Shown here: positions 1 through 64,000 of the stretch, in pieces
How the letters are laid out: each line of letters begins with the position of its first letter
Position numbering within the stretch: position 1 is the stretch's first letter
DNA from: Andalucia godoyi And28
Lineage: Eukaryota; Protista; Jakobida
DNA: 64,000 nt
Direction: 5' to 3'
Assembly: GCA_009859145.1 (NCBI GenBank)
Contig: VRVR01000039.1
Span: 7,909-71,908 of the forward strand
Made by a program: the position numbers and the translations under genes
The notes under the pieces: model-generated
Databases searched by the model: none
What the model was told of the DNA's origin: nothing
The model's input: only the letters and a program-made list of their open reading frames with translations

Positions 1-226
1 GTGTATGTGACTGCCGATTGCACGGAACCGTAGTTTGTGGTGAGCTCTGAGCATTGTTGCCGAAGCAGTCCTCATGTGCACTCTGACAAGAGTAGATTTC
101 CTGGATTCGCGAACGCAGATGACACACGCTGAAACGCTGCGATTTCCGAGACTGTGTGGAAAACCCCCGACTCCAGGCCGCAGCCGACCCAACCGAGGAC
201 TTTCAGAGGATCAACGCAATAAAAGC

Positions 227-1108
227 TCACATTACTCCCTTCAGCATAGCCATGGTCGTTTCGTACCCGAGGAAGAGCGTGGAATGGCCGACAAACGCCC
301 GCAGCAGCGTCGGTCCAATACCACGATAAAGGGCGAGGCGTGCGAGAGACGCAGAGGACGGAGGATAAAATGTGCGCGCAATGCTTGCTAGAGTTGGTTT
401 TGAAACGGATCCTGTAGGCAGATCTGGCTGTGCTTGAATGCGGCTCTTCAACACATCTACGGGATAAACGATGAACCATCCAATCATTCCAGTCAAGCCG
501 CCGGATATCCAGGAGTTGAACGATCTGTTCTCTTTTCCAACCACGGAATCTGATAGCGCTCTCATTTTGTCGTAGATGACAAAGTACATTGTGTAACCAA
601 CGACATCCTTGATGCACGACAACTGCCATCCTCGGTACAGAGACAAGAAGCCCTCCGTTCGCGCGAGATTTAGTCCTTGCATGAGCGTTCCCTTGAGAGA
701 TAGCGAACTCTCCAATGAGGTGGCGGTCTGTGCATTCTGGAAACGAATTTTGATTTGGTCAATTGGGAGAGAAACAATACCGTTCGCCACGCCTGTCAGA
801 GCACCCGCAAAGAACTTTGCATAGAGGTCGTTTGACATGCGCGGCCGGATGATTTCGAGTACGGAAGCATACGTCCCAAAAGATATTGCTTTTTGAAAAG
901 CAACCATTGGCAGTGGTGAATAGATTCCACGATACAGCGCTCTATAGCCTTCGTTCGCAATTGTCGAGCGAAAGCAGTGCATTGCTGAAGGGAAGGACGA
1001 CTGTAACTGCATCCGGATTCGGATTGTATCCAGCGGGTATCCAACGACAAGGCCAACCGATCCACCAACCACTCCTGCCAAGAACGGGTGAAAACTGTCC
1101 GGTACCAT
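227..1108 (-). CDS. Mitochondrial carrier (SLC25 family; amino acid/carnitine carrier-like), 293 aa
   Basis: Three carrier signature motifs (PLDTIRIRMQ, PIDQIKIRFQ, PVDVLKSRIQ) and six hydrophobic helices. Start moved from TTG 1126 to ATG 1108. Substrate is inferred only. Confidence 0.93.
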   Translation of the reverse strand: MVPDSFHPFLAGVVGGSVGLVVGYPLDTIRIRMQLQSSFPSAMHCFRSTIANEGYRALYRGIYSPLPMVAFQKAISFGTYASVLEIIRPRMSNDLYAKFFAGALTGVANGIVSLPIDQIKIRFQNAQTATSLESSLSLKGTLMQGLNLARTEGFLSLYRGWQLSCIKDVVGYTMYFVIYDKMRALSDSVVGKENRSFNSWISGGLTGMIGWFIVYPVDVLKSRIQAQPDLPTGSVSKPTLASIARTFYPPSSASLARLALYRGIGPTLLRAFVGHSTLFLGYETTMAMLKGVM

Positions 1109-1551
1109 CGCAACAATCCAATGCAAAGAGAGGCTGTATCGTCGTTAATGAATCCTATTTTATATGGTGGTGGGCGGTCTGCGCCTTTTTAATTCACGTT
1201 TGCCCCTCTTTTTTTTTTTTTTGGGGGGGGGGGGGTCACCAAGCAGATCCTCCTCTCGCTTCAAGTTCAAGAACAACGATTACGGCAGTCGGCAATGCCG
1301 GGGATCTTGTGGTGGCCATTTGAGAAATCACACGCTGCCGTTCTGTGGACATCCCAAAAATCAGGGCACAATCCGAATGCAAGGACTTGTAATACCACGC
1401 TTGGACAAACAACACGATCGAACGATGATCAAGCAGTGGGTGACCGCTCCTGAGACACCATCAAGCGAAATCTCGATCGCTTTCTTCCAAATTCTCCGTC
1501 TTGTCGCGCTGTGTTTCATTTCATATCTTCCTTCCTTCCCTCCGGCTGTGG

Positions 1552-2394
1552 CTACTTCTTCACCGGCACAATTAGTCGCAGTGGATTCGACAAAAGGGAA
1601 ATAAGATCCGAGGAGAACCGAGCACAGGTACCCCCATCCACAATTCGATGATCCCCCACAAAAGATGCTCTGACAACGTCCAACGTTGCGATTTTCGACT
1701 CCTGATCAAATTGAATCTCCGGTACTGGATAAAACATAGACGCTGCAAAGGATGTCCCGGGTGCAATCACGGGATTTGCGATTTGTCCAGACTCCAACAG
1801 GTCAAGATCAACAGAAGCCTCGATTGTACTGTTCGCATCCGGTGCTCTCGGATTCATCGCCAGTGCCGTGTTGATGCGGGTCAATATGCTGCGCAGAGAC
1901 TGTTGTGCTGCATTTGGAATCACAATCTGCGCCTGCCCTATGCGGACTCGGACATTCACGTCCTTTCGCAACACAATGGATGACTTGTCCGCAGACAAGT
2001 ATGCATTCAGTATCGGGTACGCCGCAATGCAGTTGCTGAAAGACTTCACAAACAAACTCCAAACAACCGTCTTGACGCTCATGTCCATCTGACCGGCAAT
2101 TATGGCACTTACATCCACTGCATACGATACGGCCGAATCCGAGAGCCCGAATGTCGGAACAGCGGTGACGGCAAACGGCGGTAGTCTCGCACCAGATGGC
2201 GCATTCTGCCTTGTCAGAGACGGAATGGCGGCAGAGCCTGGATGCGTTCTGACATAGTCCAGAACATCTGTCTTCGACACGACACCCCGGTGAGCATTCG
2301 CACACAGCAGCGCGAGACTGATTCCGTTTTCCGCAGCCAGCCTCTTGGCAGAAGGCCAAGCTTTGATCAAGGAAGAAAAACGTCGAGTGTGCAT
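1552..2394 (-). CDS. Lipoyl-less 2-oxoacid dehydrogenase E2/E3-binding-protein-like protein, 280 aa, probably mitochondrial
   Basis: Presequence-like start (MHTRRFSSLIK), a peripheral subunit-binding domain (PSAKRLAAENGISL...GVVSKTDVLDY) and a diverged acyltransferase domain ending in FVGDHRIVDGG. No lipoyl domain. First ATG at 2394. Confidence 0.8.
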   Translation of the reverse strand: MHTRRFSSLIKAWPSAKRLAAENGISLALLCANAHRGVVSKTDVLDYVRTHPGSAAIPSLTRQNAPSGARLPPFAVTAVPTFGLSDSAVSYAVDVSAIIAGQMDMSVKTVVWSLFVKSFSNCIAAYPILNAYLSADKSSIVLRKDVNVRVRIGQAQIVIPNAAQQSLRSILTRINTALAMNPRAPDANSTIEASVDLDLLESGQIANPVIAPGTSFAASMFYPVPEIQFDQESKIATLDVVRASFVGDHRIVDGGTCARFSSDLISLLSNPLRLIVPVKK

Positions 2395-2411
2395 AGAAGA
2401 AGTCCAAGTCA

Positions 2412-2700
2412 CTGTGCAACAATAAAAAGAAATTAGAAGGGAGGAGTAGGAGGAGGGAATGCAAGGCCTGCTGAAATCCAACAGCATGAATTAAGAGGTG
2501 AACGAGGTGAACGGAATGAACGAATGAAAAGAGAGGAATGCGGACAAAAGGCCGCGAAAAGGAAAGGGAGCACGTGTTTTCGTGCTGCATCCTCAATTGA
2601 GTCTGGACGAATAAATTCATGCCAAGAAAAGGGTGTTTTTCTCCTGCCAAAAAAGACGGAGTGCATAGTGTGTGTGCACTTGGATGGACGACAGGCTCAC
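2412..2700 (-). other. Probable 5'UTR spliceosomal intron of the E2-like gene
   Basis: Minus-strand donor CTG|GTGAGC at 2700, branch-like TTCTAAT, a polypyrimidine tract and acceptor GCACAG at 2412, 18 nt before the ATG. Confidence 0.5.
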
Positions 2701-2794
2701 CAGCCGACCCCACACTTCTCTCGGACGCGTGCGTGTTTACATTCCAGCCAAACAGAGGGGAGAGGGTTGGGGAGAAAAGGTAGGAGGGAAGTAG

Positions 2795-4024
2795 ATGAGC
2801 TCTAGAGCAAGGACTGAGATTCACCCGGAAGATGTCCAGAGATTGCTGGATCGGCTGTTTGACGAGTGTCGCGACGATCGGTTCGCGAACCGTCGACGGC
2901 TTCTCATGCTGAAATCAAGCAATTTTCAAATGGAGCGCTGCATTCGAGCCATGCAGTCGTACCTTGGCTCATTTCGAGAGTTTTCAATGGAAGTCGAGAA
3001 TCACGCTATTGCATTGCAAGAGTCGCCGCAGCAGGCTTTGCAGATCGGAAAGTCCCTGCAGCAGAACGTCCGGCTTCTTACGGACCGCGGGCGGGCATCG
3101 GGAGACGATAATGTGGATCCTACCTCGCGATCGTTTGTGCTTCCGTCAAAGGTGGCGTCTACTTTGCTGCGCAATCCGAGCCGTGTCACCATTTGGGATG
3201 TCTGCTCCGGAAGCGCCGACCATATTCATCCGCAGTTCTTGCGGCGACTGCAGACACAGCTGCAATCGTTCGCGACTCTGTTGGCAGCTCTTCGAGAGAA
3301 TGTGTTTACAGAACTTGCATTCGCGGACAAGCAAAGTCGGAGATCGGCCTTGCTGACGTCTCTGACCGAGCAGATTGATCGACTGATATCAGATGTGTCG
3401 GTCGTGGCGCCGCTTGTGCATTCGTCCACGCCCGGCTCGCAAGATGAAATTTTGGCAACGGATCTTTCGCAGATGAAGATGCCGGCACGCGTCCAAGTTC
3501 TAGAGTCCCGAGTCGCGTTATTGCAGCTTCGCATTCAAGCACTCGAAGCGGAGCGTCAGTACTGGAAAGACATGAACGACGTGTCGTTCAACAGCAAGTC
3601 GACCGTGCAGGTTGCATCTTCCACCGAGTTGCGGAATTTCATCCAGTCGCTTGTGTCTGCTTTCCGCAATTTTGATGCTGCCCCCGATGGCGATTCGCTC
3701 AAGGAGTTTTTGACCCACTGTCGCAAGACGATTCCGTTCATGGAGCAGCATCTCGAGGAGTCGAGCCAGTCTCTGTCGTCTCGTGACGTGTCGAAAGAAT
3801 TAGATCGTCTGAAAGTCCTCTTTGAACAGGAACGAGATGCGCTCTTAGAGAAGCAGTACGCTGTCGAGAAGCAAATATCCGAAAAGACTGCGTTGTCTGC
3901 AGCAGCGTCGGTGTCTGCCAGTACCTCCCGCAGCACAAACAGGCAGGAACCCTTTGCACCCTCGACGCCATCACGGCCGCTTCCTGAGCGCTCCCGAACA
4001 CAGCGGAAACCTTGGCAAGACTGA
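2795..4024 (+). CDS. Hypothetical coiled-coil protein, 409 aa
   Basis: Long ATG-started ORF with helical heptad-like segments, followed by an AT-rich 3' spacer. No family recognised. Confidence 0.75.
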   Translation: MSSRARTEIHPEDVQRLLDRLFDECRDDRFANRRRLLMLKSSNFQMERCIRAMQSYLGSFREFSMEVENHAIALQESPQQALQIGKSLQQNVRLLTDRGRASGDDNVDPTSRSFVLPSKVASTLLRNPSRVTIWDVCSGSADHIHPQFLRRLQTQLQSFATLLAALRENVFTELAFADKQSRRSALLTSLTEQIDRLISDVSVVAPLVHSSTPGSQDEILATDLSQMKMPARVQVLESRVALLQLRIQALEAERQYWKDMNDVSFNSKSTVQVASSTELRNFIQSLVSAFRNFDAAPDGDSLKEFLTHCRKTIPFMEQHLEESSQSLSSRDVSKELDRLKVLFEQERDALLEKQYAVEKQISEKTALSAAASVSASTSRSTNRQEPFAPSTPSRPLPERSRTQRKPWQD

Positions 4025-4358
4025 GACCAACCAGCGCCACTGCGCCTTCTTCCTTGTCTACAAAAGAGAATAATTGAATGTTTCTGGACGCCACCCAATG
4101 TTTTAAACTGCTGCATGTTCGCACCCTCGTTTTTTATTTTTATTTTATTATTATTTTTTTTATTACTGCTCTTTACGTTTCGAATATTCTTCTCATTTGT
4201 CGAGGATTAAAAATAAGAAATAAGTATTTTTAAAACAATGCATAATAAAAATATATAATATATGAAATAATTATTATAAAATAAAAAAACAATTCCCATC
4301 ACCAAGACAAGACAAGGGAAAGGGAGAAGGAAAAAAAAATTGCTTTTGAAACAAGGAG

Positions 4359-5162
4359 CTAAATCTCGTCGTCGTCTCCAAGTCCCAGCGGCGGGAAATC
4401 CCCCACTTCTGCATCCTCGGCGGGAACCATGACCCCACAGTATGCAGGTGCCTTGAAGTATCGCTTCCCCTTCACTTCTCCGTCATGCTTTCCAACAGGC
4501 TCGTCCAGTTGCAGTCCGATCCAGTATCCCTTGGCAAAGGAGACCTTACCAACAAAGGCGACGACACCGCGACGGTCGCCCTCTACTCGGCCCCGCAAGC
4601 CAACGGATGCCTTATCTGCAGCTTCTTTTCCATCTTCGTCTTCACGGGGCTTGGTGGCCTCATCTTTCGGCTCATGGAGATGCCCGAAATGCTTCATGTA
4701 CTCCTCAGGGTTGGCCAGCTTCCATTCTCTGAACGTCCCCTTGCGAGCTCTGTACTCTTCGTCCGACATGTGGTACTTGGGGGCTTCGTTGTAGTCCTGG
4801 AGGCGAGCAACAGTGCGGAAAGGATCTGTGTCCTCCACGGAAACCATGAAACCGTCGCGGAGACCGTAGTTTCCAATTGCAAGGTTGTCGTTGTCCATGA
4901 CGCCCACGCGATTGCGCTGCTCGTCAAAAACATGGAGCTTCTGGTGCACGGGCGCTGTTCCGACAGTAAGCATGATCTTCGCCTTGAAATCGCTGACGCT
5001 CATTGACAATGCAAAGTTCTGCCAATTGTTCGCAGTCATGTCTTTGGTCCGCAACAAATCAGAGGTGATCTCCAGACGAACCCATCCAGCAGGAGACTGT
5101 CCAAATGCTTTTCCATCTTGCGCCGTCACCCATGCACGCAGAGCTTCCTTTTCTGCCGCCAT
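4359..5162 (-). CDS. TBCB: Tubulin-folding cofactor B (ubiquitin-like + CAP-Gly), 267 aa
   Basis: N-terminal Ubl region (KIMLTVGTAPVHQKL) and C-terminal CAP-Gly (GYWIGLQLDEPVGKHDGEVKGKRYF). ATG at 5162. Confidence 0.93.
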   Translation of the reverse strand: MAAEKEALRAWVTAQDGKAFGQSPAGWVRLEITSDLLRTKDMTANNWQNFALSMSVSDFKAKIMLTVGTAPVHQKLHVFDEQRNRVGVMDNDNLAIGNYGLRDGFMVSVEDTDPFRTVARLQDYNEAPKYHMSDEEYRARKGTFREWKLANPEEYMKHFGHLHEPKDEATKPREDEDGKEAADKASVGLRGRVEGDRRGVVAFVGKVSFAKGYWIGLQLDEPVGKHDGEVKGKRYFKAPAYCGVMVPAEDAEVGDFPPLGLGDDDEI

Positions 5163-5668
5163 TTCCGAAACCCGTAAACAGTGATTCAAATAACAATGAC
5201 GATAATACAAAGAAAAAGAAGAAAAACGGAAACGGAGGGGGAAATGTCTCTAAACGAAAACAAAAACAATAAGATTAATATCAAAAAAATATTATTATCT
5301 TAACAAATATTGAACTTGATTTTGAAATTTTATTATTTTTAACAACAGCAAAAAAACAAAAAACAAAAACACAAAAACACAAAAACACACCCAAAGACCC
5401 AAATGCTGATGTGATGAAAAGACTGCGCAATTTCACGTCCAAGGTTGAGGGGCCGCTTTGGGGGAATCGGCATCATAACTGCAAAAGAGAAAACGCGGGA
5501 TCTTTAAACCCGAGGAGCTTGCCTCAATTGGGCACCTTTTTTGTGTATTGCCGCCATTTTTGCGACATGGGGGTGGTGGTGGGGATGAGCCCTTCGTTAC
5601 GACTGATAAACTGTGTTTTTTTTTTTTTTGTTTTTGGTGGAACGCTCCTCTTCGTTTTTTTCGTTGCT

Positions 5669-6442
5669 TTATGATTCGCCAAGGGTGCGTCCGCGTCCGC
5701 TGAAATATCGAGAGCTGCTCGGGGAGGAACCAGACGGTGGTCCAGAGTATGCGGCTCCGGACGGCGGTTGCGGCCCACCGAAGCGGATTGGACCACCATG
5801 CGCTGCCGAGTTCTGTGCTCGCTGCATCGACTCTGGGATTGGCACCAAACGCGCGAGCGAGTCTACAAAGGACGGGACGTGCCATTTGGAGCCAATCAGG
5901 TAATATGCGTGTCCGGCCATGATTCCGACAAGAGGATGCATGTAGTCGCCTTGAAGCGCCGAGAAAACTCCGAAAGCAATGGCAAGGTACATTGCCTCAA
6001 TCTGAATACCAAACATGAGCGAGACAACGGTATGTGGGTTCTGCCGAGCATACACGTGCAGAACGGCAAACATCATGACGAACCCGGGAACCAGTGGAGA
6101 CATTGCGGTGGACGCAAGACTCAATGCTGCGAGCTGCATCCACATGAACAGGTATCCCGAGGAAGGATACGGCGTATTGTTTGGAAACGACGACTCCACC
6201 GATGCAGAGTACCGCGAGATCAGAAACAAATTGATGAGAGACGCAAACGACAGCGGACCAAGATAAAAAAGAGAGAATATTCTATAAAATTGAAAGTGGT
6301 AGAGAAAGCGGTGCCAGTCCCACAGCACAGAGTACGGGGACACCAGTCCAAAGAACGTGACGACAGAGAGCCCCAAGGACGCTGTAACCCAGTAGCGAGT
6401 CCACACGGGCATTGCATTGAACAGTTCGGAAATCGTAGGCAT
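5669..6442 (-). CDS. DERL1: Derlin (ERAD membrane protein), 257 aa
   Basis: Derlin-type start (MPVWTRYW), rhomboid-like TM segments, GIMAGHAYY motif and C-terminal SHP box (FSGRGRTLG). Paralogue assignment is approximate. Confidence 0.9.
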   Translation of the reverse strand: MPTISELFNAMPVWTRYWVTASLGLSVVTFFGLVSPYSVLWDWHRFLYHFQFYRIFSLFYLGPLSFASLINLFLISRYSASVESSFPNNTPYPSSGYLFMWMQLAALSLASTAMSPLVPGFVMMFAVLHVYARQNPHTVVSLMFGIQIEAMYLAIAFGVFSALQGDYMHPLVGIMAGHAYYLIGSKWHVPSFVDSLARLVPIPESMQRAQNSAAHGGPIRFGGPQPPSGAAYSGPPSGSSPSSSRYFSGRGRTLGES

Positions 6443-7545
6443 TCTTACCGGTATGCTTCTTTTTTCCTTTCTTCTTTTTCTTCCAGTTTGCTACAAGCTG
6501 CCTGCTTCTGCTTCGAGGACGAGATAAAGAGCGGAGCGGGGAGAAGGACGGGGAGAGGGTTAGGAGGAGTTGTTGTTGATCGCTTTCTTCGCAGATTCGC
6601 AGGATGGAATAAGCCCAATCGTCAGGTCTTGAGGGTGTTCGGTGCTGACGCCACGTGGGAGGGAGGGGGACAGGTGTGGGGGGACTTCGAGTCTATTCTT
6701 GTGGATGTTGAAACATGTCGACCGACGACGGGAAACGGAGGGTCACGGATTTGCATGAGGCAGTGGGATTTGAAGACCGCTCGCCAAAACGTGAATCATT
6801 ATTGGTCACACAGGCTGTTGTCGTCAACCACAGATCCAAGCCGCATGTTTTTTTTTTGTTTTTTTTTATTTGGGGGGCGAGCACGAACTCTTCAATGCAG
6901 ATTGTTTTGCAGTCAAAGGGTCATCGCAACCAACAAATTCCCCAATCGATTCAACATTCAAAGAAATGAACGTTGGCGGGAACAGAATGTGGTTGGCGGT
7001 GCTGCACATCGCATGCGCAATTCTGTGACGACGCAATTGCCTTTGCTTCTTCTTGTTCTCTGACTTGAAAGCGCATTCCGAACGCAAATCGATCACATCT
7101 TCGTGAATTTAAAATATCTTGCTCTCCGCCTCGGACGAGAGGGGGTCAACGGGTTCCTCGGTTCTCGGCATCGTCGAGCATGGCCGGTGTGAGTTCGTTG
7201 GGAACATCCCTCTTTGGAGCCATGAGGTGTTTTTTCTCTGACGAAAGGTGCTGTTTGAGGGTTCGATTATAAAAAAACCAAACAAACAGAAAGAATAATA
7301 GAAGGAATAGAAAGCGAATGAAAGAAATTCTGAACCCAACTACGGTAGGAACATCGCGTCCCCACAGGGTAGACAAACATACTTCCAGTACAACGTTTGT
7401 GTGTTTGGTGTTCAAAGTTGATGCACAAAACGGTCAACCGTTCTTTGTGTGACACCCTGACACACCGACACCCGGCGAAAGACAAAAAGGAGGGACCGAC
7501 CCCGCTGAGGCCCACGACGTCCGCTGCACTTTCAGGAAGCACAAC

Positions 7546-9609
7546 ATGTCGAGTGAAGTGCCGTCTGCAAGAGTTCGGGTGGCGATTCGGCTTCGTCCGT
7601 CGTCGGAAGCAGAAGCCGCCCGCGGAGATCCCGAGGTGTTTTATGCGCCGACGATGACCACCCTCGCGACGACAGGGACCGCTCCGTCTCCAAAGTCGTA
7701 CACGTTTGATCTGGTGCTTCCGGGAGACACGCAGCAGGAAGATGTGATCCATGCGTGCTCGCTCCCCGATCTGCTCTCCTCGGTCGTGGATGGATACATT
7801 AGCACGGTGATGGCGTACGGACCAACGGGTGCTGGAAAGACGTTCACAATGACAGGCCCAGAACAGAATCCAGGCATGATTCCGCGGGCGTTTTCTATAC
7901 TGTGGGACATCATCTCCCACATCAGCTCACAGGGTGCAGAGGCTGCATTCCGTGTCCAGTGCTCCTATCTCGAAATCTATAATGAAAAGGTGTATGATCT
8001 GCTGACTTCGGGGTCATCGAATGAGACCTTGCCGGTGCGATGGACGTCGAAAGAAGGGTTCTTTGTGGAAGGACTCATGCTGGTGGAGTGTCGCGACGCC
8101 AGTGACATGATGTTTGTGCTGCGCGAGGGCCTCAGCAACCGTCGAGTGGCTGCTAACCAAGTGAATCGAGATTCGTCGAGGTCTCATGCGTTGTTTACCG
8201 TGTTTGTGGAGTGCAAACGCACTGACCGGCTGGACGGTACGACCACCGTCCGAAGAGGGAAGATGCATTTCGTGGATCTCGCTGGGTCCGAGAGACTCGG
8301 AGATGCACACATGACAACTGCGTCCGGGGCGTCCTCGTCTGCTGGCCAGCCTTTTTCCTCGTTTTCCAACACTTCGTTGCTGCAGACCCAAGTCAGTAGC
8401 ATGTCGGCAGGCTCTTCCGAATCAACTCTGTTGAGAGAAACTGTACATATCAACAAGAGTTTGTTCACCCTGGGCAAGGTGATCTCGGTCCTGGGCGACC
8501 CGTCATTTGTCCCGGGATCGCGGTACGTGCCGTATCGAGAATCTGTGCTCACTCGTCTGCTTATGGATGCTCTTGGTGGATCTGGTCGTACGCTTCTTGT
8601 TGCATGTGCGTCCCCAAGTCTTCGGTCGTGGGACGAGACGATGCTGACTCTCCAATATGCTGCGCGCGCTGCAAACATTCGCAATCGCCCAATGTTGCAA
8701 ATGGATCCGCGAGAACACATGATTGAAATGCTTCGTGAGCAGCTTCGCGCGCTGCACAATGAGAACCAGGCTCTTCGGTCTCTTGTTCATCCCTCAGCAC
8801 TCTCTATGCTGCCGAACCAAATGGCCGTGCTTGCACAGTCTTCGTCTGGCGGCAGCAGTGTGACGAGTGCTGGCTCTGCGCCCTCTGGTAGTGGATCGGG
8901 TGGTGTGGCAGGTGCCCGCTTGGTTCCTCTTCGATCGTCCTTCTCCCCGCAAAACATATTGTCGTCGTCGCCATTGTCGTCGCCATTGTCGTCTTCCAAC
9001 GGCGGCGGTGCGGTGAATGTGAATGTCGACAACCTTGTGGAAGAGAATAACAAGATAGCAGGCCAGCTGGAGGCAATGCAGCGACAAATGGAAGAGCTGA
9101 TGCGTGAGAACGATGTGATTCGCGCTGGCTGTTCGTATATACCCGAAGGATCGTCTGTATCTGTTCGGGAAGAGGAACTTGCTCGGCATGTGCAAGTGCT
9201 GCGCGCCTTGCTGGAAGAACGGTTTTCTTCGCTTGATGCAGAACGGCTGAGTGGAGCTGTAGCGCAGCTTCTCAATGAGATGAGAACGTCTTCGTTTTCG
9301 TCGAACATCGAGACTCTTGAAGTCCAAAAGCTGAAAGAGCACAACGCAAGCATGAAGCGGCAGATCGAGGAACTTGAAAAACGAGAGAAGGAGTGGATGC
9401 GCAAACAAGATGAGCAGCAAAAGTGGACTGTCCCCGACGACTTGTCTCCCGATTCTAGCACTCCTTCGTCGTCGTCTTCCGTTTCAGCTGCTACCTCTGC
9501 TGTGGACGCTAAACGTCGCATGCGGCTTCTTCAGAACGAAAATGGGTATTTGAAACGGCGAATTTTTGAACTGGAAGCACAAATCGGAATGCACGATCCG
9601 GACGGATAA
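7546..9609 (+). CDS. KIF12: Kinesin-16/KIF12-like motor, 687 aa
   Basis: P-loop GPTGAGKT, switch I NRDSSRSH, switch II DLAGSER and VPYRES. LPVRWTSKEGFFVEGL resembles KIF12. C-terminal coiled coils. Confidence 0.88.
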   Translation: MSSEVPSARVRVAIRLRPSSEAEAARGDPEVFYAPTMTTLATTGTAPSPKSYTFDLVLPGDTQQEDVIHACSLPDLLSSVVDGYISTVMAYGPTGAGKTFTMTGPEQNPGMIPRAFSILWDIISHISSQGAEAAFRVQCSYLEIYNEKVYDLLTSGSSNETLPVRWTSKEGFFVEGLMLVECRDASDMMFVLREGLSNRRVAANQVNRDSSRSHALFTVFVECKRTDRLDGTTTVRRGKMHFVDLAGSERLGDAHMTTASGASSSAGQPFSSFSNTSLLQTQVSSMSAGSSESTLLRETVHINKSLFTLGKVISVLGDPSFVPGSRYVPYRESVLTRLLMDALGGSGRTLLVACASPSLRSWDETMLTLQYAARAANIRNRPMLQMDPREHMIEMLREQLRALHNENQALRSLVHPSALSMLPNQMAVLAQSSSGGSSVTSAGSAPSGSGSGGVAGARLVPLRSSFSPQNILSSSPLSSPLSSSNGGGAVNVNVDNLVEENNKIAGQLEAMQRQMEELMRENDVIRAGCSYIPEGSSVSVREEELARHVQVLRALLEERFSSLDAERLSGAVAQLLNEMRTSSFSSNIETLEVQKLKEHNASMKRQIEELEKREKEWMRKQDEQQKWTVPDDLSPDSSTPSSSSSVSAATSAVDAKRRMRLLQNENGYLKRRIFELEAQIGMHDPDG

Positions 9610-9799
9610 TGAGCGATGGGGCCGTGGGGCAAATGCTGGATGCGCAATTCTGCACACAACAAAAGAGAGCAATACCAAGAGAAAGAGTGTATATTATTTT
9701 TATTATTTTTAAACAAAAGGATCAGATGGGCCGCTGTACATTAAAATGGCCAACAAAATACCGGCGGAGTCGACGACGATGGGGATGGTTATGGTAAAT

Positions 9800-10474
9800 T
9801 CAACTATTGACGGCGTGGAGCTGCTTGCCGCGGGGGCGATATGCAAGCCAAGCAGCTGAGTGTACCGAGACGTCTGTGGACGATTCAGGAGACCGACCAA
9901 GGACGCGCTTGAGACAGCGCATGACCTTCGAGTCGGCAGACACAACCTTGAGAATCGATGTGCCCTCGGGAACATCGACCGCAAAGTGCTCATGCGAAGA
10001 TAACTGCGGCGGCACTGCAGAATGAAATCGGGAGCTAGAAGGAGTGCTTCTCCTATATTTTCGTCGACGATTCTCTTCGGCATCACCATCGTCCCTGTCG
10101 TCTATCTCGGACAACCGATGCCTCTTGGTAGCCGTCGGCGATCCGCAGGTAAATGTAAAGCAAAACGACTCCATGCCAGGCAGCACATTCGACCTCCGCT
10201 TCTTTCCAGACTTCATTGCGCACCCCACCCCGTCGCCCTTCACCAGTGGCGGTGTCGCGTCGGGGGTTGAAATGAAACATGAGGATGATGATGATGATGA
10301 TGACGACGACGAGGTGGTGGTGGTTGTGGAGGATGCAGGAAGAGAGAAGCAAGACAAGTCGGATGAGACGGGAGAAGAGGATGAAGAAAGGGAATTGGAT
10401 GGAGAGGCCGTCGCAGTGCTGTTGCGATCTGCGACATCCGTGTTGAGAAGAAAGTGGATCGATGACTTGGACAT
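9800..10474 (-). CDS. Hypothetical Ser-rich protein, about 224 aa
   Basis: ORF with poly-Ser tracts like those in neighbouring real genes and basic NLS-like patches (KKRRS, RRRKYRR). Converges on the kinesin 3' end. An alternative ATG lies at 10498. Confidence 0.55.
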   Translation of the reverse strand: MSKSSIHFLLNTDVADRNSTATASPSNSLSSSSSPVSSDLSCFSLPASSTTTTTSSSSSSSSSSSCFISTPDATPPLVKGDGVGCAMKSGKKRRSNVLPGMESFCFTFTCGSPTATKRHRLSEIDDRDDGDAEENRRRKYRRSTPSSSRFHSAVPPQLSSHEHFAVDVPEGTSILKVVSADSKVMRCLKRVLGRSPESSTDVSVHSAAWLAYRPRGKQLHAVNS

Positions 10475-11166
10475 GAAAGGCGACGAGTTGCAAAGCATCA
10501 CAGCACAACTCCTACGCTAGGATACTTCGCTAGCTGCCCAGTCGATAGGAACACAGCAGAAGGGGGGAAAGATGGAAATGGAAACTGACACTCGAGAACA
10601 GACGTGAGCGAGTTCGGGGGCAATCAAGGATAGAAACGTAACAACAGCAAAACTCCGCTTCACAGCTCTCTTGTTGAGGGAAATCTCGAGGAAGAAAAAA
10701 GCATCAGAGAGAACAGGAAAAAGAAAACAAAAGGACGACGAGGGAGGATTTTAGAGTAAAAATGTTTTTTAAAAAAAAAACCGAGGCAGCTTGAAAAGAC
10801 CAGAACCAACGGAGACCAAATGACGATGTCCGCTGCCAATCCGCAAGCTCAAAGAAGAAAGAAAATCGGAGGAGGCACTGCGAAGTCACGGTAGAATCGC
10901 ACCGGGACGCATGCCGGTCTGTCGCTCCGCTATTTCCACTTTTGGCAAGTCGAGCACCGTTTTGAGAAGTGTTGCTGTGCTTTGACGACACCGGGGATTT
11001 CCAAACTAGGCAACTCCGTATCCCAAAAATGGAAGCACCACATCTCGATTTGGCCAAATGACTGGTCATATTTGGAAAAAGACTGACATGGAATGTCAGT
11101 TTTTGTCTTTTTCTTTCTTTTCTCTCTCTTTTTTACAGTTGATTTATTTTCCACCTTTTCACCTTT

Positions 11167-11269
11167 TCATTTTATCATTTTATCATTTTATCATTTTATC
11201 ATTTTATCATTTTATCATTTTATCATTTTATCATTTTATCATTTTATCATTTTATCATTTTATCATTTT
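11167..11269. repeat. Perfect 8-nt tandem repeat (TCATTTTA) x about 13
   Basis: Directly visible, 30 nt downstream of the ABCG stop codon. Confidence 0.97.
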
Positions 11270-11298
11270 TTTAAAAAACATCTGACATTGCCATTCGC

Positions 11299-13176
11299 TT
11301 ATTTGCGGAAGCGCAGCGCGAGATAGGCAATGACACGGAATCCAATGATCATGGCGCAGAGGACCAGGGCACACTCCGTGATGGTGTACTTATCAAGACC
11401 AAGGGAGTCGATGGTGGTTTGTCCGTTCGGGATTGGGCAAACACCGTTCTTGAGCTCCGAAGGCTGGCAATTCAGCTTGAGACCAGTGAGTTCGTTGAGG
11501 GAGATTCCAACGTAAGTGTACTTGACGTAACTCAGAGCGTCCAACCAGCTGAAATAGGAGGGCAAGGCCTTCGGCGAAAGGAAGAAGCCACCAAACAAAC
11601 GGCAGATTTCCAAGAAAACAGCGAGCACCGACAAGGCCAGATTCACGCGACGGCACAACGCGGCGACCATGATGGCGAGCGAGAATGCTGCCAAGTTGCA
11701 CAGCTCCATGAATGCGAAGAATGTGAAGAACTTTGAGGCATCGTTTTGGAATCCTACCAACCAGTACACAGTCAAGCTGAACACAAGAGGATAGACCATT
11801 TGGATGATTGTCTCGGCAGTGATCTTTGCAACAAAGTATGCAGATACGAGATACGTTCCGGCCGCACGCTCGCGCAGCACAATCGCTCTTTCAGCCGGGA
11901 ACGAGTTCACACTCAGCAGCGCTCCAAATATTCCCTGGTTGATGACGCAGAAGAACAACACTGGCTGTCGCTTCGTTGTGGATACTTGACCAGTTCCAAT
12001 GTCCAAAAACACCGTACCAATCAGAACGGCCATCAGAACAGACTGGAAAAGCTGCGTTAAGAGCGTGAACCGCGCTCGCAACACATTCTTTGCACAGCGA
12101 ACCGTCAGCACACAAAACTGCTGCCACCAAGTCGGCCGATTCTTTTTCAGTAGCCCATTCTTGCCATTCTCCTGGTCGAATGCCAGAGCTGCGTTTTGAG
12201 GAATGAGAACGACTGACGAGGCATCCGCGTTACCGTTGGTCTGGGAGCTGGGCTGTTCCTTGGAGGACACCGTCGGGCGCTTGCCGTTGGTGATTATCTT
12301 CTTTGCATTGGCGTCTGCAACAATGGCATCCTCCGGCTTGACGGCGTTGATGACATCCAAGACGAAATCCGCGGGGTTGGTATGGTCGGGGCAGTCGAAA
12401 CCAGCAGAGGCGTAGAATGCAAGAACCTCGTTTGCAGGTCCGTGGTAGAGCACCTGTCCCTTGTGGAGGATCAGAAGATCGTCAAACAAGGAAAAGATCT
12501 TGGTCTGCGGCTGATGGATGGTGCAGACTACTGTGCAAGTTCCCGAGTGCGCAAGATCCTGCAAGGATTCCATAAGAGAAAGAGCCGTAGAGGAGTCGAG
12601 TCCGGAAGTTGGCTCGTCCAGGAAGAGCAGACGAGGTCTTTGCAGCAGCTCGACTCCGACGCAGAGGCGCTTTCGCTCACCACCGGAAATGCCACGGTGC
12701 TCATCGTTACCGACACGGGTATCTGCACAGGCCGAAAGTCCGAGTTGCCGAATGACTTCTTCTACGCGCTCGTCCTTGTCCTCCTTGCTGATTGTTTCGG
12801 GAAGACGGAGATATGCCGCATAGCGGAGAGATTCCCTGACAGACAAATGAGGGAACATTAGGTCGTCTTGCATCACATATCCGGCCACACGCTTCATGTC
12901 GTGAAGCTCGTACTCCTCTCCGTCCATCCGGATGGATCCGGTCTGAAGCCGTGCCTGGTTCATTCGGCACGCAAGAAGATTCATAAGAGTGGTCTTCCCA
13001 GCACCAGACGATCCAATGATTGCCAGCATTCGGTTCTGCGCTTGGCCGCAAATGTTTCGAAGCAAGACAACTTTTCCGCTTTCCGTCACCACAGTCACAT
13101 CCTCCCACGACAACGCAGCTCCCGAGCCATTCGCTGCGCCATTCAGTTCATCCTGAGAAATTGCTGATTGCATCAT
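11299..13176 (-). CDS. ABCG (White-like) half-transporter, 625 aa
   Basis: Walker A GSSGAGKTT, signature ISGGERKR, Walker B LFLDEPTSGLD, H-loop CTIHQP. The NBD precedes a six-helix TMD. Confidence 0.96.
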   Translation of the reverse strand: MMQSAISQDELNGAANGSGAALSWEDVTVVTESGKVVLLRNICGQAQNRMLAIIGSSGAGKTTLMNLLACRMNQARLQTGSIRMDGEEYELHDMKRVAGYVMQDDLMFPHLSVRESLRYAAYLRLPETISKEDKDERVEEVIRQLGLSACADTRVGNDEHRGISGGERKRLCVGVELLQRPRLLFLDEPTSGLDSSTALSLMESLQDLAHSGTCTVVCTIHQPQTKIFSLFDDLLILHKGQVLYHGPANEVLAFYASAGFDCPDHTNPADFVLDVINAVKPEDAIVADANAKKIITNGKRPTVSSKEQPSSQTNGNADASSVVLIPQNAALAFDQENGKNGLLKKNRPTWWQQFCVLTVRCAKNVLRARFTLLTQLFQSVLMAVLIGTVFLDIGTGQVSTTKRQPVLFFCVINQGIFGALLSVNSFPAERAIVLRERAAGTYLVSAYFVAKITAETIIQMVYPLVFSLTVYWLVGFQNDASKFFTFFAFMELCNLAAFSLAIMVAALCRRVNLALSVLAVFLEICRLFGGFFLSPKALPSYFSWLDALSYVKYTYVGISLNELTGLKLNCQPSELKNGVCPIPNGQTTIDSLGLDKYTITECALVLCAMIIGFRVIAYLALRFRK

Positions 13177-14293
13177 TTCTACTTTCCAATGCCGTGGTTC
13201 TTTTTTGATTTCTTACAGGGAAGAGCAAAAGAAAGAGGGGAGGGAGGAGGAAGAAGAAGAAAGAGAAGGGGTGAAAAGGCGAAAACAGCGAGGAACGACT
13301 TTTAAAAGAGATTCCGCTAGAGGCCGGAGATGCTCCGGGGCACCGTCGTTGCTCTATTGTCGTAAGCATCCTGGACGTGTACCACGTTAAGGCACTCCCT
13401 TCAAGAGTGGAACGAGAATTTCCAAACAAGAACGGCACTGTGCGGGCAGACATCCCTCCGATTCAAAACAAGCCTCGTCCGTTACCTTTTATGGATCCAA
13501 TTTTTGCCGATCCTCTCCATACTCGATTCCAAAATGACCGAGTTGCTCGGATGCCGATCAAAACCGCACCCAAGCCTCCGACGGAAGTGAGGAATCCCTT
13601 TTCTTTTCTTTTTTTTTTTGGGGGGGGGAGGGTTGGACGCACGGAAAATTCCAATGGGCGTTTCCCTGCGGTGTTTCTTTTTCCCCCCAACGACACGCAG
13701 GGTTCCCACACCTCCTTGAGAAACAATGTGTGGGAAATACCAGTGTTTGGAGGAGGGGAGAGGGAAGCAGACTCGTCTGGAGAGCGATCACAACAGCGAC
13801 GACAACGGACGCCTTGATGGGGCCTATCGTTCTTCTGGAGGCATTCAAGCTTCGGAAGCCAAGCAGTGCATCCTCAACACACCTGTTTGTTCGTTTCCGC
13901 GTCCCGCACCAAACATGGAATTGACGGGTTGCAAGTATCTTGTGCTTTCCATGTCGTGTGTTCCTTCTGCATAGCACGCAGTTCCCCTTTTCAGGACCAA
14001 TTAAACAAAATGGAAGCCTGTCGTACCACCAAATGCTTTCACTCCGGCCCCCAACCACTCCACTGATTGTCGAGTGTCGACTGGACAGCGACTGCGGATT
14101 GATCAGGTCTGTTCATTTGTTTTGATTGATACGTCAAATCTTTCTTGTTTCCCTTGTTTCCCCTTATATTCTGCATTTGTAACACTGTCTTTTGCTTATC
14201 ATCATTATTCATCATTTTATTACAATGTTTTCTTAATTTTTTTTTTTTACTTCTTCATTTTTTCCCCCTCTTTCCTTTCCCCTCTTCTCTTTT

Positions 14294-15391
14294 ATGATTC
14301 CGCGCGCTCGGAGCAAACTTCGTCTATCCAGTTCCTCTTCCTACTCGCCTGTCCAGTCGGACTCTGCAGAACTGTTCCCGATTCTCGATTCCGCCACATC
14401 CACGACTGTCGCCATGAGCACAATGCGCAAGTTCCTGTCGGAGCATTTCTGTGTTCCGGTGCCCGTGCTTTTCCCTACACGGTGGTTTGTAAAGTCGTAC
14501 ATCATCGACTGGGCTACCGTGTTTGTCATATTTGTAGTGATGATTTTCTTCAACCAGGTTGCTGCTCCCAGATCACGGTACATCCAGTCGGAGCCGCGTG
14601 ACGCAGCATACGGGTATCCCTTTCAACATTCGGAAATAGTGCCTGTGTGGCTGCTGCTGATGTTCACGCTGGCCGTTCCGCTGGTTTCGTTCACTTTCTT
14701 CAATGCCGTGTACTATCGGTCTCTGCACGACATGCATCACGCGACAACTGGCCTGTGCTTTTCTGTTGTCGTCGCAAACATCATCGTGGACATCGTAAAG
14801 GTGTCGGTAGGGTACTACCGCCCAGACTACTGGTCGCGTGTCGACAACGGGTCTCTGGTAGTCGAGGGCCGCAAGTCATGGCCTTCGGGACATGCGGAGC
14901 TCTCGTTTACAGGCCTCGTGTATCTTTCGCTGTACATGTCTGCAAAGCTTGGTCTGTTTCGGAAAGACCGCGGCTCGGCTCCTTTCTGGCGAGCGCTGCT
15001 GTGCGCGTCTCCTGTCTCTTTGGCGGTCTTCACAGCGGCGTCACGCGTGGTCGATTATCGACACCATCCCGCGGATGTCATCACGGGTGCAGTCATCGGA
15101 TCCATGATTGCAATCTGGGGGTATTTCGTCAACTATCCTTCGCTGTTTGACCCCTTTGCACATCTCCCGCTCTCCAGACACCCAGACTACTTCTTGTGGC
15201 TGCAGAAGACCTGGACGCATCCGCAAAATGCAGCCATGGTGCTCATGAATCTTGCCCCGTACTTCCAACAAGTCACCTCGACCACCGAAACGCTGGGATC
15301 CACCGCACTCCTTTCTTCGAGTCGTGACATTGAGCGTGGGAACATCATCCTCGACTTCCCCGCACCGTCCTCGACTCCGCAGCCAACATGA
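14294..15391 (+). CDS. PAP2-family lipid phosphate phosphatase, 365 aa
   Basis: Three PAP2 motifs (KVSVGYYRP, PSGH, SRVVDYRHHPADV) and multiple TM helices. Confidence 0.93.
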   Translation: MIPRARSKLRLSSSSSYSPVQSDSAELFPILDSATSTTVAMSTMRKFLSEHFCVPVPVLFPTRWFVKSYIIDWATVFVIFVVMIFFNQVAAPRSRYIQSEPRDAAYGYPFQHSEIVPVWLLLMFTLAVPLVSFTFFNAVYYRSLHDMHHATTGLCFSVVVANIIVDIVKVSVGYYRPDYWSRVDNGSLVVEGRKSWPSGHAELSFTGLVYLSLYMSAKLGLFRKDRGSAPFWRALLCASPVSLAVFTAASRVVDYRHHPADVITGAVIGSMIAIWGYFVNYPSLFDPFAHLPLSRHPDYFLWLQKTWTHPQNAAMVLMNLAPYFQQVTSTTETLGSTALLSSSRDIERGNIILDFPAPSSTPQPT

Positions 15392-15592
15392 TCGCAGCTC
15401 GCGTATTCATGATTGTTCCTGCTCTCTTCACCGCTTCGATCTCCTCTTCAGCCTTTTGACTTCGCCATCACAGGAAAAAAGCCAGCGTAAATGAATTTAA
15501 TTTGTTGTTGCTTATTACTACGAGTATCACTGTTGAACACAAGAATGCGCTTCATTTACAATTTCCGAAACAGATTTTCTAAAAGTATGAAA

Positions 15593-15646
15593 AAAGAAGT
15601 GAAAGAAGAGAAAGAAGAGAAAGAAGTGAAAGAAGAGAAAGAAGAG
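15593..15646. repeat. 9-nt repeat AAAGAAG(A/T)G x6, arranged as two 27-nt units
   Basis: Directly visible in the convergent spacer between PAP2 and mS33. Confidence 0.9.
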
Positions 15647-15719
15647 AAAGAGGACTTCCCTGTCTATCGACGGCCAGGAAGCACGTGTGTAATGAATGAC
15701 AAGACATGGAAAGAAACGA

Positions 15720-15989
15720 CTACTTCTTCTTTCCAGACGACGCTCTCTTTCCTTCTCCCTTCTTGACAGTCTTGCCCTTCTTTTTCCTTCTCATCGTCGC
15801 GAGATCTGCACGCGCTCTTTGCGGATCCTTGAACTGGGTGTCGCCGAGCAGCTCGATCGCGGGCGGATACCACGACAGAATCTGCGGACCCGCAAGCGAC
15901 TTTCGCAATACCTTGTTTCCTGATCGAAGTCCATTTCCTACTACATTGCCAAAAATACGAGCTGCAGTCGCCGCAAACAGCGTCGACAT
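15720..15989 (-). CDS. MRPS33: Mitochondrial ribosomal protein mS33 (Rsm27), 89 aa
   Basis: RIFG...RSGNKVLRKSLAGPQILSWYP...RRKKKGK matches the mS33 pattern. Confidence 0.85.
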   Translation of the reverse strand: MSTLFAATAARIFGNVVGNGLRSGNKVLRKSLAGPQILSWYPPAIELLGDTQFKDPQRARADLATMRRKKKGKTVKKGEGKRASSGKKK

Positions 15990-16478
15990 TCCTTCCTGCT
16001 GGTTTTCGGGTACTGCAAAAAAAAAAAAAAGAAAGGAAAAAGAAACAAAAGAAGAATAAGAAAAACTCCAAAACCACCAAAATCAAAAACAATCCGTGAT
16101 TATTGACCTTTGGTGAAATGCGAAAGGACCAAACCTTAGTAAGCAATGCAGTAATGAATCATGAAATGGAAAATTGCTGCTTCTCTTTCGTTTTTCCTTC
16201 TTGCTCCAACACAACAGTAGATGCTCTTCTTTGCAAGGGTTGTGTATTCTAATGAGCACAACACAAAAATTACAAAAAAACCTCAGGAATCTAGGGTTTC
16301 CGGGTTTCCCCCTCTACATACACGCGCAGTCCCATCTGCTGTAGTGCTCCCCCTTTCCGTTTTCCTTCTGCTTCCCAGAAAAGTCCTCACAACGCCTCTC
16401 TTTTTTCTCCTCGTTGGGCTGGCTCCTCTTTCACGTCCATTTCTACGCCTTTGATTCTTCTCATCATTCTTGTTGGTC

Positions 16479-16482
<4 letters not shown>

Positions 16483-16546
<64 letters not shown>
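16483..16546. repeat. (AT)32 microsatellite
   Basis: Directly visible upstream of SF-assemblin. Shorter (AT)n tracts lie near 27165-27187 and 63856-63890. Confidence 0.97.
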
Positions 16547-16550
<4 letters not shown>

Positions 16551-16615
16551 TTCCTTTCACCTCACCCCCTCTTTCGCTGTGCTGGCTGCCTTCTTCTCGA
16601 AACCTTATTTAAAGA

Positions 16616-17578
16616 ATGAACAGTTCGCGCGGTGAGAGTTCATTTTACGCGTCCAGCGGTCTTCCTCCGCACTTTGCGAGCTCATCGTTGTCGTCGTCGT
16701 CGTCGTCGTCGTCGTCTCATTCGCAGTATTCGCATCATTCGCAACATCAAATGCAACCGCAGCCGCTGAATGTGTCGAATGCGTCTGCTTCGAATCGCCG
16801 GTTTGAGTCGCCAAACCGCGCCAGGATAGCACAGCTGGCAAACAAGCTGAGTGGACTGCAGTCGAACCTCGAGGATGACAAGCAGCATCGTGTGGAAGCG
16901 ATTGAAGCGCGGCTGCGGACGACGGACGATCGGATCAATGCTCTTTTGTCAACTCAGGATAAGCGTCTGTTGCAGATCCGTGACGCAGTGTCACAGGCCG
17001 AGCGCGCTCTTGATGAAGAACGCAGAGCCCGCGAGGTGCTGTCGGAAGCCAAGGGCCGGGATGTTGCGGCCACAGACCTGAGGCTTCAGAGCGAGCTTGA
17101 TGGACTCGTCAAGGTTCGAAAGGAGTCTGAAAACAGAGTTCTTGCGATCTTGGACGATAAGATCCGGTCGCTGGTGATGGAGTTTAGCGCGTCAAACAGC
17201 AGCAGCAGCAGCAACTCGGGTCATCATCACTCTCATCATTCCCATCATGGGGCGACGACGCTATTTGGGGGGGTTGCGTTGGATGCAAGCAGAATCCGAG
17301 AGGCAGTTGCAATGGAAAAGTCAGCGCGCGAAGACGCAGAAAACAAGCTGATCCAGACTATCTCCGCCGAGCTTGCAGAGTTGGCGGAGTTGGCGGAGCA
17401 GGAACGCAGAACTCGCGAGCGGGCAGAGGACGCGCTGGTGCGGATGTTGCAGGATGCTGGAAACAGACTTGTTAGCGAGCTCGACGCGGAAAAGAGAGAC
17501 AGGCAAGAAACCGAAGAAACATTGCTGGCTCTTTTGGAAGACACGTGCGTCAAGATCAACGAAGCCAACGCCTTTTGA
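16616..17578 (+). CDS. SF-assemblin/beta-giardin family striated-fibre protein, 320 aa
   Basis: Short Ser/Pro-rich head, then a segmented coiled coil ending in RDRQETEETLLALLEDTCVKI, typical of SF-assemblins. Confidence 0.88.
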   Translation: MNSSRGESSFYASSGLPPHFASSSLSSSSSSSSSHSQYSHHSQHQMQPQPLNVSNASASNRRFESPNRARIAQLANKLSGLQSNLEDDKQHRVEAIEARLRTTDDRINALLSTQDKRLLQIRDAVSQAERALDEERRAREVLSEAKGRDVAATDLRLQSELDGLVKVRKESENRVLAILDDKIRSLVMEFSASNSSSSSNSGHHHSHHSHHGATTLFGGVALDASRIREAVAMEKSAREDAENKLIQTISAELAELAELAEQERRTRERAEDALVRMLQDAGNRLVSELDAEKRDRQETEETLLALLEDTCVKINEANAF

Positions 17579-17672
17579 ACAACCTTTCCATTTTATTTTT
17601 TTAATATTTCTCAATCCTTTCTTTCTTCTTGTTTGTGTTTTTTGTATAGTGTTGGCTTGTTCATTGTTGTGT

Positions 17673-17674
<2 letters not shown>

Positions 17675-17706
<32 letters not shown>
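17675..17706. repeat. (GT)16 microsatellite
   Basis: Directly visible. Confidence 0.95.
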
Positions 17707-17707
<1 letters not shown>

Positions 17708-17864
17708 GGCATGATCGTTCAAAATATGAGTGGGTGTGTTGCGTCGCCTCGTTGGTTTTTCTTTTTTGATCTTTGTGTAATCGTGTTTTATGTTTGATGG
17801 ATTCAAATTGAATAAATAATTTTTTTTTCTGTTGGGAGAGCGGAAGAGGACGACGGTTCATGCG

Positions 17865-18152
17865 TCATGAAAGCTTCAGGATCTGCTGCGGATGCTGGTG
17901 TTGCTTGTCCTTGTGCACAGATTTGCGACGAAGCTCAATGAGCGATTTCAGATATGTAGGATCCATCGAGCGGAAAACACGGAGCGCGCCCAGCCGAGAG
18001 AAGATGCAAAAGGAGGCGCCCGTCGCGTCCGGCATACCCGAAACAAACGATACACACGCGGGCTCAACATCCAGACCGTAGTCCCGTTCTGCAGCCTCTT
18101 TTCGTTTCCGCTTGACATTATCCGAGCGCGCCGCAGTCGTTCGAGTCCTCAT
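17865..18152 (-). CDS. Hypothetical small protein, about 95 aa
   Basis: ATG-started ORF filling a GC-balanced block between AT-rich spacers, with a basic patch KRKRK. No family recognised. Confidence 0.4.
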   Translation of the reverse strand: MRTRTTAARSDNVKRKRKEAAERDYGLDVEPACVSFVSGMPDATGASFCIFSRLGALRVFRSMDPTYLKSLIELRRKSVHKDKQHQHPQQILKLS

Positions 18153-18971
18153 CGCGCAATCACACAGTCTCGTCTCGTCTCGTCTCATCTCGGCGTCGGT
18201 AACCCAACGCACCCCCACACACACCCACACGCTGCATATATACCGGTATCTCAAGGACAAGCAAGAGTTTGTGCACATTTTTTTAAAAAGAAGACGTGAG
18301 ACTTTGATGCAAGCACATCTTGAGGGAAAACCGAGAGTGGCGCGCTGACAGCGAGTCATGACACACCACCTCTGACATTTTTTGGATTTTGCAGCGCCTT
18401 ACGCACCAAACCCATTACCCTCGTTCATGTTTCGTGTCGATTTTCTTCTTCTTCTTCCTTCTTCCCACTCTCTCTGTCTTCTTTTTCCTTTTCCTTTCTT
18501 TCTTCCCTTTCCTTCCTTTCTTCCTTTCTTCCTTTCTTCCTTTCTTCCTTCTCTTTCTCTCTTTTCTCACCAAAAACAAAAACAAAAAGACAGTCTTGCT
18601 CTCTTTGCATTCTCTGCATTTCTCGGATCGTCTTCCTTAGCCCGGAATCCGACTCGGACAAGCACACCCCTGCTGTTTTCATCATATTATTTTTTGTTTC
18701 GTTTCGTTTCTCCACAGGAAACTTGTGACAATCACTCTTTCTCAGCTCGCAACTCGCATCGCGCAACGTGCAACACACACTCTCGCACTCACACTCACAC
18801 TCACACCTACTCTCTGTGTACAGATTTTTTCTGATTTTCATCGCTTCGCCGTCTTCCCGATCTGTGTCGTCTTGTTGTTATCAGCGCAATTTCCCGCCTC
18901 TTTCCGCTTGTCAAGTTTAGTTTGTATTTTTGATTTCCAGGTATTCCCTCTACTGTGCTACCACGTAATCC

Positions 18972-20186
18972 ATGGCATCATCCTCAGCAGCAGCAGCAGC
19001 CCAGCAGGTTGTGCGGGACACTCGCATCAAGACTGCTGATGTGACTGCTACCAAAGGCCACGAATTCGAGGACTATGCCCTGAAGCGCGACTTGCTCAAG
19101 GGCATTTTCGAAGTTGGATTCGAAAAGCCGTCGCCTGTGCAGGAGGAGGCCATCCCAATGGCCCTTGCAGGCCGTGATATCCTTGCGCGTGCCAAGAACG
19201 GCACGGGAAAGACCGCTGCGTACTGTATTCCTGTGTTGGAGCGTTTGGATACGACGATTCCTACCATCCAGTCCCTCATTCTCGTTCCCACGCGTGAACT
19301 TGCGCTCCAGGTTGCGTCTGTTTTGAAGAACCTCGGAAAATATCTCGGTGTCGAAGTCATGTCCACTACTGGTGGAACGTCCTTGAAGGACGACATCGTT
19401 CGTCTGTACGGCACCGTGCACGTGCTCGTCGCAACTCCGGGTCGTGTGCTGGATCTGGCGCAGAAGCGCGTTGCCAACTTGGACAAGTGCGGTGTTTTGG
19501 TCATGGACGAGGCCGACAAACTATTGTCTCCGGAATTCCAGCCTGTGATCGAGTCCATCCTGGCGCTGCTTCCTGCGAGCCGCCAGATTTCGCTGTTTTC
19601 CGCCACTTACCCAGTTATGGTCAAAGCATTTGCTGAAAAGTATCTTCGCAAGCCGCACGTCGTCAATCTTATGGAAGAACTCACGCTGAAGGGAGTTACG
19701 CAGTATTATGCGTTCGTCGAGGAACGGCAGAAGGTACACTGCCTGAACACGCTCTTCTCGAAACTCGAAATCAACCAGTCCATCATTTTTTGCAATTCTG
19801 TCCAGCGCGTTGAACTGCTGGCAAAGAAGATTACCGATCTCGGATACAGTTGCTTCTACATCCATGCGAAAATGCCGCAGCAGGAAAGAAACCGAGTGTT
19901 CCATGATTTCCGCTCGGGTGCATGCCGAAACCTTGTCTGCTCGGACTTGGTGGCTCGCGGAATTGATATTCAGGCCGTCAACGTTGTCATCAATTTTGAT
20001 TTCCCAAAAACCGCTGAAACGTACTTGCACCGCATCGGTCGTTCTGGTCGCTTTGGACATCTTGGTCTTGCAATCAACTTTGTTACATTCGAAGACCGCT
20101 TCTCGCTCTTCAAGATTGAGCAGGAACTTGGAACGGAAATCAAGCCTATTCCCCCAGAGATCGACAAGCGGCTTTATGTCGCATGA
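18972..20186 (+). CDS. DDX6: DEAD-box RNA helicase DDX6/Dhh1, 404 aa
   Basis: [54 protein letters not shown]. Very close to the DDX6 pattern throughout. Confidence 0.97.
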
Positions 20187-20503
20187 TCTCCATGCCCGCA
20201 CGACTGACCTCGTTTCTCCTTGTGTCCGAGCGTTTTTCTTCCCTTTTCCTTTCCTTTTCCTTTTCCATCATCATCTTTTTCTTTTTTTCTTTTTCTTTTT
20301 CTTTTTCTTTTTTTCTTTTTTTTTTTTTTTTTGGGATGAAATAGATGATGAAGAGCAGCAGCTTGAGCTTGCTTCCTTTCCTTTCCTTTCCTTTCCTTTC
20401 CTTTCCTTCTTTTTACGCAGTAAAGTCGCTCGTCTTTGTCTACAGTCGCTCCCTCAATGTCGTGCAAATGCATGAGACAATTCTCTTCGCCATTCACTCG
20501 GAT

Positions 20504-21247
20504 TCACTCGTCGTCGAACTCCGGCTGTTTCAGAGGTACGTCAATTGTGTGCATGTTGGGATTGCTGGAGCCTGGGTTTCCTGCGGTGTCGTCGTCCTCC
20601 TCGATTCCCTCGATGCGAAATCTCGGCATCAGTCGCGCAACTGTGCTTCTTGCTGGGTCGACGACGAGGATTGTCTTACGAACGGCGGTGGCCAGCCGGA
20701 CCAGTCGCTGCAGCATCGTCCAGCTCATGTTTGGATCCACGCACACCTTGACCATGTATTTGGAGTGATCAAACCCCGGGCCGCGGGCGTACAGCACAAA
20801 GTCCGCGCCAAACTTGGATCCGCGCTTGACAATCCAGCCGCGATTGGTGAACATCTCAAACACTTCATATAGAATCGTCGATGGCCGTTGGTCCCGGTGT
20901 GGCGGAAATGCCGCATCAAGCGCAAACAATCGAGGGAAGCGACAGATCAGAAACCGGCATTCCATCCAATCGAGAACCAGTTGTGCAGCAGGATTCGCGA
21001 GAGACGTGTTGAAGAAGCCGAACTGCGTAACTTCAAACAACCACGTCACAATCGCACCGTGTTCAGACAAGGTCAGAACCCCAACGTTCGCCTCACAGGA
21101 AACGTGAATGACACACGGGAATGCACAGGACTCTTGGTTTGGATCGAGAATGCATAAGACACGCTCAAAGCGCGAAAACCGGTCATCCTGCTCCTCCTGC
21201 TTCACGGCTGTTGATGCGGCGGCGACGACTCCTACTCCTACATCCAT
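20504..21247 (-). CDS. TSEN2: tRNA-splicing endonuclease catalytic subunit Sen2, 247 aa
   Basis: RGWIVKRGSKFGADFVLYARGPGFDHSKY...VRK retains the Tyr-His-Lys triad. GP-x-F-x-H favours Sen2 over Sen34. ATG at 21247. Confidence 0.85.
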   Translation of the reverse strand: MDVGVGVVAAASTAVKQEEQDDRFSRFERVLCILDPNQESCAFPCVIHVSCEANVGVLTLSEHGAIVTWLFEVTQFGFFNTSLANPAAQLVLDWMECRFLICRFPRLFALDAAFPPHRDQRPSTILYEVFEMFTNRGWIVKRGSKFGADFVLYARGPGFDHSKYMVKVCVDPNMSWTMLQRLVRLATAVRKTILVVDPARSTVARLMPRFRIEGIEEDDDTAGNPGSSNPNMHTIDVPLKQPEFDDE

Positions 21248-21418
21248 CCACAAACTCAGCTTGTGCCGCTGTCCCAAACAACAAACAACAAACAACAAAC
21301 AACAAGCAACAAACAAGAATGATAAAATTGGACTCAAAAACGATTCCGGCAATTTTCTGCAACTCTTTGAAGCATTTTATCAAGCAGATTTTATTTATTT
21401 ATTTATTGTTATTAATTT

Positions 21419-21503
21419 TTTTGTTTTGTTTTGTTTTGTTTTGGTTTGTTTTGTTTTGTTTTGTTTTGCTTTGCTTTGCTTTGTTTTGTGTTGTTTTGTG
21501 TTG
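21419..21503. repeat. Degenerate (TTTTG)n / (CTTTG)n microsatellite
   Basis: Directly visible upstream of Sen2. Confidence 0.9.
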
Positions 21504-21887
21504 TCTTGAATGCTTCATCTTTTCTTGCTTTTCGTGACATGATGGTGCAGGTGGTGAAAAGGCTGATGTGCCATTCCGATGTGCACGACACCATTGTGAA
21601 CTGAAGTGACGTGGCGCGGGCGCACTTCCTACTGAAACCATCATCTTTTTTGTACGTTGCGGTCTCTGGTACCAGGAAGCGTCTGTTCGTCGGACGTTTG
21701 CACGAAGAACTTCCGTATTCCTTGCATTTACGTATTTAAATAGGTGAGCCTTCAAGAAAAGGAGCATGCGCGTGCAGCACGACGTCAATTGCAGCAGAAA
21801 CGAGCGGGAACAAACTGTCGGATGTGACGTTTGGACCTTGGCAGTGCGTCCCATTTGCGCCCAGCGGGTGCAGTGCGGCGCGGTGCT

Positions 21888-24800
21888 TTAGGACTTGATG
21901 CAAAAGAGGACAAATACGCCTTGGAAAATGTCGGAAGCTGCAAATGCAATGTCCAGGGTCGGAAGATTCACCGAGGTTGTTGTGGGAGTGACGCCGTTTC
22001 CGGCGCTGTTGTCCTGTATGTACACGGTCTCTTGGTTTGCGGATGCTCCGAGATTCACAGTTTTGGCAGTGTGTCTGTGCACAATGTCGACGTTCGTGAT
22101 GGTGGACGCGGGGGTCTTCAAGACCCGGCTGTCCGAGGGTGACGAGTTCGGATAGAGCTGCGGCGCTGTGCCCGAGGTGATCGGGTTCGGTACGGCTGGG
22201 TTGCTGTACTGGCCAGGATCGAGGCCCACCGGCACACGGCCGAAAGAATCCGTGAAGGGCGTGTACCCGCTTGGGCACGTGATGCCCTTGTACATGATGA
22301 TCGTTCCTGCAGGTACCAGGTCGTTTCCGCCTTCCCGAACCTTTCCGTTGGCCACATTGAAATTACCAGAGGAGACTGTCACAGAGCTGGAGATAAGGCG
22401 AATGCCGGAGCTCTTGACTTCCACACGTAGAGCGTCTGTCTGGTCGCGTATGGAAGTCGTCGTGGCAGTCAAGCGGATTTCGTTTGTCACTTTCGACCCG
22501 GCTGCAACATCGGATCCCCTGGTCCCAATGACAATTTGTGCAGAAGATCCATTAGTCATCATGTATAAGAGAGAAGAGTGGAAAGCGGTCAGAGATGTCG
22601 ATGAAAAGTCGATGATGTTGAACTGGTTTGCATCCTGAAGGGAAAGCGAGGAGGAACGAAGAAGAATGCTCGACGGATATCCCGCAGACAACGCTGATCT
22701 GGAGCCAACCTCAAATGAACCCGTATTCGCCGTCTCGGGCACGAACTGGACTTTTTGCACCCAAGAAACCCGCAAATTCATGGACCGACAGTTGATGAGC
22801 GACGCGAAGAATGGATCGGATGTGAGAGTGGTCATGGATCCTATGGAAATTTCCGAAGCCGCTGCTTGTGCAATGACAGAAAATACAGAAATGGAGGACA
22901 AGGGTGCCGTGATCTTCGTAGAAGCAGCCTCCACGGTTAGCCCCCCGTCTCCGGCCACCCCAGTACCAGGTCGCAACAGAATCGGTCCACCGACTCCGGA
23001 CGATCCTGATGCTGTTCCGCCAAGAATCGACACCTGACCGCCAGTCGCCTGCGAGACTTGCTGCCCTGCAATGGTTAGCGTCTTTCCCGCAACGGCGGAC
23101 GTAGACGTCGGTGGAAGCTTGATTGTCGCGGCGGACTGCGCAGACCCAACCAAGATGACATTGTCTCCGGACGACGAGAAAATGGAAAAGGTCGGCGTGT
23201 CCCAAGATGTAGAGGGGGAGACAGCCTGAATTGAACCAGGGTTCACAAGAAACCAAGAGGAGCTCGTCTCCAGCTTGATCATCGAGCTGTTCACCGACAG
23301 TTTGTTGGCAGAGCTGCTTTCTGTTACAGTGAATGACGACTTGGTGCTCAAAGAAATGTCGCTGCCAAACCCAATACTGGAAGCACCTGAATAGAGTGAG
23401 AGCTTCAGGTTGTTGGCGGTCAGTTGAAGCGACGCTAGCGGGTGGACAGCAATCGATGGAGAAGACATGTCGATGGACATGTTCCCCGATGCCGATTGGA
23501 TTGTACTGTTTCCCTCCAGAAGGATTCCTGCGGCGGAGTGCAGAGCGAGATAGCCATCTGTCGATTTGATTCGCAGAGAGTCTGTTCCAGCGGACGACAG
23601 CATGGTTCTGTTGAAATCAATGCTGAGCGTTCTGCCGGACACAATCCCAGAACTTCCATTCACCTTCAGCAAGCCAGCGACACTCTGCCCAATCTGCACG
23701 GTCGATGCACCCAGAACGCTGAGTCCTTGCGCCGGAACAAGAATGAGACTTCCGGGGGTCATGAGGACGCCTGTTGCGGTGTCCAGCATCAGACCGGATT
23801 CAGCATTCCACAACCATGGGCTGCTTCCTGCCAGCCGCACACCGGATTTCGATGTGTTGAGGATCACTCCAGGAGCCACTATCGAGACATTATTCAGTTC
23901 CTCGACCAACGACGCTGTTGCGAAGTTGAATTGGAATGTGTGGCTCGTGAGCATTGAGGAGGTCGCTCTCAGCGAGCCACTTTGGGAAGGATTACCAACG
24001 ACAAGAAGAGAGCTGGATTCGTGGTACACTACAACGCCCTGCGCAGCACTGAGTTGAAGGACAGACGAAATGGTGCTAATCCTGCCATTTTCTGCGAAAA
24101 TATACATATTGGATGAAGAAATGTTCTGTGCGGCATTCAGCAGCCGGATTGACTGCGTGCGGTCGGCGATCGAAAACGTGACCCCTTGCGTTGTGGCCGA
24201 AATATTCACAGACCCGGCTGCCGAGAGAAACAGAGACGCTTGTGTAGTCCAGGACGACCGCTGCAGATCAATGGCGGAAGTGGCGGAAGTTATTTTTGCA
24301 GAGTCTCCGACAACAGAAAAGTCGCTGCCAACAGACAGTAAACCCGCCCCGAGGAGACGAACATGCGCGGAGGAGTTTCTGACCACGAAATTGAGATCCC
24401 CGACAACCGTCTGCAGTGTGTTATTGGAGAAATGGATGGACACATCAGACAGCGTCCCGGTCGTGGGACTCTTTCCTCGAACTGCGTAGTCGGATCCAAC
24501 AAGCAGATCCCCAACGGGATTGGTAATGTACTGCACCTCGATCTTGCTGACCTTGATCCGCGAGTCGCGGAAGTTGATGGACAGGGAAGGGCTGTCCATG
24601 GACTGACTTGACGCATTAACCACCAAGTAGGACAGGAAGCAGTCAGTGGTCGCAACTTGCGACGGACAAAAGGCCATGGCCACCGGGACCCTGGCGGACC
24701 TGTTTGCATTCAAAAGAATATCACCTTCCGTGGACAGCAAAACCGACGGCACTGTATGGTCGTCAAGGAACTTGAGTGCCGAGCCGGTTACAAGCGACAC

Positions 24801-26582
24801 GTGGCTGTATCCCGTCGTATTGGAGGACAGTAGTGAGGTGCCGAGCGCGATCTGCGTGTCTGCAGACATTTCCATTCCTTTTTCATAAATTTTTGTGAAG
24901 GAGTGCGGATTCCGGCCTCCATCGGCAGCGAAACGGAGAAAAGACGAAGAGTACAGCGCAACTCCGTCGAACGTCAGAGTTCCGGATGCGTTGAATGCGA
25001 CCCTTTTCGGAGAAGACGCGATGCTGAACAAAATCATTTCTTGCTCCGATATGCTCATTCGGAACGCCTGCTGGAAGGTGATCGAGGAATTGGCCATTCC
25101 GAATACCGACAGCTGCAGACTGCTGGGCGATGCAATGGAGAAGCTCTTGGTTGTGAACACTGTGGAATTCGGAGTCATCTGCAGGAGCGAATAAAGCAGC
25201 GAGGAATGGTCCAAGCGAAGAACGTGATTCTCCAGATCTGCCTGAATCATAAAGTTCGTCGTCGTCGGCACCGACGGAAAATGTGCATGAGAGGCGCCAA
25301 GAATGATGCTTGGTTGGGAGGACGATATCAAGACAGTCTGCGGAGCGGAGCTCAGGGACCCGTTGCCCACGACAAAAGCTGCTGATACGGCGCCTGCGAT
25401 GCACATGCCGGCTCTTTCGTGACCTGTCTGACACCCGGGCAACACCACGACATTTGACGTCGAAGACAAGGAAAGCTGGCGCTGCGACGTGATGCTGCAA
25501 TTTCGACTCGACAAGAACGCGAACGCGTCCGCCCGAACGACCACTCCGCCACGCGCAGCATTGACGTGCAGCGGACCCGTGTGGTTCTCTGTGGTTTCCA
25601 AGAAATTCAGCTTGAATACTGCCGAGTCGTTTCTCGACACGACAGACTCTGCTTCCAGGACAATCGAGTTTCTTGTGGAGATCTGAAGCCCAGAGGCAAA
25701 TGCAAAAGAGTACGGCTCCGCAATGGCGATGGACATAAAGGCGCTGCGGGAGATGTTTAGATTTGCGGATGCGATCCACGAGTCCGCGATGGTGAAGCCG
25801 TTGGCAACGAGCGTTGCCGGCTCTCTGGTCGTCATTGTGATTCCTTTTGCCACGGACAGCACAGTGTGTCTGTCTTGAACGATGGTCAGGGCACCCTCCG
25901 TGAACCTCAGAGTGGACAGTTCTCCAACGGATGTCGAATGAGTGGAAACAAACGTTTCCGAGGTTAGTGTTTGTGTGTTCAGCAAGCCGTACACCGCACT
26001 CGACGTGCTTCCCATTCGCAGAACGAGTGCACCACCGTGAAGAACATCGAAGGTGTTCCTCAGCTTTCTCAAAGTAGTGTTGTGTGTCTCGTCTGCAAAC
26101 ACAAGACGGGTGCCGCCGAACGGAGACGACATGGAAACGAAGGTCTGGCCCTGTGGATTCGACACGGCAAGAGTCCTTGCAGAAATCGACTTTGATGCGA
26201 CCGAAGCGATGTCCAGATTTTGCCAGTCGGTTCCGAAAATACAGACATACACATACGCAAGTGCACCAACGACGATCCAGCACATGATAATGTGAGCCAC
26301 TAAAAGGGCAAACTTCTTATCGATCCTCTTGAATATCGGTCTTCGTCGCGGCAACGGAACCCCGTTAAACAGGACTTCCACATTCTCCGGGAACTCTTCC
26401 GTCTGCTTCTGTGCATAAAGCCGGTTTTCCTGCTCTTCCGTGTCCAGCGGGGGAAGGTGCTGCTGCTGGATCGCAGAGCCTGGAGGCCGAATCGGCACCA
26501 GTGTCTTGCGAGGAGGCTGCATCCCCACCGTAACCGCAGCAACCGATGAAAAATTGTGAGACCGCGGAGATGCCGTCATCAT
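21888..26582 (-). CDS. Giant type II membrane protein A, 1564 aa, with beta-rich stalk and C-terminal phage tail-collar-like domain
   Basis: Uninterrupted ORF. One TM helix near residues 92-117, many N-x-S/T sequons, one GG-x-h-x-h-x-x-G repeat module, C-terminal PAGTIIMYKGITCPSGY...GRVPVG, an HRH motif and terminal FVLFCIKS. Confidence 0.88.
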   Translation of the reverse strand: MMTASPRSHNFSSVAAVTVGMQPPRKTLVPIRPPGSAIQQQHLPPLDTEEQENRLYAQKQTEEFPENVEVLFNGVPLPRRRPIFKRIDKKFALLVAHIIMCWIVVGALAYVYVCIFGTDWQNLDIASVASKSISARTLAVSNPQGQTFVSMSSPFGGTRLVFADETHNTTLRKLRNTFDVLHGGALVLRMGSTSSAVYGLLNTQTLTSETFVSTHSTSVGELSTLRFTEGALTIVQDRHTVLSVAKGITMTTREPATLVANGFTIADSWIASANLNISRSAFMSIAIAEPYSFAFASGLQISTRNSIVLEAESVVSRNDSAVFKLNFLETTENHTGPLHVNAARGGVVVRADAFAFLSSRNCSITSQRQLSLSSTSNVVVLPGCQTGHERAGMCIAGAVSAAFVVGNGSLSSAPQTVLISSSQPSIILGASHAHFPSVPTTTNFMIQADLENHVLRLDHSSLLYSLLQMTPNSTVFTTKSFSIASPSSLQLSVFGMANSSITFQQAFRMSISEQEMILFSIASSPKRVAFNASGTLTFDGVALYSSSFLRFAADGGRNPHSFTKIYEKGMEMSADTQIALGTSLLSSNTTGYSHVSLVTGSALKFLDDHTVPSVLLSTEGDILLNANRSARVPVAMAFCPSQVATTDCFLSYLVVNASSQSMDSPSLSINFRDSRIKVSKIEVQYITNPVGDLLVGSDYAVRGKSPTTGTLSDVSIHFSNNTLQTVVGDLNFVVRNSSAHVRLLGAGLLSVGSDFSVVGDSAKITSATSAIDLQRSSWTTQASLFLSAAGSVNISATTQGVTFSIADRTQSIRLLNAAQNISSSNMYIFAENGRISTISSVLQLSAAQGVVVYHESSSLLVVGNPSQSGSLRATSSMLTSHTFQFNFATASLVEELNNVSIVAPGVILNTSKSGVRLAGSSPWLWNAESGLMLDTATGVLMTPGSLILVPAQGLSVLGASTVQIGQSVAGLLKVNGSSGIVSGRTLSIDFNRTMLSSAGTDSLRIKSTDGYLALHSAAGILLEGNSTIQSASGNMSIDMSSPSIAVHPLASLQLTANNLKLSLYSGASSIGFGSDISLSTKSSFTVTESSSANKLSVNSSMIKLETSSSWFLVNPGSIQAVSPSTSWDTPTFSIFSSSGDNVILVGSAQSAATIKLPPTSTSAVAGKTLTIAGQQVSQATGGQVSILGGTASGSSGVGGPILLRPGTGVAGDGGLTVEAASTKITAPLSSISVFSVIAQAAASEISIGSMTTLTSDPFFASLINCRSMNLRVSWVQKVQFVPETANTGSFEVGSRSALSAGYPSSILLRSSSLSLQDANQFNIIDFSSTSLTAFHSSLLYMMTNGSSAQIVIGTRGSDVAAGSKVTNEIRLTATTTSIRDQTDALRVEVKSSGIRLISSSVTVSSGNFNVANGKVREGGNDLVPAGTIIMYKGITCPSGYTPFTDSFGRVPVGLDPGQYSNPAVPNPITSGTAPQLYPNSSPSDSRVLKTPASTITNVDIVHRHTAKTVNLGASANQETVYIQDNSAGNGVTPTTTSVNLPTLDIAFAASDIFQGVFVLFCIKS

Positions 26583-27345
26583 TGCCGTCGTCGTGTCTTT
26601 TGTGTTCTTGTTTTATTTTTTTTATAATTATTATTATATTTTTTTTGAAATATAAAATAAGCTGAGTGATGAACAACGATATCGGACGAACAAGAGTAGG
26701 CTACGCACCTGCTTCCTTGACGAAGCATGGATCAATCCATTGGAGCGTTTAATGAACTCGACAGAAAAGGCAAATGAAAATGTCTGTTGTAACCCTTCCA
26801 GCATCATTCAGCTTCGCTTGATGGTAGCGGTACTGTAGTTCGGAGACAGTCCGTCCTTTTCAGCTTTACCGTTTCTTTCTTCATTCGTATTTCCGTTTCT
26901 TTTCTTTCATTCCTCTTTTATTTATTATAGTATTTTTCCCCCTTTCTTTCTTTTTCTTCTCAATCAACGGACACTGTTTGCTAGAGCTTTCTGTTCATTT
27001 TCCCATTGCCAAGATAGCGTAGTTTGTGTCCAACATGTAGATTCCTCCCGTTGCGTCAATTGTCTGGTGCCATGTCATTTTTTTAAATGGTATTTCAGCA
27101 CGATGCTCAGAGGTACATCTTGAAACGATACTGTTCTTATGATTTATTTATTTATTTATACTATTATATATATATATATATATATATTAAACGACAGTTA
27201 ACAGTTTTCTTCGTGTTTTTTTCATTTCCTTTTTGAAAAACGTATTTTTGTTATTGTTTTATTTTGGCTTATGATTTTTCAATTTGAAGTACTTTATCAA
27301 ATTGAATATTGAATACGCCCACGATCCACCATGCAAATGGAACGA

Positions 27346-30300
27346 CTACAGTTTGTAGCAGACCAAGAGATATAGTCCAGGAACGATGTTGTGCACCGGC
27401 ACGCCTGTTGTGGATGCAGCGGCCACCGTTGCGCTTGTGGATCCCGAGTAGGATTGCTGCGCAACGGTCTGTGAACCGCCGCCGCAGCAGTTGGAATTGG
27501 GGAGACTCACGCCTCCGTGAGTGTGGCTCAAACTCACGCTAATGGTTTGACCGGGAACGCTGAACGATCTTGTGGTCGAGGATGGGGGAAATGGGAGGCT
27601 GGAGCCCTGCTGGGGACTGTAGTCAGCCCATGCGCCGCTTGTCTGCGTTGGCATTCCAAACACCGCTCGTCCCCGTGCTTCTGTGAGTTCTGCATACCCG
27701 GCTGGACATGCGATTCCTTTGAACATGATGACAGAATTCGCTGGAATTAGGGCATCTCCAGATTCCTTCACCTTCCCCGAAACGAGCAGATCACCAACAA
27801 CACTCACAGCCCCCGAGGTCCCTGCACGAAGCACGTAGTTGGATGATGATATGTCGAGTCGTGCGTTTGTGCTGGCTGCATTGGTGTCCCATATCTGCAC
27901 GCTTGTTCCTCGAATCACCACGGTTTCCGTTCCGCTGGAGGCAGCGTCCGTCGCCGACACTCCGATCTGGATCACGGTGCCAGCTGCCGACGCAGTTTTC
28001 AGGTACATCGAGGTTTGATGGAACAGCAAGGCCTGCGTACTGCGCAGCGCTAGGCCTGATGCTGCCGACGCTGCCGAAAATTCCACACTGGATCCCGTGA
28101 ACGTCATCGTTGGAGCATTCGACGAAGCCCCCACGATGAACATCGGGCTCGCTCCTTCGAACTGAACGGAGACCCGATTCGAACACAAGGTCGTTGTGTT
28201 GCCTCGAAGTTTGATGTAGGACGGATACCTATTCGTGACATTCGTGTCTCCGATCTCAACTGTCGTCTCCACTGCTGGGAACGGCTGCTCCGTAAGCACG
28301 CGAAATAACGTTCCCACAGTTGCTGTGTACGCGTTGGCCCTCGTCATGATTGAGTTCGTGTACGAAGCGTCAACCATGGAAATGCTGGGATTTGAGTTGC
28401 CGATCTCGATACGATCTCCGCCGAACGACTCGGAATCAGACGAATGCACTGCTAGTATTGGATCCGAGTATGCGTGGTTCTGGACAGTCAGCGAATGGGT
28501 TTCCAGCATCGTGCTTCCGACTGTGTTTCCAAGGCCAGTTCGTAGATGGATGGATCCGCCGCGGCCAGAAATGCTGTCGGCAGCGAACAAGCGAATCCAG
28601 CCTCCACCGCTCTGCGACCGCCCCAACCCTGCATACAGATTCAGACTGCCACCCGTTAACGACGCATTGTTGCTGGAGGCCTCGCCAGCTGCGAGTGAAA
28701 TCGATCCGCCGTCTCCGCAGTTTGAGCAAGCAGATTGTCCATAAATCTTTAAATCACTGCCATGTGCGGGACTCACTGACGCCGGCATGGATATTTCAAC
28801 CCCTGCTTGCGTAGGCCCCACTGAGATCAGCAGCGGGTTTGTAGGCACCGACGGTCTAACAATCATTCCTTGTGAACTTGTGAAGACTGAAAAGGTGCCC
28901 GTGGACGTGAGGGCCATGGTCCCCGCATCCAGCCGTACCTCCCCAGTCCTGTTCACACGAAAAGCAACATCATCGATTTCAAGGGACGTCCGCAGCTTCC
29001 TGTCTCGGAAGATCACAGACTGTGCTCGCAGCCGCAGATAGTTCGTGTATGTGGACGCATCAGAAAACTCTCCAATCTCAATGTTGGTGTTTGCAGAAAC
29101 AGTGTCCTCCGTCTTCAGATTTATGGACTGGCCGGCCAATGTCTTAAACGTCGATGCTCGGATGTAAACAAGGTCTGTGTAGTCCGTTGCAGACGGTGAA
29201 ATGGAGGAATTGGTGTTTCCAATCAAAACATGGTCACCTGCGGGATCTGCGTCCATTGTGCCCACAACAAAGAAGGGAGTGAGCTGTGACCAGGAGCGAA
29301 CAGAAAATGCATGTGCGTCAACGAGCACGGAGCCGGTTGAAGAGGGAGAATAAGAGGCGGACGCGCTGCCACCTGCGCGCAAAAGGATTGACCCCCCGGT
29401 GGACGTCGAGGAACTGTCTCCGGCTGATATGGCTACATTTCCGCCAGCGGCATCCCCGAACCCGTTTCCAGCTTCCAGAATGAGCGATCCGCCCGCAGCA
29501 GCAGACTGCAGGGTATGTCCATAACCGGCTCGAACGATAAAATTGCCTCCGTTTCCACAATCAGCGCATGCGGTCTGTCCGGTCAGCACGGTGGACGAAG
29601 CAGCACCCGTGCTCACAGGACGGGAAATCATCGTGGCAGACGTGGACGTTCCCAAGGCCAAGTACGTCGGCAGCGCAGGATCTCGCGACGTAAGGACGTA
29701 GCCCGCAGCACCGGATGTGACGGAAACTTTGTCGGACGAAACAGTCAGCAGCGGGACAGAAATCGAAATCTGGCCCGATCGGTTGAAATCGATTGCAGTG
29801 GTGCTGACTGTTACAGACGGCGTTCCGTTGGCGTCCATCAGCGAAATGTTCCGCGCGCGGATCAGTATGTTTTCCGGGACAAGCGATGACGAAGAAGACT
29901 GCCCAATGACAATGGTCGCATTCGCCGTTTCTGCAATCATGGAAAGGTAAGAAGCTCCTTTCAAGGAGATCACGTTGCCGCGAGCCTCAATCAAGTCCGT
30001 GTAGTCGGGAGAGGAAACTCCAGCAGCCATGTTGCCGATGCGCACTCGGTCTTCACTCTGATTTGCTGTCGAGATATCGAGCAGTGTCGAAGACCGTGTT
30101 GTACTGCGTACGAAAAAGGACTGCGTTAAAATACTGACGTTACCGTCTCGAATCCTCGAAGACGCCGCCATACCACTGGAGATGATGACGTCTCCTCCGT
30201 CCCCTCCGTATCCACCGCCCAGAGTAAAGGCGGCACCTGTCGCTTGCTGGGCGCCCGCTCCGGCTTGCACATAAACACTGCCTCCAGCAGCGGACGCGGA

Positions 30301-33300
30301 AGAACTCGCAGCCGTGGATCCATTTCCTGCGAATATGTGAACATCGCCGCCGGCTCCGCTCAGACTGGACTGACCCAAAATTGCAGTCAGCGACGCCGCC
30401 TGAGAGGTGGAAACCGGTCGGGAATGCGTCACAGAAGCGTTGTCAGACCCCCACTGCACCGTGAGAGAGGCAAGACTGGAAGAAGGGGAAACCGTCAGGC
30501 TCTGTGTGGAAATGTACAAGTCGTTCAGCAGGGACAGGCGCGAGCTAGTGCTGGAGAAAGATATGTTTCCAGACGGAACCCCTGCGAACAGAGACGAATT
30601 GTCTAATCGGAGGAGGGAATTTCCGGCTGCAACAACGACTGCCTTCTCTGTCAGCGTGAGCATAGTCCGCAGTGAACTGCTGAGCAATTGCACAGCATCC
30701 GCTTGAATGTTGACGACTGCTGTTGCATTAGATCCCACGAAAATCTTCGGGGAAAGGAGAGCAATGCTCTTGGAAGCCAACGTCAGGTTCGACGTAGTGA
30801 TGGAGCAGGACGGCGTGTCCATGATCCACGATCCACGATCGATGCGAAAAGACGACATGCTCGCCTCCAGCGCAAACGATTCGGAAGCGACCAAAAGAAT
30901 GCTCGAAGAGGAAAGACGGGTGTCGAGGCCCGAAAAAGAAATGTTCTGACCTGCAAGCGAAACACTAGAAGCATCGTGATCAAGCGTGATGCGAGAGGAG
31001 CCGCGCGGGTCGAAAAAGAAGAGCCCAGAGGAATTCAGAGCAAACCAAGGTGTCAGAAATCTAGTCGCGGAAACACTGAGCACAGTTGAACTGAAGTTAA
31101 TGTTGCCGAGAACGGCGGAATTCGCGTTACCAGCAGAGAGGATAATTGAGCCTGCCGTTTCCGTGGCAGAACTTCCGCCCTGGATACAGACGTCGCCACC
31201 CGTGCCATTGTGCGAGCTTCCTCCCGCGAAATAAAGCGAGCCTCCGCTGCCGCGAACTGAAGCGTTGATGAAGGACCCGGCGGAAAGGAGCATGCGACCT
31301 CCACTTGTGCACTGTGGACAGCTGTCGGCGGCGGAGAGCGAAAACTCGGTGGTGGCGCGCGACACGTCCAAATGCGCCACATGCGAGACCGCAACGCTGC
31401 CGTTGGAAAATCGGCGGACGTCCATCCACACTGTACCGGTGGATGCATCGGAGGCAACCAGAGATTGGGCGCGGAAATTCAAACTCGCGTTTCTTCCGGT
31501 GACGGACGCGTTTTGAAGGTCAAGCACCATCGAGGCTCCGTCCACTTCAAGAGTGTTCCCGTCAAGCACAAGCCCTCCAATATGCAGCTTCCTGGATCCC
31601 TCCAGAAGAAGCGGTTCCGGCGAGGACAGAACAATGCTCCCACGACTTGACAGAAAAGTCGAGTTTTCAAAGCTGATCGACAACGGGGCAAGGCTTCCGG
31701 TTTGGCGACTTCGACCGCATAAACTCCAGTCGGAATCGAGGAATACGTGTCCCTGATGGTTGAACAGGATTCTAGCCGACACGGAGAGAGCGGAAAGCTC
31801 CCCTGATAAAAAGTCAAGGTGGAGGCTGCTGGACGATATCCGAGAATTCGTGTTGTTGACGACAATTGCGGTAGAAATATTCGTGCAGTCGTCCTTGCAG
31901 AACTTCAGTGGGCTGAACACATTGACGGAGTTACTGGCAGACAGTACCATGGTGCCACCGTTCGAAAGCTCGACTGTGGTCAGTCCGGACTCCGACGCTA
32001 CGTATCCGCGACCACCGGATGTCGACAGAATCAAGGTGCGGTTCAAGCGCAATCCACTTGGTGAGAGATGGAGCGTCTCGCTTCCGTTCTGATGGAACCC
32101 GAGTGTCCCGTCCATCGAGACATGTGTTTTGTCAATTCTCAGCAGACCTGAGGCGTCAAAGGCTATCACAGATGCGGGATTCTGCGAATGGAAAAGTGTC
32201 ATCTGTGACCTCACTGCTGACACGGCGAATCCAGATGACATGGACCATTCCACTTCTGCGGCCTCAAAAAAATGCTTCAACCGCGTTGTGTTTGAATTTC
32301 CTGTTCTCAATGTGCTGTTGCAGAAGAAATCTTGACAACGAACCACTGTTTCAGAAAGATCCAGAAAGGGAGAGGATTCGGTTGGACGATGAGATATTCT
32401 CAGACTGGATGGGGACGCACGAAGCACGACGTTCGACGACAAGTAGAATGTGGTGTGCGTGAACCGGATGCCCGCCTCCACAAACGAATCAGAGTCACTG
32501 CGATTTCCGGAGGGTACAAGGAAGTGCGATGATGCATTTCCGAGTACCGCAGAATACGATGCGGAGAACCTCTCCAGAACGGGGCCGTGAAAATCAAACG
32601 TCATCGTTGAGTTTGGAGAGGTGTACGAGAAGGCCGCTGTGGCTGGGAAAACCACGCCTCCTGGAGCAAGTATCTGCAGTGGCGACTGCGGGTCGTCCCA
32701 CAACAGCTTTCGGAAGCTGATGGAATCGATCTGGACGGACGAGCCAGAAAATCGAACGGGGCCATTTCCTCCGTCTATCACTAATCCGGATGCTGCCGAA
32801 AGGGAAACTGGTTCAGAAAGGGAGCTTGATATGGATCTCTCGGACACATTCCAGTTCAAGAAGGTCAGCGTGCGGTCGAAAATCTGGAAACCTTTGAGAC
32901 GCACAGTGGAGAGAACGGTTTGGTCCGTTTCAAACACCATGTCGGTTCCCACGGAGAAAATGATCTTGTTTGATCCGGACACCACAAGCGTTCCATCTGC
33001 AAACACGAGAGAGCTTGTTCGTGTGCTTGGACCCTGTGTCAAGCCGCCGCCCTCAAGCGCGTGCAAGTCCGTTCCAAAAAAGGCAGCAGAAAACGTGGAG
33101 GAAACGTTCAAAACTGAGGATGACAGCGACTTGGACACGACGTCTCCTGGGAAAACAACCCCGTGCGAGGTAGAGCGCATGACGTCCACTCCACCAGACG
33201 AGATTTCGAATCCCGATGCAGCCGTGGAGATCTCGAACTGAGGAACGGTCGCGCCAGTTTGCAACACCAGCGCAGAGGACCCCGCGGCTGAAACAATGTG

Positions 33301-33945
33301 CAAGTCTGACGATCCCGAGGTGGACTGCAGCGTCGCGATCTGATCGGACGATCGGACGATGCTGATTTCTTCCGTGGTGAGCTTCCCTGACGAGATGGAC
33401 TGTGATGCCATCGACTGGAGAGACAGTCTGGATGGTTCGTGTATTTCAGAGACTTTCAGTCCAAGATAGGTGACGAATCCTGCCAGAACCCAAAACGCGA
33501 TCATGTGAACCACTGCCAGTGATTTCCACACACGCCGCTCGATCAGTGCTCGCCGCTCTCTGATCGGTTCTAAATCCACCTCCGGATACAGCGTTTTGAA
33601 GTCTGGAACCAGGAAAAGCGGATTCCCAAACTCTGCGTTCTTCTCTGGATGAGGGGAGGCGGACTGAATCATGTCTTCTGCCGCCCTGCTATCTCCGCCC
33701 TCGGCACGAACGACGCTCGCCAGTGCATACCGCTTCCTGTATTCCTGCTCCTTGTCAAACAGCACTTGCAGGCGCTGTTGCCTCGCCGCATAGTCGTCCA
33801 GCGGCGTCGAAACTGGACTTTGCACCGGCGGGGGATCATTCAGCATCGGCGATGCGCTTCCACCCATCCTGGAAAATCCAATCAACGGAGGAGGAGCCCG
33901 CACTCGGAAGGCTCCTGAGCTGGGTTTTTCTTTTGCTGCGTTCAT
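27346..33945 (-). CDS. Giant type II membrane protein B, 2199 aa, paralogue of protein A with expanded repeat modules
   Basis: Uninterrupted ORF collinear with protein A. One TM helix (SLAVVHMIAFWVLAGFVTYLGL), four Gly-rich modules, C-terminal PANSVIMFKGIACPAGY...GRAVFG, an HTH motif and terminal YLLVCYKL. Confidence 0.88.
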   Translation of the reverse strand: MNAAKEKPSSGAFRVRAPPPLIGFSRMGGSASPMLNDPPPVQSPVSTPLDDYAARQQRLQVLFDKEQEYRKRYALASVVRAEGGDSRAAEDMIQSASPHPEKNAEFGNPLFLVPDFKTLYPEVDLEPIRERRALIERRVWKSLAVVHMIAFWVLAGFVTYLGLKVSEIHEPSRLSLQSMASQSISSGKLTTEEISIVRSSDQIATLQSTSGSSDLHIVSAAGSSALVLQTGATVPQFEISTAASGFEISSGGVDVMRSTSHGVVFPGDVVSKSLSSSVLNVSSTFSAAFFGTDLHALEGGGLTQGPSTRTSSLVFADGTLVVSGSNKIIFSVGTDMVFETDQTVLSTVRLKGFQIFDRTLTFLNWNVSERSISSSLSEPVSLSAASGLVIDGGNGPVRFSGSSVQIDSISFRKLLWDDPQSPLQILAPGGVVFPATAAFSYTSPNSTMTFDFHGPVLERFSASYSAVLGNASSHFLVPSGNRSDSDSFVEAGIRFTHTTFYLSSNVVLRASPSSLRISHRPTESSPFLDLSETVVRCQDFFCNSTLRTGNSNTTRLKHFFEAAEVEWSMSSGFAVSAVRSQMTLFHSQNPASVIAFDASGLLRIDKTHVSMDGTLGFHQNGSETLHLSPSGLRLNRTLILSTSGGRGYVASESGLTTVELSNGGTMVLSASNSVNVFSPLKFCKDDCTNISTAIVVNNTNSRISSSSLHLDFLSGELSALSVSARILFNHQGHVFLDSDWSLCGRSRQTGSLAPLSISFENSTFLSSRGSIVLSSPEPLLLEGSRKLHIGGLVLDGNTLEVDGASMVLDLQNASVTGRNASLNFRAQSLVASDASTGTVWMDVRRFSNGSVAVSHVAHLDVSRATTEFSLSAADSCPQCTSGGRMLLSAGSFINASVRGSGGSLYFAGGSSHNGTGGDVCIQGGSSATETAGSIILSAGNANSAVLGNINFSSTVLSVSATRFLTPWFALNSSGLFFFDPRGSSRITLDHDASSVSLAGQNISFSGLDTRLSSSSILLVASESFALEASMSSFRIDRGSWIMDTPSCSITTSNLTLASKSIALLSPKIFVGSNATAVVNIQADAVQLLSSSLRTMLTLTEKAVVVAAGNSLLRLDNSSLFAGVPSGNISFSSTSSRLSLLNDLYISTQSLTVSPSSSLASLTVQWGSDNASVTHSRPVSTSQAASLTAILGQSSLSGAGGDVHIFAGNGSTAASSSASAAGGSVYVQAGAGAQQATGAAFTLGGGYGGDGGDVIISSGMAASSRIRDGNVSILTQSFFVRSTTRSSTLLDISTANQSEDRVRIGNMAAGVSSPDYTDLIEARGNVISLKGASYLSMIAETANATIVIGQSSSSSLVPENILIRARNISLMDANGTPSVTVSTTAIDFNRSGQISISVPLLTVSSDKVSVTSGAAGYVLTSRDPALPTYLALGTSTSATMISRPVSTGAASSTVLTGQTACADCGNGGNFIVRAGYGHTLQSAAAGGSLILEAGNGFGDAAGGNVAISAGDSSSTSTGGSILLRAGGSASASYSPSSTGSVLVDAHAFSVRSWSQLTPFFVVGTMDADPAGDHVLIGNTNSSISPSATDYTDLVYIRASTFKTLAGQSINLKTEDTVSANTNIEIGEFSDASTYTNYLRLRAQSVIFRDRKLRTSLEIDDVAFRVNRTGEVRLDAGTMALTSTGTFSVFTSSQGMIVRPSVPTNPLLISVGPTQAGVEISMPASVSPAHGSDLKIYGQSACSNCGDGGSISLAAGEASSNNASLTGGSLNLYAGLGRSQSGGGWIRLFAADSISGRGGSIHLRTGLGNTVGSTMLETHSLTVQNHAYSDPILAVHSSDSESFGGDRIEIGNSNPSISMVDASYTNSIMTRANAYTATVGTLFRVLTEQPFPAVETTVEIGDTNVTNRYPSYIKLRGNTTTLCSNRVSVQFEGASPMFIVGASSNAPTMTFTGSSVEFSAASAASGLALRSTQALLFHQTSMYLKTASAAGTVIQIGVSATDAASSGTETVVIRGTSVQIWDTNAASTNARLDISSSNYVLRAGTSGAVSVVGDLLVSGKVKESGDALIPANSVIMFKGIACPAGYAELTEARGRAVFGMPTQTSGAWADYSPQQGSSLPFPPSSTTRSFSVPGQTISVSLSHTHGGVSLPNSNCCGGGSQTVAQQSYSGSTSATVAAASTTGVPVHNIVPGLYLLVCYKL

Positions 33946-34458
33946 CCCCTCAGATTGCCCGTTCTCTCTGCGTTCCCTGTTTCTCTAGCTGCTGTTGAAT
34001 TTCTTCTTCGTTCTATTCGTCTTTTTTATTATTTGTTATTATTAAAATATTATTATCACTAATTTGTGCCAAAACGAATCAACAAATGGCGTAAAACGAG
34101 ATTCTGTTTCATTTGTCAACCAAAAAGCTGCTGTAAGAAATTGGTGTACAGCAGATTCCGCAGCTTCCCCACGAGGCGGGCAATCTGGAATGCTGCAGAG
34201 CACGTGTTTATCATGTGCAGGACGTGCTCCAAATTCCGACATGTTTTTCTTTGTGTGATTTTTGTTGTTTTGTTTTGTTTTGGAACGCAGCGTCCTGTGT
34301 CTTGTTTGATTCTCGCCGGCGAGACTTGAAACTCTGTGCGAAATGGCAAAGCTGGAAAAGCTGGAAAAGCTGGAAAAAGCGTTCCAACAGCAATTGGCTT
34401 CCCTGCTCCCCCACACCTCGCGCCTCATAAATAAAGTGGCAACAACGCATTGACAATC

Positions 34459-35079
34459 TTACGAATTCTTGTCAGATACTTTGGTGAAGCTGGAAGCCTG
34501 CATGTGCGCGCGCTCGATTGGGCCTGCGGTTGCAAGATTTTCCAATCGCTTGAAGCAGTCGTCCATTCTCGCAAGCTGGAACTTCACAGACGACAAGTCA
34601 TCCCGAAGCTCAAACACGTCTTGCTTGAGCCGAGTCAGCTGATCGATGTGGTCGTCCTTGCTGGAAGACGACGACATGATGCTTCGGAGCCGCTGCGTTA
34701 CTGACTGCAATTCCAACGCTTTCTCTTTCCTTGCTCTCTCGTTGTGGTTTGGCCAAGTGGTGGCATCATCGGAAGACTGTCCTTTTGCGGTCGTCGTCGT
34801 CGTCGTCGCAGTGGCAGTGGCAGCTGCTGGAAAACTTGGATCCAGCTTCAAAGTGTACTGAACCGGTTCGTCCTTTGGAACCAACAACGGACGGTGAGTG
34901 GAAGTCGGCTTTGAACCGGAAGCTCCCAGCGGCGACACAGGAGTGTACCATGGAACATTCGCGGGCTTGTCGTCCTGCAAATCCTGTGTTGTCAACCGAC
35001 TCGCACGAAATCGCGCAAGGTTCTGCCGAAAATCTTGCAGAAACACGTCAATGTCTTCCGATGTCACTGCGTCTGACAT
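34459..35079 (-). CDS. Hypothetical protein with C-terminal coiled coil, 206 aa
   Basis: ATG at 35079, a Thr/Ala low-complexity linker and heptad segment IDQLTRLKQDVFELRDDLSSVKFQL. Confidence 0.7.
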   Translation of the reverse strand: MSDAVTSEDIDVFLQDFRQNLARFRASRLTTQDLQDDKPANVPWYTPVSPLGASGSKPTSTHRPLLVPKDEPVQYTLKLDPSFPAAATATATTTTTTAKGQSSDDATTWPNHNERARKEKALELQSVTQRLRSIMSSSSSKDDHIDQLTRLKQDVFELRDDLSSVKFQLARMDDCFKRLENLATAGPIERAHMQASSFTKVSDKNS

Positions 35080-35343
35080 CCTCGAGTTTTCCGTAAATAC
35101 AAAACCCACCCAAGGGGTAAACGAGAAAGAAACCAACAAAGACGAAGCAGAAAAAGGATAATAAAGAAATACCGGTATTGATAATTGGTAGCGTCTACAG
35201 TTGACGAAGACCACCCTTTGCCCCCCGGTGTCGACTGTGAATTATCAAAGGAAAGACACAATAGATACAAAGAAATTGGAGTATATAAGCAACATAGTTC
35301 TTCAAAAAGATAAAATACATGATTAAATGAACAAAGGCACATA

Positions 35344-36996
35344 TTACAGTGTTGAAAAGCCGAACTGGTCGGCAATCTTGTTGGTCGCATCGTCCCACAG
35401 CGTCCATTCCATATGTGTGTAATTTGCGAATACAGACAGAAAACCGTAGACTTCGGACTGCCCTGCTTCCCAGTGTGGAAATGGAGATGGCGGAGGAGGC
35501 GTAATGGGCGCCCCTGCCATGCCGGCAAGGACGTACACGGGTGCAGTGCCGGCGGGTTGGCAGTCATAGTACTTGATAGGGCAGGTGCGCTCGTAAAAAT
35601 GGATATGTGCAGTCAGCACGACGTCCACGTTATACTTGATTGCAACTGGTTCCAAAGCTTCGCGAACGTGATCAAACACTGGACCCTCTGTCTGACTGAC
35701 GTTCTGCGCAGCAGTATAGCCCGGTCTGTGCGAAGCCAGCACTACCCAAGGTGTTTTGGATCGATCGACCTTTGACAGATCATCGTTCAGCCACACGTTC
35801 TGCTCCGATCCCAGTGTGTAATCATGTTCCGAGGAGACCACAGAAAAGTGAATTGGACCGTAATCAAAAGAATACCACCAGCAGTCGTCTCCTCCGTGTT
35901 CCCAAGGCATCCAGAAGCGTCTGCGAACAGGAACACCGCATTCTCCACCAGAATCCATCCCGTAGTCACCCCACGAAGGTCGAAAGCCAAGGCCTGGCCA
36001 GTCATATTCGTGATTTCCAAGAGACATCATCCACGGATACTTGGACGCCATCGGAGAAACTTCGTCGTGGAACAGCGGCCACAGAGACTGCCACCCCATA
36101 GCATAGGAGATATCTCCATTATGGAAGACCATCACATGCTCGTCCGTCGCGTACTCCTGAACGTGCTCCAGAATATGCTCGGACGTGATTCGTGCAGGAC
36201 CGAAATTTGCAGGGTAATATCCACCAACTCCAAGGTCTCCAAATGCGATAACAAGCACGGAGTCCTTTGCAGACACAGGAGGCGTTTGCAACTCATACAG
36301 CGGACTTCCTGATGGAACCCCCTGCGAATGATCGCCCAGCTGATACTCGATCCACAGCCCGACGCCCGCATATTCTGAGATCCGTGCCGCATGGAAATAC
36401 CCGGGAAAATGCCATCCCTTGTTAGTAACGTTTGCCGGCGCTCCGCACATGTCCTCTCTTGCGTACGTTCTTGACAAAAAAGCGTCGACTTGTGTCCACG
36501 GGCACGTCGAGCAGCCGCGCTGCCGATACTGCAGATACGGAGCATAGCCCTCCGAAGCACTCATTGCGCTCGTCCACACGACCAAGATGTCAGATCCATC
36601 AAGCGAGACTCGAGGGGCAAGATGCTCGTTCACATTTGAAAACGACAACAGCAGAGAATGTGCCGCGGCGTCTTCCGCAGACCCGGTGCAGCCAAGCGAA
36701 TACTCGAATCGGTAGGGCTGCAGAATATTCACAATGGAAAAGGTCATGGAACAGGCCCCGGATTTCCAAGTATCGCACTCAGTAACTGGAATGCGAGCCA
36801 GGGATAATAGCGAATCCGCGGGTGAACGGAATACCAAGCAGTCCGTCTCGGATGGCGTGCCGATGCCTTTCCAAGCGACCGTTGCATTCGATCCGCTCCA
36901 TTGCAGCACGGTCGGATCCACGCTCACCGAGGGCTGTCCAACCACAAGCCAAGGCAGCAGTGTCCCCAGCACAATGAACACCGCAAGACACCTCAT
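35344..36996 (-). CDS. Secreted purple acid phosphatase (metallophosphoesterase, plant group Ib-like), 550 aa
   Basis: Signal peptide, then metal-ligand motifs GDLG, GDISY, GNHE, ASH and AHIH. Confidence 0.92.
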   Translation of the reverse strand: MRCLAVFIVLGTLLPWLVVGQPSVSVDPTVLQWSGSNATVAWKGIGTPSETDCLVFRSPADSLLSLARIPVTECDTWKSGACSMTFSIVNILQPYRFEYSLGCTGSAEDAAAHSLLLSFSNVNEHLAPRVSLDGSDILVVWTSAMSASEGYAPYLQYRQRGCSTCPWTQVDAFLSRTYAREDMCGAPANVTNKGWHFPGYFHAARISEYAGVGLWIEYQLGDHSQGVPSGSPLYELQTPPVSAKDSVLVIAFGDLGVGGYYPANFGPARITSEHILEHVQEYATDEHVMVFHNGDISYAMGWQSLWPLFHDEVSPMASKYPWMMSLGNHEYDWPGLGFRPSWGDYGMDSGGECGVPVRRRFWMPWEHGGDDCWWYSFDYGPIHFSVVSSEHDYTLGSEQNVWLNDDLSKVDRSKTPWVVLASHRPGYTAAQNVSQTEGPVFDHVREALEPVAIKYNVDVVLTAHIHFYERTCPIKYYDCQPAGTAPVYVLAGMAGAPITPPPPSPFPHWEAGQSEVYGFLSVFANYTHMEWTLWDDATNKIADQFGFSTL

Positions 36997-37057
36997 GCAA
37001 GCACGCTTTCCTTGTCTCTACTTGTATCCCTCTTTTTTTATATTTAATATTAAAAAA

Positions 37058-37657
37058 ACCTCGTGCGCGATGACGAAACCCTCGGAACCCGTTTGGTCAG
37101 CACGAGGTCGTTGAATAATATAACACGTCATTGTCATGCATACGGAAGTAGGCATAAACAGACACGGTCGATACTGGCCGACTCTAGCACGTTTGCTTCA
37201 CACGGGAATTCGTGCTTACGCACGCTCGGCCAGAATTCAGCCGGTGGCACACGCTCCGCATTTTCGACACTCTTTAACGCAGCATCCGTAGCCATCTGTT
37301 CTATCATTCGTTGGTTCCACTTTATTAATTCAAATATGGGCGTGAGCGCGCTGGGATGACGCATTCGCCTACGCCTACGCCGCTCGATACAGGGCCTCCT
37401 AGGTCCCGCAGACCTCCTAAGAGATCACGTGTCACTGCGCCTACCGCCTCTTCCTCTCGCATCTCCAGTTGCATCAATCGCTGCAACTGAGGACACGAAA
37501 GCGCCTGCTGCTGCTAGGGCCGTCAGAATCAAAATGCACCCTTCTCAGGAACAACGTGAGGCGTGTTGGGGCCTATCCCCTTCGCGGCAACGGGATGCAA
37601 GATTGAAGATGCATGTCTATTCGTAGATATGCATGTTCAGTGTACAATGTAGGCGAT
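37058..37657 (+). mobile_element. Candidate decayed TnpB/Fanzor-type element (left hairpin, N-terminal ORF remnant, structured right end)
   Basis: About 17-bp imperfect hairpin at 37058-37108, a frameshifted ORF remnant with RAVRIKMHPSQEQRE, an 11-bp UUCG hairpin, and a 19-mer shared with 49874-49892. Family assignment is inference. Confidence 0.42.
37356..37560 (+). pseudogene. Frameshifted TnpB/Fanzor-like N-terminus (NLS-like segment + HTH_OrfB_IS605-like strand-helix)
   Basis: ATG 37356 gives MTHSPTPTPLDTGPPRSRRPPKRSRV. In the +1 frame, AAARAVRIKMHPSQEQRE resembles the TnpB start (K/R)xx(K/R)xR(I/L)YPTxEQ. No RuvC motifs remain. Confidence 0.4.
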
Positions 37658-37926
37658 GGATGCACCACCTTACAGCAGGTGCGGGCGTTGCGCGCAGAGG
37701 CGTTAAAATCTCCGACTCCGTCAGCAAACGTCCGACTTTTCCCCGACTTTCTGTTTTGATTCTTGATTCTCTATCTTCCCTCTCTTTTGTCGTTGTTGTT
37801 GTTGTTTTGTTTGTTTGTTAGTTCGTTTGTTTGTTGTTGCTCCAGCCGAGGTTCCATTTTTGCAGCTGATTTTGCTTTCGATTTTTTAAATTCTTTAAAT
37901 TCTTCTTTGGGTTGGGATTGTTCGAC

Positions 37927-38727
37927 ATGCAAGACGACGCGGGGCAGCATCCTCGTTGGCATATCCCCCGAAAACACAGGGTCCCGACGGAATCAAACAC
38001 GGATCATTTCGGCAGGAATTTTGGCGACTTCTTCTCCAGTATGGCCTCCGTTTCATTGTCTTTTATTTGTCTTTTATTTTGATTTTCTTCATGCAAGGAT
38101 GGTGTACTTACTCTTTGGTCCGTAGCCAATCCTGCAAGCAGTGCGATTGCGGGAAACTCGAAGCGTCATTTTGCAAGCCAGACGTCAGAAGAGGCGTCTT
38201 GGAAGCCCACACTGCGTATGGTCCCGGCAGTGCATCATGAGGATCGGCCGACGGGAAAGCGCAGTCTGCACTCCAGAGCGTCGTCGTTTGCTTCGCAGTC
38301 TTCGAAGAAAATGGTCCCCGAAGCAAATCACCAGAACTTCGATCCTCCAAGCATCCCTGTAAAGAGAAAAGTGCTGAATGACGAGGGCTCGCGAGTGCAC
38401 GAGGGTCGGTCGGAGGAGACTGTACTCGAAAACGCAATGTCGCGGAAGAGCGGGGTGTCGGACCCTAGAAACGGAATTCCAGCTTCAAGACCTGGTGACA
38501 AGTCTTATGCGCACCCAGAGGCATCGCCGTCCTTTTTTGCGCAAGAGGGAATTGTGCCGCAGAGTTCATTTGGGATGACACGACAGTCTCTCACCAGCAC
38601 GTCGGTTCCTCTTGCGACAACTCCCACAAGAGGAGTCGCATTTTCGGATAGAATACAAAAGGAACGGCATGACCAGGAACGGATGGATGTCAAAGGTTTG
38701 GATGACTGGAAACCTGCCCCTCGGTGA
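37927..38727 (+). CDS. SPATS1/SASRP1-like protein, 237 aa, two exons (37927-38038, 38126-38727)
   Basis: Splicing 38039-38125 joins MQDDAGQHPRW... in frame to the 38218 ORF. RNGIPASRPGDKSYAHPEASPSFF resembles the SPATS1 domain, recalled from memory. Confidence 0.7.
38039..38125 (+). other. 87-nt GT-AG spliceosomal intron
   Basis: Donor GTATGG, T-rich body containing an in-frame stop, branch-like TACTTAC at 38105-38111, acceptor CGTAG. Removal restores one continuous frame. Confidence 0.78.
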
Positions 38728-38998
38728 CAGCCATGATCCGCAGAGAGAAAAACAAACCAGACAATAGCAATCATAAAGTAAGAAGAAGAAGAAAAATCAA
38801 ATTGAATCATTTCTGCACACGCTCTTCTCCGCTCGCCGGAGGCGGAACACTTCATTACTTTTTTTTTTTTTTGGAATAAATATTACTCGAGTAAGAACGT
38901 CTGAAGCACTCCTCCGTGCCAACAGCTCTGAATAATATAATAATAATCGTAAATTCGTCATTTCGAAAAAAAGAAAAAAACTGAAAAAAGAATAGTCG

Positions 38999-40501
38999 TC
39001 ATGTCCCGGTTTCCCGCAAAGCATCCACGATCTGGGCTGCCGTCAGCAATGGGAAGTATAATTGCAGCTCCAGCGCCCTCTTTGAGAGAACACCGATCTT
39101 GGGACCTTGGGGAATACCAAGAGCAGCCGAAATGTCTTTCCCGCTGACGAGCGGCTTCATGTTGTAGACATCGGATAGGTGCTCGTGCTCTGCGTAATCA
39201 AGCAAACTCAGGAACCAGGCCTCGGAAGAATCTCCATGAAGCATGCAGTCGGCACAGGCAACAACCACGGCGCATCTCCAAGACGAACCACAAATTCGAA
39301 TCATCATCGCAACGCTCAATCGGTCAAATGGCACGTGATCTCGCTTCCATGCTAATATCACATCGGCAGCATCGTGGATCCGTGCACACTCCTCAGTATC
39401 TCGGCCTCGAAACTTCAGTGCGTCCTTCAGCACGAAGGATGTGGAGGACAGCAGCTTCCCCTTTCCATCTAGAAATCCCATTTTAGCTCTGTGGACGTAC
39501 CACGTCAACAACGCCAGATACAGAATCTTCTGTTCTTCTTGCGAGGCAACAGCCGGCCATTTCGATAGACCTTGAATAAACAGCGGATGCATTCGCTGCT
39601 CCACAAACTGGAGCAAGTTGATAGTGTACTCCGCATATTCATCAAAGTTCACTTGTGCCTGCTGATCTTCGGTAGGATAGCAGGGAAACACAATGCTCCA
39701 AATCCCAAACTCTCGCAAAAGACGCGTCACCATTGACATGGTGGAGCTTTTCAGCATTCCCTCCAGTTCCGCACCGATCCGTTCTCGCGATATCTTGTGC
39801 AGGAGAGCCTCGTGACACTCGGGTAGTTTGGCAGCAGTCACGATCTCCGGTACGATATCAAAGTGAAATCGCGACGAGAACCGCACAGCACGCAGCACGC
39901 GAAGAGGATCATCCAAGAATGTCTCTCTCGGTGCGAGTGGAGTTCGCAGCACACCCTGTTTTAGATCCGCCAACCCTGTTCCCACAAAGTCTTCCACCGC
40001 CTCTGTCGCAAGATTAAAAAACATTGAGTTGATTGTGAAATCGCGTCGCATTGCGTCTTCCACCGGAGTTCCAATCCGGACGATTGGAATCCGCGAGTTT
40101 GCAGTGTACTCCTCTGCTCGGAGATGCACAAAATCAATCCAATGATTGCACAGCTTCATGGTCGCCGTCTCGAGATGCTTCGACTGTTCTGGATTGCTCG
40201 CAATCACTCCAATCTGGTGCGTCGGAAGCCCCGTGTGGGCCAGATACTTGTTGACGTACTCTGCAAAGTCCTTCCCCATCATGTTGTCCAGAGCAATATC
40301 AATGTCGTCGCACGACCTTCCTAGCAGCTTGTCTCGCACCCAACCGCCCGCAACCCGCATCGTCGCCGACAGCTTAAAATGCGTGTTCACCGACTGTAAA
40401 AGACCAAACACTTGGCGCTCGCTTTCTGTCAAGCTGATAGACATTGGTGGCTGATGGACTCGTCGATACACCAAACTGATTCCTCGCCCAAATAATAACA
40501 T
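38999..40501 (-). CDS. TRNT1: CCA-adding tRNA nucleotidyltransferase (class II), 500 aa
   Basis: VAGGWVRDKLLG, DDIDIA, flexible loop RAEEY, RRDFTINS and DDPLRVLRAVRF. Second in-frame ATG at 40444. Confidence 0.95.
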   Translation of the reverse strand: MLLFGRGISLVYRRVHQPPMSISLTESERQVFGLLQSVNTHFKLSATMRVAGGWVRDKLLGRSCDDIDIALDNMMGKDFAEYVNKYLAHTGLPTHQIGVIASNPEQSKHLETATMKLCNHWIDFVHLRAEEYTANSRIPIVRIGTPVEDAMRRDFTINSMFFNLATEAVEDFVGTGLADLKQGVLRTPLAPRETFLDDPLRVLRAVRFSSRFHFDIVPEIVTAAKLPECHEALLHKISRERIGAELEGMLKSSTMSMVTRLLREFGIWSIVFPCYPTEDQQAQVNFDEYAEYTINLLQFVEQRMHPLFIQGLSKWPAVASQEEQKILYLALLTWYVHRAKMGFLDGKGKLLSSTSFVLKDALKFRGRDTEECARIHDAADVILAWKRDHVPFDRLSVAMMIRICGSSWRCAVVVACADCMLHGDSSEAWFLSLLDYAEHEHLSDVYNMKPLVSGKDISAALGIPQGPKIGVLSKRALELQLYFPLLTAAQIVDALRETGT

Positions 40502-40592
40502 GCACTGAAAACAGAACCTCCGGCGAAACGCAAGAGATGAATGGGGGGAAAAATAAAATAATAAAACAAATCCTTTTTAATTTATTATTATT

Positions 40593-40623
<31 letters not shown>

Positions 40624-40949
40624 AATTAAAAAGAATGCTCTTGCCTTCACCATCGCCTTCACCTTTCTCCGTCGCCTTCATCACATACCGCATGTAAATC
40701 GACATTTCTTTTTTTGCGTGTTCCAGTGCCATACTCGACTGCACTCGACTGACCTCAACTGAACGATAAAAAATTGTCGCTCTCTTTCTTTCTTTGGCTT
40801 TCTTCATTCTTGTTAATTCATGTATTAATTTCTTAATTCTTTTCTGTTTTATTTTAATATTAATATAACGTCATTAAATTTGACGAGTCTCTTGCTACGA
40901 TTGCAGATTGGCTTCTGCAGAGCGGTGCAAAGTCGCGGAAGGAACACGG

Positions 40950-43900
40950 ATGGATAATTTAAGTCTTGCGCATTTCCCGCTGGTCCCGTCCCGCAGGTTT
41001 ACGTGCGCTGTGTTTGGGTCGTTTTCTGCGCCGAAGCGTGCTGAAATTGCTGCTGGAGTCGATGCGCATCTTCAGTTGTGGCGGATCGACTCCGCGGGGA
41101 AAGTGCGACTTGTGTTGTCGGTCAATGTCTATGCAGTCGTCCGAAGCATTGTCGCACTGCGTCTCGGAGGCGACAAGAGGGAGGTCGTCGCTCTTGGGAC
41201 AGACTCGGGATGTTTTGTCGTCTTTGAATTCTCAGGAAGTCAAGTCACCCGCCTGTGCTGCGAGCCGCTGTGCAGAAGCGGGTTACGCCGTCAGTCACCT
41301 GGATTCTGCATGGTTGCGGATCCCAGAGGACGCGCAGTGTTCACGGCAGGCGTCGAGCGAGATCGCTACATGTTCTTGCTCAGTCGTGACTCCACGGGGC
41401 GCTTCTCCGTGTCGAGTCCTGCAGAATTCCATGAGGATAATGCAATCGTGGTGGATGCCGCTGCGTTGGAGACTGGATATGATAATCCGTTGTTTGCGTC
41501 TTTGGAAATTCGAAGACGCGCCCCAGCCCCAGCTGCAGTCCCAGGCTCGCTCCAGGTCCCGATCCCAGACATCACCGTCTCCACGTTTCTGGTGATCTAC
41601 GAATTTGACCTTGGCTTGAACCGCATGTCCGAAAAGTATCAGTTTCCGGTCCCGGATAACTCTCATAGACTGTGCGCACATCCAGTAGAAGGTGTCGTAG
41701 TCTGCGCTCCACACTGCATGTCGTATTTCTCCTCGTTCACTTCCGAACCGCGTCGCATGCACATTCCCGAGGTGGCCTGGTTTTCGAGTGTTGTGACAAT
41801 GCGCGCAGGTTCCGGTGTTTCCTTCATTGTCCAAAGCGAGGATGCCTTTACCTGGGCTGTCCGATTTTCGTCTGACCTGTCTACTGCACGCTCTTTTTGT
41901 ATCCCAAATGTACCAAGAAGCTTAGTGTTTTGCTCATCGAAAAGTGGTCTGCTTTTTTGCTGTGCGGAACTCGGCCACCATGCGCTTCTGCAGGTGGATT
42001 TGGAGAATAACGGATCAGTAGCGGAGTCTCTCGTCCTGGATCGGATTCCTTCGTTCTCGCCGTTGTTGGATCTAAGCGTCGATGGCAATGACAACAGCTT
42101 GCTGTTGCTGCATGCGGTGGATGGTTCAAACTCGGCACTCACGAAGCTGCGATTAGGAGTTGGAGTCTCGGAAATTGCAGCTGCCGAAATGCCACAGCGT
42201 CCACGAGGTGTGTGGTTTGTGGATTCCTTTATTGTTGTGACGTTCGCCGATAGTACGATTGTGCTCGAGGTTGGAGAAACCGTCGAACAGACATCCAACC
42301 ACAAGTTTATTGAGGAGCAGACTACCATTGCCTGTCACAAGTTGCTAAATGGTGTGCTGCAGGTCACGGCTACGGGACTGCGAATCATATGGAATGACAG
42401 CTCGGTTTACTCGTGGACTGTTCCTGCAGGTTCGCAAATTTCTCATGCTACAGGGTGCGGGCTACAGGTGCTGGTTACAACAACAGCGCAGACTATGTTT
42501 GTGTTTGATGTGGACCATGTATCGAATGTTGTTTCGCGAATTTTGTCTCATCGACTTGAACAGCAATCCATTGTATCCTGCCTAGCACTAGGACCTTCGG
42601 CTCCTGGAAAGCGAAAGTCATTGTATGGGTGCGTGGGCTTCGCGGACGGCACGGTCCGGACAATGACACTGCAGGATATCGAGTTTTCTGTCGTCTCTCG
42701 TGTAGCATTGCCCAATCAGTGCGATCCGGTGTCTCTATGTCTCTGGAGGAACGTGCTGTGCATTGGAACGAACAGCGGGGTGTTGGTGTGCTGCGATTTC
42801 AATGCATCCACCGGAGGTCTGTCCAATCTCGAGTCTCACGTGGTTGGCGACACCCCAGTGTCTGTGAAAATCATGAAGTGGGCTTCCGAAGAATTCGTCA
42901 TGGTGCTTTCAAACAAGGTTTGGATGTACTCCGATACGCTCGCCACAAGCTTCTATCCAAACAGTGCAGCTTTTGTGGATGCATCTCCAGACACTGGTAG
43001 TGAAGAGGACGAGACTTCGGGCAGTGATATCATCGTCGCTTCCGAGGTGGACCAGAGACAGAGTGAAGGGCTGTTTTTGATTCCAATGGTTGTTGATTTT
43101 ACTATGAATGATATTTGTGCGTTTTCTTCCTCTCAGTCTGATGAGTTATCGTGCGTCTCAGTTTCACACAATGACAACATATTACGAATATTCACATTGC
43201 TGAAATCGGATAATCCGTATCACGTGGTTTCCGAAATCTCCATCACTGGATCTGCCCGAAAATTCCGTTTTCTCTCCGACCCGCAGTGCAGTATTGCTGC
43301 AGTGACGAGTGTCGCGCACGCTGACCAATATGTTTTGTCGATTTGTCGCATTCCAGATCAAGTCGTCTCGTGCACCGAACCCTTTCCTGCCGGATATTCT
43401 ATTTCGGCCCTTGCTTTTGATACGACGGCATCTGGCTGCATCTTGTTTGTCGCTACGAACAATGGAACGGACGGCCGTTCTTTCGTTCGAACATTATTGG
43501 TTTCCTCGAAAGGCGCATTGTCTGTGATACACGATACCGCTCTGGATTCCGGAGAGGTCACTGCACTCTCTGTGGTCAACGGCCTAGTGATTGCTGCCGT
43601 GGGTACAACAGTCCGGTTGTACTCAGTTGGGAAATCGAAACTTCTCAGAATATCAGAGCGTCGCAACGCCACTCCGGGTAAAATCGTCGCTATTTGCGTT
43701 TTAGACGATGCGACGTTCGCTCTGTCCGATGTTCGGGAGGGATTCTTTGTTTACAAGTACGACGCGACAGACCATTCACTGTATTGCCTTGCGAATTCGA
43801 TTGGTGCACATTTTGTGTCGTGTGCATGCGCTGTTGACGGCATTTCTGTGGCGAGCGGTGATAAGTTCGGAAACGTTCTTCTGAGTCGTGTGGCCATGCA

Positions 43901-44366
43901 TGCAAATGACATGGGTAAAAAGGAAGATACCTCAGAAGAGAGCTCTACGTGGCAAGGAGGAGCGTGGGATATTCGTCAGCCGATAGAACCTGTTGCTGCT
44001 TTTTACTTGGGAGATGTCTTGACTTCCATTAAGAAAAGCAGGATCGGACGGTATGAGACGGCTCTCATTTATTCCACGATTGGAGGATCCATCGGGGTGC
44101 TCGTCCCGTTTCAGAAGCAGTCCGAAGCTGCACTGTTCCAATCCGTCGAGATGCTGATGAATGGATTGCGAAGCGCCGCGTCTGGCATGTCCCACTTGAA
44201 GTTTCGCGGGAAGTATGCCCCTTCAAAAGCAGTTGTCGACACTGAGTTTTGCAGCAGCATTTCCGCATTTCCATCGACGGCTTTGCGGCGTTTGGAAGCT
44301 GAACTTGGCGTCCAGCATCGGCAAGTGTCGGCAAAGTTGCACGAGATGAGATCGAAACTGTTGTGA
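40950..44366 (+). CDS. SF3B3: Splicing factor 3B subunit 3 (SAP130/Rse1), divergent, 1138 aa
   Basis: GSFSAPKRAEI, LGTDSG, DPRGRA, GYDNPLFASLE, GDKFGN, YSTIGGSIG and C-terminal QVSAKLHEMR are collinear with SF3B3. ATG at 40950. Confidence 0.9.
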   Translation: MDNLSLAHFPLVPSRRFTCAVFGSFSAPKRAEIAAGVDAHLQLWRIDSAGKVRLVLSVNVYAVVRSIVALRLGGDKREVVALGTDSGCFVVFEFSGSQVTRLCCEPLCRSGLRRQSPGFCMVADPRGRAVFTAGVERDRYMFLLSRDSTGRFSVSSPAEFHEDNAIVVDAAALETGYDNPLFASLEIRRRAPAPAAVPGSLQVPIPDITVSTFLVIYEFDLGLNRMSEKYQFPVPDNSHRLCAHPVEGVVVCAPHCMSYFSSFTSEPRRMHIPEVAWFSSVVTMRAGSGVSFIVQSEDAFTWAVRFSSDLSTARSFCIPNVPRSLVFCSSKSGLLFCCAELGHHALLQVDLENNGSVAESLVLDRIPSFSPLLDLSVDGNDNSLLLLHAVDGSNSALTKLRLGVGVSEIAAAEMPQRPRGVWFVDSFIVVTFADSTIVLEVGETVEQTSNHKFIEEQTTIACHKLLNGVLQVTATGLRIIWNDSSVYSWTVPAGSQISHATGCGLQVLVTTTAQTMFVFDVDHVSNVVSRILSHRLEQQSIVSCLALGPSAPGKRKSLYGCVGFADGTVRTMTLQDIEFSVVSRVALPNQCDPVSLCLWRNVLCIGTNSGVLVCCDFNASTGGLSNLESHVVGDTPVSVKIMKWASEEFVMVLSNKVWMYSDTLATSFYPNSAAFVDASPDTGSEEDETSGSDIIVASEVDQRQSEGLFLIPMVVDFTMNDICAFSSSQSDELSCVSVSHNDNILRIFTLLKSDNPYHVVSEISITGSARKFRFLSDPQCSIAAVTSVAHADQYVLSICRIPDQVVSCTEPFPAGYSISALAFDTTASGCILFVATNNGTDGRSFVRTLLVSSKGALSVIHDTALDSGEVTALSVVNGLVIAAVGTTVRLYSVGKSKLLRISERRNATPGKIVAICVLDDATFALSDVREGFFVYKYDATDHSLYCLANSIGAHFVSCACAVDGISVASGDKFGNVLLSRVAMHANDMGKKEDTSEESSTWQGGAWDIRQPIEPVAAFYLGDVLTSIKKSRIGRYETALIYSTIGGSIGVLVPFQKQSEAALFQSVEMLMNGLRSAASGMSHLKFRGKYAPSKAVVDTEFCSSISAFPSTALRRLEAELGVQHRQVSAKLHEMRSKLL

Positions 44367-44369
44367 GGA

Positions 44370-46397
44370 CTAGAAATTCGCAGCCGAACTGCTGGTGCTC
44401 AGCAACTTCGAGATGACTCCCGAAAAGTCAGACAAATCTGCAACACCTTTCCCAGAAGCCTGCCACTGTACGCACGCCGTGATTCCGGAATCAAAGCCGA
44501 CCGCCAGCATCACTGCCCCCCCGTGCCCAATGAAGGTGGTCAGACAGCGAGCATTTCCTGTGTGCTCGTCGGAAACTGCAAGTACGGCATAGGGCAGCCG
44601 CCAATCCTCGATAGTAGCTGAGAGATCGAAAAGCAGCAGTTCGTTGGAGGAGAGTAAAACACAAAAGGAGGAATTTCTAAAGGAATGCCAGCACAAGGCA
44701 ATTGGAATCGCCCCCGAATTCGCGGATAAGAGTCCCCAAACATGTAACGGCTGTCGAGATCTACAAGAAGAAAGACGAAGGCATCCATCCGAAGAACCTG
44801 AAATACAAACATCTTCAATACTGGGACTAAACGACAAACAAGTGCACGCAAAGGACAATCGATCCGCCACTCTTCCGACTGCAGACACTCCGCCCAGGAA
44901 GCGTCGAACATCTCCTCTTGAGTGGGAGGCAAAGACCGGTCCATAGACATCTGTCGCAAACGCGAACCCATGCGAATCGCTCTGCAGCGATGCATCGTAC
45001 ACGCGAACACTTCGGCTGCTGTCCTCGCTGCTCACCAACGCGCCATCCCCAAATGGCTTCCATTTTCTCATCAGCGATATTCGGTACCTCCCAGACAGGG
45101 ACATCCCAAAGTCCGTCAGCGATTCACTCACGGCATCTTGTACGGGAACGACGACCCACAAATGAACCACACCGGTTTCGTCAATCGAGACGAGTTGAAT
45201 GGTGGTGGATATTCGAGAACTTCCAGGAGAGTCTTCGATATGGCACAACTTCACTATCGGAGCCACATGGTTCTCGTCGGATTTCCAGTCAGTGGAATAA
45301 CAAGGTTGTCGAACAGCGAAACTCTTGTTGTTGGTGGTGGTGGTGGTGTTGCTGTTGCTACTGCTGCTGTTGGCATCAGAGTCGTCGTCCGGGGATCGAA
45401 CACCTGCAATGGACAGATCCCACATGACAAGCGATCCATCACACGAACCTGCAAAAACCAAGTCCGGAAACCCTGGAACAATGCAAATCTGAGAAATCTG
45501 GTCTTCACAACCAAGAATGAACACGGGCGTCGTGGTCAGGCCTCTACTTCCAGAGATCAGCGCGACGTCGTAACAGCAGACTACTCCACGCTGCAGAGTA
45601 ACGTGTCGCTTGTCGGAAAATTCGAACCGCGTTGGGGAATATGCTACCAGCAATTGTGCGGGCGTAGGATACGGCAACAAGCATTGAACCAGCCGCCCAT
45701 CAATGATGTTTTCATGCCCTACGAGGAATCGCTTCAAATCCTTCGGCGTGTCTTTCTTTGCCACAATGTCCGCATATGATTTCTTCGCTTGAGTGGTATC
45801 ATTTTCTTCGAGCATGCCGCTGACAATTGGCAAAACAGCACGCAGAAAGGCATCCATTGATACGGAGCCGCCTTGATTCATGAGGTACTGCAAGTCCCTG
45901 TCCGCCCCGTCACTTGCCATGGACACCCTTAGGTCTTCGGGGACCTGGCATGCAAACGCGCAGAGTTCAATGTCCTCTGTCTGGCAATCGACGATCGTCC
46001 GCATGTTGGAATCAGGGATTTGGGCACTGGCAAACGCAACGTGCGAAGACATGGCCAAAACATCACTTTGCGACAGCGGAGGAAGGTCCAGCAGTGTGTA
46101 TTGCACTTCATCAAACTCCAGGATCCGCATCAGTCCTCGCCGTCGTTCGAAATCCCCATCTCCAGCCCTCGCTCTCGACGCCGATGCCGACGTCACCTTC
46201 TTTGGCGCTCTCACAAGAATCTCGGATCGAACAGGAGCAGCACTCGTCGACGACAGAGCACCCGCTCGCAAGGAAGCCGCACCCGTCGTACGGCTCGCAC
46301 TCGGCAGAGAAGCTGGTGCGTGCCTCACCTCGGTCTCTTGGTACTCTTCAAACTCTTCGTTCTCATATTCTTCAAAATCCTCTTCATAGTCATCCAT
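44370..46397 (-). CDS. DYNC2I1: Dynein-2 intermediate chain WDR60 (FAP163), 675 aa
   Basis: Acidic YEEDFEEY start, LLDLPP, CQTEDIE, RQPCYSTD and WD40 repeats. ATG at 46397. Its stop lies 3 nt from the SF3B3 stop. Confidence 0.82.
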   Translation of the reverse strand: MDDYEEDFEEYENEEFEEYQETEVRHAPASLPSASRTTGAASLRAGALSSTSAAPVRSEILVRAPKKVTSASASRARAGDGDFERRRGLMRILEFDEVQYTLLDLPPLSQSDVLAMSSHVAFASAQIPDSNMRTIVDCQTEDIELCAFACQVPEDLRVSMASDGADRDLQYLMNQGGSVSMDAFLRAVLPIVSGMLEENDTTQAKKSYADIVAKKDTPKDLKRFLVGHENIIDGRLVQCLLPYPTPAQLLVAYSPTRFEFSDKRHVTLQRGVVCCYDVALISGSRGLTTTPVFILGCEDQISQICIVPGFPDLVFAGSCDGSLVMWDLSIAGVRSPDDDSDANSSSSNSNTTTTTNNKSFAVRQPCYSTDWKSDENHVAPIVKLCHIEDSPGSSRISTTIQLVSIDETGVVHLWVVVPVQDAVSESLTDFGMSLSGRYRISLMRKWKPFGDGALVSSEDSSRSVRVYDASLQSDSHGFAFATDVYGPVFASHSRGDVRRFLGGVSAVGRVADRLSFACTCLSFSPSIEDVCISGSSDGCLRLSSCRSRQPLHVWGLLSANSGAIPIALCWHSFRNSSFCVLLSSNELLLFDLSATIEDWRLPYAVLAVSDEHTGNARCLTTFIGHGGAVMLAVGFDSGITACVQWQASGKGVADLSDFSGVISKLLSTSSSAANF

Positions 46398-47133
46398 TTC
46401 TGTCCTTCCCGTCTCGCGTACCTGCTCACTCGGACAAACAGAAACAGAATCGCAATCGGAATCGGGAAAAAAAGATAAACAGGAAAACGAGAACTCCGAG
46501 ATTGATAAAATATTTATGACACTCCCAGCCCAAAACGACTTGTGGACCGCTGTGAAATATTCATCGGATAGCACGGGCTGAGTTGACAGCCGTCGACATT
46601 GCTGTTGAATGAGGCCGGCCTTTTTCCTTCTGCAGACTGCTGCTTCCGGCTATTGTTGTTGCAACGGCGTAGGTGTGCAGGCCGAGGCCCAATGAGATAC
46701 TATCAAATTGTAAACGTCACTTTACGCCACAAAGAAGAAAAAAAAAAAAAAAAAAAATCTGTCAGCGGCGAAGCATGCGAGACAAATGTTTGAGAGACGT
46801 TTTGTGTTGGAGGATGGTACTTATCCTTTGTTGGGAAATGTTTTCCTTTTTGCCTGTATTTCTGGTGGGTCGACGTTCTTCGACATCTGAAATCTCGGTT
46901 GAGCTGATTGAGTCTGCGCTAGCAATTTCGTCAAACACTCGACAATCGACATTCAAGTTTGACGTTTTTCGTGTCTCCGAAAATTTATCGGATTCCTTCA
47001 CGTCCCTATTTCTTTTATCTCTTCTTTTTTAACTATTAGTGTTTATTCTTTATTCTTGATTACTATCTTTTAATTAAAAAAAGGTATTATAAGAAAGGAA
47101 TACAAAAGTTGTGTGGTGAGGTGTGTTGGGAGG

Positions 47134-49461
47134 ATGCAGAAGAGCTTCAACTTTACGGGTTCTCACAAATCACGGCCTTCCGTGAATTTATCGGGTCGTT
47201 CGGTGGAAACCCGCGACGATATTCTGGAGAAGGTCCGAAAAGAGCGTGAGAATCGAGAAGAGGCCAAGAGAAGGGCTGTGGCGGCAGCGACGATTCAAAG
47301 GTATGCCAGAGGATTTGTAACAAGAAGACGCTTTCGGAACGTCCTGGCCGCAAGAGTCGGTGAGATGCTGCATCCGCTGTGCAACATTCGAACGGGCAGC
47401 AGAACTGGGTCAGAATCAGCGCCACATCCAACGCCAGAACCAGCCCTGGATCCCACAAGACTCTTGTTCTACTGCAAATGGTCGCTTGTGGGACAGTCCA
47501 TGCCGTCAGAAATGTCGGACATGCTGCAGCGCCGGCTGCCTGATTTTGCTCCGTTGTCCGAGAAGCTAGTTGTTCCGGTGCTGAGCAAGGCTGTGCTTGC
47601 GTCGAAAGATGCTCTTGACTGGGCGGATGTCCCACACCGAGAAGCTCTGTCTAGAGAGATATCAGGGCATGTGTGGAACGACCGCCTGCTCAACCCACGA
47701 TTGTTGCAGGTCTTCCCGTCGTTAAAGTACGATATCTTCGAGAATGTGGCGCGGTCGGCTGACGACCTCGATTATGGACTGGATCTCATTCGCAGGTACG
47801 TTGGCTGGAACGATACGTCGGTGCAGTGGTTTGACAAGAGTCTTTCTGTCTGTCGAACTGTTCAGTATTCGGTGGAAGTTTGCTTGGACATTGCAAGAGA
47901 AATGTTGATCCCTGTTTCCAAGACGACTATTTCTGCTGTTGGTTCCATGTTCGAAAAATGCTCCTCCAATGAGTTTCAAGAGTTGGAATTTTCAGATGTT
48001 ACGCATCTCGATGCTCTGACAAAGACTGTTCGCGTTGAAGATTGCTTTTTCCTTTTGAATCTTGATCCCCCTCGAGTACGGTTAATATTTTTCCTGCTCT
48101 CCCACATTTTGCGTTTCTACTCCGATGATGACGCTGTTAACAGTGTATCTCTCTCAGGCCTTGCGAAGTGCGTGCAACTTGCTGTGCAGTTTCAGCAGCC
48201 ATTTCTTGTCAAATTGTTGTTCGAGCGGAATGTTCGATTGAAATTCATCAATGATGCAGCCATCCAGGCGCCTCGACTTCCCCAATCAGACCCGCTGTAC
48301 AAGTTCCTGGTCCCGTTTGCTTCTCGAGCGGCGGCTTTTCTGTCTGATATGCGACAGAGAAGAAGGAACGAAGTATTCGGAGCAACAATGCACTTGACAG
48401 TGAATCGTGAGACGGCGTTGGAAGATGCCTTTCTGCAAATTCGTCACCGCCTTCCGGAGTTGGGTAAGGCGTATCTCCAGGGCTCCTTTCGTGGCGAAGC
48501 GGGACTTGGCCAGGGTGTCACAAAAGAATTGCTCGTGCAGATGCTCAAACAGGCTTTTTCTCAGCAGTATGGTCTGTTCACATTTTTTGGCAATATCTAC
48601 GTTCCGAACCCAGATTCCATTGTTCTGTTGGGAGTTTCGGACGGCGTGTCGCTTGCCTTGCAATATTTTGAATGCATTGGGGCTCTCCTTGGAAAATGCA
48701 TCAGTGAAGGCATTGTGGTGGATGCTCCGATTGCAGATTTCTTTCTCGGCAAGATTGTGGATTACCATGCTCGGCTCGATGATCTTGCACAGTACGATAC
48801 ACTGTACTACAAGAATCTGAAGGAGATTCTGTCGATTGAGGATGCATCAGTGCTGGACGATCTTTGTCTGTACTTCACTGTGAACGAGTCCGATGTCACA
48901 AATCGTGTCCAAGAATTGGTTTCTGGTGGACGAGACAAGAAAGTCGACATGTCCAACAGACGTATTTATGTCCAGCTTGTTGCTGATTTTTTGCTGAATC
49001 GCAGGTTTGCTAGCATTGCGAATGCCTTTGCTCGCGGAATGAACGCAGTCGTTCCAAAAGAGCTTCTTGGTGAATTTTTTAGGTATGAGGAACTGAGTCG
49101 TCTTATTTCTGGAAATGATGAAGGAGTGGATGTTGCAGACTGGATGCGCCATACCATTTACCAGGCGGTGCAACCGCAAGACCCGGAAGTTGTCTGGTTT
49201 TGGACCATAGTTTCAGAAATGTCGCAAGCGCAACGCTCGAAGCTGCTACGTTTTGCGACGTCGAATCCCCGAGTCCCGCTGTTGGGGTTTGGGGAAATGA
49301 ATCCGCAGTTTTGTATATCTCGTGGTGACGGGAAAAATCGACTGCCCACCGCTGCAACCTGCTTCAACCTGCTTAGGTTGCCCGTGTATGATTCGTTGGA
49401 AACGATGCGCCACAGCTTGTTGACTGCAATCGAGGAAGCACAGACTTTTGAACATTCGTAA
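47134..49461 (+). CDS. UBE3C: HECT E3 ubiquitin ligase, UBE3C/Hul5-like, 775 aa
   Basis: N-terminal FNFTG...RPSVNLSG, an IQ motif (AATIQRYARG) and a C-terminal HECT domain with catalytic RLPTAATCFNLLRLP. ATG at 47134. Confidence 0.9.
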   Translation: MQKSFNFTGSHKSRPSVNLSGRSVETRDDILEKVRKERENREEAKRRAVAAATIQRYARGFVTRRRFRNVLAARVGEMLHPLCNIRTGSRTGSESAPHPTPEPALDPTRLLFYCKWSLVGQSMPSEMSDMLQRRLPDFAPLSEKLVVPVLSKAVLASKDALDWADVPHREALSREISGHVWNDRLLNPRLLQVFPSLKYDIFENVARSADDLDYGLDLIRRYVGWNDTSVQWFDKSLSVCRTVQYSVEVCLDIAREMLIPVSKTTISAVGSMFEKCSSNEFQELEFSDVTHLDALTKTVRVEDCFFLLNLDPPRVRLIFFLLSHILRFYSDDDAVNSVSLSGLAKCVQLAVQFQQPFLVKLLFERNVRLKFINDAAIQAPRLPQSDPLYKFLVPFASRAAAFLSDMRQRRRNEVFGATMHLTVNRETALEDAFLQIRHRLPELGKAYLQGSFRGEAGLGQGVTKELLVQMLKQAFSQQYGLFTFFGNIYVPNPDSIVLLGVSDGVSLALQYFECIGALLGKCISEGIVVDAPIADFFLGKIVDYHARLDDLAQYDTLYYKNLKEILSIEDASVLDDLCLYFTVNESDVTNRVQELVSGGRDKKVDMSNRRIYVQLVADFLLNRRFASIANAFARGMNAVVPKELLGEFFRYEELSRLISGNDEGVDVADWMRHTIYQAVQPQDPEVVWFWTIVSEMSQAQRSKLLRFATSNPRVPLLGFGEMNPQFCISRGDGKNRLPTAATCFNLLRLPVYDSLETMRHSLLTAIEEAQTFEHS

Positions 49462-49842
49462 GACTGCGGGCGATGGTGGGCCAAACGCCGTGTGTTGGTG
49501 TCGGAATGCTGTCTGACGGCCATGCATCACTGCAATGGGGAAAAAGAAAGAGAAAGGAAAAAGGAAAGAGAACGGTAAAGGTAAAGGGAAAAGAAGAAAA
49601 CAAATGCAAATGCAAATGCAAATACAGATGCAGATACAGCTGCCACTTATTGCGATATGATGGAGCAATCTAAAGCGCACGCAAACAAAAACACTGCCAC
49701 GCGCCATGCGCATGCGTTTTGCTATCTTGACAACTTCGTCACACGATGCCCGATTCGTTTCGCCCCCATTTTGATCATGAAATCCCTTGATAAATACGCC
49801 GCCGCGTTGCATTATGCATGTTGTTGGGCTGCAGCATTGATT

Positions 49843-49892
49843 ATGGGTGATCAGCGATGATTACCCGTGGATTAGTGTACAATGTAGGCGAT
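49843..49892 (+). ncRNA. Candidate structured RNA or element end: GNRA hairpin plus conserved 19-mer
   Basis: ATGGGTGATCA-GCGA-TGATTACCCGT hairpin, then 5 nt, then AGTGTACAATGTAGGCGAT, identical to 37639-37657. Lies between two convergent 3' ends. Confidence 0.42.
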
Positions 49893-49964
49893 ACCGATAC
49901 AAAAACAAATGCTTCTGTCGATGTAGGTGTTTTCTTTAATCCTTTATTATTTTTTTTAACCCTC

Positions 49965-52900
49965 CTATTCTGGGGTGGCACAAACACACGCAACTCCTCT
50001 TAGGATCCAGTGAGACGGAAACTGCTTGCCAGTCGGCAGCTCCATGCTGGTGATAAAGTTCGTGGAATGTCCAGTTGTGGACAGCGTACCCCTTCTTTCC
50101 GTTGTCTTGTACACAGGACACATGTACACCGACGCAGGATCCGGCAGCCGACGGAACTGCTGCGGAATGAGATGCATCACTGGGACGCGATTGAACAACT
50201 CCAACGGCCGGGCTTCGTCAATGCTTCCTGTATCCACGTTCCACCGAGCCCCTTCCATGTACAATCCATGGATGAAAACGCCTTCCTCGGGAGTCGAGCG
50301 CGGCATTCCAAGCTCCGAGGACAGCTTCACAGCAAAGGAAACCGTGTCAATTGGGACTGCAAATTTCCGCGCGAAATTCTGAAGAACTGCCGTCAAAAAT
50401 GCCTGAGGAAAGTATATTCCCGAAATCCAAAACGATGCCGGAGGCGCAGTTTCATACCAAGAATTGAGGAACTGTAAACGATCCAGCAGGTCCGCAAACC
50501 ACGACGACAGCGGTTTCACAGACGGATACGATTTGGAAGTCCATGACACAGGTACCACGTTTGTGAACATCGAGTCCGCCATTCGATCCAGCTTTTCACT
50601 CATCACCACTAGTCCGCGGGTGGCCTTGATCAGATCGGGAAGAGAACTATGCATCTCTTTGAGAAGCTTGTTGTACCGCATGCATTCCTGAATCAGAACA
50701 TTGTTCATGGAGTCCTCGTACTTCATCGGGTACTTGGCTGCAACTTCTTCAATTGCGAACACCTTGGGAAGCCGCATCAACATATCTTCTGCCATTGCGC
50801 GAACGATATCTTCGCGAGACAGCGCATTGGCATTGGTGTTGGAAGACGATTGCCGCGGCTGCATGGCAAGCATGGTCGACAACAGCAACCGACCCTCCGC
50901 TCCGGCATGAGTAATTTCTGCATTGGAATGCAGGCCAAACACAAATGGCGCCGCATGACTTGGCAAGTCGTCGATGCGCATGCGATACTCGTTCATGGAT
51001 CCCGAGGGAAGCGATGAGAACGGAGAATCCATGCCCGGAAGTACCGATCCAAACTCAAAATCATCGGATTCCAACGATCGCTCGTTCACAATGCCGTCAA
51101 AAGACGTCATCAAGCATCGTCTATCCCAGTCATCTGTGACTCTTCCACCATAGTTGATTTCTCCAAACAGGAAGCGGACAACTTTCAGCGGAATGTCCCC
51201 GCTTGATTCGTAGAACAGACGGAGCTGTTGGAGGCACACTGCGAAATCTCCAGAAGTAAACTCGTAAAACACATTAAATCCAAGTGGTCCGAACTTTCTT
51301 CTCTCGAGGACCACGGCATGGAAGAACGCCAGCGAGTATATCGCCTTCTGATATTTCCTGTCTTCAACCGCAGACCGAAGAACATCGGCTGAAATGAAGG
51401 ACGCGAAAGTTCGCTGAAGAGACGCACGAATGCCCCTCGGAGGTTCGTTCGTCATTTTCACACCATCCTGAAGCACAGACTGAGGGAACTCCGGAGTTGG
51501 CATCGAAGTCAGCCACAGTCTGAACTGGCGATGGCAGTTGTTCGAGGAAGCGTCCGCAGAAGAACTAATCAGGCCTTCCACAATCTTCTCAAGGGAAGGC
51601 ATCCACGAGGATGCCAAATGGCAATTCTGAAGCAGCACCCAGTTTCCGTTCTCCTTGCCGTCCTCGATGAGTTTCTCTGCAATGGGACCCTGGCCTTTTC
51701 CTAATGACACAGACACAAGCTTCCGGCCCATATTCATTTCGTCGGCAAAGTGCAAAAGTTCCTTCATAGGATCTGCACCCGCTGACAGCAAAAAGATCAA
51801 GGGAGTGCATGGCGAGGATTCGCGATAGGACTCAGCAAGGTTAAACGGTGGGGGCTCGACGAATCGGTTGCCCAGCCGACGCGAGACGTAGTACCGAATG
51901 CCATCCAGAACCTTGTCTTGGCGAACAGATCGGAGGAGCGTCACGGCAGACAACGGATGGAGGGTGCTGTCGATTAAGAACAGCGTCGACAATGGCACTT
52001 CGGAATTGTACACCTTCGCAAACACAGCCGGCTCCAGCAAACTGCTCCGAAGACGCGAAAACCTCGAAGATATCGCGGACTCTCCAAACAACAGCAGCGT
52101 CAGCTCTTTCCAAACAGAGTCGGACAGAACCTCGGGTCGTGATACTGTCCGAGGCACCTTGTCCGTCCCAGCTTTGGTGACTGCAGTGGGTCCTCTCAGC
52201 AAACACTCCCAGTCGGTATCCGACACAAATCCTGCGAGTTTGTCCACAGTCACGCTCAGTGCAAATGAAAACATGAGCTTGTGACGCTCGAACAAGGATC
52301 GACAGACCGTGTGGTACAAGCCGTGCAAAAACAGGGAGCGCAAAGACTTGAGTCGTGGTCGCACTTCGTCAGGCGCGGATGGCGGGGCAGCCTCGATGGA
52401 TTCCACATCACCTTCCAAGGACGTATAGGAAAGAAATGCAGCAGCCCCCAATTGATCGAAAGCCCTCATGAACTGGCGCAAGAACCATTGAAGCGAGAAT
52501 TGATACATCGGATCGATGTTGCCGAGATCCTGCAGGCAGAAGAAGACATGTGCAGCGAGGCGAGAGGCAAACCGATACTGCTCCCGAGTAACATCGATTT
52601 GCGCTTCAGTAATCTTGGCTTCCTTGACTTTCGCGTTAATCTCTTCACTCGTCACTTTCGCTGTTGAAAGTGTGTTAATCAGAACCTCATCCTCCAACAC
52701 ATCTCCTTTCGATTCCGAGAGCAGACGAAGAATGTTGTCTTCGATGCCTTTCAGTTGGGACTGCATGGAAGCATTTCTCTGCACAAGCGACCTCTTAAGC
52801 TCCTCTAAATCGGGTCGTTCTTTCTGCACGGCAACACCCAACAGCTGTTCTTCCAACCCGGCTTTTGTGATTGCAAAATTAATCAACATGACTTTCGAGC

Positions 52901-55900
52901 TCGTTTCTGGTGTATAATGCGGATTGCGCAGCTTTGTCGTCATGTACAAACGAAATGATGCGTTGACAGGCACATCCTGTTCTGCAATCCGAACCGTGAG
53001 GTTCCGAGCCCGGCCAGGTATCCCGGAGGAGCCGGTCCCGGAAAGACGAATCAGAGACGATTTTGACAAGTGGAACACCGGCTCGAGGAATGAAGGAAGC
53101 ACGTCCTCAAGGTTTTCCACGAGCAATGCGCGCCCGAATCGAACTGCATTCTCCAACACACGCGAAACATGCTCGTCGCCGACACCGCGAACAACATCCA
53201 GTGGTGTCTTCTGGAAAATCGAATTTGGGTTGTCGGCCCGATACAGATTCCGCACGAAAGTATTCGCTTGGCCTTGAGGATCAATGAACAACGGCCACCG
53301 ATCTCCGGACAGCGAAGAGAGTGACATGAGAGCATTCTCAACAGACAGCGTATCGGACGGAAGCCCGCAAAGGAACCATTTCTGTTCCTCAACAGGGTCC
53401 GACAGCATACTCCGAATGACAGAGACGGGCAGCGATTCAGAAGACTCCGATATGTCCACAGATTTGTGCGTCGTATAAGGAAGTCCGACATCCCGAAGCA
53501 CCTTCATCCAATCGCGATACAGACCGAATCGGTATTCCGTGGACAGCGGTCCACTGTACGCAACTCCCGCAGCAGCGAGGAGTGCATCCCCGTGAATATT
53601 GGACGACTGCTCTTCCAGAGACGTCAAGGTAACGCCCCACCTGATCTTTTCACCACTCAGACCCGATGTCAAACGACCAGCTCGGTCCAGCTTGGTAGCA
53701 CAATCGACCACCTTGGCTTGAAGTTCATCCTTATTGGCCAACGCTTCCTCGTATGCAATTTCCAGTTCTGCAATGCGAGTCTCGACATCCTCAAGTCGCT
53801 GTTTCGCTGCTTTCAGCGCCGAGGTGCGCTCCGCCAATTCGTCCTCGGCATCCCGCAGGCGGAGACGTTTGGGAGCGACTTCAACAGACACGCGGTAATA
53901 ATCAACCATAGCTCTGACCCATAAACACATCGACCGCGCTGCTCGCGAAACTTTTTCGATTCTCGCTGGATCAAACTCGGGATCATTGTAATAGGGAAGG
54001 ATCTTGTGAATTCGCTTTTCGTCAATGCTATCTCGATTGAACGTGAACAATGTCTCCAAGAACCCACGAGCATCTCGAAGGAGGCCTTTCGCAGGTTCCC
54101 AGTAATCATCAACTTTGGTGTTGAAGGAGGCGACAACTTTTCTCGGTGCCACTTCGAGCATAATGCAAACCGCTTCGAGCACGAGCTTGACACCGGACGG
54201 GGGAGTCTTGTAAGACCCAACCTCTTGTAAATCCGAAACCTTCAGCGACTGCAGCGACGAAAGCGCCGCATCCAGAGCCGGAAGCGCCTTGTCTAAATCT
54301 CGCTGCGCTTCGTCTTTGATCATTTGACATTCTTTCGCCTTCTGCGACGCTTCCTTTTCTTCATCGATCACTTGCTCGCGGGTCTGATCCGCTTGCTCTC
54401 GGTCAGCAGAAATTTGCACCATCATTCTCTCAATCTGCTCCTGTGCTTTCTGCAGTTTGGGCTTCAGCGCTTCGAGATCCTGCTGCAAGCCAGCCACAAT
54501 GGACTCTGCTTCACGGAGTTTCTCGAGACCAACGGAAAGGCGTCGAGTGGCCGAATTGATCGTATTCCAAGTGTGAAACAACGTCTCCATGAAAATCCTA
54601 AGCAGCTCGAGATAGGATGCCGGTGTCACAAAAACAGGACGCTTCATCTGCATAAAATAGTCACGAGACGTATTCTCGGCAATCTGATGCACCGCGACAC
54701 AGCTTCGGATGAAGGACTGCACAGCAGACTCACTGAAATTGAGTTTGCGATTCGGCACGCCACTGTCAACATCTGTGCGGACAGCTTCATAGGAAGAAAA
54801 GTGAGAAATGGATTGCCGGATCTGACTATCCCCAACGGACAACAGCGCATCCGCTGACCAGGCAGAGAAGTAGTCAATGGTGCAACAGCTGATGAGACTC
54901 GGGAACATACGGCCACGACGACGGAAAACCTCCCCAATCGGACTCATGGCTACCACAATGTGGAGATTGCGGCGAACTCTCTTGATAAACCGCGCCCACA
55001 TCGACGGCCGCGTGATCGGAAGTCCTTCTTCGACGCAGACGGATTGCATTTCCTTGAAGATGTGCTCAAGATCAGCCGCATCATTTGGATTGGCCGCATC
55101 AAACAGCCCAGAAATGTCACCGTTGCTGAGAAGCGAGTTGAGATCCTCGAGAAGGAGATCGTTGAGCGCAGCATCCGCAGCCATGATTACAGACGGGTCG
55201 TTCCGCAGACCGCTGACTTTCATGGCTTTCTTTAAATCGTTCCTCCATTCAAGAAGCGAAACATCGGAGCTCGACGAGAGTTCAATCAAGACATGATCGC
55301 AAATAAAAGCCGCCAGGCGAACAAGAGACTGTCGTCCAGAACCACCAATTCCAAGGAGAAGACAATTTCCACCGGATTGCCGCAACACGCGAATAATTCG
55401 GCAAACATGCTCAACTGCCTGTCCAAACAACACGATGTGCATGGGCTTACCAGTTTGGGCATTGTAGTCGTCCAGAGCATTCCGCAAGTACAGATCCACC
55501 ATGGAGCGATGCTGAACTTTGTGGTATGTCCCAACAAGCGATTCTGTGTTTAAGAAGTCCTGGAACACGTCATTATGATCATGATCAACGGACCGAAGAG
55601 ACGTCAAAATCGCCTTGTCATCCGTCGCCGACAATAAATCCTTGACAGCTGCGTCAAACCACAATCCATCTTGCTCATCGACCAGACGGTCTCTGAAAAC
55701 TCTCTGCAACTCATGACGGAAAAGCAGGAGCAACTCAGATGCATTCGAAACTGCGAGCGGGCTGGCTCGGACGACTCCAGTGATCACCGCAGAAAGATCT
55801 CGCAGACTGAACAAGTAATGACTCTTGGTGGGAGTCGGTCGGAGGTCGGCTGTAACTTTTTGGAAGAGGCCGCACATGACTTTCACCATGTGTGCCACAA

Positions 55901-58900
55901 CAAAGCGAACATCTTTGAAAAATCCCTTGTCCACAACGAAGTAGGAGTTCAGAATGGTGGAAAACACGCGCGACATTTCTGATTCGGAAAGATCCGGAAA
56001 TGAAAGGACATTGAAATGGCGAATCAATCGCGAGGACAGCGGGTGCCGTCCGCCTCCTGGCGGTGCCATTGCGGCTATAAACACAAGATCCTGAACGGAT
56101 TTGAATTCCAGCTTATGGCGATCGTACCAGCCGCCGTGATCAAGCCACTGGCGGATCAGCTCCAAACTGGGCTGCGCACCGTACATTTCAGGCGCAGGCA
56201 TGTTGAAGTCGTCGATGAACACAATGCCCTGCTGGCCAGCAGGAGGCCCATACGTTCCTTTTCGACGCTTGTCGAGCTTCGAATCGAGAAAATCCTGAAG
56301 CTGATTCGCAGACGTTCGAGCAGAAAAGGAAAATGCATATGTTTGCACGAACGACGGCAGCTGCCCTGCTCCATACAAAAGATTGTTGATCACAAGGGAT
56401 TTTCCGGTACCCGTTGGACCGCAGCAAATGACGTGTTTCATCTGCGAAGCCAAGAGGCGTAACAAGTACGTCGATCGCAACGAGTCCGTGGTTGGAACCA
56501 GAGACTCTGGAGAGTATGCAACGGACTCTCCCTCGGCATGCAAATACTCGAGCCAGGGTACCCAACGACGAAAGAAAGCATCACGCTCCGCATTGAGGGA
56601 ATTATGCTGCCCTGGAGTGTGCGGAGAAAAATACTTGAACAAAGCAGAGATGGAAGAATGAACAAACACCATGTCATACACAGAACAGCCCTCCGGAAAA
56701 CTCCCAAACAAGCCGCTTTTGATGTGCTTTCTGAAAAACTTGTCGACTGCCTGTCGAGAACGACCGTCAACAGCAGCTCCAAATGTCCACGTGAACGAAA
56801 ACAGCAATGCAGGAGCAATCACCTCCTCGAGATTCTGCAGCATAAACTCTGGGGGTTGGTAGACAGGAGTTGAAACGTAGTGGCAGAAAATGGAAGATGC
56901 GACTTTGAAAAAACTGTTGAGCAATCCATTGTCTGTGGATCGGCAATACTCCGAGCACTCTTTGCGAATCAAAACTGTGATGTTCGGCACAATCGCACGA
57001 CATATCGTACGCACCGTGTCCGAGAATTTCACAAGCAGCTGTGGCAATCCACAGATCCAAGACTCCAACATCGCATCCCACTGCACCGTGGAAGACGGAT
57101 CCATATAGACCATGCCGCAGCGACTGACCGTCGCGGGAGATGCGACCGCCAAATCTTCCACTTCAAACAAGATGTTCATCCTTGGAGTCATCGGAATGAT
57201 TTCGCCCGAGACAAGACAAAGCTTCTTGTTATCATCCAAAACCGTATTCATCGTTTCAATCCAGAGCGCATCTACAGGCCCATCGAAAACCACCCAGAAA
57301 TGGTCTGAAGATTCATCCCGTGCAGCCTGTCTGAAAAGATGCGCCAGAACACCGTCCGTCCACTCGTGGGAATTCTTGTCAAACTCGCCATACAACTGGC
57401 CCATCGTGATAGACTTGGGATTGCACACGAGGCGGTGCGTCTTTGCATAATTCAACGCGTCCACAGCCGCAAGCTCGCCAAGCGCCCTCTGCAACATCAG
57501 CTGAGAAGACGTTTTGCCGCCGCCCGCACCCCCAACAAGCATCACTCCATGACGAAGAATTGCCGTCTCGTACAGTTGCACGCACTTTGACACGAAGGAC
57601 GGTGTCGGAATGAGCCCAGAAGCACGGCAGGACGCATCGAGTTCTTTTGTCAGGGCATTCAAGCCGCCCGATGGAACATCAATCCCGATAAACAGATCAG
57701 AAATGATTCCTTCAAACTGCTGGATATCGTCCGGCAGAAACTTGGGAATATTCGAGTCACGCACTGCGCGAATCAGGAGCTGATCCTCATCTTGGTCATT
57801 GTGCTTTCGCTTCATCATTCCAGCGGCCAATATGACAGTGTTGACTGCGCGCATTCCGAAATCGTAGTGGTCCTGTGAGGAGAGTTGCTCTGAAGACAGT
57901 CTAAATGCAAGAACCATTTTCTGCGCAAGAATCTTGGCCTTTTTGAACCCAAACGAAAACAGACGGATTTCCGCAATGAGAGCATAGTCAGGCACCATGC
58001 ACGCGACCGGGCGGAACAGCGCCTTCAAGTTGTCCGGCAACTCCGTGCGCCCTGCGTAGCCGGGATTCATAGTAATGAAAATGGCAAACGTAGGGTCAAC
58101 ATAAATCTCCGTGCCTTCGAAAATGCAGTTCTTCGAATGGAGAACAAGAGCCTGTTGCAAGGTTGTCATTTGCTGCGCAACCACCGACAAGACTTCGACG
58201 TCAATTCGATTGAACTCGTCGAAACAAGCCCATGCACCGGCCATTGCTAGACCTTTGAAGAATTTTCCCATGGCAAGGTGGTCCAGGCCCTCCTGGCAGT
58301 TGAATACCACGCACTGCTTTGCTAACGCTTTTGCAAGATCCTTTGTGGTTTCCGTTTTTCCAGTGCCAGCAGGTCCTGCCGGCGCTCCGCCTAGATTCAG
58401 GTGCAAGGCCCCCGTCAGCGTCAAGTAAATGCGGTCGGTTAGCGGAGTGACTACAAGACGAGATGTGTTTCCAAGGTATTCGTACCCGTACTCGAAATGC
58501 GCATCCACTTGTTTAACGATGCATGTTTTCCGATCAGAATCCCAGTAGTATCTCAGCTGCGAAACCCAATCAAACGCGCTCGTTTCCCCTACTTTCATGT
58601 CTCGAAGTCGCTCGGTCACATCGCGGTTATGGACATCCATCGTGATCAGGGCTGAAAGAGTGATGCGGTTCAGCAGCGTCAAATTCTTTTGGACCAGCTC
58701 TGTCAAAGCGAGGAGATGGTGTTCACACCTCTTCGCCGCCCTCGGAAGCGTGCCATCAACGATGGCCTCTTCAACCTCTCTTGTCCAATATACTTGAGCT
58801 CCAACGAGGATAACTTGGCCTGGATAAGACAAAACCCAATCATTTCGGTCCACCGAAGCGTAGGCCTGCACCGCAATCTCCACCAGCTTGCGCACGGATT

Positions 58901-61900
58901 CTTTCATAATGCCCTCCGTTCGCTTTAACCAATCCTCTACATTGCCAGAGGGCGCGAAGATTTCTGATAATGGGACAACTTCTCCCTCGCCAGAAACCAT
59001 ATGAGTAATCGACGACCCGCTGAATTGCAATCGATGAATGTTCTCAAAACATTTTCTTAAATGAGGCTGGACGGCCAGCGGATCTTTAGTCTGCGACAAA
59101 ATCTCCAGCAGTTCGTCATTGGAGAGGAAATAGAACCGCGCGAATGCTCGCCTCTTCGTTTCCAAATATGCGTCCAATCCTTTTTGCACCTCGTCGAGAA
59201 CTTTGTTTGATTCGACAAACTGTTTCAGCAGTCGACGAGACCTTGTGCAAAACGGAAGCACGAAACTGTCCGTTCTCAGGGATCGCATAGTCTTTCTCCA
59301 GAACTTATCCACGTTTGCAAACTTGGAAAACTCCAATGGAAGCTGGACTTGAATGTCGGCTGAAGAAAAAATGGGCTCCAGATAAAGCCACTGGCGTTGA
59401 CAGAGAATCCATTCCTCTAGCACGTCACCCATCATCTGAAGTTTGGAGTTCCAGTCCTGAATAATATCGTTAAAGACCTCTCGATACGGACTGAACAACA
59501 TGGACTGAGTCATAATCGCATGGTCATCAACCATCGAAATAATCTCATCCCAACCTCGAACAATGGACGTGTTCGTTGACTTGTAATCCGTCAAATCGAA
59601 AACGACTTTCGCCCACGCATCCTGCATTTTTGTGAGTGACATCTCGATCGTGAACTCCTTGCTTGCCGAATCGGATACAGCATCCACTGCAGATTTCAGA
59701 TCGTCGGAACCGATCGCCAAAAGCTCTGAGAAATTGGAGAATGTCTCCCCGGGCACCAGATTCTTGCCAATCTTCTCCGAAAGCTTGCTCCAATGTCGGG
59801 CTTTCATGCCTGGCTGTCTGAGAGACGACAAAACAGGAAGAATCGGCTTGAACTCGTCGACTTCGTTCTTGGTCTCCTCAACGCTCGCGTATAAAACAGA
59901 GTCGCGAGGAAGCAACTTGGCGATCTTAACGAATGCCTTGGACGTACTCTGGATACTTCGCTCGATTGCATCAGCATCAATGCTTTCGAACTTGTCGAAG
60001 TACACTGCTTGCTTCGTCCGCTTCCACTCAAATGCGGTCTGCCAGAACGTAGCGACCGGCTCAAAGTCACGTTGCAAGTTCTTGACAACCCCGAAATCAG
60101 TAGTCGGATCTTTGTACACCTTTTGCCGCTGATTGATCACGCGAGACTCGTTCTCGACCTCCTGCAGAACAAGTCGCAGGTTCTGTGCACGGGCGGAAAG
60201 ACGATCAACTTCGTTCAGATTCGACTCTGACATGAATGACAACACATCCTTGCTGACAACAGCGACGCGTTTCTGATACAGCTCGACCTGATCCAGCAGC
60301 AAGTCATGAAAGCGGGTTTCCTCAGAGGCCAGTACAAGCATCTGCCGTTTTGCAATCGTCTGAATGCGGTTGGGCCAGGCAACTGCAAGCCATCTTCTTT
60401 CGAAAATATCGGAATCGAGAGGTACTGCAAACCGTTCGAGAACGTCGTACGTGGAACGAATGTCCTCCAAATCGGCAGTCTGTGAATGGACTTCATTGTC
60501 CAGCATGTTGATCAGCTCTCGAATATTGACAACGTCCTCGATTTGAGTGGGAGTTTTCTGCAATCTGCTTGTCAGCGATCCGAAGAATGATATTACCCCG
60601 CTTGATCGGGCATCCCCGTACGCAATGCCAGCTTCCGCCACTGCTTTGTACATGTCTTGGCACAATCTTCGGAGACGCGTTTGAACCTGACGGCATCCAA
60701 TCCTGAAAAAACCGACGTCCGTAACAATTGGAATCTCGGTATCCACGGAAACCAGCATTTGCGACCAATAACGAAGCGCGGAACTGAGCCGACGAGGAAA
60801 ATCAGGTCCGGCTGAAATGTTGTCGGACAGCCATTTCTTAGCATCCAATTTGATAACTGATTCAAAACGCTGAAAGTGCTTGACGGAAAGATCCGCTTCG
60901 GCGACGAACCGATCGCAAACCTTCTTCAACCGTTGAAGCACCTCAACCACACATTCCTCGCGTTCGTCCATCAGCTCCATGTTGACGCTCTTTCCCCAGA
61001 AAAACTGCCGAATAACCAATGCCTCGACTTTTGGAATGGAATTCAAACCGCGAACCGCCTTCTCAACAATCGATGTGAGCACAGAAAAGGCTCGGGAAGG
61101 ATGGTCTCGTTGGAAGTCCACCCGCTGGTCCACAACGGCCAGTTCAAGTGCAAAAAGTGGGAAGCCAAAGCTGGAGGTCTGCTCGGCTTGCTCGACGATG
61201 TATTTCTCGAAATCCGCCAACGACAGCAAACCAATGAAGCGCAACGTGTCCGACATGATCAGTCTCACTGTCTTGAAGAACCGAGCCAATTTTCCCATCT
61301 CGTACACTTCTCTGCTGTTCTCACCCAGATGCATCCAGCCTTTCTGCACTTTGGACAGTAAGTTTTCGATGTTTGAAGCAATATTAGGGACCCAATGCTC
61401 TCGCAAAGTGGTTCCGAGGGAATTAATCGATGTTGTTTGAATTTGTTCGTATTCCTCTAACGAAAACGGACGAGAGCGCTGGAATTGAAACATTTTCGAG
61501 GAGCCTTGAACTCGCAGACACTCTGCTCGCAACATGGACAGAGACGTTAACACCGGAGGATGCTGCAAGAATGTGTGGAAACGAAACTGCCCAAGGCGCT
61601 CTTCGAATTCATATGCCGGACACTCGATGGGTAGATCGGCACGAGTGGAAACCAAGGAATCGAACGAAACATCGACTTCATACGGCACTCCGAAACAGTA
61701 AAATCGTCCATTCCAAAACTTGGACGCATCCGAAAAGAACGATGATTGAATGATTTGGTTCTGCACTTCCAAAAACTGTTCCGTTACCTCGTGTACCATG
61801 GAATCTGCGGTGGGTGTCTTCTTCAAAATCGACGGCGATTTTGTCAATCGAATGATTCGATCAAGAGATGACGCTGCAACGCCTGGCAGAGCATCCACGG

Positions 61901-63263
61901 GCATTTGCTTCAGTACAAAATGCTTGAGGACCTCCTTTGCACACTCCTTGCGAGCAGCGACTGCAAAAAGGACACGGTCGCAGAATAAGGACGGGTCTTC
62001 TCCAATGAAGAGCACATTCAAGCGAGGAACCAAATGGAAATTAGCTGCATTCGTAAGACAGTTCATATTATCTCTATCGAAAGCAACTCGAAACAGACGG
62101 TGTACGCGATCCCATGAATGGACACGGCACATCTCCCAAAACATGAATTTGTTTTCCAAGACCGTGGTTGGATGCAAGGCTTTTGCTGGAACTCCTGCGG
62201 CCCCCCCTTCATGAGAAGGGGTTTCGGAAGACGTGAGGTTCTCAAACCACTCCGCCGGCTCTCTTTCGTCAAAATCAGACGAATCAAAGGAATCCAAAGA
62301 CACCGCAGCACACAAATTGCGGTCATCGATTAGCAGAGTGAGTGGTAGAACATTGCAATTCATATCGTGAATCGTGATTCCAGACTGAGCGAGCATCATG
62401 CCAATGTCTTCCTGAAGAAATGCACGCCTGCGGCGCTCGATTTCCAGCTTTCGATGAACCCCATCAATGCCATCGACAATTCGAACCTTCACTTTGGGCT
62501 CAACCTCATTTGGAAGCCGAGAGGACTTTGAAAGATGACGACCCACCTCACGAGAATTTCCAGAAGTGGGAGCAGTCTTCTTGGACGTCGGGGCCGAGCC
62601 ATAATTAAAGACCGACGCAGATGGCAGGGGTGGCGCTTCGTGGGCGCTTGTGTTGCCCACATTCGGACCTTGCAGGACATCGGATTCCGAAACTTCAAGT
62701 GTCGAAACAATACGATTCTTCGATCGGTACTTGCCGGGGACGAAATCGCCTCCAGACGACGAATCATTAAACATGGACTGCAGTAGACCGTGGGAGGTGT
62801 CGTATTCCGACATCTCCACATTTGAGAAGTCGTCCAGTCGATGGTCCAGAAACGACTGTTGGTGGACATTCAACTGAGAATGCGAGGATGACAGCTCTGC
62901 TGGCACTCGAGAAGAGGGAATGGGAGACACACGGCCATGGCCAGGGCCGAATGCCGACGCAGAGCTTCCCGGTCGAGACGGCAAACCGCCCCGGGATGAT
63001 GCGACAGACGGAGGCCTGTCTGGGAACCGCACAGAATCCTGTCCCGTCACAAAACCGCTGTAGGAAGGAGGAATGCGCAGCATCGAAGACGAGGTGGATA
63101 GAGTGCTCATCGCTGTTCCGGGCCGCGAATAGGACGATCCCATAAACATGTCCAAATGAGAGTTGCGATTTGCAGTAGCCGACGGCGGCCGGATGGACGA
63201 CCCTTTCAGCTTTGCCGGCTTTCCTCGCGAGGGAACATACGAAGAGGACGAAGACGAGTCCAT
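49965..63263 (-). CDS. DNAH1: Axonemal inner-arm dynein heavy chain, DNAH1-like, 4432 aa, intronless
   Basis: P-loops GPAGTGKT, GGAGGGKT, GPTGTGKS and GIGGSGRQS, plus stalk and C-terminal domains. The N-terminal VPRLNVLFIGEDP segment resembles DNAH1. ATG at 63263. Confidence 0.93.
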   Translation of the reverse strand: MDSSSSSSYVPSRGKPAKLKGSSIRPPSATANRNSHLDMFMGSSYSRPGTAMSTLSTSSSMLRIPPSYSGFVTGQDSVRFPDRPPSVASSRGGLPSRPGSSASAFGPGHGRVSPIPSSRVPAELSSSHSQLNVHQQSFLDHRLDDFSNVEMSEYDTSHGLLQSMFNDSSSGGDFVPGKYRSKNRIVSTLEVSESDVLQGPNVGNTSAHEAPPLPSASVFNYGSAPTSKKTAPTSGNSREVGRHLSKSSRLPNEVEPKVKVRIVDGIDGVHRKLEIERRRRAFLQEDIGMMLAQSGITIHDMNCNVLPLTLLIDDRNLCAAVSLDSFDSSDFDEREPAEWFENLTSSETPSHEGGAAGVPAKALHPTTVLENKFMFWEMCRVHSWDRVHRLFRVAFDRDNMNCLTNAANFHLVPRLNVLFIGEDPSLFCDRVLFAVAARKECAKEVLKHFVLKQMPVDALPGVAASSLDRIIRLTKSPSILKKTPTADSMVHEVTEQFLEVQNQIIQSSFFSDASKFWNGRFYCFGVPYEVDVSFDSLVSTRADLPIECPAYEFEERLGQFRFHTFLQHPPVLTSLSMLRAECLRVQGSSKMFQFQRSRPFSLEEYEQIQTTSINSLGTTLREHWVPNIASNIENLLSKVQKGWMHLGENSREVYEMGKLARFFKTVRLIMSDTLRFIGLLSLADFEKYIVEQAEQTSSFGFPLFALELAVVDQRVDFQRDHPSRAFSVLTSIVEKAVRGLNSIPKVEALVIRQFFWGKSVNMELMDEREECVVEVLQRLKKVCDRFVAEADLSVKHFQRFESVIKLDAKKWLSDNISAGPDFPRRLSSALRYWSQMLVSVDTEIPIVTDVGFFRIGCRQVQTRLRRLCQDMYKAVAEAGIAYGDARSSGVISFFGSLTSRLQKTPTQIEDVVNIRELINMLDNEVHSQTADLEDIRSTYDVLERFAVPLDSDIFERRWLAVAWPNRIQTIAKRQMLVLASEETRFHDLLLDQVELYQKRVAVVSKDVLSFMSESNLNEVDRLSARAQNLRLVLQEVENESRVINQRQKVYKDPTTDFGVVKNLQRDFEPVATFWQTAFEWKRTKQAVYFDKFESIDADAIERSIQSTSKAFVKIAKLLPRDSVLYASVEETKNEVDEFKPILPVLSSLRQPGMKARHWSKLSEKIGKNLVPGETFSNFSELLAIGSDDLKSAVDAVSDSASKEFTIEMSLTKMQDAWAKVVFDLTDYKSTNTSIVRGWDEIISMVDDHAIMTQSMLFSPYREVFNDIIQDWNSKLQMMGDVLEEWILCQRQWLYLEPIFSSADIQVQLPLEFSKFANVDKFWRKTMRSLRTDSFVLPFCTRSRRLLKQFVESNKVLDEVQKGLDAYLETKRRAFARFYFLSNDELLEILSQTKDPLAVQPHLRKCFENIHRLQFSGSSITHMVSGEGEVVPLSEIFAPSGNVEDWLKRTEGIMKESVRKLVEIAVQAYASVDRNDWVLSYPGQVILVGAQVYWTREVEEAIVDGTLPRAAKRCEHHLLALTELVQKNLTLLNRITLSALITMDVHNRDVTERLRDMKVGETSAFDWVSQLRYYWDSDRKTCIVKQVDAHFEYGYEYLGNTSRLVVTPLTDRIYLTLTGALHLNLGGAPAGPAGTGKTETTKDLAKALAKQCVVFNCQEGLDHLAMGKFFKGLAMAGAWACFDEFNRIDVEVLSVVAQQMTTLQQALVLHSKNCIFEGTEIYVDPTFAIFITMNPGYAGRTELPDNLKALFRPVACMVPDYALIAEIRLFSFGFKKAKILAQKMVLAFRLSSEQLSSQDHYDFGMRAVNTVILAAGMMKRKHNDQDEDQLLIRAVRDSNIPKFLPDDIQQFEGIISDLFIGIDVPSGGLNALTKELDASCRASGLIPTPSFVSKCVQLYETAILRHGVMLVGGAGGGKTSSQLMLQRALGELAAVDALNYAKTHRLVCNPKSITMGQLYGEFDKNSHEWTDGVLAHLFRQAARDESSDHFWVVFDGPVDALWIETMNTVLDDNKKLCLVSGEIIPMTPRMNILFEVEDLAVASPATVSRCGMVYMDPSSTVQWDAMLESWICGLPQLLVKFSDTVRTICRAIVPNITVLIRKECSEYCRSTDNGLLNSFFKVASSIFCHYVSTPVYQPPEFMLQNLEEVIAPALLFSFTWTFGAAVDGRSRQAVDKFFRKHIKSGLFGSFPEGCSVYDMVFVHSSISALFKYFSPHTPGQHNSLNAERDAFFRRWVPWLEYLHAEGESVAYSPESLVPTTDSLRSTYLLRLLASQMKHVICCGPTGTGKSLVINNLLYGAGQLPSFVQTYAFSFSARTSANQLQDFLDSKLDKRRKGTYGPPAGQQGIVFIDDFNMPAPEMYGAQPSLELIRQWLDHGGWYDRHKLEFKSVQDLVFIAAMAPPGGGRHPLSSRLIRHFNVLSFPDLSESEMSRVFSTILNSYFVVDKGFFKDVRFVVAHMVKVMCGLFQKVTADLRPTPTKSHYLFSLRDLSAVITGVVRASPLAVSNASELLLLFRHELQRVFRDRLVDEQDGLWFDAAVKDLLSATDDKAILTSLRSVDHDHNDVFQDFLNTESLVGTYHKVQHRSMVDLYLRNALDDYNAQTGKPMHIVLFGQAVEHVCRIIRVLRQSGGNCLLLGIGGSGRQSLVRLAAFICDHVLIELSSSSDVSLLEWRNDLKKAMKVSGLRNDPSVIMAADAALNDLLLEDLNSLLSNGDISGLFDAANPNDAADLEHIFKEMQSVCVEEGLPITRPSMWARFIKRVRRNLHIVVAMSPIGEVFRRRGRMFPSLISCCTIDYFSAWSADALLSVGDSQIRQSISHFSSYEAVRTDVDSGVPNRKLNFSESAVQSFIRSCVAVHQIAENTSRDYFMQMKRPVFVTPASYLELLRIFMETLFHTWNTINSATRRLSVGLEKLREAESIVAGLQQDLEALKPKLQKAQEQIERMMVQISADREQADQTREQVIDEEKEASQKAKECQMIKDEAQRDLDKALPALDAALSSLQSLKVSDLQEVGSYKTPPSGVKLVLEAVCIMLEVAPRKVVASFNTKVDDYWEPAKGLLRDARGFLETLFTFNRDSIDEKRIHKILPYYNDPEFDPARIEKVSRAARSMCLWVRAMVDYYRVSVEVAPKRLRLRDAEDELAERTSALKAAKQRLEDVETRIAELEIAYEEALANKDELQAKVVDCATKLDRAGRLTSGLSGEKIRWGVTLTSLEEQSSNIHGDALLAAAGVAYSGPLSTEYRFGLYRDWMKVLRDVGLPYTTHKSVDISESSESLPVSVIRSMLSDPVEEQKWFLCGLPSDTLSVENALMSLSSLSGDRWPLFIDPQGQANTFVRNLYRADNPNSIFQKTPLDVVRGVGDEHVSRVLENAVRFGRALLVENLEDVLPSFLEPVFHLSKSSLIRLSGTGSSGIPGRARNLTVRIAEQDVPVNASFRLYMTTKLRNPHYTPETSSKVMLINFAITKAGLEEQLLGVAVQKERPDLEELKRSLVQRNASMQSQLKGIEDNILRLLSESKGDVLEDEVLINTLSTAKVTSEEINAKVKEAKITEAQIDVTREQYRFASRLAAHVFFCLQDLGNIDPMYQFSLQWFLRQFMRAFDQLGAAAFLSYTSLEGDVESIEAAPPSAPDEVRPRLKSLRSLFLHGLYHTVCRSLFERHKLMFSFALSVTVDKLAGFVSDTDWECLLRGPTAVTKAGTDKVPRTVSRPEVLSDSVWKELTLLLFGESAISSRFSRLRSSLLEPAVFAKVYNSEVPLSTLFLIDSTLHPLSAVTLLRSVRQDKVLDGIRYYVSRRLGNRFVEPPPFNLAESYRESSPCTPLIFLLSAGADPMKELLHFADEMNMGRKLVSVSLGKGQGPIAEKLIEDGKENGNWVLLQNCHLASSWMPSLEKIVEGLISSSADASSNNCHRQFRLWLTSMPTPEFPQSVLQDGVKMTNEPPRGIRASLQRTFASFISADVLRSAVEDRKYQKAIYSLAFFHAVVLERRKFGPLGFNVFYEFTSGDFAVCLQQLRLFYESSGDIPLKVVRFLFGEINYGGRVTDDWDRRCLMTSFDGIVNERSLESDDFEFGSVLPGMDSPFSSLPSGSMNEYRMRIDDLPSHAAPFVFGLHSNAEITHAGAEGRLLLSTMLAMQPRQSSSNTNANALSREDIVRAMAEDMLMRLPKVFAIEEVAAKYPMKYEDSMNNVLIQECMRYNKLLKEMHSSLPDLIKATRGLVVMSEKLDRMADSMFTNVVPVSWTSKSYPSVKPLSSWFADLLDRLQFLNSWYETAPPASFWISGIYFPQAFLTAVLQNFARKFAVPIDTVSFAVKLSSELGMPRSTPEEGVFIHGLYMEGARWNVDTGSIDEARPLELFNRVPVMHLIPQQFRRLPDPASVYMCPVYKTTERRGTLSTTGHSTNFITSMELPTGKQFPSHWILRGVACVCATPE

Positions 63264-63857
63264 GGATGCGACTGCTGTGACAACAAACTCTGCTCTTTGT
63301 TTCTTACTGCAGTTATTATTGTCTGGCTGGCTTGCTTGTCTGTTTGCCTCTTTTTTTTTTTTTTTTTTTTTTTTTCCTTTGACTGGAACAAGAGGAGATA
63401 TACAACTTGCAAAACAAAACCACAAACAAAAAGTAAATTTCTTCTTCTTGTTTTTTGCTGCTTTGTTTTTTTGTTTTTGTTGTTGTTGTTTTTTATTAAG
63501 CAGACATTATAAAAAAAAATAGAGGACGACTGTTGAAAAGAGAGGTGACTTTCCCATTCAAATCAAACGGTGGTGGCGGGCTGGAGAGCTCTCGTCAGCC
63601 ATCATACCACGCATCGAGTCATCAATCCTGCTCATACGCAGGAAGCAAAAAACAAGAGAGGAAAAACTGAAAAGAAAGAAAGAACGTACGGGAAGACACG
63701 ACACCTCAAAAAAAAAATAGAAGATCCCCGCTGGCGCTTTTTCTCGTCATCCTCAATTGATTCAGCAATTGCACAAATGAGGGCGTGTGGACACTGTCTG
63801 CAGGTCCGTGACTGCGAGACGACGCGCACATACTTTTATTATAAGAATTGGTTTTGA

Positions 63858-63892
<35 letters not shown>

Positions 63893-63920
63893 GTTTTAAA
63901 GGGAAAGAGAAAAACAAAAC

Positions 63921-64000
63921 ATGTCTTCGTCGGAAGAACCCAACCGGTCGTCGTCTGCGGCGTCATCTGCGTCTGCGGCGTCGTCCTCAGTGAGTCGTCG
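63921..64000 (+). CDS. 5' start of a gene running off the window (MSSSEEPNRSSSAASS...)
   Basis: AAACATG after an AT-rich spacer, Ser/Ala-rich codons, open to the window edge. Confidence 0.55.
   Translation, partial: MSSSEEPNRSSSAASSASAASSSVSR

Follow-up and report, generated by a model that had tools for sequence, protein, structure and literature searches.

Two long open reading frames (ORFs), p1 and p2, lie side by side on the reverse strand within the 64-kb window of Andalucia godoyi DNA, the whole stretch analysed here (Table 1). In random sequence, ORFs of such lengths would be expected by chance at about 1e-33 (p1) and 1e-46 (p2). Both correspond to public models without introns, namely P0001 (1544 aa), which starts at internal Met 21 of p1, and P0008 (2173 aa), which starts at internal Met 27 of p2 and scores 992 bits against the A2 profile. 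The genome of A. godoyi, of about 20 Mb, is itself mostly intronless (PMC7050145).

BLASTP aligns the two products in two blocks, aa 23-805 of p1 with aa 39-843 of p2 (24% identity, E 3e-18) and aa 1328-1563 with aa 1969-2198 (29% identity, E 4e-16), and on these alignments p1 and p2 are real but distant collinear paralogues. Their middles differ because p2 carries about four copies of a unit of approximately 275 residues, of which p1 has one weak copy. Serine accounts for 16-17% of each protein and Ser and Thr together for about 25%, and the ectodomains contain 26 and 37 N-x-S/T sequons, respectively.

The surroundings are comprised of eukaryotic housekeeping genes, including those for a DHH1/DDX6 helicase, tRNA-intron endonuclease, purple acid phosphatase, CCA-adding enzyme, kinesin and ABCG protein, along with an SF3b/DDB1-type propeller protein, HECT ligase, Der1, mitochondrial carrier and dynein heavy chain. 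Neither a phage gene nor a third copy of the tip was found within the window. The initial annotation had described adjacent, same-strand, intronless ORFs of 1564 and 2199 aa that encode collinear paralogues, each with a short N-terminal region, one transmembrane (TM) helix and a conserved C-terminal module, differing in length, amid ordinary eukaryotic neighbours and outside any named eukaryotic family. This description is borne out throughout: the ORFs match it exactly, the second BLASTP block covers the conserved module, the length difference follows the number of units, and no named eukaryotic family appears among the matches.

Table 1. Features of the p1 and p2 genes, with residues numbered in the encoded proteins and positions in the window.
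Feature	Residues	Position	Strand	Basis or content
Gene p1, predicted type II membrane fibre protein	1564 aa	21888..26582	(-)	ORF; identical product in EukProt; paralogue of p2
p1 predicted cytosolic N-terminal region, Pro-/Arg-rich	1-90	26313..26582	(-)	Precedes TM helix; 7 K+R in last 20 aa
p1 predicted signal-anchor TM helix	91-111	26250..26312	(-)	FALLVAHIIMCWIVVGALAYV; family motif xxH[IMV]hx[FLC]W; Kyte-Doolittle maximum 2.5
p1 membrane-proximal ectodomain, orphan	112-810	24153..26249	(-)	Collinear with p2 aa 164-850; BLASTP 24% identity, E 3e-18
p1 stalk unit, lone degenerate copy	~1129-1320	22623..23198	(-)	Contains GGQVSILGG; BLASTP to p2 units E 1.9e-5 and 1e-4; under unit-HMM threshold
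p1 neck and tip module	1401-1564	21891..22382	(-)	Neck VTVSSGNFNVANGKVREGGND; A3 HMM 124.5 bits
p1 collar N-part	1422-1454	22221-22319	(-)	Cys1436
p1 variable insert	1455-1551		(-)	H1502-R-H1504 (22071-22079)
p1 returning C-terminal strand	1552-1564	21891-21929	(-)	Cys1561, Lys1563
Intergenic spacer p1/p2, AT-rich	763 bp	26583..27345	(-)	Sequence read; (TA)n run and A-rich tracts; block GC down to 0.47
Gene p2, predicted type II membrane fibre protein	2199 aa	27346..33945	(-)	ORF; public model P0008
p2 predicted cytosolic region	142 aa	33520-33945	(-)	Ahead of TM helix
p2 predicted signal-anchor TM helix	143-163	33457..33519	(-)	LAVVHMIAFWVLAGFVTYLGL; hydrophobicity and family motif
p2 membrane-proximal ectodomain	164-850	31396..33456	(-)	Collinear with p1; BLASTP
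p2 stalk unit 1, partial or divergent	861-1111	30613..31365	(-)	CPQC, GGSLYFAGG, GGDVCIQGG; unit HMM E 4e-13
p2 stalk unit 2	1180-1444	29614..30408	(-)	Unit HMM 370 bits; BLASTP against other units E 3e-11, 5e-8
p2 stalk unit 3	1445-1724	28774..29613	(-)	GQTACADCGNGG, then 4x GGxhxhxAG, then LIGN…YT…R…TE…IEIG; unit HMM/BLASTP
p2 stalk unit 4	1725-1998	27952..28773	(-)	Unit HMM/BLASTP
p2 neck and tip module	2047-2199	27349..27807	(-)	Neck VSVVGDLLVSGKVKESGDA; A3 HMM 125.8 bits
p2 collar N-part	2066-2098	27652-27750	(-)	Cys2080
p2 insert	2099-2186		(-)	S-H-T-H-G-G (27511-27528)
p2 C-terminal strand	2187-2199	27349-27387	(-)	Cys2196, Lys2198

Anchor, stalk and collar-type tip

Each protein contains one strongly hydrophobic helix, flanked by 6-7 Lys/Arg residues on its N side and 1-2 on its C side, and the positive-inside rule predicts an N-in/C-out topology for 7/7 full-length members of the family. 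The helix motif of p1 is also kept in p2, P0009, P0011, P0012, P0033 and P0204. The membrane-proximal ectodomain of p1 has no match in Pfam, PHROG, NCBIfam or the PDB, nor does that of p2 in the PDB. The stalk unit is common to the family in variable copy number, from 1 to 5 or more, and the strongest similarity between units is that of units 3 and 4 of p2 (BLASTP E 2e-22).

The C-terminal segment of approximately 165 residues bears the signature CP.G[WY]…RGR..VG, an H.H motif and a terminal …C.K. Its collar scaffold is formed by an N-terminal segment (P.G.h..F/Y....CP.G[WYF]......GR...G) together with the extreme C-terminal strand (…h.hh.C.K-end), with a mean pairwise identity of 0.45-0.46 compared to only 0.22 in the insert. 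The invariant columns of the tip are C, P, G, C and K, the two Cys being invariant across 37 and 40 sequences, and H.H is present in 8/10 tips, the exceptions being P0012 and P0020.

A profile made from p1 and p2 only was scanned exhaustively with HMMER against 1.84 billion proteins and returned 116 matches, including ANDGO_07176, ANDGO_02842 and ANDGO_08282 of Andalucia, transcripts of Stygiella, and about 100 small prokaryotic proteins in which the match is confined to the tip core (E to 9e-15). Nearly all of the prokaryotic matches terminate in …PY[IVL]QLL.C.K, and a subset terminating in PPYY.L.YIMKL scores against Pfam PF07484 (Collar) and PF21939 (Gp10_C). P0088, an intermediate of this PF07484/PF21939 type, matches the solved three-chain fibres 6ov6 (8e-17), 9qgo (6.5e-13) and 9nxk (3.8e-8). 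The best non-jakobid BLASTP match of the p1 tip is P0015 (45% over 80 aa, E 1e-18). The tip variant is also found in phage tail modules among IMG/VR contigs. On L010 it follows a tape-measure gene and one for a distal tail protein, and on L009 it stands in a portal/major-head block; with a jakobid-only HMM these two phage proteins score 58.6 and 50.8 bits, while shuffled sequences reach 6.0 at most. A tblastn search of 50,697 sequenced phage genomes gave no match.

In the AlphaFold2 (AF2) model of the p2 tip, pLDDT is 67 overall, exceeding 90 in the collar motif and C-terminal strand and indicating moderate confidence outside the collar. Foldseek ranks 9nxk, 6ov6, the T4 gp37 tip and T4 gp10-C at the top of the PDB, and in BFVD it returns almost exclusively tail-fibre, tail-collar and Gp10_C proteins (best E 1.2e-3, probability 0.96), both searches falling under conventional significance with TM-scores of 0.2-0.3. 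This modelled fold evidence is weaker than that from sequence, yet consistent with it. As judged from profiles, the C-terminal module of p1 and p2 is a previously unmodelled, divergent variant of the phage tail-collar/T4 gp10-gp12-gp37 tip superfamily. The phage-tail-fibre-type tip of the initial annotation thus stands on significant profile evidence, agreeing if weaker fold evidence and occurrence in phage tail modules. Of the checks suggested there, profile searching gave phage tail fibres as the sole PDB matches of the family profile, p1 and p2 themselves score under threshold with all Pfam, PHROG and NCBIfam models, and Foldseek gave the tail-fibre similarity described above.

The family is jakobid-specific, with members that include at least five A. 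godoyi paralogues and the Stygiella transcripts, along with environmental relatives; the jakobid tips group as monophyletic with only 47% NJ bootstrap support. Uncultivated bacteria and archaea supply most of the tip's nearest relatives, as cellular surface proteins, and phages supply others, so a phage donor is not required. No prokaryotic relatives of stalk and anchor are detectable, the anchor, the proximal ectodomain of about 700 aa and the 275-residue unit being found in jakobids only, and horizontal acquisition can therefore be claimed for the neck and tip alone. The earlier proposal of a horizontally acquired fibre holds for these ~165 aa of 1564 or 2199, which have prokaryotic and phage relatives, and is otherwise an overstatement of the sequence data. 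A horizontally acquired tip of the tail-collar type, carried on a jakobid-specific anchored stalk, is very probably the correct description.

Proposed function and alternative readings

The neck and tip were very probably gained from a bacterium or phage before the Andalucia/Stygiella split and fused to a lineage-specific anchored stalk. Each protein comprises a short, predicted cytosolic N-terminus, a conserved signal-anchor, a Ser/Thr-rich and putatively beta-rich stalk with its length set by the copy number of the 275-residue unit, and the distal module. By likeness to its solved relatives, the tip is probably a homotrimer, in which the two invariant Cys would link the collar with the C-terminal strand that returns to it. 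The H.H motifs of gp12 and gp37 hold metal on the trimer axis, and that of the jakobid tips may likewise supply six His ligands for a metal on the three-fold axis. Such a tip could nucleate a trimeric fibre reaching tens of nanometres out from the plasma membrane, with the variable insert binding glycans or other bacterial surface structures, and paralogues differing in tip and length would widen the range of bound targets. Jakobids are bacterivorous suspension feeders, and the most likely use would be in prey capture or retention ahead of phagocytosis. The whole chain, from anchored stalk through acquired trimeric tip to prey binding, has about an even chance of being right. With an outer tip related to the receptor-binding tip of phage tail fibres, p1 and p2 are the first concrete candidates for proteins with which bacteria-eating protists of this kind grip bacteria.

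The same anatomy and origin could instead serve another function, as a surface coat or glycocalyx, or in attachment to substrate, to other cells (mating, aggregation) or to a flagellar structure, with the tip a lectin for own or environmental glycans. The Ser/Thr-rich ectodomains with their sequons resemble mucin-type coat proteins, the link of p1 and p2 to feeding is inferential, and many of the prokaryotic relatives are cellular surface proteins from CPR/DPANN organisms, non-predatory episymbionts that plausibly use them to attach to a partner cell and not in predation. The characterized relatives of the tip, however, all bind bacterial envelopes, these being phage tail fibres and a virophage collar protein that binds Synechococcus LPS (PMC12724248), and several paralogues with fast-diverging inserts suit varied external targets better than one self ligand. 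A function other than prey binding is thus somewhat unlikely, if a serious contender.

It is more doubtful that p1 and p2 are adhesins with a monomeric, single-chain beta-solenoid as stalk and a monomeric lectin-like cap as tip, the likeness to trimeric fibres being confined to the collar motif. The GGxhxhxAG motifs are spaced every 16-19 residues, which would suit the coils of such a solenoid, and AF2 models of single chains, with no partners present, have a pLDDT of 67-74, that of p2 unit 3 attaining 73.5. In this latter model, however, DSSP assigns almost no regular strands, as is typical where strands need partner chains, and all solved relatives of the tip are deposited as three chains. 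Foldseek gave no significant structural match for the stalk unit; its weak list holds trimeric fibres and spikes (gp34, lambda gpJ, HylP, VgrG and Bd1334) rather than monomeric beta-helices of the pectate-lyase, pertactin or autotransporter type. Neither monomeric beta-helix enzymes nor a known eukaryotic family, which the initial annotation had named as counter-evidence, were seen among the matches.

Origin as remnants of an integrated protist virus (giant virus, virophage or polinton-like element), rather than as domesticated cellular genes, is largely refuted. Collar proteins are known from the giant virus Fadolivirus and from virophages, and some such elements carry tail-collar proteins, but the 64 kb contain no viral gene, the TM anchor and stalk are conserved between Andalucia and Stygiella, in which the family is transcribed, and the tip variant, with its paired Cys and terminal C.K, is of the prokaryotic/phage type. 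Codon usage is also native, with GC3 (0.59-0.62) and RSCU correlation (0.76-0.86) of p1 and p2 both inside the range of their neighbours. An assembly artefact or bacterial contamination fused to a eukaryotic contig, for which the prokaryotic affinity of the tip is the sole point in favour, is practically refuted by the same GC3 and RSCU values, the eukaryotic genes flanking p1 and p2 on each side, the single AT-rich or polypyrimidine character of the intergenic regions, and the paralogues elsewhere in the Andalucia genome and in another jakobid's transcriptome.

Comparison with known systems

The anchored fibre with an acquired tip favoured here can be set against several known systems. Homology of the jakobid tips to the collar/gp10-gp12-gp37 superfamily (PF07484, PF21939; 6ov6, Bizionia C24; 9nxk, phage Pa223 tail fibre; 9qgo; 2xgf; 2fkk) is statistically solid through sequence profiles and intermediates. 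The core motif L.P.G.h..F/W.....P.GW…GR..VG is shared, as are an H.H in the inserted region, a distal C-terminal position on a long fibre and the split collar topology with a returning extreme C-terminal strand; the collar of T4 gp37 is formed by residues 811-860 and 1016-1026, with the receptor-binding region in between (PMC12724248). In the jakobid tips, the classical CDG.NGTPDL loop is only about 6 residues long, a Cys pair (CP.GW … C.K-end) stands where classical collars have AP.GW … IMK-end, and the tip is carried by a eukaryotic type II membrane protein rather than a virion part.

The nearest relatives of the tip are the C.K-terminal collar proteins of prokaryotes and phages (e.g. P0014, P0015 and P0018; phage L010:7782-8399 and L009:7680-8468), with 35-56% identity over 50-180 aa, which share the neck GK[VIL][KR]E.G..L.P, the invariant Cys pair and the terminal position. 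Unlike the jakobid proteins, they are small, at 160-600 aa, and come with a signal peptide or in a phage context; the anchor, proximal ectodomain and 275-residue unit of the jakobid proteins are missing from all of them. They usually contain several H.H motifs, and they are frequently arranged in tandem arrays or located next to T6SS islands.

Myelin regulatory factor (MYRF) is a eukaryotic membrane protein with an S74 intramolecular-chaperone domain derived from a phage tailspike. It provides a precedent for domestication of a phage fibre or spike trimerization module in a eukaryotic single-pass membrane protein, although its module is S74 and not a collar, its self-cleavage serves to release a transcription factor, and it comes from an unrelated lineage; in this analysis p1 and p2 showed no sequence relationship to MYRF.

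MYRF is also mentioned in the study of the Bdellovibrio mosaic adhesive trimer (MAT) fibres, which describes six MAT tips, none of them a collar domain (PMC10769870). Membership of p1 and p2 in the MAT family was rejected because the N-terminal beta-rich MAT domain (NCBIfam NF053851) is absent; MAT fibres are anchored by a signal peptide and N-terminal domain, while the jakobid proteins have a TM helix, lack S74 and belong to a eukaryotic host. The neck junction of the jakobid proteins (…LDVQGGDIN.SG) is common to bacterial fibres, and in one Bdellovibrio fibre it is followed by an S74 domain instead, so the neck is plausibly a point of tip swapping. In concept the two systems are alike, MAT fibres combining predator-surface location, a long beta-rich stalk, an exchangeable phage-like C-terminal tip for prey recognition and multiple paralogues (PMC10769870), an arrangement to which the jakobid proteins would correspond in their presumed prey role.

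The tandem genes and the jakobid family

The giant proteins p1 and p2 of Andalucia godoyi And28 very probably present a collar-type tip, acquired horizontally, on an anchored stalk that is specific to jakobids. Their genes are adjacent, intronless ORFs on the same strand, separated by an AT-rich gap of 763 bp, and ORFs this long would arise in random sequence with a probability of about 1e-33 (p1) and 1e-46 (p2). The public models, P0001 and P0008, are the same unbroken ORFs begun at an internal Met (Met21 of p1, Met27 of p2); the ORFs of p1 and p2 run 20 and 26 codons, respectively, upstream of the public starts, up to an ATG, and either start is possible. The sequence PPPLIGF, located between the alternative starts of p2, resembles LIPFRPPP in the family protein P0009 and LVPIRPPG in p1, which suggests a conserved cytosolic motif. 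By BLASTP, p1 and p2 are 24% identical along the first ~800 aa (E 3e-18) and 29% identical along the last ~240 aa (E 4e-16), so that ORFs and alignments agree with the initial annotation in describing collinear paralogues, yet distant ones as judged by sequence.

Features of the window and stalk-unit copies of family members
Feature	Position in window	Strand	Basis or description	Stalk-unit copies
p1 ORF, 1564 aa	21888-26582	minus	ORF reading; public model P0001, 1544 aa	1 (weak)
p2 ORF, 2199 aa	27346-33945	minus	ORF reading; public model P0008, 2173 aa	about 4
ORF, 320 aa	16616-17578	plus	Sub-threshold SF-assemblin/beta-giardin match, 27.3 bits (cut-off 30.6)	
ORF, 251 aa	34459-35214	minus	No Pfam match	
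Spacers	20274-20408, 21275-21316, 21419-21508, 27170-27200		Polypyrimidine runs, (TTCCT)7, (CAAACAA)6, (TTTTG)18, (TA)n	
P0009				1
P0011				2-3
P0012				3-4
P0010				at least 5
Stygiella P0013				1-2

The rest of the 64-kb window is occupied by ordinary eukaryotic genes, namely those for DHH1/DDX6, a tRNA-intron endonuclease, a purple acid phosphatase, a CCA-adding enzyme, a kinesin, ABCG, PAP2, a DDB1/SF3b-type propeller protein, a HECT ligase, Der1, a mitochondrial carrier and a dynein heavy chain of 4486 aa. The earlier observation that no other phage gene is present holds across the 64 kb, which also lacks a third tip copy, and an Rfam scan of the window returned zero matches. Those window proteins that were looked up are all singletons at 90% identity. 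The GC3 of p1 and p2 (0.59-0.62) and their synonymous codon usage (r = 0.76-0.86 against the neighbours) both fall inside the range of the neighbouring genes, and these values, along with the eukaryotic surroundings, speak against a contig that is bacterial or chimeric at these genes and for their native eukaryotic status.

Two smaller ORFs and several spacers of the window may be mentioned here. The 320-aa ORF is possibly a striated-fibre cytoskeletal protein of the flagellar apparatus, as suggested by its sub-threshold match, while the 251-aa ORF, located between p2 and the purple acid phosphatase gene, bears a Thr/Ala-rich stretch and a coiled-coil-like C-terminal segment. The repeat-rich spacers may have a regulatory role or be no more than a feature of composition. 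Intronless genes and polypyrimidine tracts might point to a kinetoplastid, a reading that is rejected because the relatives of p1 and p2 come from Andalucia and Stygiella.

Word-indexed homologue searches, whether with full-length p1 or with a two-sequence tip alignment, returned only the queries themselves, probably because low-complexity words swamp the candidate list. Relatives were retrieved by scanning 1.84 billion representative proteins exhaustively with HMMER, the profile being made solely from the last stalk unit plus tip of p1 and p2. The scan yielded 116 proteins at E<=1e-3. The large matches are ANDGO_07176, ANDGO_02842 and ANDGO_08282 of A. godoyi, transcripts of Stygiella incarcerata and three environmental sequences, with no eukaryotes beyond these among the 116. 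On this profile evidence, p1 and p2 belong to a family of jakobid proteins that has five or more Andalucia paralogues, annotated at source as "hypothetical protein". The A. godoyi genome is compact, about 20 Mb in size and mostly intronless, and the paper describing it makes no mention of the p1 and p2 genes (PMC7050145). The jakobid giant fibre family is defined here by a signal-anchor helix bearing xxH[IMV]hx[FLC]W, a proximal ectodomain, one or more stalk units of 275 aa and a collar tip ending in Cys-x-Lys (C.K). All four features are common to p1, p2, P0009, P0011 and P0012; the anchor and tip also occur in Stygiella P0204 and in P0033, and the unit and tip in P0010 and P0013.

Anchor, stalk and C-terminal tip

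The single transmembrane helix, Ser/Thr-rich body and conserved C-terminal module described initially are seen in both p1 and p2, which contain 16-17% Ser and about 25% Ser plus Thr. The helix is strongly hydrophobic and spans residues 91-111 of p1 and 143-163 of p2, and all seven full-length members possess one such helix with the anchor motif. Lys and Arg residues number 5-9 in the 20 residues before the helix and 0-4 after it, and by the positive-inside rule the N-terminal part (53-217 aa across full-length members) would be cytosolic and the remainder past the helix (1236-2036 aa) extracellular, a type II topology. The proximal ectodomain of ~700 aa is conserved between p1 and p2 and has no Pfam, NCBIfam or PDB match; together with the zero Pfam families found in p1 and p2 at E<=1, this is in keeping with the earlier view that no named eukaryotic family fits these proteins.

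The stalk unit of ~275 aa opens with GQxACxxCGSGG, followed by four GGxhxhxAG motifs spaced 16-19 residues apart and a second part of the form ...VxhGN...YT...R...TE...TxIxIG...RA...D...RS. Its copy number accounts for most of the length differences between members, and the stalk is therefore length-modular. The CxxC of the opening motif is found in most stalk units, at residues 876, 1460 and 1740 of p2 (window ~31318, 29566 and 28726), and is absent from p1; in an extracellular stalk it could provide a disulfide or a metal site marking unit boundaries. A single unit modelled with AF2 (13-sequence MSA; pLDDT 73.5) shows almost no regular strands, and Foldseek returned nothing significant with this model (best E 0.87). 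The weak matches are trimeric fibres and spikes, including T4 gp34, lambda gpJ, HylP, VgrG, the Mu and R2 spikes and, only at E 4-5, Bdellovibrio Bd1334 (8oml), with no monomeric beta-helix enzymes in the list. Against PDB sequences, the stalk-unit profile gave one suggestive match, to a gp5/VgrG beta-helix (E 0.056).

The neck, which is the junction preceding the tip, and the tip itself comprise the last ~165 aa. The prokaryotic matches of the p1+p2-only profile cover the tip core only, and nearly all reach their own C-terminus with PY[IVL]QLL.C.K[DNSQ]. The Cys-Pro-x-Gly of a CP.G[WYF] motif and, in the terminal C.K, both Cys and Lys are invariant in a 37-sequence alignment, including the Cys pair of the tips, while the H.H motif (HRH in p1, HTH in p2) is mostly conserved and is kept in 8 of 10 family tips. 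Among paralogues, the mean pairwise identity of the scaffold (0.45-0.46) is about twice that of the insert (0.22). The hydrophobic C-terminus is not a GPI signal, as this stretch is the conserved terminal collar strand common to soluble bacterial and phage proteins.

Searches of Pfam with p1 and p2 gave no match even at E<=1, nor did those with the closest C.K-type relatives, and PHROGs, NCBIfam and PDB phmmer searches run directly on p1, p2 or the tips also returned nothing. The link is instead provided by a subset of the profile matches that ends in PPYY.L.YIMKL and scores PF07484 (phage tail Collar) and PF21939 (T4 Gp10 C-terminal domain, Gp10_C). P0052, P0060, P0064, P0088 and P0095, prokaryotic proteins retrieved by the p1+p2-only profile with E values of 6e-6 to 3e-4 among the 1.84 billion proteins, score Collar and/or Gp10_C, and P0088 matches the solved three-chain fibres 6ov6 (Bizionia C24; 8e-17), 9qgo (a tail fibre; 6.5e-13) and 9nxk (phage Pa223 tail fibre; 3.8e-8). 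The family profile has only three, weak, matches in the PDB, all of them phage tail fibres that align through the collar motif; a further protein, P0163, gave a chance-level match only. Thus, p1 and p2 fall below the Pfam thresholds for Collar and Gp10_C, yet are homologous to proteins that pass them.

The AF2 model of the p2 tip (40-sequence MSA) has a mean pLDDT of 67, with the collar motif and terminal strand above 90. Foldseek ranked 9nxk, 6ov6, the T4 gp37 tip and T4 gp10-C first in the PDB, at an E of 0.07 that is not significant, and returned nearly exclusively tail-fibre, tail-collar and Gp10_C proteins from BFVD (best E 1.2e-3, probability 0.96). The TM-scores of 0.2-0.3 are low, as expected when the query is a monomer model and the targets are intertwined trimers. 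In its predicted topology, the tip runs from a collar segment through a variable insert to a returning C-terminal strand. This is the arrangement of the collar fold in T4 gp37, gp12 and gp10; the collar of gp37 is formed by residues 811-860 plus 1016-1026 (PMC12724248). Of the searches proposed in the initial annotation, those of the tips directly against Pfam and the PDB were empty, and Foldseek with the monomer model placed tail fibres first but below significance. Neither monomeric beta-helix enzymes nor a known eukaryotic family, the outcomes set against a tail-fibre-like reading, were the best matches in the tip or stalk searches. We conclude that the tip is a divergent subfamily, so far without a model, of the tail-collar/Gp10_C superfamily, on evidence that is strong from sequence and weak but concordant from fold.

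Prokaryotic and viral relatives of the tip

A tblastn search of 50,697 deposited phage genomes with bacterial and jakobid tips found no match. In IMG/VR, the C.K variant is present on viral contigs of 33-68 kb: L010 encodes a 205-aa tip protein after a tape-measure gene and a 1167-aa gene, and L009 a 262-aa tip protein inside a portal/major-head/tail block. A profile of jakobid tips only, made from ten jakobid-type sequences, scored these two phage proteins at 58.6 (L010) and 50.8 bits (L009) compared to a maximum of 6.0 among 400 shuffles, values equivalent to E 1e-10 and 2e-8 even for a database of 1.8 billion sequences, and hhalign of the jakobid tips with the phage tip proteins gave a probability of 99.9%. 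The phage-tail-fibre-like nature of the tip is upheld by these links to phage tail-module proteins and by those to Collar/Gp10_C proteins.

Most relatives of the tip are cellular, not phage. In GTDB, the tip has a patchy distribution that takes in Elusimicrobiota, many CPR phyla, DPANN archaea, Omnitrophota, Myxococcota and Bacteriovoracia. Common carriers of the C.K collar tip are the CPR bacteria and the DPANN archaea (Woesearchaeota, Pacearchaeota, Aenigmatarchaeota, Nanoarchaeota), which live as episymbionts and have to attach to their hosts. Groundwater bacteria encode small tip proteins with signal peptides in tandem arrays, and the tip genes of Myxococcota have housekeeping or T6SS-island surroundings.

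Several of these loci have features of their own. Groundwater contigs L003, L004 and L005 carry tandem C.K-tip paralogues (e.g. three of 267, 335 and 315 aa at L004 64-2880), each with a signal peptide and a common N-terminal YQGFL..G.PVN...F.I domain that also occurs in P0056, P0026 and P0041 of Myxococcota and matches no Pfam family. In Polyangium spumosum (L006; WJIE01000013.1, 1-10846), the collar-tip gene P0180 lies directly downstream of a T6SS island with three VgrG genes, PAAR, a DUF4123 adaptor, an amidase and DUF2169. An overlapping 148-aa ORF precedes P0180, as a similar small ORF precedes P0168 in locus L007, and these may be chaperone or partner genes. In Archangiaceae (L001; JAACJQ010000265.1, 1-8639), P0073, a 212-aa collar-tip protein with an N-terminal coiled-coil-like segment and a transmembrane helix, is encoded by the third gene after two for large proteins of >1925 aa and 866 aa that lack a Pfam match; this order is kept on a second contig (L002), and the locus could encode an uncharacterized surface apparatus.

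A neck junction of the form ...LDVQGGDIN.SGK[VIL][KR]EGGN.L.P is common to the prokaryotic and jakobid proteins, and reads VSSGNFNVANGKVREGGNDLVP in p1 and VQGGDLNVASGKVRE in P0010. A Bdellovibrio fibre of 1195 aa has the same junction followed by a Peptidase_S74 domain rather than a collar tip, and because one junction precedes either module, the neck is a natural point of tip exchange. The initial annotation had proposed a horizontally acquired fibre; this stands for the neck and tip, for which prokaryotic and phage homologues are found, and is overstated for the whole fibre. The piece whose transfer is demonstrable at the sequence level is the neck plus tip, and its donor is best named simply as a bacterium or phage.

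With the distribution of the tip charted as had been proposed, its phylogeny was approached through a bootstrapped NJ tree of 65 tips, in which the point estimate unites the jakobid tips in a single clade at a bootstrap of 47%, and the Stygiella-type tips have 80%. The tips of p1 and p2 score 59 bits against each other, and that of p1 scores 71 bits against the prokaryotic P0015, such that the jakobid tips are as distant from each other as from bacterial ones. Since the anchor, stalk unit and tip position are common to the members, these sequences point to a single founding gene and rapid divergence afterwards; tips may later have been replaced.

Proposed function and comparison with known systems

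By analogy with its solved relatives, which are three-chain entries, the tip would trimerize and nucleate a trimeric fibre. The Cys pair is predicted to form a disulfide that locks the returning strand, the H.H motif would hold a metal on the fibre axis, as that of gp12 and gp37 does, and the insert would present the ligand-binding surface. In Bd2133, 370 residues extend over 142 Å, or ~0.04 nm per residue (PMC10769870). The ectodomains would reach ~55 nm (p1) and ~80 nm (p2) at this rate, more if they are T4-like, and each stalk unit would span ~10 nm. The role is most likely prey capture, with prey binding itself given somewhat less than an even chance, because the characterized relatives attach to the envelopes of bacteria and jakobids live as bacterivorous suspension feeders. 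If the function were instead that of a coat or an attachment device, the evolutionary point would hold and the ecological interest would drop.

The fullest account, in which an andalucinid jakobid ancestor captured a phage or bacterial fibre tip and built from it, on the plasma membrane, a family of trimeric prey-recognition fibres encoded by several genes and adjustable in length, is offered tentatively and is the more doubtful proposal. If true, these proteins would be an independently evolved eukaryotic counterpart to the tail fibres of phages and the MAT fibres of Bdellovibrio and, among excavate suspension feeders, the first prey receptor defined at the molecular level; their tips and lengths would set which bacteria the flagellate catches, and predators in three domains of the biosphere would have converged on the same tool.

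To our knowledge, the molecular basis by which heterotrophic flagellates recognize and hold bacterial prey is largely unknown, and the literature searched held no account of these genes, of collar-tipped proteins in protists or of a candidate prey receptor for jakobids. The domain class is already known; what is new is the eukaryotic architecture, the 275-aa unit, a modular length ruler, and the C.K subfamily, which is widespread in CPR bacteria, DPANN archaea, Elusimicrobiota, Myxococcota and their phages and has no Pfam, NCBIfam or PHROG model. The pair represents a clear and ancient transfer of a receptor-binding module from a bacterium or phage to a eukaryote, fused to an anchored stalk of eukaryotic invention. 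The finding is solid and fairly surprising in evolutionary terms, and the functional hypothesis is directly testable, as p1 and p2 are concrete candidate prey receptors whose tip is a small, predicted disulfide-stabilized domain that may be expressed on its own for binding tests.

Readings of p1 and p2 as mastigonemes, polycystins, mucins or trimeric autotransporters are dismissed for want of a diagnostic Pfam domain, with no EGF/mastigoneme, PKD/REJ or YadA anchor/head domain among Pfam families at E<=1. MYRF is a precedent for a phage fibre module in a eukaryotic single-pass membrane protein, but a conceptual one only, being unrelated to p1 and p2. Fibres of the S74 type terminate in an S74 domain with SDxxxK, whereas p1 and p2 end in the collar strand with C.K and do not match PF13884 (Peptidase S74), and that reading is likewise rejected. 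A MAT fibre reading is rejected as well: MAT fibres have a conserved, beta-rich N-terminal domain of ~130 aa after a signal peptide, whereas p1 and p2 start with a cytosolic region and transmembrane anchor, and NF053851, the MAT N-terminal domain, has no match in p1, p2 or P0009 at E<=0.1. MAT fibres also have a trimeric stalk of beta-helix or beta-prism type, for which the stalk-unit model gave no significant match. Phage tail fibres are virion components, whereas the p1 and p2 genes are set among eukaryotic housekeeping genes without a viral structural module. What p1 and p2 share with both phage tail fibres and Bdellovibrio MAT fibres is the plan of a surface fibre that bears an exchangeable recognition tip and exists as several paralogues.

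Follow-up and report, generated by a model that had tools for sequence, protein, structure and literature searches.

Tail-fibre tips with His-x-His (HxH) metal sites are known in phages, tailocins and contractile injection systems. In phage and pyocin fibres, such as gp37 and gp12, three symmetry-related HxH pairs form an octahedral Fe/Zn site on the trimer axis; T4 gp12 has a single HxH site, with Zn on the three-fold axis, and buried sites of this kind in pyocin and phage fibres are thought to be points of reference as the three chains fold (PMC6116203). All solved relatives of the tip considered here are trimers (PMC10966104; bioRxiv 10.1101/2025.04.20.649488). One tip of this kind, in the Pvc13 tail fibre of the Photorhabdus virulence cassette (9QGO), is directed at eukaryotic, not bacterial, cells (bioRxiv 10.1101/2025.04.20.649488).

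In this study, we followed up an earlier note on a 64-kb stretch of Andalucia godoyi DNA (the window), in which the C-terminus of one reading frame had been interpreted as a tail-collar-like, metal-stabilised, trimeric, receptor-binding fibre tip. The domain occurs in two settings that, as far as we have searched, are undescribed. The first comprises giant, membrane-anchored surface proteins of jakobids, a family which includes the product of gene A (protein A) and of which we found no description in the literature; the second consists of approximately 900 small secreted proteins of bacteria and archaea, with an added Cys pair and no Pfam model.

Results

Architecture of protein A and its jakobid relatives

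Protein A is a type II membrane protein with an ectodomain of approximately 1300 aa and a C-terminal tip (Table 1). The EukProt model of the gene begins at Met21 (1544 aa). The transmembrane (TM) helix is the sole hydrophobic segment of the protein, with six Lys/Arg in the 15 residues that precede it as against one after it, and 25 of the 26 NxS/T N-glycosylation sequons fall within the ectodomain. No known domains were found in the shaft, and self-BLAST revealed no internal repeats in either protein A or protein B, the product of the adjoining paralogue.

Table 1. Coordinates of gene A, gene B and their features in the window.
Feature	Position (nt)	Strand	Remarks
Gene A	21888..26582	minus	1564-aa ORF, TAA stop included
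Cytoplasmic N-terminal tail, aa 1-89	26316..26582	minus	positive-inside rule: N-in, C-out
Single TM/signal-anchor helix, aa 90-118	26229..26315	minus	Kyte-Doolittle 19-residue mean 2.53
Ectodomain 'shaft', aa 119-1412	22347..26228	minus	rich in Ser/Thr/Ala/Leu
Tip domain, aa 1413-1564	21891..22346	minus	
Tip 'head', aa 1422-1453 (LVPAGT...GRVPVG)	22224..22319	minus	aligns to collar-type head of phage fibre tips
Cys1436 (tip column 32)	22275..22277	minus	invariant, 101/101 sequences
Variable Pro/Ser-rich linker, aa 1454-1500	22083..22223	minus	pLDDT <50
HRH, aa 1502-1504	22071..22079	minus	both His invariant in 101/101 sequences
Predicted beta-hairpin from HxH onward, aa 1501-1526	22005..22082	minus	model strands 97-104, 115-122; pLDDT 65-77
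C-terminal strand QGVFVLFCIKS, aa 1554-1564	21891..21923	minus	pLDDT 86
Gene B, paralogue adjoining A	27346..33945	minus	2199 aa; same architecture as A; TM aa 143-163; 37 sequons
Tip of gene B	27349..27777	minus	
HTH of gene B	27517..27525	minus	

The closest relatives of protein A are ANDGO_07176, ANDGO_08282 and ANDGO_02842 of Andalucia godoyi, together with transcripts of Stygiella incarcerata, and Andalucia godoyi has at least five paralogues (A, B and at least three more). All eight full-length eukaryote-type relatives share the layout of TM anchor, shaft and tip. The shaft of protein A is homologous to those of its jakobid paralogues, and such homology among the jakobid proteins extends, for example, to 27% identity across 458 aa (E 8e-34). 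Protein A thus has every feature of the jakobid family of giant type II membrane fibres: the anchor, a Ser/Thr-rich shaft with homology to the others, and the tip. The presence of paralogues in Andalucia and orthologues in Stygiella indicates that this is an old, vertically inherited jakobid gene family. All of the jakobid tip proteins are annotated as 'hypothetical' and lack any Pfam domain.

Genomic setting

Genes A and B have as neighbours a DEAD-box helicase, a tRNA-intron endonuclease, a purple acid phosphatase, an axonemal dynein heavy chain, and kinesin, HECT, DDB1/CPSF and ABCG genes. With genes of this kind, the window is nuclear DNA of a eukaryote. Its compact, intron-poor gene packing agrees with the description of the Andalucia godoyi genome (PMC7050145), and both genes resemble their neighbours in GC, GC3 and codon usage. 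We found no virus hallmark genes among the genes of the 64 kb; gene A stands in eukaryotic chromosomal surroundings, not among the genes of a phage, a prophage or a tail-like cluster. The window gave no matches when it was scanned for Rfam families and for tRNAs. Furthermore, protein A has a TM anchor at the N-terminus, where a phage fibre would have a baseplate-attachment domain. The phage setting implied by the earlier note is therefore contradicted by the eukaryotic nuclear neighbourhood and by the membrane anchor. An integrated viral element was considered separately and was ruled out by neighbourhood, composition, membrane anchor and paralogue distribution.

The tip domain and its family

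The peptides quoted in the earlier note all exist, on the minus strand at the C-terminus of the ORF 21888..26582(-), and the HRH motif lies exactly where it had been placed. The region given for the tip, 21888-22330, does hold HRH and QGVFVLFCIKS, but it is too short: GKVREGGNDLVPAGTIIMYKGITCPSGYTPFTDSFGRVPVG, which is aa 1413-1453 of protein A, begins at nt 22346, 16 nt past its end. Translated on the plus strand, 21888-22330 is unrelated to the quoted peptides and contains a stop. His1502 and His1504 are the only His residues in the 152-aa tip of protein A, and the linker before them takes the place of the HxH-repeat region of the bacterial and phage relatives. In the strand QGVFVLFCIKS, Cys1561 (nt 21900-21902) is invariant and Lys1563 near-invariant, and the TAA stop follows at 21888-21890.

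A profile built from two sequences, the tips of A and B, was searched against 1.84 billion proteins and retrieved 137 cluster representatives at E<=1e-3 (E<=1e-10 for 10 of these), with bacterial members reaching E 1e-12 (HMMER). The whole family has about 900 proteins, from bacteria, some archaea and jakobids. Seven columns (C32, P33, G35, G44, H98, H100 and C157) are invariant in an alignment of 101 sequences, corresponding to C1436, P1437, G1439, G1448, H1502, H1504 and C1561 of protein A. The 137 representatives, and the invariance of seven columns over 101 sequences, show that the pattern of the tip is not due to chance. Protein A has the Cys-Pro-x-Gly turn, the HxH and the extreme C-terminal strand ending in Cys-x-Lys that characterise the Cys-pair tips, and its tip is the most divergent within its group. 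Outside the structural head, HxH, Cys pair and tail, the tip is hypervariable across the family.

The number of HxH motifs per tip is one in jakobids, typically two in bacteria and four to six in phages. HxH was found in eight of the nine eukaryote-type tips; in the eukaryote-type P0008 and in seven bacterial tips it is missing although head, tail and both Cys remain, so HxH is not indispensable for the domain. Outside eukaryotes, the nearest kin of the tip of A are secreted proteins of bacteria, which form a large clade without annotation and carry the same two invariant Cys. An N-terminal hydrophobic segment is present in 202 of 239 non-eukaryotic members, and some bacterial members have collagen triple-helix repeats upstream of the tip. 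Genes like those of type IV pili or T2SS adjoin the family gene in two of the three bacterial contexts, and such neighbours suggest roles other than phage-like receptor binding. In uncultured lineages, genes of the bacterial and archaeal Cys-pair clade often have type IV pilus genes next to them.

Distant homology to phage fibre tips

Searches made directly with protein A gave almost nothing. The check proposed in the earlier note, hmmscan against PF07484 (Collar), returned no match for protein A at E<=10; indeed, no Pfam model at all was matched at that threshold by full-length A, by its C-terminal 170 or 270 aa, or by B. PHROGs and NCBIfam searches with protein A, with its C-terminus and with B also yielded no match at E<=10. 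The PHROG tail-fibre and tail-collar families had no hit at E<=1 for A, B or the other Andalucia tips, the best eukaryote-type result being a Stygiella tip against phrog_1800 (E 0.049). Among PDB sequences, phmmer found nothing meaningful with either the tip or full-length A (one antibody chain, E 0.018), and a word-indexed homologue search with full-length A retrieved only itself, probably due to saturation of the candidate list by low-complexity words. When the A tip was compared by tblastn with 50,697 phage records, there were just two weak matches (E 0.05-0.1), both hypothetical proteins of Chryseobacterium phages.

Through the family, the phage tips come into reach. Using hhalign, the profile of 101 family sequences matched phage tips with a probability of 98.1% (E 7e-14), the alignment running from head to tail across 135 columns, and a jakobid-only profile matched them with 85.7% (E 5.5e-6) over the 33-column head alone. 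The phage-tip profile comprised six phage tips, of which one, the 'tail collar protein' L010, passes PF07484; all six are without both Cys of the family. By tblastn, family members matched phage tail fibre, collar and minor tail proteins at E to 3e-11 and coverage to 94%. Bacterial members matched PHROG tail-fibre/tail-collar families (phrog_8469, 1800, 8763, 2097 and 5795) at E down to 7e-19, the best value belonging to phrog_8469, which was matched by 10 of 24 family tips.

The only Pfam domain passed at its curated cut-off by any family member is Gp10_C (PF21939), for which the cut-off is 27 bits and the distant member P0135 scored 29.8 (positions 33-132 of the 139 in the profile); P0045 and P0121 scored 24-25 bits, under that cut-off, and A, B and the other jakobid tips gave no Gp10_C hit. 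None of the 24 family tips matched PF07484 at E<=1, and the best score in the family was 13.2 bits for P0135, over profile positions 1-16 only, where the gathering cut-off is 24 bits. Against solved structures, the phage-tip profile matched 8KEC (E 1.5e-36), 6OV6 (2e-9), 9QGO (9e-9) and T4 gp10 (2FKK; 0.01). The family profile matched 8KEC at E 0.0027, and the best PDB match of a profile of the 24 tips was 9QGO (E 0.08), co-linear through head, HxH and tail.

Thus the collar-like tip of the earlier note holds as distant superfamily kinship, which the hhalign result carries, but not as a PF07484 hit for protein A. Protein A is linked to the phage tips transitively, by way of the bacterial clade. 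The similarity of the head segment supports superfamily kinship with collar proteins, rather than membership of the PF07484 family, and the comparisons support a distant place for the A tip in the superfamily of phage tail-fibre, tail-collar and gp10-type C-terminal tips.

Structure prediction

In a monomer model of the A tip, the head was best predicted (pLDDT >90) and the middle fell below 50. HRH falls at the beginning of predicted strand 97-104, where the model has moderate confidence, and protein A would thus carry its conserved His-x-His on a beta-strand; both His side chains would then face the same way. The earlier note had expected a structural match to collar, gp12 or gp37 tips, and none emerged when PDB and BFVD were searched with the tip model by Foldseek (no hit at E<=1e-3). 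The non-significant top ranks were tail-collar and tail-fibre proteins, with 6OV6 first in PDB, an enrichment in these predicted-model comparisons that is suggestive only. One weak Foldseek match was to a giant-virus 'microcystin-dependent protein'. An AlphaFold2 prediction of aa 1140-1564 (distal shaft and tip), made with nine jakobid-type sequences, had a mean pLDDT of 37 and was unusable.

Discussion

We propose that the product of gene A is a jakobid cell-surface fibre, a type II membrane glycoprotein, and that its tip is a diverged phage-fibre-tip domain with a collar-type head as in T4 gp10/gp12, an HxH strand and a returning C-terminal strand. Three chains would be brought into register at this C-terminal tip, where their three HxH pairs may together make up a single octahedral Fe(II)/Zn(II) site on the three-fold axis, in the manner of gp12, gp37 and the pyocin fibres. 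The C-terminal strand would pack against the head, and a putative Cys1436-Cys1561 disulfide, fit for an extracellular protein, would lock the two. The tip could both nucleate the folding of a trimeric shaft and, at the far end of a fibre that stands out from the cell, make contact with a ligand. For a flagellate that feeds on bacteria, the ligand would most plausibly be a bacterial surface polysaccharide or a substrate, which is a guess.

The architecture of protein A and the distant homology to phage tips are very probably right. The full explanation, in which a jakobid surface fibre has a metal-clamped trimeric tip, a disulfide and a ligand contact, we consider fairly probable, and for the metal-clamped trimer taken by itself, which is argued by analogy with the phage and pyocin fibres, we lean slightly in favour. 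A 'receptor-binding' role, as the earlier note had it, is something that we purely infer, and prey or substrate as the ligand of the A tip is doubtful.

The tip could instead serve only as the C-terminal register for trimerisation and folding, with ligand binding elsewhere on the ectodomain or with the protein as a component of a glycocalyx or coat. We regard this as possible, though not probable. Buried HxH metal sites are indeed seen as folding reference points (PMC6116203), outside the conserved columns of its structural head, HxH, Cys pair and tail the tip is hypervariable, and some bacterial members have collagen repeats upstream. However, in the phage relatives it is the hypervariable region between head and tail that contacts the receptor, so that variability fits binding equally well, and the tip is the membrane-distal end of protein A. 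It is unlikely, in our judgement, that the domain, though kin to phage tips, forms no metal-bound trimer in this lineage of eukaryotes, with HxH as a relic or in another role such as surface contact or pH sensing. The tips that have no HxH and retain the rest of the signature (P0008 and seven bacterial ones) are consistent with such a reading, as are the single HxH of jakobid tips, beside typically two in bacteria and four to six in phages, and the moderate confidence of the monomer model near HxH. Nevertheless, both His are invariant in 101/101 sequences, present in 8/9 eukaryote-type tips and the sole His of the A tip, and T4 gp12 functions with a single HxH site (PMC6116203).

That A and B are the fibres of a phage, a giant virus or an integrated viral element is very improbable. 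The named relatives of the domain are all virion or phage-tail-like proteins, there is the weak Foldseek match to a giant-virus protein, and A adjoins B; against this, A and B are flanked by core housekeeping genes of eukaryotes, with no virus hallmark gene in 64 kb, composition and codon usage are host-like, both proteins have an N-terminal membrane anchor, and there are paralogues in separate Andalucia gene models and orthologues expressed in Stygiella transcriptomes. Finally, a chance resemblance of motifs in a low-complexity, Ser/Thr-rich protein might be suspected from the lack of a direct Pfam, PHROG or PDB match for A and from the non-significant Foldseek result, but it is scarcely credible when a two-sequence profile reaches bacterial members at HMMER E 1e-12 among 1.84 billion proteins, and when head, HxH and tail are co-linear, with seven invariant columns and an hhalign E of 7e-14 against phage tips.

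Should the jakobid fibres prove to be trimers exposed at the surface, they would clearly exemplify the reuse of a prokaryotic or viral recognition module by a bacteria-feeding eukaryote, and would be a candidate means of prey recognition in such flagellates. A further scenario, rather unlikely as it stands, is that a bacterivorous eukaryote took a phage or bacterial recognition tip, mounted it as a metal-clamped trimer on long membrane-anchored glycoprotein fibres and diversified the paralogues for prey recognition or adhesion; this would mean a eukaryotic surface-recognition system founded on a module of phage tail fibres. For genome scanning, the lesson is that a phage-like motif alone does not mark a region as viral.

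Among the known systems, T4 gp12 and PF07484 resemble the A tip in their place at the C-terminal end of a fibre, in the single HxH and in the head (a Pro-x-Gly strand, an aromatic, a Pro-x-Gly-aromatic turn, Gly/Asp-Arg, hydrophobics and Gly). However, the A family has a much shorter segment between the halves of the collar head and two invariant Cys, the host of A is eukaryotic and protein A is membrane-anchored. The likeness to the C-terminal domain of T4 gp10 (PF21939; 2FKK) comes through the P0135 score and the phage-tip profile match, although gp10 is a baseplate component rather than a free distal tip. T4 gp37 (2XGF), Bizionia prophage C24 (6OV6) and Anabaena phage A-1(L) gp34 (8KEC) are trimers with axial HxH sites, in which the chain exits a collar-like head, passes through HxH-bearing strands and runs back to the collar end. 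The order in A is alike, but these fibres have several HxH repeats in a long needle where A has one HxH, and none has a significant direct sequence or fold match to A. In Pvc13 (9QGO), head, HxH and tail are co-linear with the family tips; unlike A, it belongs to a bacterial contractile injection particle and has neither membrane anchor nor Cys pair. The bacterial and archaeal Cys-pair proteins (for example P0116, P0002 and P0206) have in common with A the Cys-Pro-x-Gly-aromatic turn, the HxH and the Cys-x-Lys end, yet they are proteins of 150-300 aa with a signal peptide and usually at least two HxH, whereas the jakobid proteins are 1300-2600 aa long and held by a TM anchor.

Results

Gene A and its chromosomal setting

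The peptides that the earlier note had read as a collar-like phage fibre tip are indeed present at this locus, in the C-terminus of a 1564-aa minus-strand ORF (gene A), and the HRH motif lies at precisely the position claimed for it; its two histidines are the only ones in the tip (the last 152 residues). The interval proposed for the tip, 21888-22330, needs amending, as no strand had been given and the first quoted peptide begins 16 nt beyond it. Translation of the same interval on the plus strand gives unrelated sequence with an internal stop.

The implied phage setting was wrong, and gene A lies on a eukaryotic chromosome. A purple acid phosphatase gene is found slightly beyond its immediate neighbours (see table). 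The more distant genes are all uninterrupted ORFs, carried on alternating strands, and encode among others an axonemal dynein heavy chain of 4486 aa, a kinesin, a HECT ligase, a DDB1/CPSF-type protein and an ABCG transporter. Furthermore, the GC content, GC3 and codon usage of gene A are like those of its neighbours (GC3 0.62 versus 0.53-0.65; RSCU correlation 0.79). At about 20 Mb, the published genome of Andalucia is compact and mainly intronless, with dense genes in opposite orientations (PMC7050145).

Simple-sequence tracts occur between the genes around gene A; they comprise a T-rich tract, (TTCCT)x7, (CAAACAA)x6 and (TTTTG)x18, the last just downstream of the gene A stop. Between the DDB1-like and HECT genes, a 734-aa ORF had no Pfam match at E<=1e-5, and a 320-aa ORF matched SF-assemblin/beta-giardin below threshold (27.3 bits; cut-off 30.6), which fits a flagellate host. 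That 320-aa ORF lies elsewhere in the window (see table). The 466-aa ORF nested in gene A is most likely a composition by-product of a long gene and not itself a gene.

Features of gene A and its surroundings (window coordinates; residues in gene A numbering)
Feature	Nucleotides	Strand	Residues or remark
Gene A	21888-26582	-	1564 aa
Peptide GKVREGG...GRVPVG	starts 22346	-	aa 1413-1453
HRH	22071-22079	-	aa 1502-1504
Peptide QGVFVLFCIKS		-	aa 1554-1564, then TAA
Gene B	27346-33945	-	2199 aa, adjoining paralogue
DEAD-box helicase	18972-20186		immediate neighbour of gene A
tRNA-intron endonuclease	20504-21352		immediate neighbour of gene A
Simple-sequence tracts	20274-20332, 20373-20408, 21275-21316, 21419-21508		intergenic
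320-aa ORF	16616-17578	+	
466-aa ORF	24883-26283	-	different frame, entirely within gene A
734-aa ORF	44370-46574	-	

Architecture and the jakobid family

The protein has a single hydrophobic segment (aa 90-118), with six Lys/Arg in the 15 residues before it and one after, an asymmetry that indicates a type II membrane protein with its N-terminus predicted to lie inside the cell. Ser and Thr make up 25% of the ectodomain, which also holds 25 of the 26 NxS/T sequons and is probably heavily glycosylated. No Pfam domain was found in the ectodomain, self-BLAST detected no internal repeats, and structure prediction gave nothing usable there. Gene B has the same layout, with HTH in place of HRH. Its tip is far nearer the family norm than that of A, with 46-50% identity to the tip region of ANDGO_07176 over about 235-270 residues.

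The nearest relatives of A are the A. godoyi gene models ANDGO_07176, ANDGO_08282 and ANDGO_02842, together with Stygiella incarcerata transcripts. Taken with the published genome's layout, these relatives make the window very probably nuclear DNA of A. godoyi. The plan of membrane segment, shaft and tip is common to all eight full-length eukaryote-type relatives, and the shafts are homologous as well (A versus ANDGO_02842, 27% over 458 aa, E 8e-34). Thus, on these comparisons, the entire gene, and not the tip alone, is an old jakobid family.

Relationship of the tip to phage fibre tips

Direct membership of the Collar family (PF07484), as the tail-collar reading would suggest, was not borne out: hmmscan of A at full length, of its last 170 and 270 residues, and of B returned neither this model nor any other Pfam match, even at E<=10, and sequence searches of PHROGs, NCBIfam and the PDB were likewise empty. 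The tip was modelled as a monomer with AlphaFold2 (101-sequence alignment, mean pLDDT 65); the model was confident in the head, the segment ending in GRVPVG (>90), and in the C-terminal strand (86), less so in the hairpin that starts at HxH (65-77), and poor in the linker. Foldseek gave no match to this model at E<=1e-3. Above that threshold, the highest-ranking viral matches comprised tail fibre and baseplate proteins, a 'microcystin-dependent protein' from a giant virus and, at E 0.024, a 'phage tail collar domain-containing protein'; the best PDB match, also non-significant, was 6OV6, a putative long-tail-fibre receptor-binding tip from a Bizionia prophage (PMC11821841).

What stands of the tail-collar reading is a distant homology, together with conservation of HxH. 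An exhaustive search of 1.84 billion representatives with a profile of the A and B tips retrieved 137 proteins at E<=1e-3 (10 at E<=1e-10). By tblastn, family members align with phage proteins annotated as tail fibre, tail collar or minor tail proteins (E to 3e-11, coverage up to 94% of the tip). Tail-fibre and tail-collar families of PHROGs are also matched: phrog_8469 by 10 of 24 tips, at best with E 7e-19, and phrog_1800, 'tail collar fiber protein', down to 2e-17. One member (P0135) passes the Pfam cut-off for Gp10_C and has a faint Collar match across its head. We compared the family with six phage tips, one passing PF07484 and one Phage_fiber_2. Using hhalign, the 101-sequence family aligned with them head to tail (98.1% probability, E 7e-14, 135 columns), and nine eukaryote-type tips alone aligned over a 33-column head (85.7%, E 5.5e-6). 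The phage-tip profile in turn matched the solved structures 8KEC (A-1(L) long tail fibre; 1.5e-36), 6OV6 (C24; 2e-9), 9QGO (Pvc13; 9e-9) and 2FKK (T4 gp10; 0.01), and the family profile matched 8KEC at 0.0027 and, co-linearly, 9QGO at 0.08. At the level of profiles, this establishes distant homology through a chain running from the jakobid tip to a bacterial clade with two invariant cysteines, then to phage fibre tips and solved tips; each link is significant, but the whole is transitive.

An archaeal virus, Caudoviricetes sp. vir515 (host Methanosarcinales), has two tandem 'tail protein' genes (phrog_5795; L006, 1-1353), the second with a complete tip of collar type, similar to a bacterial family member across 94% of its length.

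Members and conservation of the tip family

A 24-tip profile retrieved 900 proteins, all 'hypothetical' and nearly all without Pfam annotation, from Patescibacteria, Elusimicrobia, Spirochaetia, Myxococcota, Anaerolineales and one Pacearchaeota MAG (P0160). Most relatives have 150-600 residues with the tip at the extreme C-terminus, and an N-terminal hydrophobic segment occurs in 202 of 239 non-eukaryotic members; a few bacterial members contain collagen repeats. Other layouts were also seen. P0009 (754 aa) appears to consist of tandem heads without tails: its C-terminus is rich in Cys, and 12 separate matches cover the head only (profile positions 6-30). P0007, P0019 and P0040 (1684-2187 aa) are giant, signal-peptide-bearing proteins with three or four tip-like stretches that are internal, not terminal; the C-terminal ends of P0007 and P0040 look coiled-coil-like by eye.

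In the 101-sequence alignment headed by the tip of A, the invariant columns, numbered along the tip, are Cys32, Pro33, Gly35, Gly44, His98, His100 and Cys157 (aa 1436, 1437, 1439, 1448, 1502, 1504 and 1561 of A). Relatives carry from one to several HxH motifs, most commonly two. The motif is missing from one eukaryote-type relative, P0008, and from seven bacterial tips, and so, on this distribution, is not indispensable to the tip domain. P0008 (2061 aa, Logan assembly) keeps the head, both cysteines and the C-terminal strand with no HxH anywhere in the protein, and is a natural test case for the need for a metal site.

None of the three bacterial neighbourhoods sampled is a prophage, and in two of them the family is next to type IV pilus/T2SS-like genes; the cellular clade therefore seems to serve a role of its own. 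In one bacterial genome, pilin (N_methyl), T2SSE, T2SSF and Laminin_G_3 genes are followed directly by three tandem tip paralogues, and in a second, T2SSE/T2SSF and a PilM-like gene are found near family members (loci near pilus-type genes: L001, 7309-9381; L002, 441-8570). A faint match to T2SSG (pseudopilin) was seen in the N-terminal part of P0135.

Discussion

This analysis shows that A is a very long protein, anchored in the membrane, whose membrane-distal end is a tip of the phage-fibre type, and that it has diversified into paralogues. It may form a surface fibre of three chains, in which the tip would nucleate folding and contact a ligand. Given that jakobids feed on bacteria and that surface glycans of bacteria are what phage tips bind, the most attractive guess for this ligand is prey or a substrate, albeit a speculative one drawn by analogy and rather unlikely to be correct.

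The solved relatives found here are trimers without exception. R-type pyocin fibres, T4 gp37 and P2-type spikes hold Fe on the trimer axis, in an octahedral site made up of three HxH pairs related by symmetry. The single HxH of T4 gp12 binds Zn, and such sites are thought to be reference points for three-chain folding (PMC6116203). The invariant His pair, whose two members would sit on the same face of a predicted strand, is consistent with the metal-stabilized trimer proposed in the earlier note.

Literature searches aimed at these jakobid surface proteins and at the clade with paired cysteines gave no description of them, and no paper joining the term 'tail fiber-like' with type IV pili or Patescibacteria. 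The proteins are annotated 'hypothetical', and the clade has no Pfam model. In summary, this kind of domain is already known, and what is new is the host, the architecture and the cysteine-pair variant. Both invariant cysteines are missing from all six phage tips compared; the jakobid proteins and the secreted bacterial clade carry them, and a predicted extracellular disulfide would join the C-terminal strand, as it returns, to the head.
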